Notes: generated by a model from the letters alone, not told the origin. A stretch of 64,000 nt of DNA from Myxococcales bacterium (GCA_047601445.1 JASGJH010000001.1:4224001-4288000); one strand, 5' to 3'. Positions 1-64,000 are shown, counted from the first letter of the stretch. Made by a program: numbers and translations.

Positions 1-2
1 TC

Positions 3-812
3 CCCTACTCCGCGTTCATGAAGCTCAAGAAGTTGCAGGGCTTGAACGAGATCAGCCGCTACAACCTCTATCCGACCGCCATCATTCAGGGCGAGGCCGC
101 CAAGGGCTACAGCAGCGGTCAGGCCATTCAAGCGGTCAAGGAGGTCGCCGCCGCGACGCTGACGCGTGGCTTCGACATCGGCTGGGCCGGCCTCTCCTAC
201 GACGAAGAGAAGGCGGGCAACGACGCGCTGTACATCTTCCTGGTCGTCGTCGTGTTCGTGTACTTGGTCTTGGTCGGCCAGTACGAGAGCTTCCTGATCC
301 CGCTGGGCGTGCTGATGAGTTTGCCCATCGGCATCTTCGGTTCGTTCTTGTTCCTGAAGCTCATGGGGTTGTCGAACGACGTCTACTGCCAGATAGGCTT
401 GGTCATGTTGGTCGGCCTGCTCGGGAAGAACGCGATTCTGATCATCGAGTTCGCCATCCAGCGTCGGCAGGAAGGGTTGAGCATCATCGAGGCGGGCATC
501 GAAGGTGCGCGCCTGCGTTTCAGGCCGATTCTGATGACCTCGTTCGCCTTCATCGTCGGCTTGATTCCGCTGGTGCGCGCCACCGGCGCCGGAGCGCTCG
601 GCAACAAGACCATCGGCTCGACCGGCGTCGGCGGCATGTTACTCGGCACGATCCTCGGCGTCTTCGTGATTCCCGGGCTCTATTACATCGTCGCGAAGCT
701 CTCGGACGGCCGCAAGCTGATCCGGGCGCAGAACAAGACCCCCCTCTCCGAGGAGGTCGAAGGCGGTCAAGGCTCCGCGGGGCCCCATGCGCACGGCAGC
801 ATGATCCCGTAG
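3..812 (+). CDS. RND efflux permease (AcrB/HAE1 family), C-terminal part; 5' end outside window
   Basis: Motifs GYSSGQA, LVGQYES, GLLGKNAILIIEFA, RFRPILMTSFAFIVG; frame open from window start. Confidence 0.93.
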   Translation, partial: PYSAFMKLKKLQGLNEISRYNLYPTAIIQGEAAKGYSSGQAIQAVKEVAAATLTRGFDIGWAGLSYDEEKAGNDALYIFLVVVVFVYLVLVGQYESFLIPLGVLMSLPIGIFGSFLFLKLMGLSNDVYCQIGLVMLVGLLGKNAILIIEFAIQRRQEGLSIIEAGIEGARLRFRPILMTSFAFIVGLIPLVRATGAGALGNKTIGSTGVGGMLLGTILGVFVIPGLYYIVAKLSDGRKLIRAQNKTPLSEEVEGGQGSAGPHAHGSMIP

Positions 813-1135
813 CCGCAGCGCGGACGAACCGAACGGGTAATCGACGCCCCGCAAAGCGCAGCCGCCAGAGGTCTTGCAGCCTGCGCATCAGCGAGCTTCG
901 CGGCATTCGGCGACTCGCGCCGATCACCCCATCACCCCACCTTTTGGCACCGTCTGCTCACGCCCGTTGATTGCGCGAGAGCGCTCAGGTACTGGTTGCG
1001 CCGGGGAAACTGCACTCGTGGTTCGCGGCGGCGCACCGCATCGGGACGCCGCTGCAGTCATGTGCGCGTCAGCACCGAGTCTCCGCAGCGATGCGAAGAC
1101 TTGGCGTTGCCGTCTTGCACGCGTTGGGGGAAAAA

Positions 1136-1939
1136 ATGAGTCTGAAAGTGCTGTTCGGAGTCAAGCCATTTGGAAGAGCTCTGCTGCCAACCTGTCTCTT
1201 TGCACTGGCCAGCGCGACGAGCTGCGCCGAGGTCGGCCCTGATGGAGAGCCTCTGGAAACCGACGGAGAGGTCGAGGGTACGAGCCAAGCGATCGAGGCG
1301 AATTCTTCGGTGGTGATCAGCCAGCTCTACGTGGACATCAGCGGGTCGTCCGGCAACAGCGTGACGCAGCCGTACAACCGTGACTTCATCGAGATCTTCA
1401 ATCGCGGTAATCACGCGGTTTCGCTCAACGGTTGGTCGATCCAGTACGCGTCCGCCGTCGGAACCGGCCTCTTCGGAGGGTCGAACAATCTCATTACGCC
1501 GCTGCCCAACGTCTCGCTACAAGCAGGCCAGTACATGCTCATCCAGGGGACCTTCGGCCCGGGCTCGAGCACCACGCCCCTCCCCTCGCCGTTCGTTGCC
1601 GATCCCGACCAAGCGATCGACATGGCGCGAGCGGGCGGCAAGGTTGCTCTCGCGAAGATTGCGACCTCGGTCGGCTGCAACGGCGGTAGCGCCAGCTCGA
1701 CTCCTTGCACCGCGGCACAGCTGGCGAACATCGTCGACGTCGTCGGCTACGGCAGCGCGAACTACTACGAAGGCGCGCTGGGAACCGCCGCGGTTCCCAA
1801 CGGGAGTGCTCTGTGGAGAAGCTTCGACGGTTGCTGGGACACCAACAGCAGCAGCGTCGACTGGGTCGTACAGGCTCCTGCGCCGCGGACGACCGCCACG
1901 CCCGTGCACAACTGCGGACTCAGCGGCACCACTCCGTGA
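1136..1939 (+). CDS. Lamin-tail-domain (LTD) lipoprotein, similar to the N-terminal domain of ExeM/NucH-type extracellular nucleases but without a nuclease domain
   Basis: VVISQLY...DFIEIFNRGNHAVSLNGWSIQYASA..GQYMLIQ LTD signature; hydrophobic stretch ending ATSC (lipobox-like); ATG 1136 chosen over TTG 971. Confidence 0.75.
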   Translation: MSLKVLFGVKPFGRALLPTCLFALASATSCAEVGPDGEPLETDGEVEGTSQAIEANSSVVISQLYVDISGSSGNSVTQPYNRDFIEIFNRGNHAVSLNGWSIQYASAVGTGLFGGSNNLITPLPNVSLQAGQYMLIQGTFGPGSSTTPLPSPFVADPDQAIDMARAGGKVALAKIATSVGCNGGSASSTPCTAAQLANIVDVVGYGSANYYEGALGTAAVPNGSALWRSFDGCWDTNSSSVDWVVQAPAPRTTATPVHNCGLSGTTP

Positions 1940-2091
1940 CGAGTGAACCGCGGCCCGCGTGACGGACAGATAACATCATGCGCGCGCCGAGACACACTCC
2001 CCGGCGCGGTCGGAACCGCTGAGGCCCAAGATGCGGGCCCGAGGGCCGCTCCCCTTGTCAACGCGATGAGCGCTGCCAAGCTGGCGCCACG

Positions 2092-2847
2092 ATGTGGGTT
2101 GTCCGCCGTCCCCAGCACGTGCTCGTCGGAGAGTCTCTCCCCAAGCCGTCCCAACTCCATTCGCATCATGTGCTGCAGCTGACGCTCAGCGTGAGTGGGC
2201 TGCTCATGCCCGTCATCGCTGGCGTGGCCTTGCCGCCGGCCGCGGGCATCTTGGTGGGCTCGAATGTGCCGCACACGCTGTCTGGCCACGTGGTGCACGT
2301 GTTCGTGGATCCGCTGGAGCCGCTCGGCCTACGCTTGCGCGGTCTGCTCGGCGCGCGCCCCTATCTCGCGGTGGATCCCCGACAGGCGGCGAGCTTTTGG
2401 GGGGGCGACGCGCGAGCCTGGCTCGAGGGCTCGCCCTTTCCGGACTCGGACGAGCCGGTGGAGCATTTGCTGGCGGAGCTCGAGCGCGGCCACGGAAATG
2501 CCTCGATAGCGCCCCCCGACGGTCGCATTCGCAGTGTCATCGCCACGCTCAAGGGTAGCCTCGACGTGCGCGCTCCCCTGGAGCTGCTGGCGGACGTCGC
2601 GCGCCTGTCTCCGACTCGCCTCACCCATCTGTTCACCGAACAGGTGGGGATGCCCATCAAGCAGTACGTGGTCTGGCTACGCCTGGTGGCCGTGCTGGAG
2701 GCGCTGCGCCCAGGCAAGCAGCTCGGCGCGCTCGCCCACGACACGGGCTTTCCGGATCAGGCCGCCTTCAACCGCACGTATCGCAAAGCCTGGGGCCGCA
2801 CCCCGTCGTCCTTCGCCCGCTCGAACGCCGTTCGAAGCGCAACGTAG
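2092..2847 (+). CDS. AraC-family transcriptional regulator
   Basis: C-terminal LADVARLSPTRLTHLFTEQVG...AHDTGFPDQAAFNRTYRKAWG double HTH. Confidence 0.9.
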   Translation: MWVVRRPQHVLVGESLPKPSQLHSHHVLQLTLSVSGLLMPVIAGVALPPAAGILVGSNVPHTLSGHVVHVFVDPLEPLGLRLRGLLGARPYLAVDPRQAASFWGGDARAWLEGSPFPDSDEPVEHLLAELERGHGNASIAPPDGRIRSVIATLKGSLDVRAPLELLADVARLSPTRLTHLFTEQVGMPIKQYVVWLRLVAVLEALRPGKQLGALAHDTGFPDQAAFNRTYRKAWGRTPSSFARSNAVRSAT

Positions 2848-2931
2848 CCGCTCGCATCAATCGCGCCGGAGCCCCGTCCGGCAGGCTCGCCGTGCCGCTT
2901 CCCCCATGGGTTCGGCGAGCGAGGAAATACG

Positions 2932-4491
2932 ATGGGAAAGACCTCAACCATTCTTGCTTGTGTGGGCGCGGGCCTGCTGTTTGGCGCCTGCGGTGATCCC
3001 CAGTTTTTCTATACCTACGTGTTCAGCGAACTCAGCGACCGCATCGAGACGCGTGACCCGATCCCCCCAGCCAAGACCTACGTGGACGCCCATAACGCGG
3101 CCCCCACGGTCATGGACATGCACGCGGACAGTCTGGCCGCGCCGGACGAGGGCACCTACCTCGAGCGCTTGCTGACCAACCCGGACCGCGATGGCCACGT
3201 GGACGTACCGCGCTTGATCAAGGGCAACGTCGCGCTGCAGGTGTTCGCGGCCACCTCCAAGGCGTCGCTTGACACCCTCGCGGACGCGGTGCCGGGGCTC
3301 ACGGACCCGTTCGTGGACGACGCGGGTGTGGCGCACTCGCGCTACGGCTTCGAGCGCGATCCCAACGTGCCGGAGTACGACGACCTGGCCGCCCCCTATG
3401 CGCGAAGCTACGCGGACGCGCCGTACTGGATGCCGCGCGACGTGGGCACCTACTTCTTCCGCATGGCCGGACAGCCCTGCCGGACCTGGTATGAGGACGG
3501 CAACTGGCCCGCCGAGACCTGGGGCCCCACCCCGCCCTGCCCTGATTTCGACCCTGCGCGCACGTACATCGAGCGTCTGCTCGTGATGGCCCGCCGGCTC
3601 AAGGCCGCGGACGATGCCGACGCGCGCCTGTTCATGGTGCGCTCGCGGGCCGAGTTGAATGCCTTTCTGGCCCTGCGCTCGGTCAACCGCGGCATCGTGG
3701 CCGCCCTGCTCTCCAGCGAAGGCATCTACTTTCGTAGCGACGCCTCGACCAGCGCAGGCCAAGCGCGCCTGCGCGCCACCTTCGACGAGCTGTTCGACGC
3801 GGGCTTCCGCATGTTCTCGCTCACGCACTTCATGGACAACGACCATGGTGGCTCCTCCACCGGCATGGGCAACGCGCGCAGCGAGGATGGACGCGGGCTC
3901 TCCCCGGCCGGCAAGCTGTTCGCCGAACTGAGCCTAGGCCGCGGCGCCGTCCTCGACGTAGCTCACGCCTCCCATGCCACCGTCGCGGACCTCGCTCAGC
4001 TCGCGCGCAGCTATCAAAAGCCTCTGGTTTTCTCGCACGGCGGTCTGCGCGACATCCCCGGTGTCGATGGCGCATGCGTGAACCCGCGCAACCTCGATGC
4101 CGCGCAGATCGCGGACATCGCCTCGACCGGCGGCGTGGTGGGTATCGGCTACGCAGAGGAATTCGTGTGCGACACTGCGCCCAGCGCCTGGGCGCGCGCG
4201 GTGCGCCATGCCGTCGATGCCATCGACGCGGCCCAGGTGCGACTCCACAAGAATCCCGCCAATCCCGTGCTGCGCGGCGTGGATCACGTGGGCCTGGGCT
4301 CGGACTACGATGGCGGCATCAAGCCGTACACGGACGTGGCCAACCTGAACCAGTACACGCGCGCGCTGATGTGCTCGCAGACCTGGTACTCGCCCAATTG
4401 CCTGGATCGACCGTTCACCCAAGCCGAGGTCAACAAGATCCTCGGCGCCAACACCCTGCGGGTGCTCCAAGCCACCCTGCCAGCCAACTGA
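2932..4491 (+). CDS. Membrane dipeptidase-like lipoprotein (peptidase M19, amidohydrolase fold)
   Basis: Lipobox LFGAC; DMHADS, GHVDVPRL, SEG, LTHF, DVAHAS, FSHGG, PRNL, HVGLGSDYDG, KILGAN motifs. Confidence 0.88.
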   Translation: MGKTSTILACVGAGLLFGACGDPQFFYTYVFSELSDRIETRDPIPPAKTYVDAHNAAPTVMDMHADSLAAPDEGTYLERLLTNPDRDGHVDVPRLIKGNVALQVFAATSKASLDTLADAVPGLTDPFVDDAGVAHSRYGFERDPNVPEYDDLAAPYARSYADAPYWMPRDVGTYFFRMAGQPCRTWYEDGNWPAETWGPTPPCPDFDPARTYIERLLVMARRLKAADDADARLFMVRSRAELNAFLALRSVNRGIVAALLSSEGIYFRSDASTSAGQARLRATFDELFDAGFRMFSLTHFMDNDHGGSSTGMGNARSEDGRGLSPAGKLFAELSLGRGAVLDVAHASHATVADLAQLARSYQKPLVFSHGGLRDIPGVDGACVNPRNLDAAQIADIASTGGVVGIGYAEEFVCDTAPSAWARAVRHAVDAIDAAQVRLHKNPANPVLRGVDHVGLGSDYDGGIKPYTDVANLNQYTRALMCSQTWYSPNCLDRPFTQAEVNKILGANTLRVLQATLPAN

Positions 4492-4508
4492 AAAGAGGAG
4501 CAATCGAC

Positions 4509-5771
4509 ATGAAAAAGACCCTTTGGATGGGTGGTTCCTTGCTCGGACTCACGCTGCTCGGTGCGAGCGCGCTGCAGTCGCCTGCTCAGGCGGCCGCGGC
4601 CAACTGCCCCGCGTTCACCTGGCAGAGCCTCTGGTACGGGCTCGAGTGGTCGATCCTGGCCTTCGCGCCTTCCACCCAGAATCAAGCGGGCGTGCAGGGC
4701 ATTCCGCCCGCGGACGAGCTCGCCACCGGAACCCGCGATCGCAGCACCGAAAAGCGCATCCTCCTGTTCGGCGACCTCCTGCCCATGCAGAAGGACACGC
4801 CTCCACGCGCGAGCCCGGAAGTGCGCGCGCTCTTCGCGTCCGCGGACTTGATCCTGGGCAACATCGAGTCCCCCGTCTACCAGATCAAGACCTGGTACAC
4901 GCAACACGGCCTCGACCTAAACGCCGACCAGACAGGTGATTTCCACGCCTCCACCGGCTTCGTGCGCTCGTTCATGGACCAGTACTGCATGAATCCCGCG
5001 AAGGCCGTCTTCACGGTCGCCAACAATCACGCGGGCGACCGCGACCAGGCGGGCTGGGACGAGACCGTGCGCGCCACCGCAGCCATGGGCGTGCGCGGTA
5101 TCGTCGGAACGCGGACCAGCAGCGATGGGTCTGGCCGTGCGAGCATGGGCAGCTTCGATCTCGGCGCGGGGCTCAAGGTCGGCGTGGTCGGCTGGACCCA
5201 GGAAGAGAACTGCCCGCTCGACAACGCCTGGGCGCGCTATGCGGACATCGACGCTGCGGGCGCCAACGCGGTGAATTGGAACACGCTGAAGCAGCAGAAC
5301 GGCATCGATCTGTTGATCGGCATCCCGCACTGGGGCCCCCAGTTCCATTTCTATCCCGAGGCCGCCATCTACGACGAAGCAGAGAGCCTCACTGCTCGCG
5401 GCTTCGACCTCATCAGCGGTACCGGCCCCAGCGTCCTACAGCCAGCGGAGCTCTTTCCGGGCGGCATTACGTTCTTCAGCCAGGGCAGCGTGAACGCGAA
5501 CTTCTCCCTCAATGGCACCACGTTCTTGATCCCGGTCGTGGAAATCCTCGTGGATCCCGCGGGCCGCGTGGTCGAGTACAACGTGCACGCGTTCGCGCAG
5601 CGCAAGGTGAGCACCAGCTTGCCGAGCCTCATCGTCTGCCCGGACGGGCGCTGGGTCACTGACCAGGCGCGCGCCACGGATTGGGAGGTCGTGCCGCTCG
5701 AGCAGATCTCCAACACCTGGGGCACGCGGGACGCGCTGCAGCGGGATCTGGATCGGGTGTTTCCGCGGTAG
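4509..5771 (+). CDS. Secreted CapA/PGA_cap-family metallophosphoesterase-fold protein
   Basis: RBS AGAGGAG; signal peptide MKKTLW...AQA; FGDL, GNIESP, ANNHAGD, PHWG motifs. Confidence 0.85.
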   Translation: MKKTLWMGGSLLGLTLLGASALQSPAQAAAANCPAFTWQSLWYGLEWSILAFAPSTQNQAGVQGIPPADELATGTRDRSTEKRILLFGDLLPMQKDTPPRASPEVRALFASADLILGNIESPVYQIKTWYTQHGLDLNADQTGDFHASTGFVRSFMDQYCMNPAKAVFTVANNHAGDRDQAGWDETVRATAAMGVRGIVGTRTSSDGSGRASMGSFDLGAGLKVGVVGWTQEENCPLDNAWARYADIDAAGANAVNWNTLKQQNGIDLLIGIPHWGPQFHFYPEAAIYDEAESLTARGFDLISGTGPSVLQPAELFPGGITFFSQGSVNANFSLNGTTFLIPVVEILVDPAGRVVEYNVHAFAQRKVSTSLPSLIVCPDGRWVTDQARATDWEVVPLEQISNTWGTRDALQRDLDRVFPR

Positions 5772-5787
5772 TGACGAGGCTTCCAAT

Positions 5788-7410
5788 CTACTCCAGCCGA
5801 TTCACCCACACGCGCGGATGCATCCCATCCGACGCAATCCATGCCGCCGTCGCGACACCGTTCCCATTTACTGCGACCACTGGCTCGCTAGCCGAGCCCA
5901 TGTCCTGGTCCTCGATCAGCGCCGCCTGCCCCCAGCTCACCGACTTTGCCGAGAAGCGGTTCGCCCACACATTGTCGCGTGTATTGTCGGACTGAACCCA
6001 GATCGCGAGCCCGTTACCCACGGCGTCGACCCCGATGGCGGGCGTCGACGCGGTTCGGTCGTCGCTTTCGATGGTGATTTCGGCATCCCAGCCTGCCTCC
6101 CTGGTGTAGCGCCTGGCACGGATGTCCGAGTGCGTCCCGGCTGGGTGGCTCCAGACCGCAAATACCGCACCTGCTCCGTTGGTCACCATGGCCGGTTCGA
6201 TCGCGGGCAGCGAGGCCACCGGCGCAGACGGCGTCGGACACGCTGCCCATCCGCAACCTGCTGCCCGGAAGCTGCCCTTGTCGTTGTACAGGATGGTGGC
6301 ATTGCCTGCGTCGTCGAGCACGGCTAGCCCGGTCGAGTAGCTCTGCACGATCGGTGACGCGCCCCATGCTCCCCCGGCCGGGCGATGCCCTAGGTTCACA
6401 GTGGGTTGGCTTTCCGTGGTTGTATAAGTCAGGCAGGCATCTCCGCCGTGGTTGACGGCGATTTTTGCCACCGTCGACGAACTGTTGATGTAGTTGAGCC
6501 GCTCGTCGCTTCCCCACAGCCCTGTCGGCGAGCAGCGATTAACGAACAACGCGTACGACGTGTCGTAGTGCTCGATCCAGCTGAGATGAACGGTCCCGTC
6601 CTGAGCAACCGCCAGTTGCGGATTGATCATGTCCGAGGAACTCGTAAGCACCTGCACATTGTTCGGCGCACTCCAGCCCTTCGACTGCGTGTGGCGCGCT
6701 GCCTGCACACGCTGGCGCGTTCCATCGAAGCCTTGCCAGGCCGCGGTCGCGTTGCCATCCGCGTCCATCACGATTTCGGGGTTGATGGCATCCCCCGTGT
6801 CGTCCTTTTCGACCAGCTGCGGCGCGCCCCAGCCCTCATCGGGCGTGTAGCGGCTCGACCAGATGTTCTTGCGGACTCCGTCGAGCTGCTGCCACACGAC
6901 CATCGCCTCACCCGCGCCATTCATGGCCACCGCCGGGTTGGCGGCCTCCCCGCTTGCACCGGACACCGCGCTTCCCGAGGACACCCATGTTCGCATGCGG
7001 CACGCATGGCCCGCGCTGTCGGGCACGTGGTCGAAATCGCACTCGCACGCGTAATCGCCGATCTGATTGTGACAGGCCACCGCTCCTTCCCCGCAGCGTG
7101 TAGAAACGTCGATGCTAGAGCATTCATCGATGTCGATACACTCCTGACCCAACGGGCTGTACCCCGCGCTGCAGGTAGTCTGCGGCGAGCCCGGTTCCTC
7201 CGCTGACCCGCCGTCTGCCCCCACCTCGGCGTCCGTGCTCGTCAAATTCTCCGAGGGCCCTGCATCTGCATCGAGCCGGCCGCCGCCGTCCAAACCGGCG
7301 CCCGCGCCAGCGTCGACGGCCCTCCGCTCCGGATTGCTCGACCAGCTCAAGACGCAGCCGTCGAGTAGGCACACGATCGGGGCAACGAGCGCCATCATTC
7401 GGCGTGACAT
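5788..7410 (-). CDS. Lipoprotein with calcium-binding EGF-like domain and repeated beta-propeller-like blades
   Basis: LDGC lipobox; CIDIDEC...CHNQIGDYACEC EGF_CA consensus; repeats of P-x-[VI]A[MV]-[ND]-x-x-G-x-A-x-x-x-W. Confidence 0.78.
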   Translation of the reverse strand: MSRRMMALVAPIVCLLDGCVLSWSSNPERRAVDAGAGAGLDGGGRLDADAGPSENLTSTDAEVGADGGSAEEPGSPQTTCSAGYSPLGQECIDIDECSSIDVSTRCGEGAVACHNQIGDYACECDFDHVPDSAGHACRMRTWVSSGSAVSGASGEAANPAVAMNGAGEAMVVWQQLDGVRKNIWSSRYTPDEGWGAPQLVEKDDTGDAINPEIVMDADGNATAAWQGFDGTRQRVQAARHTQSKGWSAPNNVQVLTSSSDMINPQLAVAQDGTVHLSWIEHYDTSYALFVNRCSPTGLWGSDERLNYINSSSTVAKIAVNHGGDACLTYTTTESQPTVNLGHRPAGGAWGASPIVQSYSTGLAVLDDAGNATILYNDKGSFRAAGCGWAACPTPSAPVASLPAIEPAMVTNGAGAVFAVWSHPAGTHSDIRARRYTREAGWDAEITIESDDRTASTPAIGVDAVGNGLAIWVQSDNTRDNVWANRFSAKSVSWGQAALIEDQDMGSASEPVVAVNGNGVATAAWIASDGMHPRVWVNRLE

Positions 7411-7432
7411 GGGGTACCCGTCTTCTAAGGCG

Positions 7433-8119
7433 CTATCTCAAGTGGTAGACGTAGGTCGCAAAGCGTTCGTTCTCACGCCCCGCGTCCTCCCATCCATAGT
7501 GGTACGGACCAATGTGGTGGAGTCGTATCCGCGTATCGATGAAAACCTTGAAGCCGGCGCGTCGAGCGCGCTCGCAGAACGCGTAGTCTTCACCGAGGTA
7601 CCACGGGCCGGCCTCCGTCTGGACCACGAACGGCAGGAAGTAGGGGACCACCCGCTGACCGAACTGCGTGTTGCACACCGGGAGCTCGGTCGACATGGCA
7701 TCGTAGAGCGCGCGCCGCGTGTACATGAAACCGGTGCCCGCGTAGAGCACCTCTTGTAGGCCGCCACGCGGACCGAACGTGAAGCTGGCGGTGCCTGGAA
7801 GCTCCCGCACAGCCAGCTGCCGTCGTCCCTTCTTCGCGTAGGCGCCTGCGACCAAGACCTGGTCACTCGTCCGCAGTCGCTCCACGTCCGTCGGATCGAA
7901 GGCAATGTCATCATCGATCCACAACAGCTCGTCGAAGCCGTCGTCGAGGGCGCGCGTCGCCATGATGCAGCGCGCGAAATCGATCGCCGCATAGCCACTT
8001 ACGCGTCGCACTTCGATCCCGCTGCGCTCCAGCGCACGCAGGCCTTCCTCACAGGCCGGCTCGGGCTTGCCATGCGTGGTCGGAACGAGCACGACGAGTC
8101 GACTAGTCATGGTGCGCAC
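7433..8119 (-). CDS. GT-A fold glycosyltransferase-like protein
   Basis: LLWIDDDI (DxD), GTGFM, GEDYAFCER, LHHIG motifs; start GTG 8119 or ATG 8110. Confidence 0.78.
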   Translation of the reverse strand: MRTMTSRLVVLVPTTHGKPEPACEEGLRALERSGIEVRRVSGYAAIDFARCIMATRALDDGFDELLWIDDDIAFDPTDVERLRTSDQVLVAGAYAKKGRRQLAVRELPGTASFTFGPRGGLQEVLYAGTGFMYTRRALYDAMSTELPVCNTQFGQRVVPYFLPFVVQTEAGPWYLGEDYAFCERARRAGFKVFIDTRIRLHHIGPYHYGWEDAGRENERFATYVYHLR

Positions 8120-9103
8120 TCATGACGCACTACCGCCGCCCGAGCCGCTGCCGCTGCCAGAACCACTGCCGTCGCCAGCGCCGGATCCACTTCCGCTGTC
8201 GCAACCACTTCCGCTACCCGAGCCTGAACCCGAGCCGCTTCCGTCGCAGCCCTCACTGACCCCGGGCTTGCCATTGAAGTCGTAGTTGGCGAGCTCCGAC
8301 AAGGTGATGATCTGCTGGTGCTTCTCGTCTACGAGCCGGTCTCCATCAATCGCCCAGGATCCGACCTCGTCCGCCGGCGCATTGCGCAGGTAGCTGTATT
8401 GCGAACCGTAGCTACGCCATGACGCTCGATCGCTGGTCTTCCTGTAGAAGCGGTCGGCTTCGAGCGTGATCGACGCGGACGTCGACCAGCCCACACTCGA
8501 GTCGCCAGACTCGGATTCGGTCGAGTGGTGGCCAACCAGGTCTCGCTCGGCGTCGGTCAACGGAGTCACGGTGAACGGGCAGCTGGGGACCGCGTCGCCC
8601 CGTGAAAGCGGCGGGGGTGCGTTGCCTCCCTCCACCGTCAAGATGCGGCAGTTGGCGCTGAGCGTTCCGGTTTCGCCGCCGAGCTGACCTCCGCTGAACG
8701 TCACGGTCGCGCCCGCGATACTCCAGCTGCCAGCGGTGTCGAGCCAGTTCTTGCCCAATTTGAAGTTGTAGGACGCGGCGTCGAACTTCACCGCGCGGTC
8801 TTCGTTGGTGAAGGGAATGTTGTTCTCGACGTGTCCCTGGTACTCGTAGGATCCCTGAATCCAACTCGGATGGAGCTCGTTTGGATTCACGCCGCCGTCC
8901 GGGAGAAGGGGAGCCGGGCCGCCGTCCGTCCAATAAGGCCCTGGGCCGCCGTCGGGACGGACAGGGGTGAGTCCCCCATCGCTCTCGCCGCCGTCGCCTG
9001 CTCCCGGAATGGAACCCGCGCTATCGCCGCAAGATGCGGCCGCCAAGATGATCACGGTGGCTCCGACACCACCACGACCGACGACGAATCTCAGCTTGGA
9101 CAT
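8120..9103 (-). CDS. Lipoprotein of unknown function with Ser-Gly-repeat C-terminal tail
   Basis: RBS AAAGGAGG before ATG 9103; AASC lipobox; tail GSGSGSGSGSGCDSGSGSGAGDGSGSGSGSGSGGGSAS. Confidence 0.72.
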   Translation of the reverse strand: MSKLRFVVGRGGVGATVIILAAASCGDSAGSIPGAGDGGESDGGLTPVRPDGGPGPYWTDGGPAPLLPDGGVNPNELHPSWIQGSYEYQGHVENNIPFTNEDRAVKFDAASYNFKLGKNWLDTAGSWSIAGATVTFSGGQLGGETGTLSANCRILTVEGGNAPPPLSRGDAVPSCPFTVTPLTDAERDLVGHHSTESESGDSSVGWSTSASITLEADRFYRKTSDRASWRSYGSQYSYLRNAPADEVGSWAIDGDRLVDEKHQQIITLSELANYDFNGKPGVSEGCDGSGSGSGSGSGSGCDSGSGSGAGDGSGSGSGSGSGGGSAS

Positions 9104-9448
9104 GCGCCAGCCTCCTTTCGCGAAGCATCGCGATGCTCCGAGCCATGCGACCTGGAGGCACGCCAATCTAAGAAAGCCAAACCTGCGGGTCCATGGTCAC
9201 TTCTTCGACGTTCGCTTCTCGAGCGAAGCCGGCTGGTTGTTCCACGACGATCGGGTGCGTTTGGTGAAGTCGCGTGCATGAAGCTCGCGGTTAGCAAGCA
9301 GCACGCCGACACTCATTTTCCGCCCCATCCAAGCGAACACCCCTGACTGGTCTCGGTCAGCGCTGGACTGCGTTGCGTGACGCCGGACGCTTCGTGCACA
9401 CGGGGTTGCGCGAGTTGCGCAGCGCCTTGCGCAACCTCAGCGCCTTGG

Positions 9449-10426
9449 TCATTGGCGACGGCGCTTCTTCCTCGCCGCCGGTCGCACTGGACGCACCTTT
9501 TCGGGGATGCGTTCGTCGTCAACCACCAACCCGGGTCCCAGCGCGCGCGGCAATCGGGCCAGCATCCAATCGATGAAAGCCCGGACCTGTGCGGGCACGA
9601 AGAGCCTTTCAGGGTAAACGAGCGCCATACGACCTTCGACGCGCAGTATCTTTGGCAAAACAGCCACCAGCCTGCCGCTCTCGACATGGGGAGCTGCCGC
9701 AAGCTCGGGCACGAGAGCGATTCCTTGTCCACGCGCTGCTAACCGACAGAGTAGCTCCGGGCTGTTCGAGAAGAACGCTCCGTCCAGGGCAATCTTGCTG
9801 CGGCCGCTCGCCCAGTGTGTCTGCGGAAATTCGCCGCGGGCGAAGCCCATCAGACAACGATGGCGAGGCAAATCGCTTAGCCTCCCAGGCTCGCCGTGCT
9901 CGGCGAGATACCCTGGGGAAGCGACCCCGATCAGCTGGGTACGCGCGATCGTACGCGCGACGAGGCCAGGCTCCAGTTGTTCGGTTGCCCGGATGGCAAC
10001 GTCGTAGCCCTCGCGCTTCAAGTCGACCATTCGACTCGAGAAGAATGCGTGAAGACGCACCTGCGGATGCGCCTCCGCGAACTCGGCGATGGTGTCCAAA
10101 ATCGCCGCACCAGTCATGGGCGGCAAGGAGACCCTGAGCTCGCCAGCGATCGGGCCGCCGGTACGCCGAACGCTCGACTCTGCCTGACTCGCCGCCTCCA
10201 GCACGAGGCGGGCCTGCCGATAGAACGTCTCGCCGACATCGGTGAGCGTGAGGCTTCGCGTGGTTCTCCGGAGCAAGCGGACACCGAGCCGTTGCTCGAG
10301 CCGAGAGAGGCGCTTTCCGAGGGTGGCGCGCGGGATGCCGAGTTCGGCAGCGGCTCGCGTCAGGGACTTCGCATCGACAGCCTTCGCGAAGGCCAACAGT
10401 TCGGCATTGTCGAGGGGCTCTTTCAT
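9449..10426 (-). CDS. LysR-family transcriptional regulator (CrgA-like)
   Basis: SLTRAAAELG..RLEQRLGVRLLRRTTRSLTLT HTH; VDL..EGYDVAIR; divergent from an NAD(P)H-binding gene. Confidence 0.95.
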   Translation of the reverse strand: MKEPLDNAELLAFAKAVDAKSLTRAAAELGIPRATLGKRLSRLEQRLGVRLLRRTTRSLTLTDVGETFYRQARLVLEAASQAESSVRRTGGPIAGELRVSLPPMTGAAILDTIAEFAEAHPQVRLHAFFSSRMVDLKREGYDVAIRATEQLEPGLVARTIARTQLIGVASPGYLAEHGEPGRLSDLPRHRCLMGFARGEFPQTHWASGRSKIALDGAFFSNSPELLCRLAARGQGIALVPELAAAPHVESGRLVAVLPKILRVEGRMALVYPERLFVPAQVRAFIDWMLARLPRALGPGLVVDDERIPEKVRPVRPAARKKRRRQ

Positions 10427-10572
10427 TAGGAACGTTTTGTAGCAGATGTTGTTCACTTGGCGTGCATTGTCGCGGATGGCCAAAGGCCGCAGAGTAGGAG
10501 GAGTCGAGCCCCTTGGTCGTGCCAGGACGTTCCCGGCACCGGGCTCCCTTTTGTCCGCAGGGAGGTTTTCGA

Positions 10573-11409
10573 ATGATTGGAGTCATCGGAGCGAGTGGAA
10601 ATGTGGGTTCGTCCTTGGTACGCGAGCTTGCAGCCGCGGGTCAGGACGTCGTGGCGGTCTCGCGCAGCGGGGGTAGCGGCTCCGGCCGCGTGCAGCACGT
10701 TGCGGCGGATCTCGCTGAGCCAGGAAAGGTGCGCGATGCGCTACGCGGCGTGGCTTCCGTGTTCCTGATGATCGCCGGCGCTGGCGAGGGACTCGACCTG
10801 GGCGCGCTCGTTTCTGCCGTGGCGGATACGGGTGCTCGACGCGTCGTGCTCCTGTCGTCCATCGGCACGCGGTCGCGGCCGACGGCCATGTCGCACGAGC
10901 CGCTGCGCGTGCTCGAGAAAGAGGTCATGGCTTCCGCACTTGCCTGGACCATTCTGCGCCCCGGGGGCTTTGCATCGAATGCGAAGGCATGGATCCCAGG
11001 CATCCGCGCGAGAGGAGTCGTGGAAGCCCCCTTCGGCGACATCGCGATTCCCGTGGTCGACCCCGCTGACATCGCATCGATGGCGTCCGCAGCACTGCTC
11101 CATGAGCGTCATGCGGGCGCGGTCTACGAGCTCACTGGCCCTGCCCCCATCTCCCCGCGCGCGCAGATGCATGCCATCGCAGAAGCGACAGGCGTTCCGC
11201 TGACGTTCGTCGACCTCGGGCGCGCGCAGGCCGCCGCTGCATGGCGCACGTTCATGCCAGCGGCAGTCATCGAGACCACTCTCGACGCGCTCGGAAATCC
11301 CAACGAGCTGGAGCGCCGCGTGAGCCCCGATATCGAGCGCGCGCTCGGTCGGCCACCTCGACCGTTTTCGGCGTGGGCTGCACGCAACGCCGACGCTTTT
11401 CGCTCGTAG
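10573..11409 (+). CDS. NmrA-like NAD(P)H-binding protein
   Basis: GGAGG RBS; VIGASGNVG Rossmann motif; WTILRPGGFASN, VDPADIA, YELTGP. Confidence 0.9.
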   Translation: MIGVIGASGNVGSSLVRELAAAGQDVVAVSRSGGSGSGRVQHVAADLAEPGKVRDALRGVASVFLMIAGAGEGLDLGALVSAVADTGARRVVLLSSIGTRSRPTAMSHEPLRVLEKEVMASALAWTILRPGGFASNAKAWIPGIRARGVVEAPFGDIAIPVVDPADIASMASAALLHERHAGAVYELTGPAPISPRAQMHAIAEATGVPLTFVDLGRAQAAAAWRTFMPAAVIETTLDALGNPNELERRVSPDIERALGRPPRPFSAWAARNADAFRS

Positions 11410-11693
11410 CTCCACACCAGCGCCCGTCGACGTCCGTCTCGACGCCCATGGCAGCGTGGGGTCGTCAATGGAACCGATCGGCCTCGTATCCTGGCGCCCC
11501 CCTGAGGAGTGAATCGGCGGTGCGCAGAAAGTGCGCCAAAGCGACCCGGAGGCGAATGGTTTGCAGCGCATCGCTCGCCGGTGCTGCACGCGCGCAGGCC
11601 AAGTGCCCCGAGGTTTACGCGTTGGGCCCGCCTCTTGCTCGGGTTCAAAGCATGGGGCTGAGACACTCACGGCGAAAGAAAGGACGGCGTTCC

Positions 11694-12743
11694 ATGGAGC
11701 AGCAGGAAGTGAGCGACCACATCTCGCGGCCGGCGCAGCCGCACAATCGAGTCGTTCAACTCCGACATTTCGGAGGTCCCGAAGAGCTCGAGGTCATCGA
11801 GGCCGCGTTGCCTACGCCAGGCCGGGGCGACGTACGCGTTCGCGTGCTCGCCGCAGGCATCGAATACACGGAGGTGACTATCCGGCGTCATCTGTATCCG
11901 TGGGTGCGTCGCAAGCCGCCGTTCGTGATGGGCTACGACGTGGTTGGCGAGATCGATCAAGTCGGCGCCGACGTCGACAACTTTCGCGTGGGCGACGTCG
12001 TCGCGGACATGACGATGATCGGATCGGACGCCACCTACCGGACGCTTCCGGCGGCCGCCCTCACACGCGTACCGCCAGGCGTGGACGCGGCGGAGGCGGC
12101 CGCGATGATCTTGAGCTGGACCACCGCCTACCAGCTTCTCCATCGGGCCGCTCGCGTTCGGCCCGGCCAGCGTGTGCTCGTGCAGGGCGCGGCCGGTGCC
12201 GTCGGGCAGGCCCTACTCGTCTTGGGGAAACTCGCCGGCGTGGAGTTGTGGGGCACCGCCCGCGGCAAGCACGCAGCACTCATCCGCACACTCGGCGGCA
12301 TACCCATCGACTACCAACGCGAAGACTTCATCCGTGCTCTGCCTGGCGGTTTCGACGTGGTATTCGACGGTATCGGCCAGGATGGCTTTCGCCCCGCGCT
12401 CGCCGCGCTCCGGCCGGGCGGCCTGCTCTGCTTCTATGGATACTCGGCGAGCGTCGCCGACGGGAGCAGCCTACGCGCCATCCTGGCATTGATGGGAAGC
12501 CTGTACCTGCGAGCCCGGCTCTCGAATGGCAAGCGCGCCCGCGCCTACTCGATCAACACGATGCGCGCGCGCCACCCCGCGTGGTTCAAGGAGGACCTCG
12601 AGCGGCTCTTCGGCATGTTGGCCGCTGGCACCATCCGACCGCGCATCGCCGAGCGCATTTCCTTCGAGCAGGTCAGCGACGCACACCGCCGGCTCGAGGC
12701 AGGAGGGCTCGACGGGAAGTTGGTGCTCTGTCCGGGCGGATAG
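11694..12743 (+). CDS. Medium-chain dehydrogenase/reductase (quinone oxidoreductase-like)
   Basis: FGGPEEL, PFVMGYDVVGEI, VLVQGAAGAVG, GKLVL; no zinc Cys ligands seen. Confidence 0.9.
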   Translation: MEQQEVSDHISRPAQPHNRVVQLRHFGGPEELEVIEAALPTPGRGDVRVRVLAAGIEYTEVTIRRHLYPWVRRKPPFVMGYDVVGEIDQVGADVDNFRVGDVVADMTMIGSDATYRTLPAAALTRVPPGVDAAEAAAMILSWTTAYQLLHRAARVRPGQRVLVQGAAGAVGQALLVLGKLAGVELWGTARGKHAALIRTLGGIPIDYQREDFIRALPGGFDVVFDGIGQDGFRPALAALRPGGLLCFYGYSASVADGSSLRAILALMGSLYLRARLSNGKRARAYSINTMRARHPAWFKEDLERLFGMLAAGTIRPRIAERISFEQVSDAHRRLEAGGLDGKLVLCPGG

Positions 12744-13169
12744 CGCCCTGTCGGAGGTCACGCCAGACCCGCAAGCGACCCAGGCATCAACGCCGGCTTT
12801 CTCCGCCCTACGCGTCCTCGCGCATCCGCTGCCATCGCCCCCAAAGGAGCACCCCGCGTGCGAGGGCATGAACGTGAACGTGAGCTCGGAGCAAGCACGC
12901 GCGCAGGCACCGGCCCCAGGTGAAACACGCCGTAGGCGTTGTGGCAGGGATGGTCAGCGGAATACGGCGCGGAAGGCCAGCGCTCGGTCACGCGACGTGG
13001 AGCATCTTCTTGCTTGATACGAGAAAAGGCTGAGGCCGGGCGCCGGGAGCCACGGAACTTGCCCTCGCGGATGACTCGCCCGTGGACCGTGCAGATGCCC
13101 GCAGCCTCCGCGCGCACATGCTGAGCGCTCACGTTCGCTCGCTGCTCGCGCGGAGGAACGCCAGGCGAC

Positions 13170-13670
13170 CTAATGCCGCTGATGCCCGGCTTCGCCGCCG
13201 GAGGCTTGCGGTCCGCGCTCACGGCCGGATTCGCCGTCTCCTTGAGCAGAGGTTTGCTGCGGGTGCTGGTGATGTCCGTGTTCGCCACCTTCGCGCAGAC
13301 AGAGCAGCGCGTCATCGCGGCCCTTCTTGCACACGCCCTCAACGTTGCCGTCGTTGCCAGCAACCGTGCACTTGTCGCCCTCTGCGCTCGACGTGCACGC
13401 GCTCGCCAGCGCTTGTGTGTCTGGACGACCTTGCGCCATGCCCTCAGCATGCTTGTGCTCACCTGGATGCTGCCCCTCCTCATCGGCGGGCCCTTCGCGA
13501 TTCCCGGCTTCGCGGTTCTCGCCGCGCCCGCCCTCTTCCCTGGGACCTGCGAACGATCCGGGGCGATGACCCTCGTGCGCTCCTTCTGCTTGGTGCTGCG
13601 TGGCGCAGCCCGTGCCCATACCAATACCGATTGCGATTGCGATGACTGCGTGCTGACCAAACGACTTCAT
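13170..13670 (-). CDS. Small lipoprotein, Gly/Glu/His-rich, with a four-Cys mini-domain
   Basis: Signal ending GTGC; ACTSSAEGDKCTV...VEGVC...LLC; His-rich patches. Confidence 0.62.
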   Translation of the reverse strand: MKSFGQHAVIAIAIGIGMGTGCATQHQAEGAHEGHRPGSFAGPREEGGRGENREAGNREGPADEEGQHPGEHKHAEGMAQGRPDTQALASACTSSAEGDKCTVAGNDGNVEGVCKKGRDDALLCLREGGEHGHHQHPQQTSAQGDGESGRERGPQASGGEAGHQRH

Positions 13671-13846
13671 GACGTAGATCTCTCCCCCTCAAGCGTCTGA
13701 CTGCGTGCGCGCGCATGTACGAGCGTCGAACGCAACCATTCTGACGATGACGAGCTGCAATCTACCGTTCGCTCGAACGCGACGACAACAGCGATCACAC
13801 AACACGAACAACGCGAAGCCCGAGCGCGCATTTTTTCCGCACGAAG

Positions 13847-13882
13847 TTCACGCGCCACCAAAGGTTCTTCACGCAACTTTAC
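13847..13882 (-). promoter_or_regulatory. Putative OmpR-family (CpxR-like) direct-repeat binding site
   Basis: Minus strand GTAAA-GTTGC-GTGAA at 13882-13868; further GTGAA half-site at 13851-13847; upstream of the 13670 gene. Confidence 0.35.
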
Positions 13883-14028
13883 GTACGCAACGGAGCGTCT
13901 TTGCACGAGCAACCGCGATGCGCTCCAACCATTCACGAGAAGGAATTTCGAGCCGCTTTTCGCTAATCCATCCGCACCACCGTGCACGTGCAGAGCGTGT
14001 GGCGCGCGATCCGCGATGCCTCTTGCGG

Positions 14029-14397
14029 CTACTGCCCATCGCGCGCATCCGCCACGTTCGACATCAGCCGCCTCGCCAGTGCCTCAGGCTCCGCCGTGGT
14101 GATCAGCAGCCGACTGAACGACGCACCTTCGAGCTCCACGACGAGCGCAGGACTACGCCCATACACGGCGCAGAAGTCCTTCCCGAACGAGCCGCGGGTC
14201 GTGCCCAACATGATCACCCATGGGATTCCCGTACCCGGCGCACGAAAGCCGCGAAGCTCACTCCATGGAGTCGTCGTCACCCAGGCGCGCTTCACGCGGG
14301 ACAGGTCGACACGCACGTCTCCTTGCAACGCGCCGACCTTCTCCAATGTACTGAGCCGGACGACAAGCTCTCCGGAATCGACCGTAAGGTGGGCCAT
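14029..14397 (-). CDS. Conserved small hypothetical protein (possibly bacterial PH-like fold)
   Basis: MAHLTVDSGELVVRLSTLEK...LRGFRAPGTGIP...ALVVELEG reads as a compact globular protein; ATG 14397. Confidence 0.7.
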   Translation of the reverse strand: MAHLTVDSGELVVRLSTLEKVGALQGDVRVDLSRVKRAWVTTTPWSELRGFRAPGTGIPWVIMLGTTRGSFGKDFCAVYGRSPALVVELEGASFSRLLITTAEPEALARRLMSNVADARDGQ

Positions 14398-14693
14398 GAC
14401 GCTGGTGTACCAGCGCGTCCCAGCGCCGTCCAAGGCGCCCCGAGGAGCCATTGGCTCTACGCGATGCTCCGACGCGGGGAGCTTCCAGAGCCGGGCGCGC
14501 TGCTCGGACAGACTACCGAAGGCTTCCCCCAAGCTGCAACACACGGGCCGCCCTAGTTGCACGTGGCGACCCGAGGGTGCTCCTCGGCGTCGTCGCTCTC
14601 GAGGGCGAACCCGACCGCGCGATCGGTTGAAGGGAAATCCGCCCGGTGTCGTGAACCAAGCGCTCGAACGGGCAGCTTGCTCGGGCCGCCGCG

Positions 14694-15803
14694 CTACATC
14701 CAGTGCTTGTGTTGGGAGGACCATGGGCTCGAGCACAACGCGCAGTCGTCTCCGAAGAAGAACTTGCGCGCGGCCTGGTCGCCGCAAGTCCAGAGTCTGA
14801 GCCACGCAATGATGGGAGCTCGCTCGGCTTCCATGCCTCGACACTGCATATCTCCGCCCGCCTGCGGAATGGCGATCCCGGCGATCGGACAGAACGTCGG
14901 GTTGGGATCGAGCGGATAGAGGTGCCCCGCGTTGGCGTCCTGCAATGTCGCGTAGAAGGTCTGGACGGTCGACTTCTCGTAGTTCGGCGTGACATAGCCG
15001 GATGCCGTCACGAACGTGTCACCTGTCGACGTGAAGAGGATGAGTGGACTGTGCATGTCCTCGAAGGCAGTGTCCCCGCGCGGCGGCATGCCGTGGATCG
15101 AAACCGTCGTCTTCACGTTGGGCCGATTGGCCGTATCGATCGCCGCGCCTCCACCCCACGAGTAGCCGATGGTCGCCTCGCGAGAGGTGTCCAGCTTGCC
15201 CTTCATGGCGCCAGATTCATTCTGCATGATCAACCAGTCGAGCCCGTCCGAGAGACACGGTCGCTCTGCCATGGTGTCGTTGCATGCGATGATCACGAAC
15301 CCGTGGCTCGCGATGAGCTTGAGCGTCTCTTGGTACAAGTAGGGCTGCGTTGCGATTCCGTTGCCCCAGGTTGCGATCGGATGCTTGAAGCCATCTCGAC
15401 CGAGTGAAGCATCGGGCCGAAACAGTGTGTAATTCGAGCTGGGTCCGACCCCCTCGAACATCTTGGCATCGCCGAAGGGACCGGGCGCGGCATAGTCGTT
15501 CACGGGTGGCAGGGTCTCGCAGGTGCCCGGGGTGGGTGCATCGCCGTCACCACCAGCACCCACGGTGCTTCCGCCATCACGGTCGCCCCCAACGGAGCCT
15601 CCAGTTCCGCCATCCTCGCGCGTATCGCTGTCGTCCTCATTGCGCGCATCGCCATCACCGTTGCCGGTGCCGTCATCGACCTCACGATCGCCATCTCCGA
15701 CTTCGGCAGGGTCGCCGGCCTCGCCCAAGCTCGCTTGGCGATCGCAACCGACTGCAAGCAGGCCGACCAGGGACAACGGAAGCAGGACCTCATACGTCTT
15801 CAT
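14694..15803 (-). CDS. Cutinase/lipase-like alpha/beta hydrolase lipoprotein (Pseudomonas mendocina cutinase type)
   Basis: AVGC lipobox, acidic linker; HPIATWGNG, ASHGFV, GYSWGG nucleophile, GDT acid, AGH His, C-terminal FFGDDCALC. Confidence 0.82.
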   Translation of the reverse strand: MKTYEVLLPLSLVGLLAVGCDRQASLGEAGDPAEVGDGDREVDDGTGNGDGDARNEDDSDTREDGGTGGSVGGDRDGGSTVGAGGDGDAPTPGTCETLPPVNDYAAPGPFGDAKMFEGVGPSSNYTLFRPDASLGRDGFKHPIATWGNGIATQPYLYQETLKLIASHGFVIIACNDTMAERPCLSDGLDWLIMQNESGAMKGKLDTSREATIGYSWGGGAAIDTANRPNVKTTVSIHGMPPRGDTAFEDMHSPLILFTSTGDTFVTASGYVTPNYEKSTVQTFYATLQDANAGHLYPLDPNPTFCPIAGIAIPQAGGDMQCRGMEAERAPIIAWLRLWTCGDQAARKFFFGDDCALCSSPWSSQHKHWM

Positions 15804-16011
15804 GAACTCCACCTCGCGAGCGCGCACTACGAGCTGCGCGTCGCGAATGGATTGCACGCGTCACAAGCGCCTGCACCTCAGAAACAGGACGCGGCGCGAC
15901 GGCGCATTCAATTGGCTCAAAGTGTTTGCTCGCGAGATTCAGCGCCGAATGGCTCGCTTGACTCTTCACGTCATCGCGTTTGTTATCTCTGCCAGAGACG
16001 GCTCGCGCCGC

Positions 16012-17637
16012 TCAGTGCACCACGACGCGACCGCCGCCGCCGCCACCACCGCCACCGCCCAAGACCGAGTTGGGCGCGTCGCTTCCGTTGCCGGACGTAC
16101 TGCCGCAACCCGCGCCGCTGCACAAACCTCCCGTCGCGCCGTTACCACCGTCGTTCTTGCCGCCCGCAGCTGCGCTGTCGTCCGCCGTGTGTCCGTCGGC
16201 GCCGCTGGTGCTCGCCCCACACTCGTTGCCACCGCCGCCGCCGCCGCCATGAACGCGCAGCCTGCCGCCCGAGCCGATGCTCGGCGTGCTCACGGCCTCG
16301 AGCAGGATGGCGCCACCGCTGCCGCCACCGCCGCCGCCGTCGCCGACGCAATCATCGTTGTCGTCGTTGCCTTGGCCGCCACCGCCTGCCGCGCTCAAGG
16401 TCGCGCCGTTGTTGCCGGTGCCAATCACGATCGTGCCGCTGGCGCTGATCTGAAGTGCACCGCCGCCCGCGCCGCCGTCGCCCTTGAGGATGCTGCCTCG
16501 GATCGCATCTCCCCCCCTGCCGCCCGAGCAGCCACCAAACAACGGAACGAGGGTCGTGTTGCTGCTGACGCCGCCCGCACTTCCGCCGCCGCCGCTGCCG
16601 CTGCCAGAATTGCCGGCGCCACCCTGGCCGCCGATGGTGCCGAAGCCACCACCGCCGCCGCCGTCGCTGTCGCCAGGGAACGTGCCCGTGCGGCCGGCGC
16701 CACCCTCGAGCCCAGCGCACTGGCTGGCGAGGCTACCGCCGGGCCCAGCGTTCGTTCCATTGGCCGAAGCGTCGATCCTGCCGCCGCTGTCGACGGTCAC
16801 GTTGCCGTCGACCAAGAACACGATGGGCTTGTCGCCCCTCAGCTGGATCAGGTGGTTGGCGGTGACGGTCATCCCGGTGAGTCGGACCACCATCACCGTC
16901 GGCCCGCTGGCGTCGAGCTGCGCCACACCGTTGCTGGCGTCGAGGGTGGCCGTGCCACCGCAGTCGTCGCCACTGAGCTGCCCGGTGCTGGAGTCGATGA
17001 TAGTGGTGGCGTTGTTGGTGCAGTTCCAGCTCGGTGAGCCCACGAACGACTGCTGCGTCATATCGATGTTGCTCGGTGTGTACGGGAAGCAGGCCAGCGT
17101 GCTCGCCATGCAGCTATCATGGGTCGCCCCGTTCACGCACGTCACCAGGCCCGTGCTCGCGCATGTCCCCGTGCCGCAGGTGCTCGGCACCACCACGTAG
17201 TCATCGTCGGGCACGCCGTCGCAGTCGTCGTCGACTCCGTCACAGGTCGTGTCGTCTTGGTTCAGAGGTTCGCCAGGCAGACACGCCGTCTCCAGGCCCC
17301 CCACGCAGGTCGAGGGAGTGTTGTTGTCTCGGCAATAGCCGACCCCGCACGAGGTATCCGGCACGTACGAGCTGTCATCCACGCCGGGACAGGCATCCGA
17401 GCAATCCGCCGTGCCATCGCCGTCGGAGTCCGTGCTGCATGAGCCGGTCGCGTCTGGAGCATTGCTCGCGTCGCCGACGCTGGGGCCTCCGTCCTGCAGA
17501 ACGGTGCTTGCATCCGAGGCGCCGTCTTCGTCCGTGAGAGGCAACAGGTCGAGCCCAATGCGACCACATCCGAGGCACCCGATCGCCAGGAGCCCCTGAA
17601 GCAGGCGGATGCGATGCCCTCGATTCGCGCCGATCAC
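16012..17637 (-). CDS. Cys-rich/Gly-rich surface lipoprotein with TSP3-like and CDGVDDDCDG metal-binding motifs
   Basis: LGCGRIGLD lipobox; DSDGDGTADCSDACP; CDGVDDDCDGVPDD; long GGGGGSGGAILLE-type Gly-rich domain; start uncertain. Confidence 0.75.
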   Translation of the reverse strand: MIGANRGHRIRLLQGLLAIGCLGCGRIGLDLLPLTDEDGASDASTVLQDGGPSVGDASNAPDATGSCSTDSDGDGTADCSDACPGVDDSSYVPDTSCGVGYCRDNNTPSTCVGGLETACLPGEPLNQDDTTCDGVDDDCDGVPDDDYVVVPSTCGTGTCASTGLVTCVNGATHDSCMASTLACFPYTPSNIDMTQQSFVGSPSWNCTNNATTIIDSSTGQLSGDDCGGTATLDASNGVAQLDASGPTVMVVRLTGMTVTANHLIQLRGDKPIVFLVDGNVTVDSGGRIDASANGTNAGPGGSLASQCAGLEGGAGRTGTFPGDSDGGGGGGFGTIGGQGGAGNSGSGSGGGGSAGGVSSNTTLVPLFGGCSGGRGGDAIRGSILKGDGGAGGGALQISASGTIVIGTGNNGATLSAAGGGGQGNDDNDDCVGDGGGGGGSGGAILLEAVSTPSIGSGGRLRVHGGGGGGGNECGASTSGADGHTADDSAAAGGKNDGGNGATGGLCSGAGCGSTSGNGSDAPNSVLGGGGGGGGGGRVVVH

Positions 17638-17923
17638 CGAGGCTTTCTTGGGCTTTCCCGTCGTTGAACACACTGCCTGCCTCGGGGCGCCCAAGTCCGC
17701 TTCTCCTCGCGCTCTAGTATCCCGACATCGCAGCCAATCTTCTGTACCTGAGCTCACGGACTTGCTTGTTCATCGCCGCCGACAAAAGGAAGTCATCTCT
17801 GCGAGATGGGAAGGCGCACGATGGATCCCCGTAGGCAGTTCTCGCGAGCCTGTCGCGGATAGCTTGTTGAGCTCAGGGGAGAGCAAGGAAGTGTGGGCGG
17901 GAGACGCGCGAGCTTGGGCTGGC

Positions 17924-19567
17924 TCAAGCGGCGTGAGTGGGATGGGTCGGTGGGATCCATGACTCCCCCCGCTGCATCACGCTCGCTTGGTCGTCCGCTA
18001 CGCGGCTGGGGCTGGATAGCGGAGCGGCCAGCTTTTCGCGCACGAAGCGATCGAGCGCCTGAATGTCTTCGGCGCTCACGCGCAGGCCGAGCTTGGAACG
18101 GCGCCACAGGACGTCTTCGGCGCTACGCGCCCACTCCTGCTCCAGCAAGAACTCCACTTCACGCTGATACAGGCCGGCGCCGAAGTGTTTGCCGAGATCC
18201 GCTAGGGCATGGCAGCCCTGCAGCAGTGCGTGCACACGCGTGCCGTATGCGTTGCCGAGTCGAGCGGCGAGATCGTCCGGCAACCAGCCGTATTGGCGCT
18301 TGAGACTTGTTAGCCAGTCGCCAAAATCGTCGCCGCCGATGTCGCCACCAGGCAGCGTCCCGGTGCGAGTCCAGCTACCCGTCATGTGCGGGAAGTAGGG
18401 CTGCAACGCATGCAGGGCCGCTTCTGCGAGTCGACGGTAGGTGGTGAGCTTCCCGCCGAAGACGTGCAGCACCGGCAGCTCGCCCTGCTCGTCTACGCCG
18501 ACCTCCAACGTGTAGTCTCGGGTCATCGCAGACGGCGAGGCAGACTCGTCGTCACACAGCGGGCGCACGCCCGAGTAGCGCCACAAGATGTCCTCGCGCC
18601 CGAGCTGCCGCTTGAAGTGCCGGTTGTAGACATCCAGCAGGTACTGCTCTTCCTCGGCGTCCATCGCCACCTGCGCGGGATCGCCCTCATATACTTTGTC
18701 CGTGGTGCCTACCAGCGTGAAGTCACGGTTGTAAGGGATCACGAAGACGATGCGCTGATCTTCGTTTTGCAGGATGTACGCCTGATCGCCCTCGTACACC
18801 TTGCGGGTCACGAAGTGGCTGCCCTTGATCAAGCGGACCGTGCGCGGCGACTTGGTCTTCATCTGTTGTTCGACCAGCTTCTGCGCCCAGGGTCCGGCGG
18901 CGTTCACCAGGCCGCGCGCGAACACCTCGAAGCGGCGACCGGTCAGCAACTCCTCCAGCTCGATGCGCCACAGCCCGTTCTCACGCGTGGCGCCGATGCA
19001 GCGCGTGCGCACCATGATGCGCGCGCCGCGCTCCTGGGCGCCGAGCGCATTGCTCACCACCAATCGGGCGTCATCCACCTGGCAGTCGGAGTATTCGAAG
19101 CCACGACCGATCGATTCGCTCAATGGGTTGTCGCGGGCGGCAGGGTCCAGCTTGCGACCGGCCGAGCCTGCCAACTTGTTGCGGCTGCTCAAGTGGTCAT
19201 ACATGAAGAGGCCGATGCGGATCATCCACGCCGGACGCAGGTGAGGACGGTGCGGCAGGATGAAGCGCAGCGGTTTGATCAGATGCGGCGCCGTACTCAG
19301 GAGCACCTCGCGCTCTGCCAGCGCCTCGCGCACCAGTCGAAACTCGTAGTGCTCCAGATAGCGTAGGCCGCCGTGAATCAGCTTGCTGCTGGCGGACGAC
19401 GTGGCGCTGGCCAGGTCCGCTTGTTCGCACAGAGCCACCGACAGGCCGCGGCCGCTGGCATCCAGCGCAATCCCCGTTCCGTTGATGCCGCCACCGATGA
19501 CGAATAGATCGTAAACGTTTGAATTTGTGGTCTTTTCTATCGCGGACGTGGACTGAACGTGGCGCAT
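17924..19567 (-). CDS. glpD: Aerobic glycerol-3-phosphate dehydrogenase
   Basis: IGGGINGTGIA, ATSSASSKLIHGGLRYLE, DDARLV, NAAGPW, GGKLTTYR. Confidence 0.97.
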   Translation of the reverse strand: MRHVQSTSAIEKTTNSNVYDLFVIGGGINGTGIALDASGRGLSVALCEQADLASATSSASSKLIHGGLRYLEHYEFRLVREALAEREVLLSTAPHLIKPLRFILPHRPHLRPAWMIRIGLFMYDHLSSRNKLAGSAGRKLDPAARDNPLSESIGRGFEYSDCQVDDARLVVSNALGAQERGARIMVRTRCIGATRENGLWRIELEELLTGRRFEVFARGLVNAAGPWAQKLVEQQMKTKSPRTVRLIKGSHFVTRKVYEGDQAYILQNEDQRIVFVIPYNRDFTLVGTTDKVYEGDPAQVAMDAEEEQYLLDVYNRHFKRQLGREDILWRYSGVRPLCDDESASPSAMTRDYTLEVGVDEQGELPVLHVFGGKLTTYRRLAEAALHALQPYFPHMTGSWTRTGTLPGGDIGGDDFGDWLTSLKRQYGWLPDDLAARLGNAYGTRVHALLQGCHALADLGKHFGAGLYQREVEFLLEQEWARSAEDVLWRRSKLGLRVSAEDIQALDRFVREKLAAPLSSPSRVADDQASVMQRGESWIPPTHPTHAA

Positions 19568-19605
19568 GGGACGGCTTTCCGTTGCTGGACTCCAGTAAGC
19601 CTTAC

Positions 19606-19720
19606 GCATTTTCGCAATCGATGCAAAACGAACATTTTCGAAAATCGAATCGGCGATAACGAACATTCTGGACGCACTCGTCCTCGGACACCCCCTCTTG
19701 AACAAGCGGTGTGTTCGATT
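19606..19720. promoter_or_regulatory. Cluster of GlpR-type operator sites upstream of glpD
   Basis: ACGAACATT 19628-19636, CGATAACGAACATT 19654-19667, TTTTCGAAAATCGAA ~19635-19649, TGTTCGAT 19712-19719 in an AT-rich patch; resembles the E. coli GlpR consensus WATGTTCGWTAWCGAACATW. Confidence 0.7.
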
Positions 19721-19738
19721 TCAAGTATTTGAAAACGC

Positions 19739-20554
19739 TCAGGTATCGTCCTCGACGTCGGACTCGAGCGCGCGCTCCCCCTCGATGGCGACCAGCGTCT
19801 GGACGCCCTTGTCACGAAGCAGAGCGCGAAAGTGCGGCTCCGGCTCGGCGTCCGTCACCAACACGTGGATGTCGCTGAGGTCACCCAGTCGGTTCATGGC
19901 CTGACGGCCGAACTTGGTGTGGTCGCAAGCCAACACCACTTGGCGCGAGTTGCGGATCAGGGCCTGGGCGACACGGACCTCCTGGTAGTCGAAGTCCAAC
20001 AAGGAGCCCTCTTCATCGATGCCCGAGATTCCGATGATGGCGTAGTCCACGCGGAACTGCTGCACGAAGTCCACAGTGGCCTCGCCGATGATGCCGCCAT
20101 CACGGCTGCGCACCTTGCCGCCGGCGATGATGACATCGAAGTCCTCCTTGCCACTGACGATCGCCGCCACATGCAGGTTGTTGGTAACGATCTTGAGTCC
20201 GCTGTGGCTCAGCAGCTCGTGCGCGATCGCCTCATTGGTCGTGCCAATGTTGATGAACAACGAGGCGTGATCCGGGATGTGCCGCGCGACCTCCCGCGCA
20301 ATGCGAGCCTTCTCGGACGACTGCAGGTGCTTGCGCTTGGTGTACTCGGTGTTCAGGGTGCTGGGCGACGCTGCGCCGGCCCCACCATGAAAGCGCCGCA
20401 CCCGGTTTTCGCTGGCGAGTGCATTGATGTCACGACGGATGGTCTGCTGAGTGACGTCGAAGTGAGTGGCCAGGTCGTCGATGGACATGAAGCCGCGACT
20501 GCTGACCAACTCCACGATCTCTTCGAGGCGCGCCGGCTGAGAAAGATTCCCCAT
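19739..20554 (-). CDS. glpR: DeoR-family glycerol-3-phosphate regulon repressor
   Basis: FDVTQQTIRRDI HTH, LFINIGTTNE, DGGIIGEAT, LLDFDYQEV; adjacent to glpD. Confidence 0.93.
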   Translation of the reverse strand: MGNLSQPARLEEIVELVSSRGFMSIDDLATHFDVTQQTIRRDINALASENRVRRFHGGAGAASPSTLNTEYTKRKHLQSSEKARIAREVARHIPDHASLFINIGTTNEAIAHELLSHSGLKIVTNNLHVAAIVSGKEDFDVIIAGGKVRSRDGGIIGEATVDFVQQFRVDYAIIGISGIDEEGSLLDFDYQEVRVAQALIRNSRQVVLACDHTKFGRQAMNRLGDLSDIHVLVTDAEPEPHFRALLRDKGVQTLVAIEGERALESDVEDDT

Positions 20555-20670
20555 ATTGACTTCGCGTAAGCTTCAGCTCCGGGATCGAAATGACCGGGAA
20601 CCCATACTCTGCCATGCGCGCATTTCCTGTCCAAGGGATTGGCCGCGTGGACAGAGAGGACACCGTGCGC

Positions 20671-22065
20671 TCAAGGGACGGGTAGCGACGAGCCCGGTTT
20701 ACCCCAGGCCTCCGTGTCGCTGACCCACGGCACCTCGATGCGCATGAGGCTGAGGTTCGTGGCAGGAGCGTCCAGCGCCCCGTCGCTCGGGTAGGCAAGG
20801 GCCGCGATCACGACGCCCGGCTGTGGCACCACGAGGTCGGTGATGCTCGAGCTTCCCACATTCAGTCTGAAATTCTGCACGTCGAGCAACGCGCAATTGG
20901 CCGTGAACTCACTCGCGGTGAGAGACATCCGGCACAGGACCCAGGTGTTGAAGGAGGATTCATAGGCGCTCAAGACCGCATAGATGTCGCCGTTGCTGTC
21001 GGTGTCCATCGCCAGCATGCGCAGGTCGCGGGAGATGTTGCCGTTGACCGAACCGCTGAGGTCCCAGACGTAGTGGTAGCTGCCGTCGGGCCCGAGGGAG
21101 AGAAACTGCAGGGCGCCACTCTGGCTAGCGACCTGGCTGCCGAGGATCACGCCACCGTCCTTACGCGGTTCCATGAGAACTCGTGGCTCGACGAACTTGA
21201 AGGGTACATTCCAGCTGACCGTGCCGCCCGCGTCGAGAGCCGTGAGCCCCCAGTGATCGCCCGCTTCGGGCGTACCCTTTTCGCCGCGCAGCGGGACCAA
21301 GATCGCGGTGGTGTCATTGAACTGTGCCGCGCCGCGATCGAGTGCGGTGAGATCCTGCTCCGAGTAGGCGAGCGCGGGCTTGTCATGCAACTCGTCCTGC
21401 CTCCAGACCAGCTTGCCCGCAGCGTCGAACTCGAAGGCGGTGGTGGTCTCCTGGTCGGCGCGAAGCGCGCGGACGTGCCCCTGCGACGTGGCTGCAAAGA
21501 AGCCCTTCGAGGATGGAGAGAACTCGGCGAGTGGGACCTCGACCGGGGAGCCGTCGGCCCGAACCTGCAGGAAGAACGCACGACCGGCTTTGATCAGAGG
21601 CCCGACGTAGGGACTCAACTTGCCGTCCACCGAAAGCTGCGCACCGAGATCCGTACCGACCTGGCTCTCGTAGGTCCGCACGATGGATCCGTCCGCGGCC
21701 ACCAAGGATAGTTTCTGGATGCTCCCCTCGAATCTCGTGAGCCATGTCTGGCCGTCGGGAGCGAGCTCGAGTTGCGCATTGCTGCATCCCCCGGGACAGG
21801 GGACGTCGACGGTCCACGAGATCGGGAGTGTGGGGTCGAGCGTAGGTCCGTTCTCGTTGCTGACCTCGAACCAGATCGAGCCGCGAACCCCCGCGGCGTC
21901 GACGAAGTTCCCCGTGCTCGCGGTGTCCATTCGTGCTTGCGCCACGTAGTCGCAGGCCATCGCACCTCCCGCGCAGGCGTGTTCGCCGAGCACGTTGTCT
22001 CCGCACGCGCCGAGCACGAGAGAGCCGGTTAGCCAGGTCGTCCACACGAGGTTTGCTTGCTTCAT
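20671..22065 (-). CDS. Lipoprotein of unknown function (possible beta-propeller)
   Basis: VLGAC lipobox; repeated DAAG..VW-type blades; last gene of the ECF cassette. Confidence 0.65.
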   Translation of the reverse strand: MKQANLVWTTWLTGSLVLGACGDNVLGEHACAGGAMACDYVAQARMDTASTGNFVDAAGVRGSIWFEVSNENGPTLDPTLPISWTVDVPCPGGCSNAQLELAPDGQTWLTRFEGSIQKLSLVAADGSIVRTYESQVGTDLGAQLSVDGKLSPYVGPLIKAGRAFFLQVRADGSPVEVPLAEFSPSSKGFFAATSQGHVRALRADQETTTAFEFDAAGKLVWRQDELHDKPALAYSEQDLTALDRGAAQFNDTTAILVPLRGEKGTPEAGDHWGLTALDAGGTVSWNVPFKFVEPRVLMEPRKDGGVILGSQVASQSGALQFLSLGPDGSYHYVWDLSGSVNGNISRDLRMLAMDTDSNGDIYAVLSAYESSFNTWVLCRMSLTASEFTANCALLDVQNFRLNVGSSSITDLVVPQPGVVIAALAYPSDGALDAPATNLSLMRIEVPWVSDTEAWGKPGSSLPVP

Positions 22066-22113
22066 TGGTTCACGCTCCAACCCTTCGTGACGCGGCGCTC
22101 GCGTCCTTCCGAA

Positions 22114-22854
22114 TCAAAGTTCCCTTTTTTCGAGCAACGCCTGCAGCCGGGGTGCGTGGACCGACTGCGGGAAGTCCCGCGAGAACTGCTTGGACCTGCG
22201 CTCGGCCTCGTCCCGCTGCCGCAGCTTCAACAGCGCCTCGACCGCGAGGAGCTCACGCTCCTGCGCCAGCACGCCGGACGGATAGCGGCTTTGGTGCTCG
22301 TTCGCCAACGCGAGCGCTCGCTCGGGATTGGCCGGCATCACGCGACGAGCACGCCCCAACAAATCCAATTCACTCGCGACGTCGACGACGGCCGGGGCCT
22401 CCGGCGCGGCCACGGGCTCCACCAGCTTGCTCTGCCTCGCGCGCCCCCTCGGCGAAGGGGGAGTCTCGGCCGAGGGGGCGCGTGCCGCGGGTCGCAAGGG
22501 GGTGGCGTCCGACGTGGGAGACTCCGCCGGGGGAGCGGGGAGCGTTGCCTCATCGGGAGAGCGAGAGGTGCGCGAGTCCAGGCTCGGCGCTGCCGGCGGA
22601 AGCTCGCTTTCGGAGTGCCAGCGCCAGGCAGAGAAGGCCCCAAGCGTGAGCGTGAGAGCGATCAAGTAGCCCCATGGACGGCGCACGGAACCCCGTGCCT
22701 CGGGTGGCGACGCGGAGTTGACTGCGACTCCGTCCGAGGCGCGGGCGACCATGCGAGCCACTTGCGCTGCCACTGGCCCATTCGCCCGGTAGGCTCGTTT
22801 CGCGTCTTCGAAGAGGACGGGGGCGTCGTCCCAAGGTTCCAGCTCGGCGGTCAT
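22114..22854 (-). CDS. Putative membrane anti-sigma factor (single TM, Pro-rich linker, C-terminal TPR-like helices)
   Basis: 4-bp overlap with ECF gene; TM WGYLIALTLTLGAFSAW; ELDLLGRAR..HQSRYPSGVLAQERELLAVEAL. Confidence 0.72.
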   Translation of the reverse strand: MTAELEPWDDAPVLFEDAKRAYRANGPVAAQVARMVARASDGVAVNSASPPEARGSVRRPWGYLIALTLTLGAFSAWRWHSESELPPAAPSLDSRTSRSPDEATLPAPPAESPTSDATPLRPAARAPSAETPPSPRGRARQSKLVEPVAAPEAPAVVDVASELDLLGRARRVMPANPERALALANEHQSRYPSGVLAQERELLAVEALLKLRQRDEAERRSKQFSRDFPQSVHAPRLQALLEKREL

Positions 22855-23414
22855 GGCGACTCCTTGGGCCGTCGCAAGAATGACTCGACCGCGTGCTCGT
22901 CGAGCCTCTTGAGGCGACTTCCCGCGACGCGAATCGTCTCGCGCGCTGCTTGCACCCGGTAGTGCACCGTGTTGACCGGTGCGTTCACCGCCGCCGCCAC
23001 CTCGGCCAGTGTCATCTCTTCGAGCTCGTACAGCACGAAGGCCTCCCGCTTGTCCTCATCGAGCTGGGCAAGCACCGCCTCGAGCCAGGCCAGTGAGCGA
23101 CGAGCCGTCACCTCGAGTTCCGGGGTCCGCGCGTCGCTGGCCAGCTCGGAGCTCTGTGCCGCGGACGAGAATCGACTGCCCGCGGCCCTGCGCTGGGCCA
23201 GCGCGGTGCGGCGGGCGATCTCGTAGATCCAGGTGCGCAGGCTCGCACGGCCCTCGAAGTCGGGGAGTCGACGATAGACCACCAGAAAGACCTCCTGGCA
23301 GGTGTCCTCGAGGTCCGCTTCACGCACACCAAAGCGGCGCAGCGCACGCCAAACGAAGTCGGCGTGGGTTGCAAACAGCTCCTGAAACGTGGCGTTGGGG
23401 GAAGGGGTCGACAG
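22851..23414 (-). CDS. ECF (sigma-70 family) RNA polymerase sigma factor; start non-canonical or frameshifted
   Basis: In-frame TFQELFATHADFVWRALRRFGV upstream of GTG 23327; EDTCQEVF, FEGRASLRTWIY, region 4 FVLYELEEMTLAEVA; candidate CTG start at 23414 with GGAG 9 nt upstream. Confidence 0.88.
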   Translation of the reverse strand: MSTPSPNATFQELFATHADFVWRALRRFGVREADLEDTCQEVFLVVYRRLPDFEGRASLRTWIYEIARRTALAQRRAAGSRFSSAAQSSELASDARTPELEVTARRSLAWLEAVLAQLDEDKREAFVLYELEEMTLAEVAAAVNAPVNTVHYRVQAARETIRVAGSRLKRLDEHAVESFLRRPKESP

Positions 23415-23465
23415 GTTGAAAAGCTCCGGCCGCCATGGGTGCCTGCAGCTGGCTCGTTTTCCGAA

Positions 23466-24551
23466 TTAAAATTCGTAGCTCGGCCCGAGCAGCCCCATCA
23501 CCCCGAAGCGCTCCGGCGCAAGCACGGCCTGCTTTTCCCCCAAAGGCTCCGCAACGACGAAGGGTTTATCACTGAACCGGGCGCGCCCGTCGAGCTCGAG
23601 GAAGACCCCCCAGCCCCGTGCGATGACCACGTTGGCCCCCAGACCGAAGCGCAGGTCCACCTCCCAGATGTCCGCCCGATGGTTCACATCGAACCCCTTA
23701 CCGCTGGCCTCCAGGCGCGTGAGGAGTGGCCCGACACAGGCGCGCAAGCGCATCCGCGAAAGCGGCAGCGAGGGACACAGGGCGACGCCGAGCTGATAGG
23801 CCCGGGTGGTCGCCGTGCCTCCCTCCAAGGCGTGCTCTGACGTGCTCAGGAACAGCTGGCCATCGCCGAGCAGGCTCAGGTAGCGCTGCACGTTCACCCC
23901 AAATGCGATACCGAGGCCAGGCATCGCGGTCGGAAGCGTGCCGCCCAGGACCGCGGCGCCCACGACGACGAGCGAACGCGGGGGAGCCACAGGGGCAGCC
24001 TGGACAGGGGCTGGAGATCTTGCGGGGGACGTCGCGGGCGAGGTCCCAGCAGAGGTTTCGGCAGCGGGGGCGCTGTCTGCCTCAGGAGGGGTCGTTGGGC
24101 TTGCGCTCAGCTCGTCGAGCAACGTCTCCTCGGGGGGACGCTCCTGTGCAAACTCCGCGGCAAGTTCAGGGGGAAGCCCCTGCAAGCTCGCGCTGGGATC
24201 GATCGTGAGTGCGATGACGAAGGCCACCGTCGCGTCGAGCGCGCGGCAATCCGCGCCCGCACTCACCAAAACCCGCTCCTGCGACGGCGGACCTCCTGCC
24301 CGGCTCAAGGTCAGGCGCACCCGATAGTGCTCCCCTTCTCGTGTGATCACCCCTTCGATCGCCGTCTCGGCTTCGGCAGGCGACCCCAGCGTGCCCCCAA
24401 TCAGCGCTTCGACGCGCCGGGCCAAGCTGTGCGGGTCGATGCAAGCCTCGGCCCCTTGCATGCGCACCCAGTGGAGTCCGAAGGAGGCCGACGCAACGCT
24501 CGGTGCGAGGCAGAACCATCCCCAGAGAAGCCACGAAATGCTGGCGCGCAC
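23466..24551 (-). CDS. Secreted protein with N-terminal disulfide domain and C-terminal outer-membrane beta-barrel-like region
   Basis: Signal-like WLLWGWFCLAPSVASA; CIDP...ERVL..ADCRAL; Pro/Ala linker; amphipathic strands ending GPSYEF (terminal Phe); start uncertain. Confidence 0.62.
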   Translation of the reverse strand: MRASISWLLWGWFCLAPSVASASFGLHWVRMQGAEACIDPHSLARRVEALIGGTLGSPAEAETAIEGVITREGEHYRVRLTLSRAGGPPSQERVLVSAGADCRALDATVAFVIALTIDPSASLQGLPPELAAEFAQERPPEETLLDELSASPTTPPEADSAPAAETSAGTSPATSPARSPAPVQAAPVAPPRSLVVVGAAVLGGTLPTAMPGLGIAFGVNVQRYLSLLGDGQLFLSTSEHALEGGTATTRAYQLGVALCPSLPLSRMRLRACVGPLLTRLEASGKGFDVNHRADIWEVDLRFGLGANVVIARGWGVFLELDGRARFSDKPFVVAEPLGEKQAVLAPERFGVMGLLGPSYEF

Positions 24552-24686
24552 TGGGCGGAGGCTAGCAGATGTGCCTGAGCTCGCGATCCCCTTGCGAAGC
24601 TCGATTGCTCTCGCTGCCAAGGCCCACGGTGGACGGGCCGGACACTCAACCTTGCATGCGCAAGACCGAACAGCAGACTGGCCGCA

Positions 24687-26141
24687 ATGAAAACGTTCGG
24701 GACGAGGAGGGAAGCCATCGTTCTCGCGATGATCGTGCTCCTTGGCATGGGGCTGCGCTTCTACCAACTCGGCGCTCAGTCGCTCTGGTTCGATGAGCTC
24801 TTCAGTCGCAGGGCCGCACTGGCCCCGACACTTTGGGCCGCCATCGAACGCGGCTCGATCAAGGACATGTTCCCACCGATCTATCCAGCGATCGCGTATG
24901 AGGCAGTGCGCCTCCCGCTCGGCCCAGAAGCCGCGCTGCGGCTGCCTTCTGCTGTGGGCGGCGTGCTCGCTATCTTCGCGACCTATCTACTTGGGCAGGT
25001 TTTGGTGTCGGTTCGAGTGGGGCTCATCGCCGCCGCTTGCATGGCTTGCCACTGGTTTGCCGTTTCATACAGCCAGGAAGGTCGCCCGTACGCCCTACTG
25101 CTCTTCGTCGCCAGCGTCACCTCTTACCTTGCGATTCAGCTGGTACGTGCTCACCGAGCTGGCCGTTCGACACGGGGCTGGCTGCTTGCACTTGGCGCCT
25201 GGGGCCTCGTCGCTTGCTACTTCCACTACGCGGGTCTGGTTTTCTTCGCCCTCTCCGGCGCCGTGCTCCTCGCTGCGGGCCGCCGTCAGCTGGCGCCGGT
25301 GCGAGCGGTCTTTCTCACCTATCTGGCGGTGGGGCTCGCGTTCTTGCCGTGGGTGTCCGTCGTCCTCGCGCAGATCGGACGTCGCTTGACGAACCAGACG
25401 CCACCTCGGCTCTCTCACGTCATGAGAACGTTCTCGCTCCTCTGCGCCACCCATCCTGGCTGGATGGTCTTGCTCGTGGCCGCGGGCATGTGGGCATCCC
25501 ATCAACATGTGAAGAGCACCCCCACGATCGACTCGGTGGAGGAGCGGCGATACCAGTCGCGAACCTTTCTCACCGTGGTGGGCCTCTGGATCGTGCTCAC
25601 CACTACGGCCATCTGGATCTTTTCGCACGCGGTGGTGCCGATCTACACCCATCGCAACATGATCATGGTGCTTCCCGCATGCGTGCTCTTGTTCTCCTGG
25701 GCGGCCAACAACATCGACCTGAGGTGGTTCAACGGGCGACCCGTAGCCGCCGTCATGCTCGTGGCCGGCTTGCTCTTCGACTTGCTCGTGGTGAAGAGCA
25801 CCTACGCAGAGGCGAGGAAGGAACCGTTCCGCCAGATCACCGAGATCATCGCCAAGGAGTCGGCGAAGCTCGAACCTGATAGAGTCGCGGTGTGGGCTCA
25901 GCCGGCGTGGGTAGGCCCCTTCCTCAACGAGTACTTCGAACTGCAAGGCACGGCAGTTCGATTCCACCCTTCGCTAGTCAACCAACCGGAGCTGCAGTGG
26001 ATCGTCACACGGGACGCGCCGCTGGCGCCGCCAGCGGGCTGTGTTCCGCAGGAGATCCTCCGGCACGAGCCCGATCGACGCATCCCATGGCCCGGCCGGC
26101 CGATGGCTCTCTATCGTTGTGCGTCGGAGAGTTCGCCGTGA
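24687..26141 (+). CDS. GT-C membrane glycosyltransferase (PMT/ArnT-like)
   Basis: SLWFDE, PPIYP, LRLPSA, YSQEGRPYAL, YFHY motifs; multiple TM helices. Confidence 0.85.
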   Translation: MKTFGTRREAIVLAMIVLLGMGLRFYQLGAQSLWFDELFSRRAALAPTLWAAIERGSIKDMFPPIYPAIAYEAVRLPLGPEAALRLPSAVGGVLAIFATYLLGQVLVSVRVGLIAAACMACHWFAVSYSQEGRPYALLLFVASVTSYLAIQLVRAHRAGRSTRGWLLALGAWGLVACYFHYAGLVFFALSGAVLLAAGRRQLAPVRAVFLTYLAVGLAFLPWVSVVLAQIGRRLTNQTPPRLSHVMRTFSLLCATHPGWMVLLVAAGMWASHQHVKSTPTIDSVEERRYQSRTFLTVVGLWIVLTTTAIWIFSHAVVPIYTHRNMIMVLPACVLLFSWAANNIDLRWFNGRPVAAVMLVAGLLFDLLVVKSTYAEARKEPFRQITEIIAKESAKLEPDRVAVWAQPAWVGPFLNEYFELQGTAVRFHPSLVNQPELQWIVTRDAPLAPPAGCVPQEILRHEPDRRIPWPGRPMALYRCASESSP

Positions 26142-26414
26142 GTTGGACTGCGGTCCAGGAACTCAACGAGAGGCTACGGAATGCGAAACGGCCTCTCCGG
26201 GAGATGGTGCGGGCAAGTGCTTCGTCACTACTTGCGAGGGCTACGCCTATGCGTATCCCTTGGGCGCGTCAAGGCCACGCAGGGGTGAGTGACGCCGGCC
26301 GGCATCGAAAGTGACTCCATGCCTCGACGGAATTCCGCTTGAAAAATGACCAGAACTGGATTTACGCGGCTCCACTTAGACTCAGTGCTCGCTCGCTAGA
26401 GCAAGGAGCATTGC

Positions 26415-27123
26415 ATGAGCAAGGACAGCCTGGTCGCCACAGCCTTCGTCGAGTCACTCGGCTCGAGCAGCAACACGTACAAGCCACGCGGGACCGTCAG
26501 GGCCGTCGTCATCCACACGACTGGCAATGGTCCCCTCAAGCGTTGGCGTGACGAGCAGGGCGTTCCCGGCAAGGCCCAGGACACGCCCTTTCTCACGGCG
26601 GTGCACCGAACCTATCGCAAGATCAACGTGAACGGCCCCCACTACGTGGTGGGTCAACAAGGTGAGTGCATCCAGAATCTGCAGCGAAAAGCTCGGTGCG
26701 TTTCACGTGGGCACCAAGGGCGGAGATGCCTACGAGCACGAAGACTGGCTCGAGGTGAAGTACGAGTGGTGGGCCGAGCGCTGGCCGGGGTTCAGCTCTC
26801 CGCGTGACCTCGCCGGCGGCAGACTCTGGGATCACCAATCGTGCAACGCCAACACCATCGGGATCGAAGTCGTACCGCCGTTCGACGACGCAGCGGAGGC
26901 TTGGTCACCAGCTTGTTGGGCAACGCTGCGGAACCTCGTCCTCGACATCACCTCGCGTCACGGAATCCCCATGAAGCGGGAATACGTAGTCACCCACTCG
27001 GACGCCCATCCCGTTGCGCGGACCAACGACAAGGGAAATCCCTGGGATCCCGGCGTGCGACAATGGGCCGGTTGGCCCAGCAGCTGGACCGTCGTTGCAC
27101 CGGAGCCAGCCGCGGTGGGTTAG
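26415..27123 (+). pseudogene. N-acetylmuramoyl-L-alanine amidase (Amidase_2/PGRP fold), split by a +1 frameshift
   Basis: AVVIHTT and GPHYVVG in frame 26415; AFHVG, NANTIGIEV, VVTHSD, WDPG in frame 26662; junction CAG-A-ATC at 26673-26679. Confidence 0.82.
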
Positions 27124-27221
27124 GGACTCGGGGTCAGTCAAGACCGACGGCAAGTTCGTCGAGCGACCCGTGTCGCTGACGGTCCCTGGGCGGAAGTCGC
27201 GCGGGACGTGGTGGGCGTCGA

Positions 27222-28319
27222 TCAGCCGCGAGCCAACATCGGGGCGATATTGTTCGGTCCTGATGGCTCCACGGGGATCCGAGTGCTCCAGCCTGAGGTC
27301 GAACAGGCGGGACCTCCTGCGGGGTGACTCCGCCATTGCTGCTCGCGAAACCTACCTGGCGTGAACCCTGTCCAGCGCCGAAACGCACGATGGAAGGCGC
27401 TTGGCTCGGAGTACCCCAGACGGTCAGCGATCTCCTTCAAGCTCTCATCGCCCTCCACCAGCGCTCGCTTGGCCAGCTCGCATCGAAGGTTGTTCACCAC
27501 GTTCGAGACGGTCTGCCCTTCTTGTTGCAGGCGCCGGCGGAGCATGCGTGGCGTGGTACCAAGCTGGCGAGCAACCATATGGAGGTCGACGTCCCCCAAG
27601 CCCGGCTGCCTGGACAGCGTGTCACGCACGCGCTCCGTGAAGCCACGCTGGGAGGCGCGCGCACGCAGGAGCTTCTCGGCGCCATCTCGGAGCAGACAGA
27701 ACAGGGCCGCGTCGCGAGGGGTGGGCTCCCGCTTCAGCAACTCTCGCGGAAACCTGAGGGCGTACATGGGCTGTCCAAACCGCACGGGACACTGGAAGCT
27801 ACGCCCGTACTCTTGGGCGTAACTGGGTGCCGCATGCGCGCAGGACAGCTCCACCGGCTGCACATCGAACAGCTCAGTGGCAATCCGTACGAGGACGCCG
27901 AGCAACCACTCTGACCAAAACCGCTCCGTATCCTGATGAGAGTGAGCCTCGAGCCGAAAGCCCACCTCTGCATGATCATCGACCCGCTCGACCATGTACC
28001 AGCTCATGCCCTCGAAGAGCGCGGCCGAGTAACGCTGCATGACGTTGAACACCTCGCGCAAGCTGGAGCACTCAAGGAGGAGGTGGCCAAGCACATGCAG
28101 CATGGTGTAAGGCGCGCGCTCCCCCAGCAGGAGGCCGCCCGCTCGGTTGTCGAGGACGCCTATGGCTTCAGCGACGAAGCGATCGACGCGGTCGCTCGGG
28201 ACCCAGCCATGCATGTTTTCTTCGAATGCGCAGGGAAGCCGCGCCCCAGCTCTCAAGGGATAGCGGCCACTCGCAAGCTCACTGCTCAGTGCGTTAAGAA
28301 AAAGCGGAGATACGAACAT
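27222..28319 (-). CDS. AraC-family regulator (long N-terminal ligand domain, VirS/OruR-like)
   Basis: HAAPSY..EY..FQCPVRFGQ; LRRRLQQEG; IADRLGYSEPSAFHRAFRRWTG. Confidence 0.92.
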   Translation of the reverse strand: MFVSPLFLNALSSELASGRYPLRAGARLPCAFEENMHGWVPSDRVDRFVAEAIGVLDNRAGGLLLGERAPYTMLHVLGHLLLECSSLREVFNVMQRYSAALFEGMSWYMVERVDDHAEVGFRLEAHSHQDTERFWSEWLLGVLVRIATELFDVQPVELSCAHAAPSYAQEYGRSFQCPVRFGQPMYALRFPRELLKREPTPRDAALFCLLRDGAEKLLRARASQRGFTERVRDTLSRQPGLGDVDLHMVARQLGTTPRMLRRRLQQEGQTVSNVVNNLRCELAKRALVEGDESLKEIADRLGYSEPSAFHRAFRRWTGFTPGRFREQQWRSHPAGGPACSTSGWSTRIPVEPSGPNNIAPMLARG

Positions 28320-28460
28320 CGATGCAGCCCCAGGGTAAGTCTCGAAGCCACCCTACGTCCCTTGCCATCCCCAAAACGATAGCGCCCGCCGTCATTCGAC
28401 TATCCCTGCGAGTCAACGACTCGGAAAGGTGGGCACCGACCGCGACGCTCCACGCAAGGC

Positions 28461-30017
28461 TCAGCCAGCCCCCCCGGCCTTGGTCTGGAATCGCTTGAAA
28501 TCTCGAACAAACGCGTCGTGGAGATCCGCCGCGAGCTGCTTCGCCTCATCCTCCGCCTTCTCGTTCATGAGCAACCGATCGACGGCCACGCTGCCACCGA
28601 ACTTGATGATCCAACTCTCCAGTAACTCAGCCGAAGCGAGCAGCGAAAACACCCCTGGTTGGCCCAAAGCAGGGCTGCCGAGCTCGGCATGCCAAATCAC
28701 GCCTTTGCCGCCGTTGCCCTTCACCGCGAGCTTGAAGAAGTCTTCCGCAATCTGCTGGATGTTGCTCGGAATGAAGACGTCCAGGAAGCCGGGCGAGAAG
28801 AGCCCCAGAGCACGGCCTTCCACCTTGATCTTCGGCATGACACGGATTCGACCGTCTGTACTGACGTAGCTCCCGTGAACGTTGTAGTCGTTCTCCACCT
28901 TGAGGCCCTTGATATTGAGGATAATCCCCAACATGTTGAGGCGGGCGTTGACCATCGCAGTCGGATGCTTGAGGTTTTCCGCGAGCGGATCCAGCGGTTC
29001 GGATTCGTAGACTTGATTGTCATCGAAGGGCAGGACCTGCCCATCACGAATGTAAAGCTCCGCACCGAACAAGAGCTTCTCGCTGTCGACGTTCAACCTC
29101 ACCAGATCGCGCCCCTGCTCATCCAGGATGCGTAGCTGCGCGGTGAGCACGTCCTTGAGCTTCTTGATGTGCTTGGCGAAGTTCGGATACTTCGCTTTTA
29201 GTCGGTCCGGCTCTGCACGAATGCGCATCTTGACGTGATGGTAGTCTCCGTCGTTCTGCTCGGCCTGGATGTCCTCCGCTCGCCCCACGTCTTTGGTGAG
29301 CAGGTCGCCGAGCGAGGGGAACGCCTCGTAGAGCACTGCCAGGACGTGAAGGTCCTTCTCGCCCAGTCCAGGATTGACCTGCCTGATCGTCGCCAGCGTT
29401 GCGGCAGAGGGCACCGGCTTGTCCGCGGCGTCCTTGCCCCGTGGATCACCGTCCGTGGCGAGTCTAGCGAGGTCGTGGCCCGCCTCGATCAAGGCCGAGT
29501 ACTGGAGCTGACCCAGCCCGAGTCCCCACCGTAGTCCTCCAATCAGGCTCTTCTGTTCCTTGGTCTCTCGCTGTGTGGCGTGGAGCAACAGAGACATGTC
29601 AGCGAGGCCTCTGCGGCCCGTGTCGAGCCCCACGTTGTCTTGGTCGCCCTCGGACTTGGTGACCAGATACCTGTTGCCGCTGAGCTGGCCTTTGACCGTG
29701 AGCTGACGTCGCTCACCGCGCTCGTCGGGCAAAAGCTTGTACAAGCCCTCGAGATCGAAGTCCTCCAGCTCCTTCCACGACTTATCAATGAACGATTGGG
29801 TCGGCTTGTCGATCTCGGTCCGGTGAAGGAATGCCTCGAAAGCGGTGGTGACCTGCGTCAGCGCCTTGATGGCGGCTCCTGAATCTCCCGCGCCCCACAT
29901 CGTCACGAGCGGGGTCCATCCAGCGATGGTGGTATCAGAAGACTAAGCTGCGTAGACGGTGCCAGCCGTCGCTAGCGCCAGCGTGCACATGGTGGCGTAG
30001 ATTTTTTGGGGTGTCAT
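28461..30017 (-). pseudogene. Secreted hypothetical protein with in-frame TAG just after the signal peptide
   Basis: ATG 30017 gives MTPQKIYATMCTLALATAGTVYAA, then TAG (29945-29943), then continues in frame into the 481-aa ORF. Confidence 0.68.
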
Positions 30018-30197
30018 CCGCCATCCCCTACTGCGCTTCGGGCTCGCGGACAGTCACAGCGATGGCCCTATACACTGACAGTCGCTCGCAGTCGGTTGTC
30101 AGCGAATCGATCGCGCCATGTCATTGGCATCTTCGACCTCCATCTCTAGGCTCGTCGTCGTGTCGACAGCCGCGTGCTGCGGCGCGCCGGAGGCACC

Positions 30198-31394
30198 TTG
30201 AGTACGCTAACTTTGCTCGCTCTGTATGTGCTTGCGATGACAGCGCTGGTCGTCGCCAGCGTCACATCGCTGCTCTTCCTGTTCTGGCGCGCCCATCTCT
30301 GGTACTGGTCGCGCAGCTTGGCCGTCGACGCGCAGTACGTCGAGCAGATAAGCGCGAAGCTCAGCGACGGTGGAGCTGTGGAATTGCGTCGACTGGCGTC
30401 CACAGAAGACGGCTTGTCGGCGCCAATCGAGCGCGTTCCCGTTTTGCTCGTTCACGGACTCGCCATGCGCGAGACTTGCTTCGACCTCGGGGAGACCTCC
30501 TTGGCCCGCCACCTACAGCGCGAAGGATTCGACGTCTGGCTGCTCACACTCCGCTCAGGCCGTGGCGCTCTCTGGCCCTTCGGTCCCAAGCACTGCCATT
30601 TCGCTGCCATGGTCGCTCACGATCTACCTTACGCGGTGGACGAGGTGCTCAGGCGCACAGGCGCGAAGCAGCTGGACATTGCGGCCCTGTCGATGGGTGG
30701 CATGATCGTCTACGCCAGCCTGGGTCGGAGCCTCGAGCGGGAAAAGGTACACCGCGTCGTCCTGTTTGGAGCGCCTGGGCAGATTCGGCCGTTGGGTCCG
30801 CTCAACTGGTCACATTTGATTCCAGTCAACTGGGTGCTGCGAGTTCCGATGCGAGGGTGGCTCCAGACCGTTGCCTTCGCGCCGCGCCTGGTCGTGAGCC
30901 GGCTATGGCGCTTCCTCTACAACCCCCGCAACCTCGAGCCAGAGTTGGAGCGCAAAATGCTGTGGAACATCTGGGAGGGGATTTCAGGGCCGCTCGGGCG
31001 TGATTTCGTGAAGTTCTCTCGCGCAGGAGGCACCATCTCGGTCGACGGACGACCCGTGCTGGAGGGACTCGCTCGCATCGACGTGCCGGCCTTGTTCTTC
31101 GCCGGGAAGGTCGATGGCCTGGCACCCGAGTACACCGTGCGGGCTGGCTTCGACGCCTGGGGTCGCGATGTGCCCGCGGTACGCAAGGAGTTCGTGCTTT
31201 TGGGGCGGGCGACGAGCGGCTCGGAGCACGACTATGGACACTGCGACATCGTCATCGGACGCAACGCGGTGCGAGAGGTGTTCGCACCCGTGGTTAGCTT
31301 TCTGTCAGAGGGTCAGCCACGACGCATGCGCACGTCGGGATACGCTCCGAGAGCCGGTGACGACCAGCGGTCCGGGCTCGCGCTGGAGATGTAG
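30198..31394 (+). CDS. Alpha/beta hydrolase with N-terminal membrane anchor
   Basis: GGAGG + TTG 30198; PVLLVHGL, DLP.AVD, LSMGG nucleophile, GKVDGLAP, DYGHCD. Confidence 0.85.
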   Translation: MSTLTLLALYVLAMTALVVASVTSLLFLFWRAHLWYWSRSLAVDAQYVEQISAKLSDGGAVELRRLASTEDGLSAPIERVPVLLVHGLAMRETCFDLGETSLARHLQREGFDVWLLTLRSGRGALWPFGPKHCHFAAMVAHDLPYAVDEVLRRTGAKQLDIAALSMGGMIVYASLGRSLEREKVHRVVLFGAPGQIRPLGPLNWSHLIPVNWVLRVPMRGWLQTVAFAPRLVVSRLWRFLYNPRNLEPELERKMLWNIWEGISGPLGRDFVKFSRAGGTISVDGRPVLEGLARIDVPALFFAGKVDGLAPEYTVRAGFDAWGRDVPAVRKEFVLLGRATSGSEHDYGHCDIVIGRNAVREVFAPVVSFLSEGQPRRMRTSGYAPRAGDDQRSGLALEM

Positions 31395-31462
31395 AGCACC
31401 CGCGCCCCCCACTCATCATGACTATGCCCGTGGCGGGATGGGCGCCCCGGCTTGGCGGTCTC

Positions 31463-32542
31463 CTAGCGCTTCAGGCTCGTGCGGTACTCGGACGGCGTCA
31501 TACCCGTCCACCGTTTGAACGCGCGGAAGAACGCAGCAGAGTCAGAGAAGCACAATAGGAACGAGATCTCGCTCGACGCCACGTCGGGCCTCGTCAGCAA
31601 TTCGATCGCGCGCGCCTTTCGGACCTCGTCGAGCAGCTCCGAGAGAGTCGTCCCCTCATCCTTCAGCCGTCTACGCAGGGTCGACTCGCTGATCGAAAGA
31701 CTCTGCGCGACCTGCCCCATCTCGACTACGCCCGCAGCCATACCCCTGAGCAACGCCGCGCGCGCGAGCGTGGATACCAAGACTTCCGCTCCGGCCTCCC
31801 TCAATTGAGCCTTGGCTTGCTCCTCGAAGACCTCGTTGAGCTCCCGGTCTGCCTGAGGCATGGGCCAGTCCAGCCGTTCGACAGGAAAGCTGCACCCTGT
31901 ATACGCGCAGCCAAACGTGACCGGGCAGCGAAAGAGCCGTTCGTATTCGCTCAAGTTCGTGCGGTCCTCGTGCGCGAAGAACAACTCCGTGAGAGGCTCG
32001 TCGCGGCCGAACAAGATGAAGACAAAGCTCTTGAGGTAGCTGATCATGAAGTCGTGGGCCGCCGGGTGCTCCCTAAGTCCGTACAGCAGCCGATAGCGCC
32101 AGGTGGCGGTCCGCTTCTCTTCATGTAGCTCGACCTCAGCCCCATTGTGCATGATGCGGTGGTAGCGAGAGACGCAGTGCGCGGCTTCGCGCATCGTCCT
32201 GCAGGACCGGGCCGCAAACTCGAGGGCGTCCATGTCTCCGAGCTGTACATTGCGGCCCGCCTTGAGCCCCAGCTGCGGATCTCCAAGGACCGCCACGATG
32301 TTCGCGAGCAACCGCATCGTCGTGGCGTGTGGTACCCGAGCGTCCGGCTTGCGCAGCTCCTCGAAGTTCAGGTTCTCCGCGAACAGAAGCCGAATATATC
32401 GAGGGTCGGCGCCGCACGTCCGAATGAACGGCCAGAAGAAACGGACCGAGAGGGAGACTTTCTCGTGCTCGCGTTGCGCTGCCACGGTTCTCGCTAAGTC
32501 TTCATGCTGGCGCGAAACCCACCATTGACGCAAGCGCGCCAA
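31463..32542 (-). CDS. AraC-family regulator (VirS/OruR-like)
   Basis: DPQLGL, YERLFRCPVTFG, STLRRRLKDEG, FSDSAAFFRAFKRWTG. Confidence 0.92.
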   Translation of the reverse strand: MARLRQWWVSRQHEDLARTVAAQREHEKVSLSVRFFWPFIRTCGADPRYIRLLFAENLNFEELRKPDARVPHATTMRLLANIVAVLGDPQLGLKAGRNVQLGDMDALEFAARSCRTMREAAHCVSRYHRIMHNGAEVELHEEKRTATWRYRLLYGLREHPAAHDFMISYLKSFVFILFGRDEPLTELFFAHEDRTNLSEYERLFRCPVTFGCAYTGCSFPVERLDWPMPQADRELNEVFEEQAKAQLREAGAEVLVSTLARAALLRGMAAGVVEMGQVAQSLSISESTLRRRLKDEGTTLSELLDEVRKARAIELLTRPDVASSEISFLLCFSDSAAFFRAFKRWTGMTPSEYRTSLKR

Positions 32543-33033
32543 CCGTCACTGTGCGAATCCACACCACCACTCGACCACGCCGCGTCGGCTTAATCCAGTA
32601 CCCTGCACCTCTGAAACATTTCTAAACATTGGCTCCAGCGACTGCGGCTCCGCTGCCCTCCAACACGCCTCCTCGATGATCCGCTGACGCGAGCGATACT
32701 GCCCGGTGTCTCGCCGGTCAGCGGAACGAACGCATGGGATCCCGATAGTCGACCCGAGTCCACGGCCGCCTGGCCGAAGAGCGGTTCGGGCGTAGTGCCC
32801 TGGTGCAAGAGAAATGCTTGGAGCTCCCGGAGAAGGTAAGACGACACTTCCATCGAAGCAGCTTAGGACGCCGCGATGAATGACTTCGATAGCGCCGAAA
32901 GTCATTCGACTAACCTCGGGCGTCAGGCATGCGTGTCGTCAGCGCACCAAAGAATGGCGCTGTCGGACCTGGTCCATGGCGCGCGCAATGGGCACGAATG
33001 GAGGCGACCGTTCCTTTCGAAAGGTGTTGTCTC

Positions 33034-33894
33034 ATGAAGTCACTTGCAGGCAAGGTGGCCGCGATCACCGGCGCGGGTTCCGGCATCGGGCGCGCCACGG
33101 CAGCGCTACTGGCCAGACATGGATGCCATTTGGCGCTTTCGGACGTGGACTCGGCAGGACTCGCCCAGACTCTGAAGGACTGCTCCGGATCAGGGGTCCA
33201 AATCAGCGCAACGCTCGTAGACGTCGCGGACCGTGAGGCCATGCACGGGTGGGCCGACCTCTGTGTACGGCAACACGACAAGGTCAACCTGATCCTCAAT
33301 AACGCCGGCGTGTCCGTAGCTGCGTCCGTCGAGGGTATCCGTTACGAGGACTTCGACTGGATCATGGGAATCAACTTCTGGGGCGTCGTACACGGAACCA
33401 AGGCATTTCTCCCGCACATCAAGCGTGCCGGCGAGGGAGCGATCGTGAATGTGTCCAGCGTGTTCGGATTCATCGGAATTCCAGGCCAATCCTCCTATAA
33501 CGCCTCCAAGTTCGCCGTGCGCGGGTTCACCGAAGCGCTCCGCGCAGAGCTCGACATCGAGGGCACGGGCATCGGAGTGACGTGCGTTCATCCTGGAGGT
33601 ATCCGTACCAACATCGCGCGCAACGCTCGCGTGACGGAGCACGAGGGGCTCATCGACGAACGCTCGACGCTAGAATTCGAGAAGGTACTGCGCACATCTT
33701 CCGAGACTGCAGCGAAGAGCATCGTCCATGGCATCCTCAAGAACCAGCGCCGGGTCCTGATCGGCGTCGACGCCGTCGCCATCGATCTGATGCAGCGCTT
33801 CATGCCGACAGGCTACCAGGCGGCGATCGCTGCTGGCGGTAGGTTGCGCAAGCGCCAGATGCTGCCCAAGGCAGGAAAGGCGCTGACCCCATGA
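33034..33894 (+). CDS. Short-chain dehydrogenase/reductase
   Basis: TGAGSGIG, NNAG, NVSS, YNASK, VHPGGIRT. Confidence 0.95.
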   Translation: MKSLAGKVAAITGAGSGIGRATAALLARHGCHLALSDVDSAGLAQTLKDCSGSGVQISATLVDVADREAMHGWADLCVRQHDKVNLILNNAGVSVAASVEGIRYEDFDWIMGINFWGVVHGTKAFLPHIKRAGEGAIVNVSSVFGFIGIPGQSSYNASKFAVRGFTEALRAELDIEGTGIGVTCVHPGGIRTNIARNARVTEHEGLIDERSTLEFEKVLRTSSETAAKSIVHGILKNQRRVLIGVDAVAIDLMQRFMPTGYQAAIAAGGRLRKRQMLPKAGKALTP

Positions 33895-35534
33895 CGCCCA
33901 AGCCCTCGCCCCATGGGACCAAGCCAGATCATGACATCCTCATCATCGGGACCGGATTCGCCGGCCTGGGTATGGCGATTCAGCTAAAGAAATCCGGCTT
34001 CCATGACTTCGTGCTGATCGAGAAGGAACCAGACGTCGGTGGCACGTGGTTGGTCAACCGCTACCCGGGGTGCGCATGCGATGTCCAATCGCATCTGTAC
34101 TCGTTCTCTTTCGAGCCGAATGCAGATTGGTCCCGTGAGTTTGCGACCCAGCCGGAGATCCTTGCCTACCTTCGGCGCTGCACCGACAAGCACGCCCTAC
34201 GCAGCCACGTTCAGTTTGGCACGCAAGTGGTCGGCGCACGCTACGACGACCAAGCTCAGGTCTGGCGCATCATCCTCGCGAGCACCGACGAGGTCGACGC
34301 CGTCGTGAAACAGCTTGGACTGAAGCCAGGCGAAGTGCCGGCCTCGGAAGCCGCAGTGGCCGAACTGCGCACGCGCACTGTCAGCGCGCGCGTCCTAGTG
34401 TCTGGTCTCGGCGGCCTCTCGACGCCAGCTTATCCGAATCTACCCGGCATCGAAGACTTTCGTGGCGTCACCTTCCACTCGCAGCGGTGGCGCGAAGACT
34501 ACGACTTGCGCGGCAAGCGTGTGGCCGTGATCGGAACGGGTGCTTCGGCGATCCAGTTCGTACCACAAATACAGCCCTTGGTGGCTCAGCTCGACGTGTA
34601 CCAGCGCACGCCCCCCTGGATTCTGCCGAAGTTTGACCGCTCACTCGGATGGCTGGAGCGCTGGTTCCTGCGCAACGTGCCTGGCGTTCGTGCTCTGCGA
34701 AGGCTCGCACTGTACCTGCGGCTGGAAGCACGGGCAGTCGCATTCATGCACGCCACCTGGCTGCTCGCGTTCGCAACGCTGCCTGCAAGGCTCTACCTGC
34801 GCCTTCGGGTTCGTGACCCGGTGTTGCGAAGAAAGCTCACTCCCAAGTATTCCGTAGGCTGTAAGCGTGTTCTCCTCTCGAACGACTGGCTCCCGGCCCT
34901 TACTGCACCCAACGTATCCCTCGTGAGCGAAGGTGCGGCCAGCGTAAAGCAGCACTCGGTGGTCGATGCGAGCGGCGTCGAGCGGCCCGCAGACGCCATC
35001 ATTTTCGGCACCGGTTTTCGGGTAAGCGACCCTATTCCGTCGGGACTCTTGCGCGGTCGCGATGGACGCGACCTCGCGGCGGAATGGAAGGAGAGCGGCC
35101 CCGAGGCATACAAAGGTACCACCATCAACGGCTTTCCAAACCTGTTCGTGCTCGTGGGGCCGAACACGGCCATCGGCCATACCTCGCTGGTCTACATGAT
35201 CGAGTCGCAAATCCGCTACGTAATGAGCGCACTCGAGTACATGCGCAAACAGGGTGTGGCAACGCTCGAAGTGAAGCGGGCTGCTCAGACCGAGTTCAAT
35301 CGGGAGATCCAGCGGCGCTCAGCTGGCACGGTGTTCACCGCAGGCGGGTGCCGAAGCTACTACCTAGACGCCAAGACCTCCAAGAACATCGCGATCTGGC
35401 CTGATTACAGCTTCCGTTTTCGTCAACTAACGAGGCGCTTCGACCCGCAGCAATACCACCTGTCTCCGGCGACCTGTGCGCAGGCATCGCCGTTCGCTTC
35501 GGCTGACCGTCCGCCGCGCGACGCCTTGGCCTGA
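33891..35534 (+). CDS. Flavin-containing monooxygenase (type I Baeyer-Villiger-like)
   Basis: GTGFAG, GGTW..NRYPGCACD, FRGVTFHSQRW (FxGxxxHxxxW), GTGASA, FGTGF; ATGA overlap with SDR. Confidence 0.93.
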   Translation: MTPKPSPHGTKPDHDILIIGTGFAGLGMAIQLKKSGFHDFVLIEKEPDVGGTWLVNRYPGCACDVQSHLYSFSFEPNADWSREFATQPEILAYLRRCTDKHALRSHVQFGTQVVGARYDDQAQVWRIILASTDEVDAVVKQLGLKPGEVPASEAAVAELRTRTVSARVLVSGLGGLSTPAYPNLPGIEDFRGVTFHSQRWREDYDLRGKRVAVIGTGASAIQFVPQIQPLVAQLDVYQRTPPWILPKFDRSLGWLERWFLRNVPGVRALRRLALYLRLEARAVAFMHATWLLAFATLPARLYLRLRVRDPVLRRKLTPKYSVGCKRVLLSNDWLPALTAPNVSLVSEGAASVKQHSVVDASGVERPADAIIFGTGFRVSDPIPSGLLRGRDGRDLAAEWKESGPEAYKGTTINGFPNLFVLVGPNTAIGHTSLVYMIESQIRYVMSALEYMRKQGVATLEVKRAAQTEFNREIQRRSAGTVFTAGGCRSYYLDAKTSKNIAIWPDYSFRFRQLTRRFDPQQYHLSPATCAQASPFASADRPPRDALA

Positions 35535-35547
35535 GTATCGTCTCAGG

Positions 35548-36726
35548 TCAAAGGATCACGACATCTTCACATGCGAAGCTCGCGTTCAGTGTGACCTTGG
35601 GGTTCTGCCTCAACTCATCGCAGGCCTTTCCGACCAAACGCAGCGTCTGTAGGTCCGCCTCGACCTCATAGCCGTCGTTGCCATTGCATTCCAGGGCCTT
35701 GCCATTGAGCGAGACCTCACCGGCACACTCGCGACCGGCCACGATCGTCCCTTCGAGCTTCACGTCGCAACTCACGGTGCCGCCGATGATCTTCGTCAGC
35801 GCGGCCACCAAGCCGTTCTTGTCCTCTGGGCGGAATGCCTTCTCACCGGTAGCACCGGCCTTCGCCACATCTTCGAGATGGGCGGCCACATCGGCGTCAT
35901 TGCCCGCCAACGAAATTGCGAAGGTCTTGATCCCTTGCTTGGCAAGGTCGGTCACCGTCGCTACCGCTTGCATGTCGGTGGCTTCCGTCGCCGGAACGCC
36001 ATCGTGAAAATCGCATAGGTTGGGCTTCCCGTCCGTTGCCAACACCACGTAGGCAGGCCCTTGCTGCGCGGACGGCTTGGAGGCCTTGATTCGATTGCTC
36101 AGCTCGATCAGCGCATAGTGCGTCGGTGTGCTCGCGCCAGTTTGGTTCGCGGGGTAAGCCGTGGCGATCGCGCCTGCATTGTTGAGTGTCGGGGCCACCT
36201 CGATGGCCCGCGGACATACTCCGGGCACGTATACACCGGGAGCGGACAGGCCACCGTCGTAGACGTACAGCCCGAACGCAACGCTTTCCTGAAGCTTGGA
36301 CACGAGGCCCCCGCTCTGTGCCACCAGAGCGTCGCGAAGGAGACTCCAGCGCGACGCCCCGCCAGCGGCGAGCGGCGCGGCCATGCTCCCGGAGCCATCG
36401 ACGAGTAGCCAAACGGTTGGAATGACGCGCTGCACGTCCAGCTCGGCGCGCGCACAGGTCCCGGGTCCTTCTCCGTCTCCTTGTCCGGGCGCGTCGTCGC
36501 CGGTGCGATCGCCGTCGCCGGATCCGTCGTCACCACTTCCGTCTCCGTCGCCGCTCCCCGTTTTGCCTCCGTCGTCGACTTCGCCGGATAGGCCGCCGCT
36601 ACGCCCGGGAGGCTTGTCCGGTCCCCCGCAGCTCACCAAAACGGCGAGTGCGGATGGAAGCAGAACGCCATTCGTCAGGCGGGTCAGCGAGCAGACGTTG
36701 CAAGACCAAAATGCGTGATGAAGCAT
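35548..36726 (-). CDS. vWA-domain lipoprotein
   Basis: LVSC lipobox; GDGD linker; MIDAS DGSGSM, STPT, LATDG; start uncertain. Confidence 0.82.
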   Translation of the reverse strand: MLHHAFWSCNVCSLTRLTNGVLLPSALAVLVSCGGPDKPPGRSGGLSGEVDDGGKTGSGDGDGSGDDGSGDGDRTGDDAPGQGDGEGPGTCARAELDVQRVIPTVWLLVDGSGSMAAPLAAGGASRWSLLRDALVAQSGGLVSKLQESVAFGLYVYDGGLSAPGVYVPGVCPRAIEVAPTLNNAGAIATAYPANQTGASTPTHYALIELSNRIKASKPSAQQGPAYVVLATDGKPNLCDFHDGVPATEATDMQAVATVTDLAKQGIKTFAISLAGNDADVAAHLEDVAKAGATGEKAFRPEDKNGLVAALTKIIGGTVSCDVKLEGTIVAGRECAGEVSLNGKALECNGNDGYEVEADLQTLRLVGKACDELRQNPKVTLNASFACEDVVIL

Positions 36727-36794
36727 GCACTGATCTATCGCTTCAAATCTTCGAGGGAGACAATGACAGCAGCTAGTCGAGAACGTGACACGAC

Positions 36795-39700
36795 TCAACT
36801 CGACCGCTTGCCGCGCGCTGCTTGAGTACGCTCGCTGCTCGCATCATTTACGTGGTCCAGGAGCGCATTGCTCGACGAGGCGAGCGCCAGCTGCATGGAG
36901 GCCCCGAGTTCCGGGGGCCCGAGCATCCGATGGACGAGCCGATCGGCGCGGGCGATCAGAGCAGGATTGCCCGAAGCCCGGAATTGCTGTTCGCTCGCAC
37001 GAACCGCCTGCTCGCACGCCGAAAGGTCCTCCATTTCCCAGGCGACCCGCGCCTGCACCTCGTACACGGCTCCGAGCAACACGGGATGTGCCGACGAGCG
37101 AAGGCGCTTGCGGAGGGCGTCGATCCGCTGCAGAGCGACTTCTGAGCGACCGAGCCGCGCCGAGGCCAAAATGTGCTGAAGCTCGACTTCCGTGAATAAC
37201 GTGGCGTAGGCCTCATCCGCCTCGGTCAGCTGGGGCAGGATCGCATTGCAGGCCTCGAGAGCGCGCGCGTGGTTGCCGTTTTCGTTGCTAACGCGCGCGA
37301 TCAGGCCGTGGGTGAGGGCCCAGCCGACGAAGCTGCGCGGAGCACGTTCGGCTAGTACCTCCATGATCATGGCTTCCACATGCTCGGGTCGCTCCCCTCC
37401 CACCACCGCGAGCGCGCCGGATGCCAGCCGCGCGTACAGCGCGAGCGAAGGGGCTCGCTTGCTCGCCGACTCCAGCCGGTCTCGAACTCTTTGTAGAGCG
37501 ATTGCGTCCGATGCCGCCACGTGGATCGGGATCAGCGCCGCAGCCTCCCACATCTCGACTTGCCAAGCGGAGCCGGTGTGCGCCGCGTGAAGCTCCACCT
37601 GTTCTCGATGGCGCTCGGCCTCTGCCTGCTGGCCGCGGTTTTCGTAGTAGAGAAACCGGAGCTCACTCGCGATCATCCTATAGAAATTGAGACCGCTCCC
37701 ATCCAACGCCGCCGCGCTCTCGAGTGCCGCGCTCCCGTCGGCCTGAAAGCTGGCGAGAGCCCCCCGCGCGAAGTGGCAGCCTGCCAGGAACAATTCACGC
37801 GCTGGCTGCTCGATGAGCCTGTAGAATCGGGGATCTTGAAAGTTCCGAATCAGCGTCTCGAAGGCTACCTGAGCCTCCGCGGGTCGCTCACGACCAATCT
37901 GCTCCAGGGCGCGGCAGAAGTCGTAGGCGCCGCGCGCAGACGCGCGCCTGGGAAGGCAAGCGAAGGGGGCCAATGTGTCGGCGATTCGGCGGGCATGGTC
38001 GGCGTCGAGCACGACGATGGACGAGGCCGTCAGCGTGCTCGTCGTTCCGATGAGATGAAACACGGCGTCGACAAAGGAGTACGTGCGCTCCCGACGTGGC
38101 GCCGAGTAGAACCTGATACAAGCCCATCCAACAGCGATCGCCAGGGCAACGAGTGGCCCCCAAAAGCGCTGAAGGCGCCTGGCGAGTGCGACCCCAGTCA
38201 CTTGCTCCACCGCGTCGAGCGCTTCTTCCCCGTAGCGCTCTCCCCAACTGCGGTCCTCGTAGTACGCGGCATGTGCCAGCGCGCTCAGCAGGGGCACCCT
38301 CTCGTAGACCGAAAGGCGGTGCCGTCGATAGACGAGCAGCGCGCTTTCGAGCGCGTGGCCCATGTAGTTCAGGTTGGCGATCATCCTTTGCGTCGCCACG
38401 ATGTCCGAGCAAACTCGCGCGATCAATCGGGCGCCCGCCAGCTCCTGGCCGCCCTGCATCAGATGCCACCCGGCCTCGATGCGCAGGGTTCGGTCGTCGT
38501 CCTCATGGGCCACGAGTGTGAGCACCTCCCCCAGGCGGCGATGCGTGTGGCGCAGGTCGATTTCGTCCATCCTTCGAGTCATGGCCTCTCTTACGGCGAG
38601 GCTGCTGAAGCGATAGCGCCCTTGATCCACTTGCAGCACATCCCATCGGACAAGCTCGCCGAGCAGGGCCTGTGCAGGGACCGACGTTTCGCGCACCAAG
38701 CGCTGACATAGGCCAATCGTGGGTTCTAGACGCAGCAAGGCAATGCCGCGAACGAGGGCGGTCGCTTCGGCGCTGAGTGGAGCAAACCGATCCATGAGGG
38801 CGTCGTCGAAGAGATCGGGCAGCTGCGCGTCCGGTCGGTGCTCGGGCAACACCCAAAAGCCGTTCAGATACCGTATCTGACCACGTGCCATGAGCTGACG
38901 CACGATCTGCAGACAGTACAGCGGAGCACCCATGGTGCGCTGATGCAACCATTCCGCGAATCGTGGTGCGCACGGGGCATCGCCGAAGGCCGAGCGAATC
39001 CAGGCCAACGTCTCGTGGGGCGCAAACCCCGCAAGCAGTACGGGGACGGTGGAGTTGCGCAGGGCGGTGAGGCCGATCGATCGGAGCTGCTCGCCGGACG
39101 CGCGCTCAGTGACCGCGAGAAGGAGCCGGTGCTGGGGTGCAAGGCGCGCGAGCGACGACAGAACTCCGAGACTCGCGTCATCGGCGTGCTCCACGTTGTC
39201 AACTCCGATTACCACTGGCCGCGATTTCGTTAGCTCTGCGAACCATTGCTCGATGGCGAGCCCACAGCTCGAATCCGCCTACCATCGGGGGTGAACTTGA
39301 CGCTGGCAGGAGGTCTTCGACATCCCTCCCCAGTGCCGCCAGCGCTGGCCGGCAGAAACGAGAAGCCATTCGTGCAGCGTCGGGAGCGAGCTCGAACGCG
39401 CGTAACACAAGCGCGCGCAACGTCGCATAAGGACGACGCATCATGCTCGCGTCCACCTCGAGCACGCAAGCGCCCCCCATCCTGGCCTGAAGCATCTGCT
39501 CGTCGAGCAACCGGGAGCGGCCCACGCCCGGCGGCCCCTCCACTCGATATGCACCGCCGCCCTCGGTGAGCGCTCCTTTGGCAGCCCTCGACAGGATGTT
39601 CATCTCGCGCTCGCGGCCGATGAAGGCGGGTCGACGCAAGAAGCTCTCGGCCAGCCGCGCCGCATCCTCCTCGACCTCGGGAGCCAGATTCCCGATGACG

Positions 39701-40548
39701 TTGAGACGCGCGATCACTTCTGCTGCGCTGGCGGGACGGGCGAGCGGGTTCCTGCTGAGTAAGCTCATTACGAGTGCGTCGAGGTCTTCCGGCACACTGG
39801 GAGACCAGGCGGAGGGCGGGGGCGGGTCAGTCTCCCAGATCCGCTCCAGTTCCTCGACCCGCCGCGCGGGATAGGCGTGCCGCTTGGTCAGGATCCAGTA
39901 CGCGAGAGCGCCGAGGGAATACAGGTCGGCGCGCTGGTCCAAGGGCGCACCGAACCATGCCTCCGGGGGAATGCACGGCGCGGTCCCCACAATCTCTCCC
40001 CGATGGCCGAAGGACGCAAGGGCACCGAAGTCGAGCAGCTTGGAGTGCCCGTCCGGTGTGCGTCGCACGTTGTTTGGACTTACATCGCGGTGAAGGAGCC
40101 GGCGAGCATGCAGGAGCGCGAGCGAGGTCGCGACGTCGCGCAGGCAAAAACACGCTTCGCGGCACTCCATGGGCCCAACACGGCGAAGGTCCTCGCCTTG
40201 CAAGAGCTCCATCGTGTAGAAGTTCCCGAGCTCGTCGCTGCCATAATCGAAGGCTCGGATGATGCGGGGATGGTCCAACGAGGAAAGCGCCTGATACTCG
40301 CGCTCGAGGGCACGCAGTCCCGCGCTGCCTGCGCTCTCGAGCTTCACGCGCTTGAGCGCCCTCTCCTCGCCGGCCAGATGATCGAACACACGATAGACGA
40401 CGCCCATGCCTCCCGAGGCCAGCTGCTGCAGGACTTCGTAGCGGTCCTTTCGTGCGGTGGGCGCCGAACCACTCGCCGGAGTCGAGTCCGAAGTGAAGGG
40501 TCCGCGCTCTTTGGAGGAAACGTCGTGCACAACCGTTCGAGGGTGCAC
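36795..40548 (-). pseudogene. Ser/Thr protein kinase - AAA ATPase - helical repeat protein, split by a +1 frameshift
   Basis: Kinase ASGGMGVVY, ALK, HRDVSPNN, DFG, PPE; Walker A GPPGVGRS in ORF 39199-40689; Walker B VVIGVDNVE in ORF 36795-39215; start uncertain. Confidence 0.85.
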
Positions 40549-40707
40549 TGTATCATTTGGTCGATGCCTCCTTGAAGTGGCGGCCCCGGGCTGGACGCGC
40601 CAATGCGAGACGCCGTACACACTCGGCTGCGCAGCAGTGAGCACAGTTCTTGTCCGGCAGTCTGCTGGAAAGGTCGGCCAGGTACCCAAGCGGGCGGATT
40701 TTGCGAT

Positions 40708-42093
<1,386 letters not shown>

Positions 42094-42211
42094 GACAAAC
42101 CTCTCAAGAAGGCAAGGAGCAAGTGACTAAGTCCTGATAGAACAGGACCATGTCACAGAGGCTCATGCAGCTCGCGCCGTTAGCTGCGCAGGGTGCGCCA
42201 ACGGAACAGTC

Positions 42212-42730
42212 TCACATGCGCTGAGTCGGCTCACTTCCCGACGCGAGTGCGGCCGCATTGCGTGCTGCGTTGAACAGCAATTGCTCCGCAAGACCGTCGG
42301 CCAACAGGGTTTCGATGCGCGATCCCAGAAAGGGCACGGGTACCTTTGCAGTGACTTCGAACGTGGACTCGTAGCGGCAGCCCGCGGAGCTCGGTTCGAG
42401 GAAACTGCGACCACTCGCTCTACCAGGCATGCCTTGTACTTCGACGGCAAACTCGGCGACCCATCGCTTGCCCTGCCTACGCCAGTAGGTTTTTTCGGTG
42501 GCCCAATGCGTCGGCTCGACCCACCCCTTGACGAAGTGAGGCAGGTCAATGGTGCGCTGACGCGCGATGGTCAGCCGGAACCCACCATCCACCTCATCGA
42601 GCTGGATGTCGATCTCGCGGTCGCCAGCAGCTGCACTGCGATCACGCAAGAAGCCCGGATCCAGAACTAGCGCCGCGACGCGATCGGGGTCCGCGGCGTA
42701 CTCAAAGGAAATGCGACGTGAGACGGTCAT
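42212..42730 (-). CDS. DUF2505/SRPBCC-like lipid-binding domain protein
   Basis: YAADPDRVAALVLDPGFL...LPHFVK...VTAKVPVPFLGSRIE pattern. Confidence 0.7.
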   Translation of the reverse strand: MTVSRRISFEYAADPDRVAALVLDPGFLRDRSAAAGDREIDIQLDEVDGGFRLTIARQRTIDLPHFVKGWVEPTHWATEKTYWRRQGKRWVAEFAVEVQGMPGRASGRSFLEPSSAGCRYESTFEVTAKVPVPFLGSRIETLLADGLAEQLLFNAARNAAALASGSEPTQRM

Positions 42731-42832
42731 GGGGCGGTCGTCCCACGGACTCACGTCACCGGCATTGACCGCCAGACACCCAATCTGGTGACCTGATAAC
42801 AGCCTTGGGCGTGAGGCGTTGCACCCTCTGCA

Positions 42833-43330
42833 TCAGAAGCGACTCAAGAGATAGCCGCTCGCCCCGGGCAGCTTTCCGTCGATCGCAATCGTGGCGACAC
42901 CAGGCGGCACCAGGTCCGCCGGCACGTACGTGATTGCCCCTGGTAGCGAGGCGACCACCCGCGCCGCTAGGTCCTCGGTCGGCAATGTGCGAGGCGGTTC
43001 CTGGCCGGTGCGAATGCGGCGGTCGACCCAGAATCGGCCCGCTTCGTCGGGGTCGCGACCCAGCACGATGCGGTCGAAGCGCTCGCGCAGAGGCGAGCCG
43101 GCAGGTTGATTGATCGGGATGAAGTACCTCCCGCGCGCGTACTGCGTGGAGTTTCCCTCGAAGATACTGCGGAGCTCCGACAAGCTGAGGCCACGCACCG
43201 CCTCGCCTTTGGCGACGATCACGACCAGCGGCGGCGGATGCTCGCCTTGCGCAGAGCCCGACCGAGGCCCGGGGGCCGCTCCGAGGAGCGCGAGGCTGAG
43301 CACGAATGCGATAGCTAACCTGCTTCCCAT
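42833..43330 (-). CDS. Small periplasmic-binding-protein-like protein, copy 1
   Basis: Signal peptide; LVVIV, LSLSELRSIFEG, FWVDRRIR, PPR, VASLPGAITYV. Confidence 0.78.
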   Translation of the reverse strand: MGSRLAIAFVLSLALLGAAPGPRSGSAQGEHPPPLVVIVAKGEAVRGLSLSELRSIFEGNSTQYARGRYFIPINQPAGSPLRERFDRIVLGRDPDEAGRFWVDRRIRTGQEPPRTLPTEDLAARVVASLPGAITYVPADLVPPGVATIAIDGKLPGASGYLLSRF

Positions 43331-43337
43331 GTTCGCC

Positions 43338-44681
43338 TCAGAATGCCAACGCTACCTGCGCCTGCAGGACGCGGAAGGTCCCTGGTCCGGTGCCCCGGAC
43401 AGTCGTTGCGTTCAGGTAGCTGGCTTTGATCGCGAGCTCGTCGAGCGGCCTCAGATTGAGACCGCCCTCGATGGTCACGACCCCAAGCTCGCCGGCAGGC
43501 CCTGGACTTTGGTTGTACTCGGTGAGCACGAAGGGCATGGTCCCTAACCAATGGAACCGATAGCCCCCGAGGAAGTAGCCCCCATAGTCCCAACTATCGT
43601 CCATGGGTGGTGGGGACATGGCACCGCCCGGCGGCGCCATGGGTCGCCCCTTATCGGTGTACTTGCGGCGTGAACCAAGCAGCTCGGTCTGCAGGTGCCA
43701 GCCGCGAAACTTCCACACCAGGTCCCCAGCCCAGCTGCCGAGGTGGAATTGGGAGCTGATCCGCTCGACGGCTGCCGGGAAGAGCCCATTCGAGGCAGGC
43801 TCGTAGATGCTGTCCGTGCTGAGTCCGTAGTATCCCGAAAGGCCGACGCGCAGCTCACCTCGAGCTCGCCTCCCCCACCATAGCCGCCCACCCACGGCCT
43901 TGTTCTCGTCGAGATCGCCATACTCGGAGATCGGCCCCGTTCCGTTGGAGAGAGTAAAATGATACCCAAGCTCGCTGCCCCCGGGAGTCTGCCAACGGCC
44001 CAACAGCTCGAGCCCAGTTTGGCGCTCGGGAAAGGAAAGCATGGTCACGAAGGGGCGCTGGACGGGTATGACGACAGGTGAGCCATGGTCGACATTCCAA
44101 ATGCCGAAGGGCGTGAGGTACTGCCCCAGACGCAAGGTCAACAGCGGGAAGATGTCCCAGTCGATGTAGATTCGCTCGATGACCACGCCTCCCCAGCGCA
44201 GGTCGCGCCCGAGCTGGTTGTAGTCTTGCACTGAGGTGCTTACACGCGTGCGGCCCAAGGGGTCCTGCGCCAGCGTTCCATTGGGGAGGTAGGTAAAGCG
44301 CACCTCGCCCAGCATCCGCAACGTGCGACTCAGCTCCTTCGCCAGGTACACGTTGAAGTTGCCGATGTAGAAGCTCGAATGGCCACCGTTGGACAGCAGC
44401 AGCCGTAGCGGACTCGACTGGGGAACGGCCAAATACGAGAAAGTGAAGTCCGTGAAGCCGCTGAGCTCAGGCGGACGCCGCAGGGGATTCTGCGTACGCG
44501 GAAACCCAAGTAGAGCGAGCTCTTCGGGTGACAACTGCTCCGACGTGGGGGAAGCGACCTTCGCGCCAGCGTCGGTGGGCTCCTGCGCCTCTGCTAACGC
44601 GCAACCCGGCGCGCAAAGAGCCGACAAGAGCAGCCACCGCAGGCCTCCCTTGCACTGCCCCCTCGAGCGGGTAAGGCGCAT
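43338..44681 (-). CDS. Outer-membrane beta-barrel (porin-like), copy 1
   Basis: Signal peptide; LSGFTDF, IERIYIDW, RLGQYLTPFGIWN, NKAVGGRL; terminal ALAF. Confidence 0.8.
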   Translation of the reverse strand: MRLTRSRGQCKGGLRWLLLSALCAPGCALAEAQEPTDAGAKVASPTSEQLSPEELALLGFPRTQNPLRRPPELSGFTDFTFSYLAVPQSSPLRLLLSNGGHSSFYIGNFNVYLAKELSRTLRMLGEVRFTYLPNGTLAQDPLGRTRVSTSVQDYNQLGRDLRWGGVVIERIYIDWDIFPLLTLRLGQYLTPFGIWNVDHGSPVVIPVQRPFVTMLSFPERQTGLELLGRWQTPGGSELGYHFTLSNGTGPISEYGDLDENKAVGGRLWWGRRARGELRVGLSGYYGLSTDSIYEPASNGLFPAAVERISSQFHLGSWAGDLVWKFRGWHLQTELLGSRRKYTDKGRPMAPPGGAMSPPPMDDSWDYGGYFLGGYRFHWLGTMPFVLTEYNQSPGPAGELGVVTIEGGLNLRPLDELAIKASYLNATTVRGTGPGTFRVLQAQVALAF

Positions 44682-44937
44682 TCGTGGAGGCCGACGGTAA
44701 GGTCATCGTGCGCCGGTGGCAACACCTGTTTGTTCCACCAAGCCGCGCCGTCGCTTGCTTGGCCCTGTTTGGTGCTGAGCCGCTCGCTCTTCGAAGGGCT
44801 CCTGAACGAGAACGCTCTCTTGCGCGCGTCACCGCACCTGTCGTCGCGGGGGGCAACCATGCCAGTGCGGATTCCAAGTTCCTTACGCAGGCGATCCGAC
44901 CGATCGATGCGGTAGCTTTTTCGGACGGAGGGGCAAG

Positions 44938-46695
44938 ATGCAGGCTGCGGCCACGATTCATCACACGAGTGCGACGCATAGCCCCGCGAGCAGGGATGAA
45001 AGATTCGACACGACCGAGCCTACCGACCGCGATGCGCCGCGCGTGCCGACCATCCTGCTCGCCGACGACGACCCCTCCGTGGTGGAGGCCCTACGCGAAG
45101 ACTTGGAGTCCATGCACTATGGGATCCGAGTAGCCTATAGCGGACGCGAATGCTTGGCCGAGCTGGGAGCGGGCGGCATCGATCTGGTGCTGCTCGACTT
45201 GATGATGCCAGAAGTCTCCGGGTTCCAAGTCCTGCAGTCGCTCTCGGCCAGCACGCCCTTGCGCAACCTACCCGTCGTGGTGTTGTCCGCACGCGGCAAC
45301 GATGCCGCCCGTGCCTTGAAGGCGGGCGCCGTGGATTACGTGACGAAGCCGTGGGAACCCGAGGAGCTGCTCATGCGCGTGGGGACGCACCTCAGGCTGC
45401 GCGAGCGCGAGCAGGAGCTCGCCTTGGCCGTCACACGCCTCGACCAGCGCAAGCGCGAACTGGAGAATGAAATCGTAGAGCGCAAGCGTGCCGAGGCACG
45501 ACTGGCCATGGCGAGTCGCATGTCCTCGGTCGGAGTCGTCGCCGCCGGCGTCGCCCACGAGATCAACAATCCCTTGACCTACCTAATAGGGAACTTGGAT
45601 CTCGCGCACGAGCAGCTGAATCTCCCTGCCATTCAGAAGCTCCAGATGGGTTCCGCTCCGGTTCTTCGGATGGTGGACCAAGCGCGCGAAGGCGCGGAAC
45701 GGGTTCGCCTGATCGTCCGGGACCTCAAGGCTTTTTCACGGCCCGATTCGGAAGAGCTGGAGTCCGTCAATGTCGTGGAGGTACTGGAGTCAGTGCTGCG
45801 CTTTGCCGGTCACGAGATCAAGCACCGGGCCAAGATCGAGTGGGACAGGCGGCCGACCCCCCGCGTGGTCGGAAACGCTTCGCGCCTGAGCCAAGTTCTC
45901 CTGAACATCGTGGCCAACGCTGCCCAGGCGATGGAACACGGTTCGCCAGACCGCGACGTGCTACGGGTGGAGACCTGCCTCGTTTCGATGGATTCCCAGC
46001 CAGCCGTCGAAGCGGACGTGTCCGCCCGCGCGCAGTGTTCTGACGACATGCTCGAGATCCGACTGCGAGACTCGGGCTCGGGCATGGATGCCTACACCGC
46101 TGCCCATGCATTCGACCTGTTCTATACCACCAAGACCAAGGGCACCGGCACGGGTCTCGGGCTGGCGCTGTGCCGCAAGATCGTCGAAGGATTTGGTGGA
46201 CGCATCGCGCTCCGGAGCGAGCGCGGCAAGGGAACGGAAGTGACCGTGACTCTGCGCGTGAGCCATGAACGGGACGTCGCCCCGGGAGCTACTCGTGCGG
46301 CGCCTGCGGCACCCACCTCGGAGATGCAAAAGGGGCACCTGCTGGTCATCGACGACGAGCCCGAGATCGGCGCTTTGATCATGACCTTTCTTGCCCGCCA
46401 CTACCACGTGCAAGTCGTCCATGAATCGACGGCGGCACTCAGTCTCCTCCGCTCCGGCCACCACTTCGATCTCGTGCTCTGCGATCTGATGATGACAGGC
46501 GTCAATGGCATCGATCTCTATGAGACCGTGCGACGGGAGCTCGTTGGTGGAGGCCCACCATTCGTGTTCATGACGGGAGGTCCATGCACCCAGCGAGCCG
46601 CTGCTTTCGTCAAACAGCACAAGAGCCGGGTGCTGGAGAAGCCCTTCTCACCGACTCGGCTCACGGAGACACTCGAAGCCGCGAGGAGTCACTGA
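44938..46695 (+). CDS. Cytoplasmic hybrid histidine kinase REC-HisKA-HATPase-REC
   Basis: LLADDD..LLDLMMP..TKP; AGVAHEINNPL; NAAQA, DSGSG, GTGLGL; VIDDE..LCDLMM..EKPF. Confidence 0.93.
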   Translation: MQAAATIHHTSATHSPASRDERFDTTEPTDRDAPRVPTILLADDDPSVVEALREDLESMHYGIRVAYSGRECLAELGAGGIDLVLLDLMMPEVSGFQVLQSLSASTPLRNLPVVVLSARGNDAARALKAGAVDYVTKPWEPEELLMRVGTHLRLREREQELALAVTRLDQRKRELENEIVERKRAEARLAMASRMSSVGVVAAGVAHEINNPLTYLIGNLDLAHEQLNLPAIQKLQMGSAPVLRMVDQAREGAERVRLIVRDLKAFSRPDSEELESVNVVEVLESVLRFAGHEIKHRAKIEWDRRPTPRVVGNASRLSQVLLNIVANAAQAMEHGSPDRDVLRVETCLVSMDSQPAVEADVSARAQCSDDMLEIRLRDSGSGMDAYTAAHAFDLFYTTKTKGTGTGLGLALCRKIVEGFGGRIALRSERGKGTEVTVTLRVSHERDVAPGATRAAPAAPTSEMQKGHLLVIDDEPEIGALIMTFLARHYHVQVVHESTAALSLLRSGHHFDLVLCDLMMTGVNGIDLYETVRRELVGGGPPFVFMTGGPCTQRAAAFVKQHKSRVLEKPFSPTRLTETLEAARSH

Positions 46696-49233
46696 GTGCA
46701 CCTGCGCCGCCGCAAGCCTGGTGCCCAGGATGGCCAAGCGCTCTCACCACAAGTCCGGGGGGTGATCGCCACTGGCGTGCAGATTCGCCTGGCGATCGCC
46801 GCGATCACGATGAGCCTCGTGCTGATCTTGTCGGTGATGACCGTGTTCTCCATCGATCGGGTCTTCAACTGGTTGACGCCAATCGCCGAGCAGGACCTAC
46901 GTTGGAAGGCCGAGCGTGGACTGGTCGAGCTCCGTCGAGGTGCCGAAGTTGGGCTACTGCTGCGCGACCAGGGCCTATTGCGTGCAGCGGTGCACTCCTA
47001 CGCCCTCGATCCAGACGTCGAGGCCATCGCGGTCGAGGACCGCGCTGGCATCCAGGTTTACCGGCATGCGAAGCGTCCCTTCTCCTCCGATGCACTGTTC
47101 GCGGGGTCCTCGAACATCGTACACAGCGAGCCGGGCCGCTTGCGCTCGTGGTCGCCGATCGCGATCGAAGGGAGGACGATCGGCCGATTGGGGCTCGCCA
47201 TCTCGACGAACCGAGTGTCTGCAGGTGCCACGTTGCGTAGCCGGGTGATTTGGTCTGCGCTCGGTGTAGGCATGCTCGCGGCATTGCTTTCATTCGTGAC
47301 CGTGCGGAGCTACGTCGCGCCCCTCCTAAACGTAACCCGGAAAGCCTTCGTGGACCTCGAGCAGCGCACGAGTGAGGCGCTGGCAGCTGACCGAGCCAAG
47401 AGTCGATTCCTCGCCAACGTGAGTCACGAGCTTCGCACCCCTCTGAATGGCGTGCTCGGGATGACCCGCCTCCTCCTGCAGGGTGAGCTATCAAGCGGCC
47501 AGCGCCGACGAGGCGAGATCATCCTTCAGGCCTCGGAGAACTTGCTCGTGCTCATCAACGACCTGTTGGATGCCACGGTCGCCGAGGCAGGCCATCTGCG
47601 CCTTTCGCCCGCCCCTTGCGAGCTGCGACGCCGCGTGCAGGAACGGGCCGAATTGCTGGCGACCGGCGCGCGAAGCAACGCGCTCGACATTGCTTGCAAC
47701 ATCGCCGACGAGGTCCCCTCCGTGGTGGTCATGGATGGCGAGCGCTTCGAGCAGGTCCTGAACAATGTGCTCGGAAACGCCATCAAGTTCACCACGCGAG
47801 GTGATGTCGAAGTATCGCTGCGACTCGTCGACCCGGCGGTACCAGGACCTCAGCCCCGCCTCCACGTAGAGGTGAGCGACATGGGTCCAGGCATCGCGGA
47901 AGCAGATCAACCGAAGTTGTTTCGAGCTTTCTCCCAACTCGACACGTCTGCTTCGCGACGGCACGAGGGAACCGGGCTCGGGCTCGCCATTTCAAGGCAT
48001 CTATTGGAGTGCATGGGCGGTGAGATTGGCCTGCGCAGCGAGCCCGGGAAGGGAGCGTGCTTCTGGTTCGCGCTCCCCTGCGAGGTCTTGACTCCCGCGC
48101 CACCACCGCTGCACGGCCCTCACAGGCTTCGGGTGCTGGTCGCCGACGAAAGTGCGATGTACCGCCGCCTCGTTGGCGCCTGGTGCTCGAATTGGGGAAT
48201 GGACGTGCAGATCGTGGAGGCTGCGACCGACATTCTGCCTCTCCTTCATTCATCTCGAGCCGGTGGCAATCCTGTCTCCGTGTTGATCATTGACGCCCGC
48301 ATGGTGCGTGCGCAAGGCCCGGCGCTGCTGCAGTCCCTGGCGACCTCTCTTGCTCAGAGCTTGCATGTAATCTGCCTCGCGTCGCCGCTCGATGACGTAC
48401 CCAAGCTGCCGGATGCGTTGAGTGCCAGAGTGCTGATGAAGCCCGTGCGCCCGGAAGCCCTGTTTGCCTTGGTCACGGGCCAGGCAACCGAGCGTGTTGG
48501 CCCCCCGCCTCGGTCTCCAAGCGCAGCCCCAAAGGGCGGCAGGGTTCTGGTAGTCGACGACCACGACGTCAGCCGAGAGGTCGCTGCAGAGGTGGTGCGT
48601 GGCCTGGGCTACACGTGCGATACCGCCGAAAGCGGCAAGCAAGCCCTCGAAGCCGTGGCTCGGCTAACCTATGACATGGTCTTGATGGACTGCCAGATGC
48701 CGGAGATGACCGGCTACGAAGCGACTCGCGCGATCCGCAGGTTGCCGCAATCCGAGACAGCCTCCATCCCGATTTTGGCCCTCACGGCCCACGCGCTCCC
48801 CGAAGAGGAAACCCGGGTGCGTAAGGCGGGGATGAACGGACTGCTCACCAAACCCCTGTCACCGGAACGCCTAGAAGACGCTTTGAAGCGGCATGTGACA
48901 CCCCCCCCAGCGACCCGCGAGGTTCCTTCCCCACGGCCACGGCGCTCGGCCCGCGTGCTCGAGCTGTTTTTGCGCCCAGTTCCGGATCAGCTCCAGCGGC
49001 TCCACGTCGCCATCGAGCGTGGCGCGCTGTCGGATGCAGCCCAGGAGGCGCACCGCCTGAAAGGCGGCTCCGCGAATGTCGGGGCGATGGAATTCTCGGC
49101 TCTTGCGGCCACCCTGGAGGACGCCTGCAACCGCGGCAGCGCCGACGACGCAGACGCATTCGCGCAACACCTCGACCGCGCGTTCCCTGCACTGAAAGCC
49201 CAGATCGAGCAGGAGATCGCGGACCGCGCCTAA
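46696..49233 (+). CDS. Membrane hybrid histidine kinase (periplasmic sensor-HisKA-HATPase-REC-REC-HPt), copy 1
   Basis: Two TMs; FLANVSHELRTPLNG, NAIKFT, GTGLGL, MDCQMP, AHRLKGGSANVG. Confidence 0.93.
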   Translation: MHLRRRKPGAQDGQALSPQVRGVIATGVQIRLAIAAITMSLVLILSVMTVFSIDRVFNWLTPIAEQDLRWKAERGLVELRRGAEVGLLLRDQGLLRAAVHSYALDPDVEAIAVEDRAGIQVYRHAKRPFSSDALFAGSSNIVHSEPGRLRSWSPIAIEGRTIGRLGLAISTNRVSAGATLRSRVIWSALGVGMLAALLSFVTVRSYVAPLLNVTRKAFVDLEQRTSEALAADRAKSRFLANVSHELRTPLNGVLGMTRLLLQGELSSGQRRRGEIILQASENLLVLINDLLDATVAEAGHLRLSPAPCELRRRVQERAELLATGARSNALDIACNIADEVPSVVVMDGERFEQVLNNVLGNAIKFTTRGDVEVSLRLVDPAVPGPQPRLHVEVSDMGPGIAEADQPKLFRAFSQLDTSASRRHEGTGLGLAISRHLLECMGGEIGLRSEPGKGACFWFALPCEVLTPAPPPLHGPHRLRVLVADESAMYRRLVGAWCSNWGMDVQIVEAATDILPLLHSSRAGGNPVSVLIIDARMVRAQGPALLQSLATSLAQSLHVICLASPLDDVPKLPDALSARVLMKPVRPEALFALVTGQATERVGPPPRSPSAAPKGGRVLVVDDHDVSREVAAEVVRGLGYTCDTAESGKQALEAVARLTYDMVLMDCQMPEMTGYEATRAIRRLPQSETASIPILALTAHALPEEETRVRKAGMNGLLTKPLSPERLEDALKRHVTPPPATREVPSPRPRRSARVLELFLRPVPDQLQRLHVAIERGALSDAAQEAHRLKGGSANVGAMEFSALAATLEDACNRGSADDADAFAQHLDRAFPALKAQIEQEIADRA

Positions 49234-49259
49234 ATTCGTGAGCGGTAGGCGACTCATCA

Positions 49260-50627
49260 TTAGGCATGTTGCTGGTCATGAGTCGGAAAGGAAAGGCTCA
49301 CTCGGGTCCCCTGCCCCAACGCACTTTCGACCGACAGCGTCCCTTCGTGTGCCTCCACGATTCGCTTGGCCATCGACAGCCCGAGACCCAAGCCGCCGCT
49401 GCGCCGGCTTCGACTCCTGTCGGTGCGGAAGAAAGGGGTCGCCAGGTACGGGAGGTCTGCGGCGGCGATCCCGATTCCTCGGTCTTGCACGGCGATCGTG
49501 AGGAGTGCATCCGAGTGACGCGCAGTGAGCTCCACCGCTGAGTCCGAGTCGGAATAGGCATGCGCATTTTCGAGCAGGTTCTCCAATACCCGTCGCAAGA
49601 GCATGGCGTTGCCCGTCATGACTGGCAGCTCTGGCTCGCAATGGAACTCCAGCGTGCGCTCGGGATGCGATGCTCGGAATCTGCTGGCTGCCTTTGCGAG
49701 TAGCTGTTCCATCTCGATCTGCTCGCCGCGGAAGCGGACCAACCCTTCTCCTGCCTTTCCGAGTGCGAGATCGAGCCGTGCAGTATGGAGGACATCAGTC
49801 ACGAGTTGCTCGAGTTCCCCGAGATCCTCCGCGATCGCGGAGAGCGACTCCCGCGCCATGCTCGCGTCTCCCTCGTCTGCGAGATCGAGCGCCACCCGAA
49901 TACGGGCCATGGGCGTGCGCAGTTCGTGGGAGACATTGGCGATGAGCTCCTGTTGCGCGCGGAGCAGCTTGGCCACGCGCTCGGCCATTTCGTCGAAGGT
50001 GTTGGCGAGTTCGCCGAACTCGTCGTTGCGACGTAGCCCTACCCTGACGTTCAGGTCACCCGCGCCGAGCTTGCGCGCGGCCAGCGCCAACGCCGCAAGG
50101 GGCGCCGCGAACGAGCGCGCCAGGATGATCGAGGCAACCGCGGTCGCGATCATGGACCCGCCGAAAGCCCAAAGAAAAGCGCTTTGGAGCGGCGGGGGTG
50201 GATTGGGAAGGTAAAGCGCGTAGCCATCAACTTGCCCTTGCGTGCCGAGGGGAACCGCCACCCGCGGTGGTACGCCATCCTCGAGGTACGATGACTGCAC
50301 GCGAAGCTTGGCCAACTGTGTCGGAGCCAGGGGCGCGAGAGGCGGCTGCACATTGGAGGTGATCAAGCGCCCCTCGAAGTCGTAGACACTGACCGCCCCT
50401 CCGAGGACGCCCTTCACCCTCGCGAGCTCCCTTCCGAGCGCGTCGGGTTCGTGTAGGCGCTCCGAGATTCCCTGCACCGCGAAGAGCGCCTCACGACTGA
50501 CGATGCCGCGCGCGTGCGGGTGGACGGACTGGGAGAACGCCAAGATCAAACAGCCGAGGATCGCCACAAGCAGCGCGAGACTAAGCCCGTAGATCCGAAA
50601 GGTCAGGCGACTCAGCCGCGGCACCAT
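49260..50627 (-). CDS. HAMP-domain sensor histidine kinase
   Basis: Two TMs, HAMP (RNDEFGELANTFDEM), VSHELRTP, NLLENA, GLGLGL. Confidence 0.93.
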   Translation of the reverse strand: MVPRLSRLTFRIYGLSLALLVAILGCLILAFSQSVHPHARGIVSREALFAVQGISERLHEPDALGRELARVKGVLGGAVSVYDFEGRLITSNVQPPLAPLAPTQLAKLRVQSSYLEDGVPPRVAVPLGTQGQVDGYALYLPNPPPPLQSAFLWAFGGSMIATAVASIILARSFAAPLAALALAARKLGAGDLNVRVGLRRNDEFGELANTFDEMAERVAKLLRAQQELIANVSHELRTPMARIRVALDLADEGDASMARESLSAIAEDLGELEQLVTDVLHTARLDLALGKAGEGLVRFRGEQIEMEQLLAKAASRFRASHPERTLEFHCEPELPVMTGNAMLLRRVLENLLENAHAYSDSDSAVELTARHSDALLTIAVQDRGIGIAAADLPYLATPFFRTDRSRSRRSGGLGLGLSMAKRIVEAHEGTLSVESALGQGTRVSLSFPTHDQQHA

Positions 50628-50631
50628 GGCT

Positions 50632-51330
50632 CTATCCTTCGTCGAACTGGGAGTCGCCCGCCAACATGTAGCCCGATCCTCTCACGGTCTTCAGCAGCCG
50701 CGGACGCCGCGAGTCATCGCCGAGCTTCTGGCGCAGGCGTGAGATCTGCACGTCGATGGAGCGATCGAAGGCGTCCTCTGCGTCTCCCTTCGCAAGGTAG
50801 AGCAGTCGCTCACGCCCCAGCACACGGCCTGCATGTTCGGCGAGTGCACGCAGCAGTGCGAACTCGTATGCAGTAAGGGCTAACGGACGGCCATCGAGGC
50901 TGGCACGAAGCGCCTGTGGGTCGATCAAGAGCCCACCGACACGCAGCACTTCATTGGCTGGTCCGGCCTTACCCCGAGCACGCCGCACGTGGGCCCGTAT
51001 GCGCGCGACGAGCTCACGTGACGAGAACGGCTTGGCGACGTAGTCGTCTGCGCCGAGCTCCAGCCCCATCACACGGTCCGCCTCTTCGTCGCGGGCCGTC
51101 AGAATCACGATGGGAACATCCGTGCGTGCGCGCAGCTCCTTGCACACCGAAAGACCGTCGAGACTCGGCAGCGAGAGGTCGAGCAACACGACATCGGGAC
51201 GCTCTCGGAGCGCCTCCTTCAAGCCCTGCTTGCCGTCGGGGACCCAGGTGACCTGAACCCCATGGCTCTCCAGGTAACGTGAAGTGAGCTGCGCTAAGCG
51301 CTCGTCGTCCTCGATGAACAGCACTCTCAT
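50632..51330 (-). CDS. OmpR-family response regulator
   Basis: IEDD, LLDLSLP, GADDYVAKPF, DRSIDVQISRLRQKL, KTVRGSGY. Confidence 0.95.
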   Translation of the reverse strand: MRVLFIEDDERLAQLTSRYLESHGVQVTWVPDGKQGLKEALRERPDVVLLDLSLPSLDGLSVCKELRARTDVPIVILTARDEEADRVMGLELGADDYVAKPFSSRELVARIRAHVRRARGKAGPANEVLRVGGLLIDPQALRASLDGRPLALTAYEFALLRALAEHAGRVLGRERLLYLAKGDAEDAFDRSIDVQISRLRQKLGDDSRRPRLLKTVRGSGYMLAGDSQFDEG

Positions 51331-51514
51331 GACCAACCCTTCGAATAGTCCGCAGCTAGAGCCTGCACCTCCACAGAAGCAGCGCTCGTCTCACCATCGA
51401 CGGCAGTGATCGACGTTACTAGCCGGATTCGCTGCAGCTTCTTCATGTTGCCCAACTGTGTCGAAATGTGAACTCGCGAAGATCCGCCTCCCGAGCTCTA
51501 TACCATTTCTGAGC

Positions 51515-52306
51515 ATGCTGAATCAGGGGAGAGTCGACCAGGCGGGCCGCGTACTGGTGATCGACGACGACGAGATCGCGCTCGAGAGCATCCGCGATGT
51601 GCTCGCAGAAGCAGGCTTCCAGGTGCATTGCCTGACGTCTCCAATCGGAGCCACACAGGTGATCGTGAGCCACGGGATCGACGCGGTGGTGGTGGACCTG
51701 AACATGCCCGTCCTACGCGGAGACCGCTTCATTTCCCTGCTGCGAAGCTGGGAACGCATCCGCGACCTGCCCACGATCCTGCTTTCAGGAGCGTCCACCG
51801 AAACGTTGGAGAAGCTGGCCCAGCAGATGCCCGGCGTGCAAACGGTGACCAAGGAGAGCATGCGGCGTCTGCTGCCCCTGGCACTGCGACGAAGCATGGC
51901 CCGGGAGAGGGCGCATCCGACGTCGCTGCGCCGCGCAACGGATCTGAGCTCCGTGGAGAAGGGTGCGCTCGCGAGCGCTGCGCAAGCCAGCCTGAAAGTT
52001 CTGCTCGAAGGAGCCGCCGGACGCGAGATCCAGTGGGAGTCGTTGCTCCATACGCTGAAACTCCTGCGAGACCACGCGCAGCAGGTGGGGACGGCGCAGC
52101 TGGTCAAGCTGACCGCCAAGCTCGTTGAGGTCGGCGAACGCTGTGCCGATCGCCGGAACTTGGTGCCTGACGCACGTCTCGCGCTGCGCGGCGCCCTCGA
52201 CTTCCTCACCTGCTTGGAGGGCTCGAACGCCGGACCCCGGCTGCCCCAGATGGCGGCCGTGCATCTCTCACGCCTCGAGCGCGTCCTGGAGGACCTTTCC
52301 AAGTGA
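51515..52306 (+). CDS. Response regulator with REC and helical (degenerate HPt-like) C-terminal domain
   Basis: VLVIDDD, VVDLNMP, ILLSG; C-terminal LLHTLKLLRDHAQQVG helical bundle. Confidence 0.8.
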   Translation: MLNQGRVDQAGRVLVIDDDEIALESIRDVLAEAGFQVHCLTSPIGATQVIVSHGIDAVVVDLNMPVLRGDRFISLLRSWERIRDLPTILLSGASTETLEKLAQQMPGVQTVTKESMRRLLPLALRRSMARERAHPTSLRRATDLSSVEKGALASAAQASLKVLLEGAAGREIQWESLLHTLKLLRDHAQQVGTAQLVKLTAKLVEVGERCADRRNLVPDARLALRGALDFLTCLEGSNAGPRLPQMAAVHLSRLERVLEDLSK

Positions 52307-54954
52307 CTGATACGAAGTCGACCTTGCCGGCAGGCTCTGCGGACCTGAAACACGACGCGCTTCTCCTCGAGGCCGAGCAAACGGCTCTCCTGGGAAGGCG
52401 CATCAAGCTTGGCTTCATGTGCTTTTCGAGCGGCCTCTTGCTCGCACTCTCCGGGATGATTTTCCTGATCGTCACCCAGATATTCGACTCGCTGACACCC
52501 GCCGTACAGCGCGACCTCGAGTGGAAGGCTTCTCGCGGCGCCCTCGCGCTGAGCCGCGAAATCGAGTACGGCGCCCTCACTGAAGACGCAAAGGCGCTCG
52601 CCTCTCAGGTGGCTCACTACGCCAGTGATCCCGATGTGAACGCCATCGTCGTGGTGAGCGCAACCGGAAAGCCGCTGTACGAGCGCGGCGCGACGCCCCT
52701 CACCCGGGCGGAGTTGTTCCGAGGCAAGCCCGGGGCCATCGAGCAGTCAGGCCATGCCTACTTCTCGCACGGGGATGCCGTGATCGAGGGAGTACTCGTC
52801 GGACGGGTGGCAATCGTCGTCTCGACCGAGCGCCTGCGTGCAGGAGACCGTCTGCGCAACACCGTGCTGCTCTCGGGCGCGACCGGCTGCCTCGTCGCCC
52901 TTGCCCTTGCTCTCGCCTTCGTGAGTCTGTACGTGAGCCCGTTGCTCGAGATTGTCCGCGGTGCCTTCGCCCGGCTCGCCGAGACCACGGCGCAGGCACT
53001 CGAGGCGACCCGGCTCAAGAGCGAGTTTCTGGCGAACATGAGCCACGAGATCCGCACGCCGATGAATGGTGTGCTGGCGATGACCGACATGCTGTTGCGC
53101 ACCCAGCTCGACGCGAGACAGGCCCGCTTTGCGGACGTGGTGCGAGCCTCCGCCCGCAGCCTGCTGACGATCATCAACGACATCCTGGACTTCTCCAAGA
53201 TCGAAGCTGGCAAGTACGAACTCTCACCGAGCGACTTTGACCTACGAATCCAGGTTCAGGAGACGATGGAGCTGTTGGCTCCGCGCGCCCGGGAGAAGCA
53301 GCTCGAGTTTGCCTATCGCATCGCCCCCGACGTTCCGCGTCTGGTGCGGACGGATCCCGACCGCTTCAAACAAGTGCTGACCAACCTGCTCGGCAACGCG
53401 ATCAAGTTCACCGAGAAGGGCGAGATCGTGCTGACAATCAGCGCCGCGCGACAGGAGGGATCCCAGCTCACGCTGCGCTGCTCCGTGCGCGATACAGGCC
53501 CCGGAGTCAGCCCGCAGAACCTCCTGCGCCTGTTCAGCTCCTTCTCCCAAGTCGACGGCTCGAGCACGCGACGCTATGGCGGGACCGGCCTCGGGCTCGT
53601 CATCTCCAGAAAGCTAGCGGAGCTCATGGGTGGCACCGTCACCGTCGACAGCAAGCTGGGTGAGGGAAGCACCTTCGTCTTCAGCGCGCAAGCTGTGGAG
53701 GTCTCGAAGCCAGAGGTCCACCCCGCGAGCGCCCAAGCCGGCAAGCGAGTACTGATCGTGGACGACAGCGCGTTGGTGCGTGGTCTACTCGAAGAGCAGC
53801 TAGTGTACTGGGGGATGCGCTGTGTCAGCGTGGACAGCGCCGCTGACGCCATGCTGTGTATCGAGCGCGCCCTGATGGAAGGTACGCCCTTCGACGCGGT
53901 GCTGCTGGACGCCGAACTGCCAGCACAAGAAGGGCTCGAACTCGCTCGCGCTGTCGTCACGAGCCCAATGACTCTACCGCTCGTCTTGATGACCACGGAG
54001 AGCGATTCGAACCGCCCTCCAGCGCTGCAAAGGCTGCCCACCCTCGCCAAGCCGCTGCGGGAGTCGGACCTTTTCGATCGCCTGATGGACGCGTTTCACC
54101 TCCCCCGCGGCCAGGCGCAGGGCGCGGCGATGCAGGTCGGACAACGCCGCAAACAGCTGTGCGGACGGGTGCTCGCAGTAGATGACAACGAGATCAATCA
54201 GGCCGTGGCGGAGGAGCTGCTTGCCGAACTCGGACTCGAGGCGGACGTAGTGAGCAATGGGCTCGAGGCGTTTCACGCCGTGCAAAAGCACCGCTACGGG
54301 GTCGTCTTGATGGACTGTCAGATGCCCGTCATGGACGGCTATGCCGCTGCACGCGCCATTCGCGGGTGGGAAGCGGAACACCAGGCACCACGAACGCCCA
54401 TCGTTGCACTGACAGCCCACGCTCTGTCGGGAGAGCGCGAGAAGGTGTTGGCGGCCGGCATGGACGATTACCTGACGAAGCCCATCCCGGTGCGCTCGTT
54501 GGAAGCAACGCTGACGCGGTTCTTGTCGGGCGTACCAGCACCGGTCGCACCGCTGAAGGAAGACATCAGCGCACAGGATGAACGGCGTGTGCCGCTCGTT
54601 GCCCGACCTGAGAACGACGCGACCAGTGAGCTGCTGGCGCCGGACGCGCCGCGCTCCACACGCGTCATCGAGCTCTTTCTGACACGCGTTCCAGACCAAA
54701 TTGCGGACCTCTCGCATGCCGTCGCGAGCACCGACGCGGGACGGGTCCGGTCGGTCGCCCACAAGCTCAAGGGCAGCTGCACGAGCGTGGGCGCCGCGCC
54801 CATGGCGATGCTGTGCGAGCAGATGGATCACGACGCATCGTCAGGCGATCTGAGTCGCGCGAGTGAGCGCGCAAGCAAGCTCACGACCTTGTTCTCCGAG
54901 ACGGCCCGTCTACTCGAGCAGGAGATGCAGCGGAGTAAAAGCGCGTCTGCCTGA
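52303..54954 (+). CDS. Membrane hybrid histidine kinase (periplasmic sensor-HisKA-HATPase-REC-REC-HPt), copy 2
   Basis: GTGA overlap with RR; FLANMSHEIRTPMNG, NAIKFT, GGTGLGL, MDCQMP, AHKLKGSCTSVG. Confidence 0.95.
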   Translation: MTDTKSTLPAGSADLKHDALLLEAEQTALLGRRIKLGFMCFSSGLLLALSGMIFLIVTQIFDSLTPAVQRDLEWKASRGALALSREIEYGALTEDAKALASQVAHYASDPDVNAIVVVSATGKPLYERGATPLTRAELFRGKPGAIEQSGHAYFSHGDAVIEGVLVGRVAIVVSTERLRAGDRLRNTVLLSGATGCLVALALALAFVSLYVSPLLEIVRGAFARLAETTAQALEATRLKSEFLANMSHEIRTPMNGVLAMTDMLLRTQLDARQARFADVVRASARSLLTIINDILDFSKIEAGKYELSPSDFDLRIQVQETMELLAPRAREKQLEFAYRIAPDVPRLVRTDPDRFKQVLTNLLGNAIKFTEKGEIVLTISAARQEGSQLTLRCSVRDTGPGVSPQNLLRLFSSFSQVDGSSTRRYGGTGLGLVISRKLAELMGGTVTVDSKLGEGSTFVFSAQAVEVSKPEVHPASAQAGKRVLIVDDSALVRGLLEEQLVYWGMRCVSVDSAADAMLCIERALMEGTPFDAVLLDAELPAQEGLELARAVVTSPMTLPLVLMTTESDSNRPPALQRLPTLAKPLRESDLFDRLMDAFHLPRGQAQGAAMQVGQRRKQLCGRVLAVDDNEINQAVAEELLAELGLEADVVSNGLEAFHAVQKHRYGVVLMDCQMPVMDGYAAARAIRGWEAEHQAPRTPIVALTAHALSGEREKVLAAGMDDYLTKPIPVRSLEATLTRFLSGVPAPVAPLKEDISAQDERRVPLVARPENDATSELLAPDAPRSTRVIELFLTRVPDQIADLSHAVASTDAGRVRSVAHKLKGSCTSVGAAPMAMLCEQMDHDASSGDLSRASERASKLTTLFSETARLLEQEMQRSKSASA

Positions 54955-55034
54955 TGAAGGCTCGCGAAGGGTACTTGGACGAAAGTTTTGCTCAGGTCAC
55001 GGATACCTGAGCTGAAGTGGGGAGGGACAACGTG

Positions 55035-55460
55035 ATGATGTGGTGGGCGCGACCCCTGGCTGGGGTCGTTTGGGTTGGGTGCGCTTGCGCGTGCCTCTAC
55101 GACGCAGACAACCGTTGCGGATCGCACCAGGTGTTGATCGACGACAGTTGCGTGTGTGAAACCGGCTACGCGCTGGAGGGCAACGCCTGCGAGATGCAGC
55201 CTCGAGCGGGCGTCGGAAACGACGCGGGAACAGGGGGCGACGATATAGCGTCGCGCTATACGGGCCAGAAGGAGCCCTGCGCTGCCGACGCTGACTGTGC
55301 AGACTTCGACGCCACCTTCTGCGACACGCGGAACAACTACTGTGTGGTGCCAGACTGCATGGACGGGAGCTGCGACCAGGGCTGGACGTGCACGGACCTG
55401 TCCGAGTTCATGCCGGGCTTGCCCAAGGTTTGCACCTTCGACGCGGACCGGCCGTCATGA
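55035..55460 (+). CDS. Small Cys-rich (EGF-like) putative lipoprotein
   Basis: ACACLYD lipobox-like; CVCETGYALEGNAC; many Cys; ATGA overlap with next gene. Confidence 0.72.
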   Translation: MMWWARPLAGVVWVGCACACLYDADNRCGSHQVLIDDSCVCETGYALEGNACEMQPRAGVGNDAGTGGDDIASRYTGQKEPCAADADCADFDATFCDTRNNYCVVPDCMDGSCDQGWTCTDLSEFMPGLPKVCTFDADRPS

Positions 55461-56809
55461 CGCGGAATCCGCGCACATGGACGACTGTTCGGCGAGTCGG
55501 ATGCGCTCTCATGTGCCTCGGGTTGGCGGCGGCCGAAGCGCCAGCGTCGGCACAGGACGTTCGAGCGTCGCAAGCACCGGAGCCCCCGCCTGCAGGGGTG
55601 ACCAGCGAGGACCAAGCAGCGCTCGACACGCTGCTCGACGACGACTCGAGCGCTGAGAGTGAGCGTCCGAACCTTTCGCTCTACGGCTTCGCGGACGCCT
55701 CGGTCGAACGGATGTACTCGACCGGCAAGGGACCGAGCCTCGCAGAGTCGCCCGTCTTCACTGTGGGCAACGTCAACGTGTACCTGGCCAGCAACCTCAC
55801 GCACGGTTTCTCGAGCCTGATCGAGGTTCGCTTCTCGTACTTGCCCAACGGGACGGCCGGAGCGTCTGGCAGCTACGAGACGACCAGCGCTGCGGACTCG
55901 GCCAACTTCGGGCGCACGGAGCAGTGGGGAGGCATCGTCTTGCAGCGCGTGCACCTCGACTACAGCTTTCGCGGTTGGCTCAACGTGCGCGTCGGTCAGT
56001 TCCTGACGCCTTATGGGATTTGGAACGTGGACCACGGCAGCCCCACCATCATCGGCACCAACAAGCCCTACGTGGTCGGCGATGGCCTCTTCCCGCAACG
56101 TCAAACGGGCCTGGAGGTGTTTGGCTCCCGGCTATTCGGCGCTACGACCCTGGGCTATCACGTCACGGTCTCCAACGGCCGCAGCGACGTCCTGAACTCC
56201 GATTTCGACAAGAACAAAGCCTTGGGTGGGCGCCTGTTCTTGGCGAGCGATGCGATCGGCGCGTTCAAGCTTGGTGTCTCGGCATATGGGGGTCGCGCCA
56301 CCATGCAGCCCTACTCAGGGCTCGACACCACGTCGACACCTCCCTTGCCGGCCAAGCTCTCGGACAATCAGTACGACGAGCTAGCATTGGCAGGAGACCT
56401 TCAGTGGGATCTCGGGAACCTGCATCTGCAGGGGGAAGGCATCCTGCGTCAGGTTCGCTATCTCGAGGCAGGCCGCAAGACACAGACGGACTTCACCGGG
56501 GCACTCACGGGTCTCGTGCCCGACAACCTGCGCTGGGGTTGGTACGGCCTCGCGGGATATCGTCTACCGTGGCTCGCCGCGATGCCCTTCGTCTTGGTGG
56601 AGCAAAATTGCGGAATCGCCGGCAGCAGTCCGACTGGCGCGTTCTTCGATCCTGCAGGCCGCATTCTCACGCTCACGGGCGGACTCAACGTGCGGCCGGT
56701 ACCGAGCGTGGTGTTGAAAGTGCAAGCGACCTGGATCAAGCCCCCGGCCGACGGGCCAGGGGCCGGCTCCCTAACGGCCGTTTCCGGCCAGGCAGCGTGG
56801 GCATTCTAA
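55457..56809 (+). CDS. Outer-membrane beta-barrel (porin-like), copy 2
   Basis: Signal peptide; LYGFAD, EVRFSYLPNG, GQFLTPYGIWNVDHGSP, NKALGGRL; terminal AWAF. Confidence 0.8.
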   Translation: MTRNPRTWTTVRRVGCALMCLGLAAAEAPASAQDVRASQAPEPPPAGVTSEDQAALDTLLDDDSSAESERPNLSLYGFADASVERMYSTGKGPSLAESPVFTVGNVNVYLASNLTHGFSSLIEVRFSYLPNGTAGASGSYETTSAADSANFGRTEQWGGIVLQRVHLDYSFRGWLNVRVGQFLTPYGIWNVDHGSPTIIGTNKPYVVGDGLFPQRQTGLEVFGSRLFGATTLGYHVTVSNGRSDVLNSDFDKNKALGGRLFLASDAIGAFKLGVSAYGGRATMQPYSGLDTTSTPPLPAKLSDNQYDELALAGDLQWDLGNLHLQGEGILRQVRYLEAGRKTQTDFTGALTGLVPDNLRWGWYGLAGYRLPWLAAMPFVLVEQNCGIAGSSPTGAFFDPAGRILTLTGGLNVRPVPSVVLKVQATWIKPPADGPGAGSLTAVSGQAAWAF

Positions 56810-57324
56810 TGCGATTTTTTTTCCACATCCTCAAGGCAACCATGCTCGGCCTCGTGGTCATCACGCTGGTGACCGATGGCTCCCTCGCGCTCGCATCGGC
56901 CCAGCCGACAGTGAGTGGACCGACGCCCCTGGTCGTGATCGTATCCGCTCGTTCGGGCATCCACGATCTACCTAAAGCTCTGCTGAAGCGCATTTTCCTG
57001 GGCGAAGCCTCCGAGTACCAAGGCACACGCTTCGTTCCTCTCAACTACGTCGTGAGTGACCCGGTCCGTCGCGCATTCGACGAGATGCTGCTGGGTTTTG
57101 CCGGCGATGCGGCTGGTCGGTACTGGGTCGACCGCCGCATACGCGGACAGGGGCTCCCCCCACGGATCGCCCCGTCGAGTGCCGTCGTGCGCGTCGCCGT
57201 GGCCAAGCTCCCCGGAGCCATCGGCTACGTGCGTCCCGCGGACCTGGATGCGTCCGTGCGCGCGGTGACCGTGGATGGCTTGCCATACACGGCGGCAGAC
57301 TACGCGCTGCGGGCCTCGCGCTAG
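56809..57324 (+). CDS. Small periplasmic-binding-protein-like protein, copy 2
   Basis: TAATG coupling; signal peptide; LVVIV, LLKRIFLG, YWVDRRIRG, PPR, VAKLPGAIGYV. Confidence 0.8.
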   Translation: MRFFFHILKATMLGLVVITLVTDGSLALASAQPTVSGPTPLVVIVSARSGIHDLPKALLKRIFLGEASEYQGTRFVPLNYVVSDPVRRAFDEMLLGFAGDAAGRYWVDRRIRGQGLPPRIAPSSAVVRVAVAKLPGAIGYVRPADLDASVRAVTVDGLPYTAADYALRASR

Positions 57325-57373
57325 GCAAACCGCGCGGTCAAGGCTGTCAACGAAAGAAGGTCGGGCGGACACG

Positions 57374-58538
57374 ATGGCGGACGCTCAACGCGAGCACACA
57401 TCGCTACTATTCAGCTGGCTACCTCGCGCGCTCACGAAGCCTCAGGAGCCGCCGACCTTACGGAACCCGCTGCTGGAGAGTCGTATGTTCGTGTCGACGC
57501 TGGTCGTGAAGGGGATCGCGACCGAACTTCAACGGCATGGTCACGACACCTCGGCCTGGCTGCGTCGTGCAAAGCTCGAGCCCCCTGACTCGCCTGGCGC
57601 GCCGACCCATATAGACGTCCGCGCGTGCGCCGACCTCGCCGAGGAGGCCGCGCGTGCTCTCGATGATCCCGCTCTCGGTCTGACCATCGCGTCGCGAGAG
57701 CACGCGTTCACCTTTCATTTGCTCGGCTACATGCTGCTGTCGTCTCGCAATCTTCTCGAGGCATTCAGGCTGTGCCAGAAATACTCCTGCCTCGTCATGG
57801 ACAATCTGCGGTTCGAGGTGGTGGATCTCGGTGCGCGCACTCATCTTCGTTTCGAGGTGCTCGCGGCCGGCGACTCCGCGTTCGCTCATTTTTGCGAAGA
57901 TCTCACGGTCGCGCTCGTCTATCGCTTGATCATGCACCAGGTCCCAGGCGCACCAGCGCCAGAGGTATGGTTGAGCCGCCCACGGCCCGATCGAACTGCG
58001 CGCTATCACGAGCTCTTCTCGGGCCGGGTGCGCTTCGGAGCAAGTCGCTGCGAGGTCCTCGTCGCGCGGGACCTTCTGGAAATCCGGCAGTCCCACGGTG
58101 ACCCGCACGTTCTCGAGTGGCTGAAGAAAGCTGCCGACGCGGCTCTTCTACGGGACCGTTCGGCCGTGTCCACCATGACCGAGCGGGTGCGAATGGTGCT
58201 TGCGAAGGAACCTGACGGCCGCACGCCGCTTGCCCACGAGAATCGCTGCCCAGCTGGGTGTCGGCGCGCGCGGGCTCCGGAGGCACCTTCGCGACGAAGG
58301 GAGCAGCGTTCGAGCTCTTCTCGATGAACATCGCATGCGAGCCGCCCGCGCCATCCTTGCGATGCCCAATACGACCGTGAAGGAGACCGCCGAGCGCCTC
58401 GGCTACTCGGAGCCGAGCGCCTTCCACCGTGCATTCAAGCGGTGGACCGGCTCGACCCCCCACGACTTCTTGATTGCGCAGCGCGGGCATGGCGCCCCCC
58501 GTCCCCTGGAGCCCGGGCGTCCGAGCCCACTGCTCTAG
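57374..58538 (+). pseudogene. AraC-family regulator (VirS/OruR-like), split by a +1 frameshift before the HTH
   Basis: N-domain (DPALGL, YHELFSGRVRFG) in ORF 57275-58327; HTH (IAAQLG..LRRHL..LGYSEPSAFHRAFKRWTG) in +1 ORF 58200-58538. Confidence 0.85.
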
Positions 58539-58673
58539 GCCAGGCGGCATCTCGCGAAGGAACACTGTTCAGGCGCCTGTCACGAGTCCGTGCGCCCAGT
58601 GTCATTCCATCAAACGAGAGTAGCGGGCAATGTCCCCGTACCTGCTCCGGCACCACGCTCCAAGGAGTCTCGG

Positions 58674-60245
58674 ATGCATAGCCACGTGCGTTGGGCGCCT
58701 CCGGTTGCGCTCTCTCTCTCCGTTCTGATCACCCAAGCTTCCCTTTCAAGCTGCGTGGATGACAAGCTTCCCCCGTCCAGCTGCGGCAGCTCCACAGCAT
58801 GTGCCGCCACCGAGCAGTCCTCAAAGAAGCTGCCCTGCGACGTCCAGACATTGCTGACCGATCGCTGCGGCGAGTGCCATGGCACCCGCAACGAGCATCC
58901 CGCTCCCATGAAGCTGGTGAGCTGGGATGACCTGCATGCGGACGCGCCGACCCTCGACGCAAAAGTCTACGATGCTGTGCTCACGCGCGTGACCAGTAAG
59001 CAGAAGCCGATGCCACCCATGCCCTACGAGGCGCTCACTGAAAGCGAGGTCGCCACTCTGAAGCAGTGGGTAGAAGAGGGGGCGCCTGCGCGCAAATCCG
59101 GCCTATCTTGCACGGGCGACGATGACGATCGAAATCATGGAGATGGAGATGGTGACGGCGACGATGTGGATGCTACCGGCGATGGTGATGTCAGCCCTGG
59201 CGACGGCGGCACTGATCCTGGCGACCATCCCCCTCCAAGCTACGAGGCCACGGATCGGAGTGGTGGGCCGGACGACTGCGATACCTACTACGAGCTACGC
59301 GCGCACGGGAAGCAGGTGGACTACGACAACACGCCGTTCAAGGTGAACGCCAACCTGGGCAACGACGGAAATCAATATCACTGCTTCTACTTCAAGGCCC
59401 CCTACAGCCAGGGCGACGATGGTCTTTGGTTCAAACCATTGATCGACAAGAGCAAGATTCTCCACCATTGGCTCCTGTATGGAACCGATTCGCTGCCATA
59501 TCCATCTGGCTCTTCCGCGCCCTGCAGCGCGGCAGAGCCGGGTGCCTACCTGCTGGCCGGCTGGGCGCCGGGGGCTGCTGAAACGACCATGCCGGAGGGC
59601 GTCGGCATGCAGATGCCGGGCGGCATCGGCGGGTTGATCCTCGAAGTCCACTACTACAATCCTGGTGCGGAATCCTTCGAGGACCGCAGCGGCGTAAAGT
59701 TCTGCACTGCCCCCGAGAAAGCACGCGAGCACGAGGCAGCCGTTCACTTCACGGGGGGTGAAGGCATCTGTTTGCCGCCGCAAACGACCCACGACGTGGT
59801 CGGAATTTGCGAGCCTCCCGACAACGTCGGCGACATTCACATCATCAACATCTGGCCGCACATGCACAAGCTTGGGATTCGCATGGAGGTGAACCTGTAC
59901 CGCGCAAACGGTGCGAAGGAAGTCTTGCACGACAAGCCGTTCAACTTCGACAACCAGATCGGCTATCCGAAGGATGTCGTCCTCAAGCCCGGGGATCGAC
60001 TCGAGACCATCTGCCACTATGAGAACACCACGGACCGCTACGTCCCGTTCGGCGAAAAGACACAAACCGAGATGTGCTACGGGTTTATCACCGCGTGGCC
60101 TGCTGCGGCGCTCACGACGGACCCGCTGACGTACAACCCCATTGATGTCATCGGCACGGGTATCCAGCCGGCCAGGCGTTGCCTCGACCCCGATGGGATC
60201 TTCGGGAGCTGCAACGGGCTCGCGGACTATCCTTTGCCACGCTGA
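58674..60245 (+). CDS. Lipoprotein: c-type cytochrome domain fused to a copper type II (DBH/PHM-like) monooxygenase
   Basis: AAGGAG RBS; LSSC lipobox; CGECH (58866-58880) + MPP; ILHHWLL, LEVHY, PHMH, EMC. Confidence 0.85.
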   Translation: MHSHVRWAPPVALSLSVLITQASLSSCVDDKLPPSSCGSSTACAATEQSSKKLPCDVQTLLTDRCGECHGTRNEHPAPMKLVSWDDLHADAPTLDAKVYDAVLTRVTSKQKPMPPMPYEALTESEVATLKQWVEEGAPARKSGLSCTGDDDDRNHGDGDGDGDDVDATGDGDVSPGDGGTDPGDHPPPSYEATDRSGGPDDCDTYYELRAHGKQVDYDNTPFKVNANLGNDGNQYHCFYFKAPYSQGDDGLWFKPLIDKSKILHHWLLYGTDSLPYPSGSSAPCSAAEPGAYLLAGWAPGAAETTMPEGVGMQMPGGIGGLILEVHYYNPGAESFEDRSGVKFCTAPEKAREHEAAVHFTGGEGICLPPQTTHDVVGICEPPDNVGDIHIINIWPHMHKLGIRMEVNLYRANGAKEVLHDKPFNFDNQIGYPKDVVLKPGDRLETICHYENTTDRYVPFGEKTQTEMCYGFITAWPAAALTTDPLTYNPIDVIGTGIQPARRCLDPDGIFGSCNGLADYPLPR

Positions 60246-60300
60246 AACCGGTCGGCGTGGCGCCGAGTGTATATCCGGCGTGGCGTCAGGTTGGGACCCG

Positions 60301-61185
60301 TCAAAGATCCGCCTGGCGGAAGTCGCTCGCGCCCGTCGGCTTCACGCTGAGGAACGGCTTGTACCGCGAATCACCCACCAGGTAGACCTCTAGCCACGAC
60401 AGACCGAAGCGCCCGATGGCACCACTTTCGTTGGCGGGATCGTTTCCGACCCAGTGATCGCCATTTTCCACCTGATAGATGAGGCGAGGATTGGTTTCCA
60501 TGCTGTCGTACATCGGCTGCGACTGCCCCCCTGCCAGATTGTCGATGGGAGCGTTTCCCCCGGCGATGAGCATGCATGGGACTTTCATCGCTGGAAACGT
60601 GAAGGTCCCCCAGGAAGCAAGACCGACGGCTGCCTTGAGCTCGGGATGTTCGCTGGCTGCAAGCAGCGCTCCACCTCCACCCATCGACCAGCCCATCACG
60701 CCGAGGCGTTCAAGATCCAACTTGCCCTGGAGAGGACTCTGGTCGCGGGTTTGCTCCGCCCTGACGGTTTCCAGCGCATCGAGCAGCGCCTCCTTCCGTT
60801 CGTCGGGGAAGTCCGTCGTAGGGTTGTTGGTGCCGATCGTGATGGCCACGATCCCATGGGAGGCTAGAAAAGGGCCCCAGTCAGCGATGTCGCCTTCGCT
60901 CGACGCAAAACCGGGAACGATCGCCACCGCGGCAAAAGGCGGCGTGCCGTCTTCCGGATACCACATGGTCTGCGACCCGTAGTCGGGGCCATCGCGCAGC
61001 CCCTCCGCCTGGCCGTAGCTCCTCACGGCGAGCATCCCCATCCTGCTCGCCGAAATCGCGGTTGGTCCCTCTTCCGTCGATGCGTCCACAACCTCATGTC
61101 CCATCGCCGGCAGACTGCCGGGCGGATCACTGCCGCAAGCAAGGAGAAGTAGTGAAGTGAGAGAGGGCAATGGTGCTGGTCGCAA
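60301..61185 (-). CDS. PETase/cutinase-like polyester hydrolase lipoprotein
   Basis: LLAC lipobox; AIVPGF, WGPFLASHG, GVMGWSMGGGG, LKAAVGLASW, NGDH, WLEVYLVGDSRYKPFL. Confidence 0.85.
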   Translation of the reverse strand: MRPAPLPSLTSLLLLACGSDPPGSLPAMGHEVVDASTEEGPTAISASRMGMLAVRSYGQAEGLRDGPDYGSQTMWYPEDGTPPFAAVAIVPGFASSEGDIADWGPFLASHGIVAITIGTNNPTTDFPDERKEALLDALETVRAEQTRDQSPLQGKLDLERLGVMGWSMGGGGALLAASEHPELKAAVGLASWGTFTFPAMKVPCMLIAGGNAPIDNLAGGQSQPMYDSMETNPRLIYQVENGDHWVGNDPANESGAIGRFGLSWLEVYLVGDSRYKPFLSVKPTGASDFRQADL

Positions 61186-61408
61186 GCTTCACAGCTCCTG
61201 AGCGTTTGGTGAACTGGACGGAAACGCATGGTCGATGATGACGGGCGCCGCGGCGCTCGAGTCCGAAGCATCATCATCAGGATGGATATCCGATCGAACG
61301 CGGGGCAAGCAATGACATCAGGTCGTTGCAGGATTGACTAGATGGAGGCTCCTTTCGCGGCAGCGAAACGACACTTACCTGGTACACGAACCGAGTCGCG
61401 TTGGCCGC

Positions 61409-62401
61409 CTATGATGACGAATGCCACCGTTCCTGGCCGGTGCGCTCCACGCCAACGTTGGCTCGTGAGGGTCCACTCGTCAGGTTTCTGAGCAGGAACT
61501 CGCGCTCGTCTGCGACGATTCGCTCGAATCCCGCATCGGTGTAGTAATCGAAGTGCCCCAGCGGATAGCACACCAGCTGGACGTTGCGGCTGCGCAAAGC
61601 AGCCCGGACGGTAGCCGTCGCCGGCGCGATGGAGTCCTGCTCCGCGACCGCAACGAGCACAGGGACTCGTGCCTTGGCGAGCCGTAGCCCCGGTGCGTAG
61701 AAAGGTATGGTCAGGCCGATTCGTGCGCTCACCCGGTTCTGCCAGCGGCCCGAGGCTTCCACCTCCGGGGAAACTAGCTTCTGGTAGCCAGACTTCGAAT
61801 CCGGCGCGGACATCATGGCCAACTGACCAGGATGCCCAATCAAAGGAATATATGCCGGAGATCTCCCGAGCACGCCCCGCACCAAGTCGACGAGACCGGC
61901 CAAAAAAATACGAAGCGCCGTGAGCCAAGGAATTCTGAGTGCGCTGGCGAGACCGCTCGAGAAGGGGACCTGGGAAATGGCGGCCCGGATGCCGAGCTCT
62001 TCGGCGGCCAAGGTCATCACGTGCCCTCCTCCGAAGGAGGAGCCCCATATGCAGATTCGGCTCGGGTCGACGTTCGGAAGCGTACGTGCGAAGGCGATGG
62101 CTGCCCGGAAGTCTGCGAGCTGGCGCCGTATGGACAGAAGCTCACGCGGATAGCCCGAGCTCCCACCGTAGTGCCGATAGTCAAAGACAAGCACGGAGAT
62201 ACCCGCCTGATGGAACCGTCGCGCAAAGGCATCCAGACCGAGCTCGCGGGTCGCCCCGAAACCATGGGCCATCACGATGGCCGGGTGGAGGCCAGGCCCT
62301 CGCGCCGGGTACCACCAACCTGCGCAGCTCTCAGTGTCCACCTGAAAGCGCACTTCCTGACGCCCGCTGACATCACATGCTGTCGTCGTTCTGCTAACCA
62401 T
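61409..62401 (-). CDS. Alpha/beta hydrolase (CocE/S15-like)
   Basis: IVMAHGFG, FDYRHYGGS.G.PR, WGSSFGGGH, QDSIAP, GHFDYY. Confidence 0.9.
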   Translation of the reverse strand: MVSRTTTACDVSGRQEVRFQVDTESCAGWWYPARGPGLHPAIVMAHGFGATRELGLDAFARRFHQAGISVLVFDYRHYGGSSGYPRELLSIRRQLADFRAAIAFARTLPNVDPSRICIWGSSFGGGHVMTLAAEELGIRAAISQVPFSSGLASALRIPWLTALRIFLAGLVDLVRGVLGRSPAYIPLIGHPGQLAMMSAPDSKSGYQKLVSPEVEASGRWQNRVSARIGLTIPFYAPGLRLAKARVPVLVAVAEQDSIAPATATVRAALRSRNVQLVCYPLGHFDYYTDAGFERIVADEREFLLRNLTSGPSRANVGVERTGQERWHSSS

Positions 62402-62478
62402 GTCCGGCTCCCTCTCGGGCTCACGGGAGTGTCCCATGACACCTCCAGCGCCCGTCCGCTGCACACCTCGAGATCTGA

Positions 62479-63489
62479 TCATTTCGCAACCAGGCCAAGC
62501 TCCCGTAGAAATGTCAGCTCCTCGGTGATCACATCGCCGAACAGAGGGCCGCTATACACATCGAAGTGACCGCCGCGAACCTCGTAGAGTCGCGCGCCCG
62601 TCGCGTTGGCGAACTCGCGAGCGGGCGCAGCGGGGGCGACCTGGTCATCCGTCGCAACCACCACGAGTACGGGTGGTTGTTCAGTTCGTTTCACGCTGTC
62701 GGGACTGTAGTTCGGCAGCTGCAACACGAAGCGGGCAGGAGTCTCGTTGGTCCACGGCGCGCCCCGAGGAAACAACGCAAGATACGCATCTCTCGTTCCG
62801 GGTTGAGTCATCAGCGCTATATCACCAGGGAGACCCACGAATGGAATGGTCACCGTCCTCTGCGCGCCGTCGGCGGTCGAGCTGACAGCTAACCCGGCCA
62901 CGTTACCAGTGTCGGAAGCTGCAGACGACGCGGGGCCGTTCACATGGGGCACCTGGGAGATCACCGCGGCCACGCCAGGCAATGTGGCGCTGACGGTCAG
63001 TACATGACCGCCAGAGAACGACGTCCCCCAGAGGATGAGCTTGGCGGGGTCGATGCCAGACAGGCCGGTGGCGTACGCAATGGCCGCACGCCAGTCCTCG
63101 AGCTGATGGTCCACATCCACGAGTTGGCGAGGCTCGCCCTCGCTCTCGCCGAAGTGGCGATAGTCGAACGCAAGCACGGTCACGCCCGCCGCGACGAATC
63201 GCTCGATGAACGGCGGAAGTCCCGCTGACACGAGCAGACCGAGACCATGCGCCATGACCATCACCGAACCATTGGCTGCGCCTGAACGCCAAACCTGGCC
63301 AGACACACGCTGATTGCCCACGAGGAAGGACACTTTCTCAGTCTTCGAATCCGAGCCCTCAGCTCCATTTCCGCCTGTGTCGCTGTCTTCCTGCGCACCC
63401 ATCGTGTCACCGACTGCACCAACTTGGCTCCCATCAGAGCATCCGAGCAGCAAGAACATCACAGCTAGAAGACGATAAGCTCTGGGCAT
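62479..63489 (-). CDS. Alpha/beta hydrolase lipoprotein, tandem paralog of 61409-62401
   Basis: LLGC lipobox; VMAHGLG, FDYRHFGESEGEPR, WGTSFSGGH, DDQVAP, GHFDVY. Confidence 0.9.
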   Translation of the reverse strand: MPRAYRLLAVMFLLLGCSDGSQVGAVGDTMGAQEDSDTGGNGAEGSDSKTEKVSFLVGNQRVSGQVWRSGAANGSVMVMAHGLGLLVSAGLPPFIERFVAAGVTVLAFDYRHFGESEGEPRQLVDVDHQLEDWRAAIAYATGLSGIDPAKLILWGTSFSGGHVLTVSATLPGVAAVISQVPHVNGPASSAASDTGNVAGLAVSSTADGAQRTVTIPFVGLPGDIALMTQPGTRDAYLALFPRGAPWTNETPARFVLQLPNYSPDSVKRTEQPPVLVVVATDDQVAPAAPAREFANATGARLYEVRGGHFDVYSGPLFGDVITEELTFLRELGLVAK

Positions 63490-63596
63490 GTGCTTTCTCC
63501 GTGCGTAAGTAAGGAACTCATAGGCGACGCGTCCGCGAAAGTTCGGATGAGACCCTGCCAGGACGCGCACGGCGAGGGTTCGTCGGGGCGGATCGC

Positions 63597-63998
63597 TCAG
63601 GGGCAGCGTTGTGCGCAGACGCTTCCGATGACGGGGAGTCCAGTGATGCAGTTGCCCCTTAGCCCCATCGTGGTGCACACCGCGCCCGTCGTCGTGCACG
63701 CAGGGTCTCGTGGCGGTGCCGTATAAACTCCGCTGTTGATGGTGCACGATTTCTCGGCGATTACCTCGTTACCGAGAACCGACGTGGTGGTGCACATGAA
63801 CCCGCCAGACGTGGGGCACGGAGCAGTAGTACCAGCATCGCCCAAGTTCGGGATGCCGCCATCGGTGATGTCCACGATGAGCTCGCTGACGGTCTTGCAT
63901 TGTCCAGTCGGCTTCGCGTCGTCGGAGCACTTCTGGTATGTCTGGCCCCCCTCGCAGCGCGCATATTGGCCGTCGAGCATCGGAAGAGAAATACACAC
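63597..63998 (-). CDS. Cys-rich secreted protein, C-terminal part (5' end outside window)
   Basis: Open frame with many Cys and a DGG/DAG linker like other local lipoproteins. Confidence 0.55.
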   Translation of the reverse strand: MCISLPMLDGQYARCEGGQTYQKCSDDAKPTGQCKTVSELIVDITDGGIPNLGDAGTTAPCPTSGGFMCTTTSVLGNEVIAEKSCTINSGVYTAPPRDPACTTTGAVCTTMGLRGNCITGLPVIGSVCAQRCP

Positions 63999-64000
63999 AT

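Follow-up and report, generated by a model that had tools for sequence, protein, structure and literature searches.

A candidate trans-envelope signalling module combining a porin-like barrel, one lobe of a PstS-type binding protein, a Cys-rich lipoprotein and a hybrid kinase in a Myxococcales bacterium

In this study, we analysed a stretch of 64,000 nucleotides from a Myxococcales bacterium (GCA_047601445.1 JASGJH010000001.1:4224001-4288000), here called the window, and propose that two gene sets in it belong to a four-part trans-envelope signalling module, which would resemble YfiBNR in its working while being built from different parts. The chances of this proposal being right or wrong seem to us evenly balanced. 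Judging from the predicted structures, the set is probably used to pass signals through the cell envelope rather than to import nutrients. Thousands of small proteins are annotated as 'phosphate ABC transporter substrate-binding protein', yet they are half-size and encoded without permeases; the locus described here gives such half-size PstS-like proteins a testable role as the accessory subunit of a sensor, with W106 and E162 as key residues. If the proposal is correct, the module would represent a widespread, undescribed outer-membrane signal route to kinases, chemoreceptors and c-di-GMP enzymes. It would also show that half binding-proteins came into such use convergently with YfiR, and in myxobacteria it would add a Cys-rich lipoprotein as a candidate surface sensor. 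Our literature search, which covered main texts and few subscription journals, found no published account of a module of porin, half-PstS and sensor.

Results

An initial annotation had described a duplicated, outward-facing module of three gene types, namely barrel, small PBP-like protein and kinase. All of its ORFs were confirmed (Table 1), as was the paralogy between the two barrels (139/360 residues identical, 39%, E 3e-70), the two small proteins (64/152, 42%, E 2e-29) and the two kinases (318/859, 37%); the shared motifs that it quoted were all found in the alignments, and both kinase tails carry two REC stretches followed by Hpt. Likewise, the overlaps it reported for copy 2 are present in the DNA (GTGA between response regulator and kinase, ATGA between lipoprotein and barrel, TAATG between barrel and PBP), with a gap of 62 bases between kinase 2 and the lipoprotein gene. 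In copy 1, the barrel gene lies 7 bases upstream of that for the half-PBP. The longest ORF of the response regulator starts at 51458, and the ATG at 51515 fits its homologues; its REC family adjoins sensor kinases. Scans for sigma-70 promoters and terminators gave signals at or below shuffled levels. The description nevertheless needs amendment on several points: the barrel-PBP pairs are indeed divergent, but both kinases lie on the plus strand, so that kinase 1 is transcribed away from the barrel-PBP pair of copy 1; the three gene types do recur, but the Cys-rich lipoprotein is a fourth core part; and the two copies are members of a seven-copy family.

Table 1. Genes of the two module copies and their neighbours in the window
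Feature	Position	Strand	Description
Half-PBP copy 1	42833..43330	-	165 aa; signal peptide; predicted single PstS-type lobe
Porin-like outer-membrane beta-barrel copy 1	43338..44681	-	447 aa; C-terminal Phe; GIWNVDHG motif
Soluble hybrid kinase	44938..46695	+	REC-HisKA-HATPase-REC; abuts kinase 1; not a conserved module part
Hybrid kinase 1	46696..49233	+	TM - predicted single-Cache (CHASE8-like) sensor - TM - HisKA - HATPase - REC - REC - Hpt
HAMP histidine kinase	49260-50627	-	Between the two copies; not a regular neighbour of the module in relatives
OmpR-type regulator	50632-51336	-	Between the two copies; not a regular neighbour of the module in relatives
Response regulator	51515..52306	+	REC plus helical tail of about 130 aa of no Pfam family
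Hybrid kinase 2	52303..54954	+	Architecture of kinase 1; sensor region 52384-52986
Cys-rich lipoprotein	55017..55460	+	Fourth core part, with lipobox Cys26 and 15 Cys
Porin-like beta-barrel copy 2	55457..56809	+	450 aa
Half-PBP copy 2	56809..57324	+	171 aa; invariant W106 on a helix that PstS lacks

The genome holds seven barrel and half-PBP pairs, each of the seven barrels adjoining a half-PBP, and the lipoprotein accompanies six of them, being absent only from copy 1. Each of the genome's five kinases bearing this sensor domain lies beside a barrel-PBP pair, at most 3.5 kb from the barrel; a sixth pair has a chemoreceptor and a che cluster next to it, and the copy at 2.57 Mb has no sensor. 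Copy 2 shares 63/76/69% identity in barrel/PBP/sensor with the copy at 4.33 Mb and 36/41/37% with copy 1, and by sequence comparison copies 1 and 2 are not each other's closest relatives. A local tandem duplication as the origin of the two window copies was rejected.

The small proteins, described initially as PBP-like, are relatives of PBPs but correspond to one PstS lobe only and not to a whole PBP. The predicted fold (pLDDT 90.7) matches PstS best (1twy_A, Z 17.3, rmsd 1.9, 124 residues aligned), and the profile match to PstS has an E value of 1e-12; in the model, the mature protein of about 135 residues covers 1twy 101-239 only. The R-x-x-x-S-G-S/T phosphate loop of PstS, which follows the second strand, is replaced, mostly by Y/L, P and L (146 rows), while N79 (115/146) and R87 (144/146), which sit in the PstS ligand loop, and W106 (146/146) are conserved. 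Searches of Pfam and NCBIfam gave no family name for the half-PBP, YfiR is absent among the fold matches listed, and PF13689 (YfiR/DUF4154) has a single match in the genome, at 1.64 Mb, and at none of the seven copies. On the basis of the predicted fold, the protein is one PstS lobe from which the phosphate motif has gone. It thus shares the fold of PstS domain II, but is a single lobe encoded with a barrel and a lipoprotein and without pstCAB. The 17 ABC permease matches in the genome all lie outside the window and more than about 45 kb from every copy, and the same holds for all 79 of the ABC ATPase matches listed (150 of 224 candidates scored). The earlier view that no ABC permease or ATPase genes are present therefore stands within these limits, and so does the view that the small proteins are unlikely to serve uptake, with no permeases, one lobe only and the phosphate motif lost.

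The barrel is, by its sequence features, porin-like. By features and predicted structure its nearest clusters are the OprO/OprP-type (PF07396) and Gram-negative (PF13609) porins, with which it shares the C-terminal Phe (57/60); the feature score against OprO/P-type porins is 0.97 and the TM score 0.75-0.77. However, unlike these porins, neither window barrel has a Pfam match at E<=0.1 or a sequence-related solved structure, and NCBIfam likewise gave no name; a remote barrel, at L150, passes the PF07396 cut-off. A W-N-x-D-H loop is kept in 57/60 loci. For the lipoprotein, the PDB sequence search found no solved relative, the structure and feature atlas gave a lead only (score under 0.9) and the sole Pfam match is a sub-threshold EGF-like one.

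These properties bear on a first alternative, namely that the barrel selectively admits one small molecule, probably an anion. The half-PBP would bind this molecule, either by itself or in a site completed by the sensor tip, and would signal to the kinase in the manner of LuxP and LuxQ, with no contact to the barrel required. The likeness of the barrel to OprO/P-type porins with invariant polar residues, for example in the W-N-x-D-H loop, and the retention of N79 and R87 would suit such a relay, and the docking predicted below is also compatible with it. On the other hand, the Ser-Gly-Ser/Thr motif is gone, the second lobe is absent and the lipoprotein is left unexplained. In addition, covariation links barrel and half-PBP (r 0.40, p 0.001 with duplicates removed), which together with their near-constant adjacency fits contact, although plain linkage fits too. 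We consider this alternative rather unlikely.

Both window kinases contain HisKA, HATPase, two REC stretches and Hpt, and all catalytic domains look intact from their sequences. They have the BarA/GacS-type unorthodox layout HisKA-HATPase-REC-Hpt on one chain, but at 360 and 468 bits miss the BarA equivalog cut-off of 890 bits; no HAMP match was found in the sensor kinases. The model obtained for the sensor (pLDDT 95.1) resembles CitA (Z 13.0) and CdgS9, an orthologue of LapD (Z 12.5, rmsd 2.9, 117 residues aligned). The CHASE8 profile does not match the window kinases themselves, but matches 15 of 98 sensor homologues at E<=0.01 (best 8e-7, one above the cut-off). As modelled, the sensor has a single-Cache fold and is probably a relative of CHASE8, the sensor of YfiN.

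When the half-PBP and the periplasmic domain of the kinase were modelled together, as the initial annotation had suggested, an interface was predicted in which half-PBP 2 caps the dimeric sensor of kinase 2 at its membrane-distal tip. The scores were 0.67, 0.66 and 0.67, the best of three controls scored 0.01, and the score mark is reached by 116/157 solved and 2/215 mismatched pairs, our model using custom alignments and two copies, unlike the calibration set. The runs share at least 98% of contacts, with a partner pLDDT of at least 88. The predicted docking residues of the sensor are 88-89, 92-93, 161-164 and 166, comprising an I-E-G hairpin with E162, which is kept in 94% of sensors and is touched in the model by W106 of the half-PBP. 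The predicted interface residues show no significant excess of conservation over other residues (p 0.06 for the sensor, 0.10 for the PBP). The distances of PBP and sensor correlate at 0.19 (p 0.03, n 19, from 22 loci less three that do not have a full kinase core), a value that falls to a non-significant 0.12 (p 0.16, n 16) without three recent duplicates. Docking at the tip cannot be universal, since one copy is paired with an MCP whose periplasmic region is helical and unlike this sensor, and NIT or dCache sensors occur in relatives.

According to a report on LapD-LapG (Pseudomonas fluorescens; Legionella CdgS9), a single periplasmic partner sits on the dimer via a distal hairpin in a 2:1 complex (PMC4359373). 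Because a complex at the same tip has thus already been solved, the success of our model may in part reflect memory of that site. The likeness, in sensor fold and in the one partner predicted on the hairpin of the dimer, would also agree with control from the inside: depending on its state, the kinase would retain or free the half-PBP, and this protein would in turn gate the porin or position the lipoprotein. We judge this very unlikely. The catalytic domains of LapD are degenerate, whereas those of the module's membrane protein look like those of an intact kinase, and the front end is found with numerous active outputs, chemoreceptors among them, as would suit an input. The LapD-LapG hairpin is GWxQ and that of the module I/V-E-G, and LapG is a transglutaminase-like protease, whereas the half-PBP has a PstS fold.

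Gene neighbourhoods in the order, a check that had been proposed initially, link barrel and half-PBP to sensors far above chance. Among 53 barrels with flanks of at least 1.5 kb, 48 are next to a half-PBP and 46 are next to a lipoprotein; barrel, PBP and lipoprotein are the tightest unit. This sensor lies within 7 kb of 17 of the 35 barrels with flanks of at least 6 kb, and a kinase or MCP within 7 kb of 21, against 20% at random in the window's own genome. The barrel is present in 33/37 genomes with a strong sensor match and in 38/301 of the whole sample; four genomes have the sensor and no barrel match, and two of five genomes checked (92 and 98% complete, fragmented) have the sensor and no half-PBP match. 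In the phylum, 18 of the 20 half-PBP loci fetched have a barrel match, 18 have a kinase or MCP, and none has a permease, the arrangement that would have spoken for transport; at the level of the order, permease matches occur at one locus, on the opposite strand.

A second alternative is that these genes form an uptake or envelope cassette that merely adjoins its regulators, with barrel, half-PBP and lipoprotein never touching the kinase. It would account for the tightness of the three-gene unit, for the 14 of 35 well-flanked barrels that have no kinase or MCP match within 7 kb, for the copy at 2.57 Mb and for the 19 of 49 strong sensor matches with no barrel and no half-PBP in the surrounding 8 kb (12 of these are flanked by at least 5 kb on both sides). 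We find it highly improbable, given the permease counts at the seven copies and in the relatives and the predicted interface of half-PBP and sensor. Moreover, the half-PBP gene immediately precedes the sensor gene at seven loci and follows the kinase where the module splits, as in two genomes where the half-PBP remains with the kinase and barrel and lipoprotein lie elsewhere (L115/L071 and L122/L099). Full-length PstS with permeases occurs elsewhere.

The description of the relay as dedicated to cognate partners could not be maintained. Kinases have swapped front ends (AU test p 4e-6, for a group picked after the trees were seen), the solitary sensors counted above have neither partner, and the front end is also paired with chemoreceptors, class III kinases, SpoIIE and GGDEF-EAL proteins.

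Discussion

In the signalling module that we favour, the half-PBP, no longer a phosphate carrier, would dock on the membrane-distal tip of a dimeric, single-Cache/CHASE8-like kinase of the BarA type and, once docked, might set its activity. Barrel and Cys-rich lipoprotein would be the outer-membrane input and most likely capture or release the half-PBP upon a signal, as gene linkage and the precedent of YfiB and YfiR suggest, and occupancy of the kinase tip would report events at the outer membrane. With the domains in place, phosphate could pass from His to Asp to Hpt and on to the neighbouring REC protein. The front end appears to be portable, being re-paired with various kinases and presumably serving chemoreceptors and other outputs as well. 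In a more specific form, the barrel would be the dedicated carrier of a lipoprotein that senses prey, kin or polymer at the surface, releasing or capturing a half-PstS shuttle that caps the CHASE8-like kinase tip; bacteria would have recruited half binding-proteins on two independent occasions (type I in YfiR, type II here) to serve as adaptors at one kind of sensor tip, and seven variable front ends would feed shared kinases and a chemosensory pathway. This form we regard as unlikely.

The comparison with YfiBNR drawn initially proved closer than claimed, with a sensor probably related to CHASE8 and with YfiR itself being half a PBP. According to two reports, YfiBNR of P. aeruginosa and E. 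coli consists of an outer-membrane part, a half-PBP periplasmic protein and an inner-membrane signaller with a PAS/CHASE8 domain (PMC4655355, PMC8085984). The module would share with it the putative CHASE8-related sensor and the predicted contact at the tip. In YfiBNR, the periplasmic protein binds the sensor domain, and its sequestration at the outer membrane relieves repression; the capture proposed for the module would be the counterpart of this step. However, YfiR resembles one lobe of the type I binding proteins (DUF4154), whereas the half-PBP is a lobe of the type II protein PstS; YfiB is an OmpA-like lipoprotein, whereas the module has a porin-like barrel and a Cys-rich lipoprotein; and the output of YfiBNR is a diguanylate cyclase (HAMP-GGDEF), whereas that of the module is a HisKA-HATPase-REC-REC-Hpt phosphorelay. 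We conclude that the module would work like YfiBNR without being a member of it.

In LuxP-LuxQ and TorT-TorS, a relative of binding proteins acts on a hybrid kinase, as we propose for the module. The RcsF-porin/IgaA/RcsCDB system, like the module, combines a disulfide-rich outer-membrane lipoprotein, a beta-barrel and an Hpt phosphorelay, but RcsF uses general porins and IgaA, and no half-PBP is involved.

A search with one distant homologue of the half-PBP led to six loci in Massilia, Herbaspirillum and Telluria, where a barrel-like ORF is followed by the half-PBP and this by a GGDEF-EAL protein, the last confirmed by Pfam for one of the six. Finally, a parallel locus in the genome studied here encodes YfiR together with a barrel, a CHASE8-like chemoreceptor and a member of the REC family that adjoins the sensor kinases.

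Results and Discussion

In this study, we examined a module consisting of a porin-like outer-membrane barrel, a one-lobed PstS-like periplasmic protein (half-PBP), a Cys-rich lipoprotein and a sensor kinase, of which a literature search found no published description. Its anatomy, its linkage, its lack of transport genes and the model-based folds of its parts are established here. The best explanation, to which we give even odds, is that a half-PBP, predicted by modelling to be seated on the sensor tip, would thereby control the kinase, that the barrel and lipoprotein would capture or release it, and that the kinase would hand phosphate on to the adjacent REC protein, which is of a family that tracks the kinases of the module. 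A ligand-channel version of the relay is less likely. Because the module parts are presumably too small to span the periplasm, a half-PBP that shuttles is more plausible than one forming a fixed bridge. That it is a sensor accessory of whatever kind is quite probable. New here are the myxobacterial four-part form with its conserved Cys-rich lipoprotein, the expansion to seven copies with swapped front ends (barrel, half-PBP and lipoprotein), the assignment of the sensor as CHASE8/LapD-like and a half-PBP/sensor interface predicted with controls.

The ORFs, motifs and overlaps of the initial annotation were all recovered (ORF check, pairwise alignments, DNA), as was the paralogy of its three gene types, with identities of 39% for barrels, 42% for small proteins and 37% for kinases. 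A Pfam scan found the expected HisKA, HATPase, two REC stretches and Hpt in both kinases, and no match at E<=0.1 for the window barrels and small proteins. The term outward-facing suits the barrel–PBP pairs only, since kinase 1 points away from its own pair. The window does hold two paralogous copies; however, "duplicated" understates a family in which the genome (9.5 Mb, single contig) has seven barrels and seven half-PBPs, always paired, and in which copy 2 is closest to the 4.33 Mb copy rather than to copy 1. All five kinases of this genome with the sensor domain lie within 3.5 kb of a barrel, and the lipoprotein is found at six of the seven loci, the exception being window copy 1.

Gene order at copies of the module in the genome holding the window
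Gene order	Copy
RR-kinase-lipoprotein-barrel-PBP	window copy 2, 4.33 Mb, 6.77 Mb
lipoprotein-barrel-PBP-kinase-RR	6.12 Mb
barrel-PBP-lipoprotein-MCP, then CheW/A/B/R-like genes	4.56 Mb
PBP-lipoprotein-barrel, sensor absent	2.57 Mb

The MCP of one copy (L003:75-10352) has a helical periplasmic region; CheW/CheA/CheB/CheR-like genes come after it, and a divergent REC gene and a small Hpt-like ORF lie in between. In the 6.12 Mb copy (L004:10000-12658), a frameshift right after HisKA splits the kinase, which is either a pseudogene or an assembly error.

The reported lack of ABC genes extends to the whole family: none of the genome's 17 permease genes and none of the 79 ATPase genes listed (150 of 224 candidates scored) lies within the window or close to one of the copies, and full-length PstS genes with permeases are found elsewhere, at 2.36 and 8.92 Mb. 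At 20 loci from a phylum survey (matches in 33 of 251 genomes), picked from the stronger matches and not among the loci otherwise analysed, a barrel match and a kinase or MCP were each present at 18, and a permease at none; permease matches occur at one order-level locus (L079), on the opposite strand. It is improbable that the module is an uptake cassette merely lying beside regulators.

Named homologues are mostly from Polyangiales/Myxococcales, which makes a myxobacterium the probable host. Among 301 genomes of the order, in which kin are not independent, a strict first look found the barrel in at least 38. A strong sensor match occurs in 37 genomes, 33 of them with a barrel, and a lipoprotein match in 42, 34 of them with a barrel, an overlap to be read knowing that barrel loci supplied the sequences for the lipoprotein profile. 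We fetched 64 barrels; of the 53 with flanks of at least 1.5 kb, 48 adjoin a half-PBP and 46 a lipoprotein. Where flanks reach at least 6 kb, the module sensor lies within 7 kb in 17/35 cases and any kinase or MCP in 21/35, compared with 20% at random positions in the window's own genome, so that the neighbourhood analysis proposed earlier does link these homologues to sensors. Around 49 strong sensor matches (8 kb radius), 28 have a barrel, 2 only a half-PBP and 19 neither, 12 of the latter with long flanks. For the two PBP-only cases, barrel and lipoprotein sit elsewhere (L071, L099) without a PBP, and thus the half-PBP can go with either neighbour. True CHASE8 proteins were present among the phylum-survey neighbours (L057, L058, L157).

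Two module-less sensor kinases (L114:7103-8692 and L118:5737-7533) adjoin another barrel type (DUF1302). Two barrel–half-PBP pairs stand in tandem at L096:7137-12207, with no lipoprotein or sensor match close by, and at L044:4482-9222 a NIT-HAMP-SpoIIE protein, another sensor type, lies directly upstream of barrel, half-PBP and lipoprotein.

The half-PBP is predicted to fold as one lobe of PstS (pLDDT 90.7; best structural match 1twy_A, Z 17.3, rmsd 1.9, 124 aligned, chain residues 101-239; Foldseek concurs). In a 146-row alignment the PstS phosphate loop is changed, R87 is kept in 144 rows, and W106, on an inserted helix, in all 146. The barrel is nearest to the Porin_O_P and Porin_4 clusters (features 0.97; TM 0.75-0.77), with a C-terminal Phe and a G-x-W-N-x-D-H-G loop each in 57/60 loci. 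The lipoprotein has a lipobox and, in most members, 11-29 Cys; a PDB sequence search returned no solved relative. The sensor is predicted to be a single-Cache/PAS domain (pLDDT 95.1) resembling CitA (Z 13.0) and the LapD orthologue CdgS9 (Z 12.5). CHASE8, described as the family of the YfiN sensor in PMC8085984, is matched at E<=0.01 by 15/98 sensor homologues. Among 62 homologues scanned, the sensor is fused in hybrid kinases, plain kinases, Hpt-HATPase (class III-like) kinases and SpoIIE phosphatases.

The suggested modelling of PBP with kinase periplasmic domain, using two kinase 2 domains, one half-PBP 2 and our own alignments, scored 0.67, 0.66 and 0.67, against 0.01 for the best of three controls, which supports a predicted binding of half-PBP 2 to the kinase 2 sensor tip. 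This score mark is reached by 116/157 solved complexes and 2/215 mismatched pairs, counts that are only rough here because own alignments and two copies were used. Contacts agree between runs to 98% or better, and partner pLDDT is 88 or higher. In the model, a single half-PBP bridges the two subunits at their distal tip, where the kinase contributes residues 88-93 and the I161-E162-G163 hairpin. W106 of the half-PBP contacts E162, which is kept in 94% of rows. Since LapD-LapG is a solved 2:1 complex at the same tip, with a partner of different fold (PMC4359373), memory of that site may contribute to the score. Overall, the interface residues did not stand out significantly in conservation (p 0.06 and 0.10). 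Inside-out control seems quite unlikely.

Barrel distances correlate with half-PBP distances (0.40, p 0.001, n=16); half-PBP and sensor distances, with duplicates removed, do not (0.12, p 0.16). At four loci the sensors form a clade that the barrels reject (AU p 4e-6; 14 of 22 loci used, the group picked once the trees were seen), and therefore front ends have been swapped between kinases. A relay "dedicated" in the sense of strict cognate pairs is not supported by these results.

In YfiBNR, according to PMC4655355, YfiR links an outer-membrane protein to the YfiN PAS domain and is similar to a single lobe of the type I binding proteins. The analogy drawn initially is apt in that the module works alike, although it is not a member, differing in regulator family, outer-membrane partner and output. 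A locus at 1.64 Mb of the same genome (L138, G000:C1:1641253-1644699) encodes the end of a large barrel-like gene, a REC protein of the window regulator's family (E 2e-20), a small ORF, YfiR (DUF4154) and an MCP, the latter with a weak CHASE8 match (E 0.001) and a sensor aligning weakly with that of the module (probability 41%, E 0.0003). L138 is a parallel module built on a type I half-PBP, which fits the idea that YfiR and the PstS-type half-PBP occupy the same slot.

The response regulator at 51515-52306 has a helical tail of 130 aa without Pfam match; by eye it is like an Hpt bundle minus the conserved His, and many orthologues lack it and consist of a REC domain alone. An AraC regulator (57374-58538), whose ligand domain is not in frame with its helix-turn-helix, and a Ser/Thr kinase-like gene (36795-40689) each appear as two overlapping ORFs, and this recurrence of frameshifts suggests indel errors in the assembly. 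At 58590-60245 lies a predicted exported protein with a cytochrome c-like domain and both copper type II monooxygenase domains.
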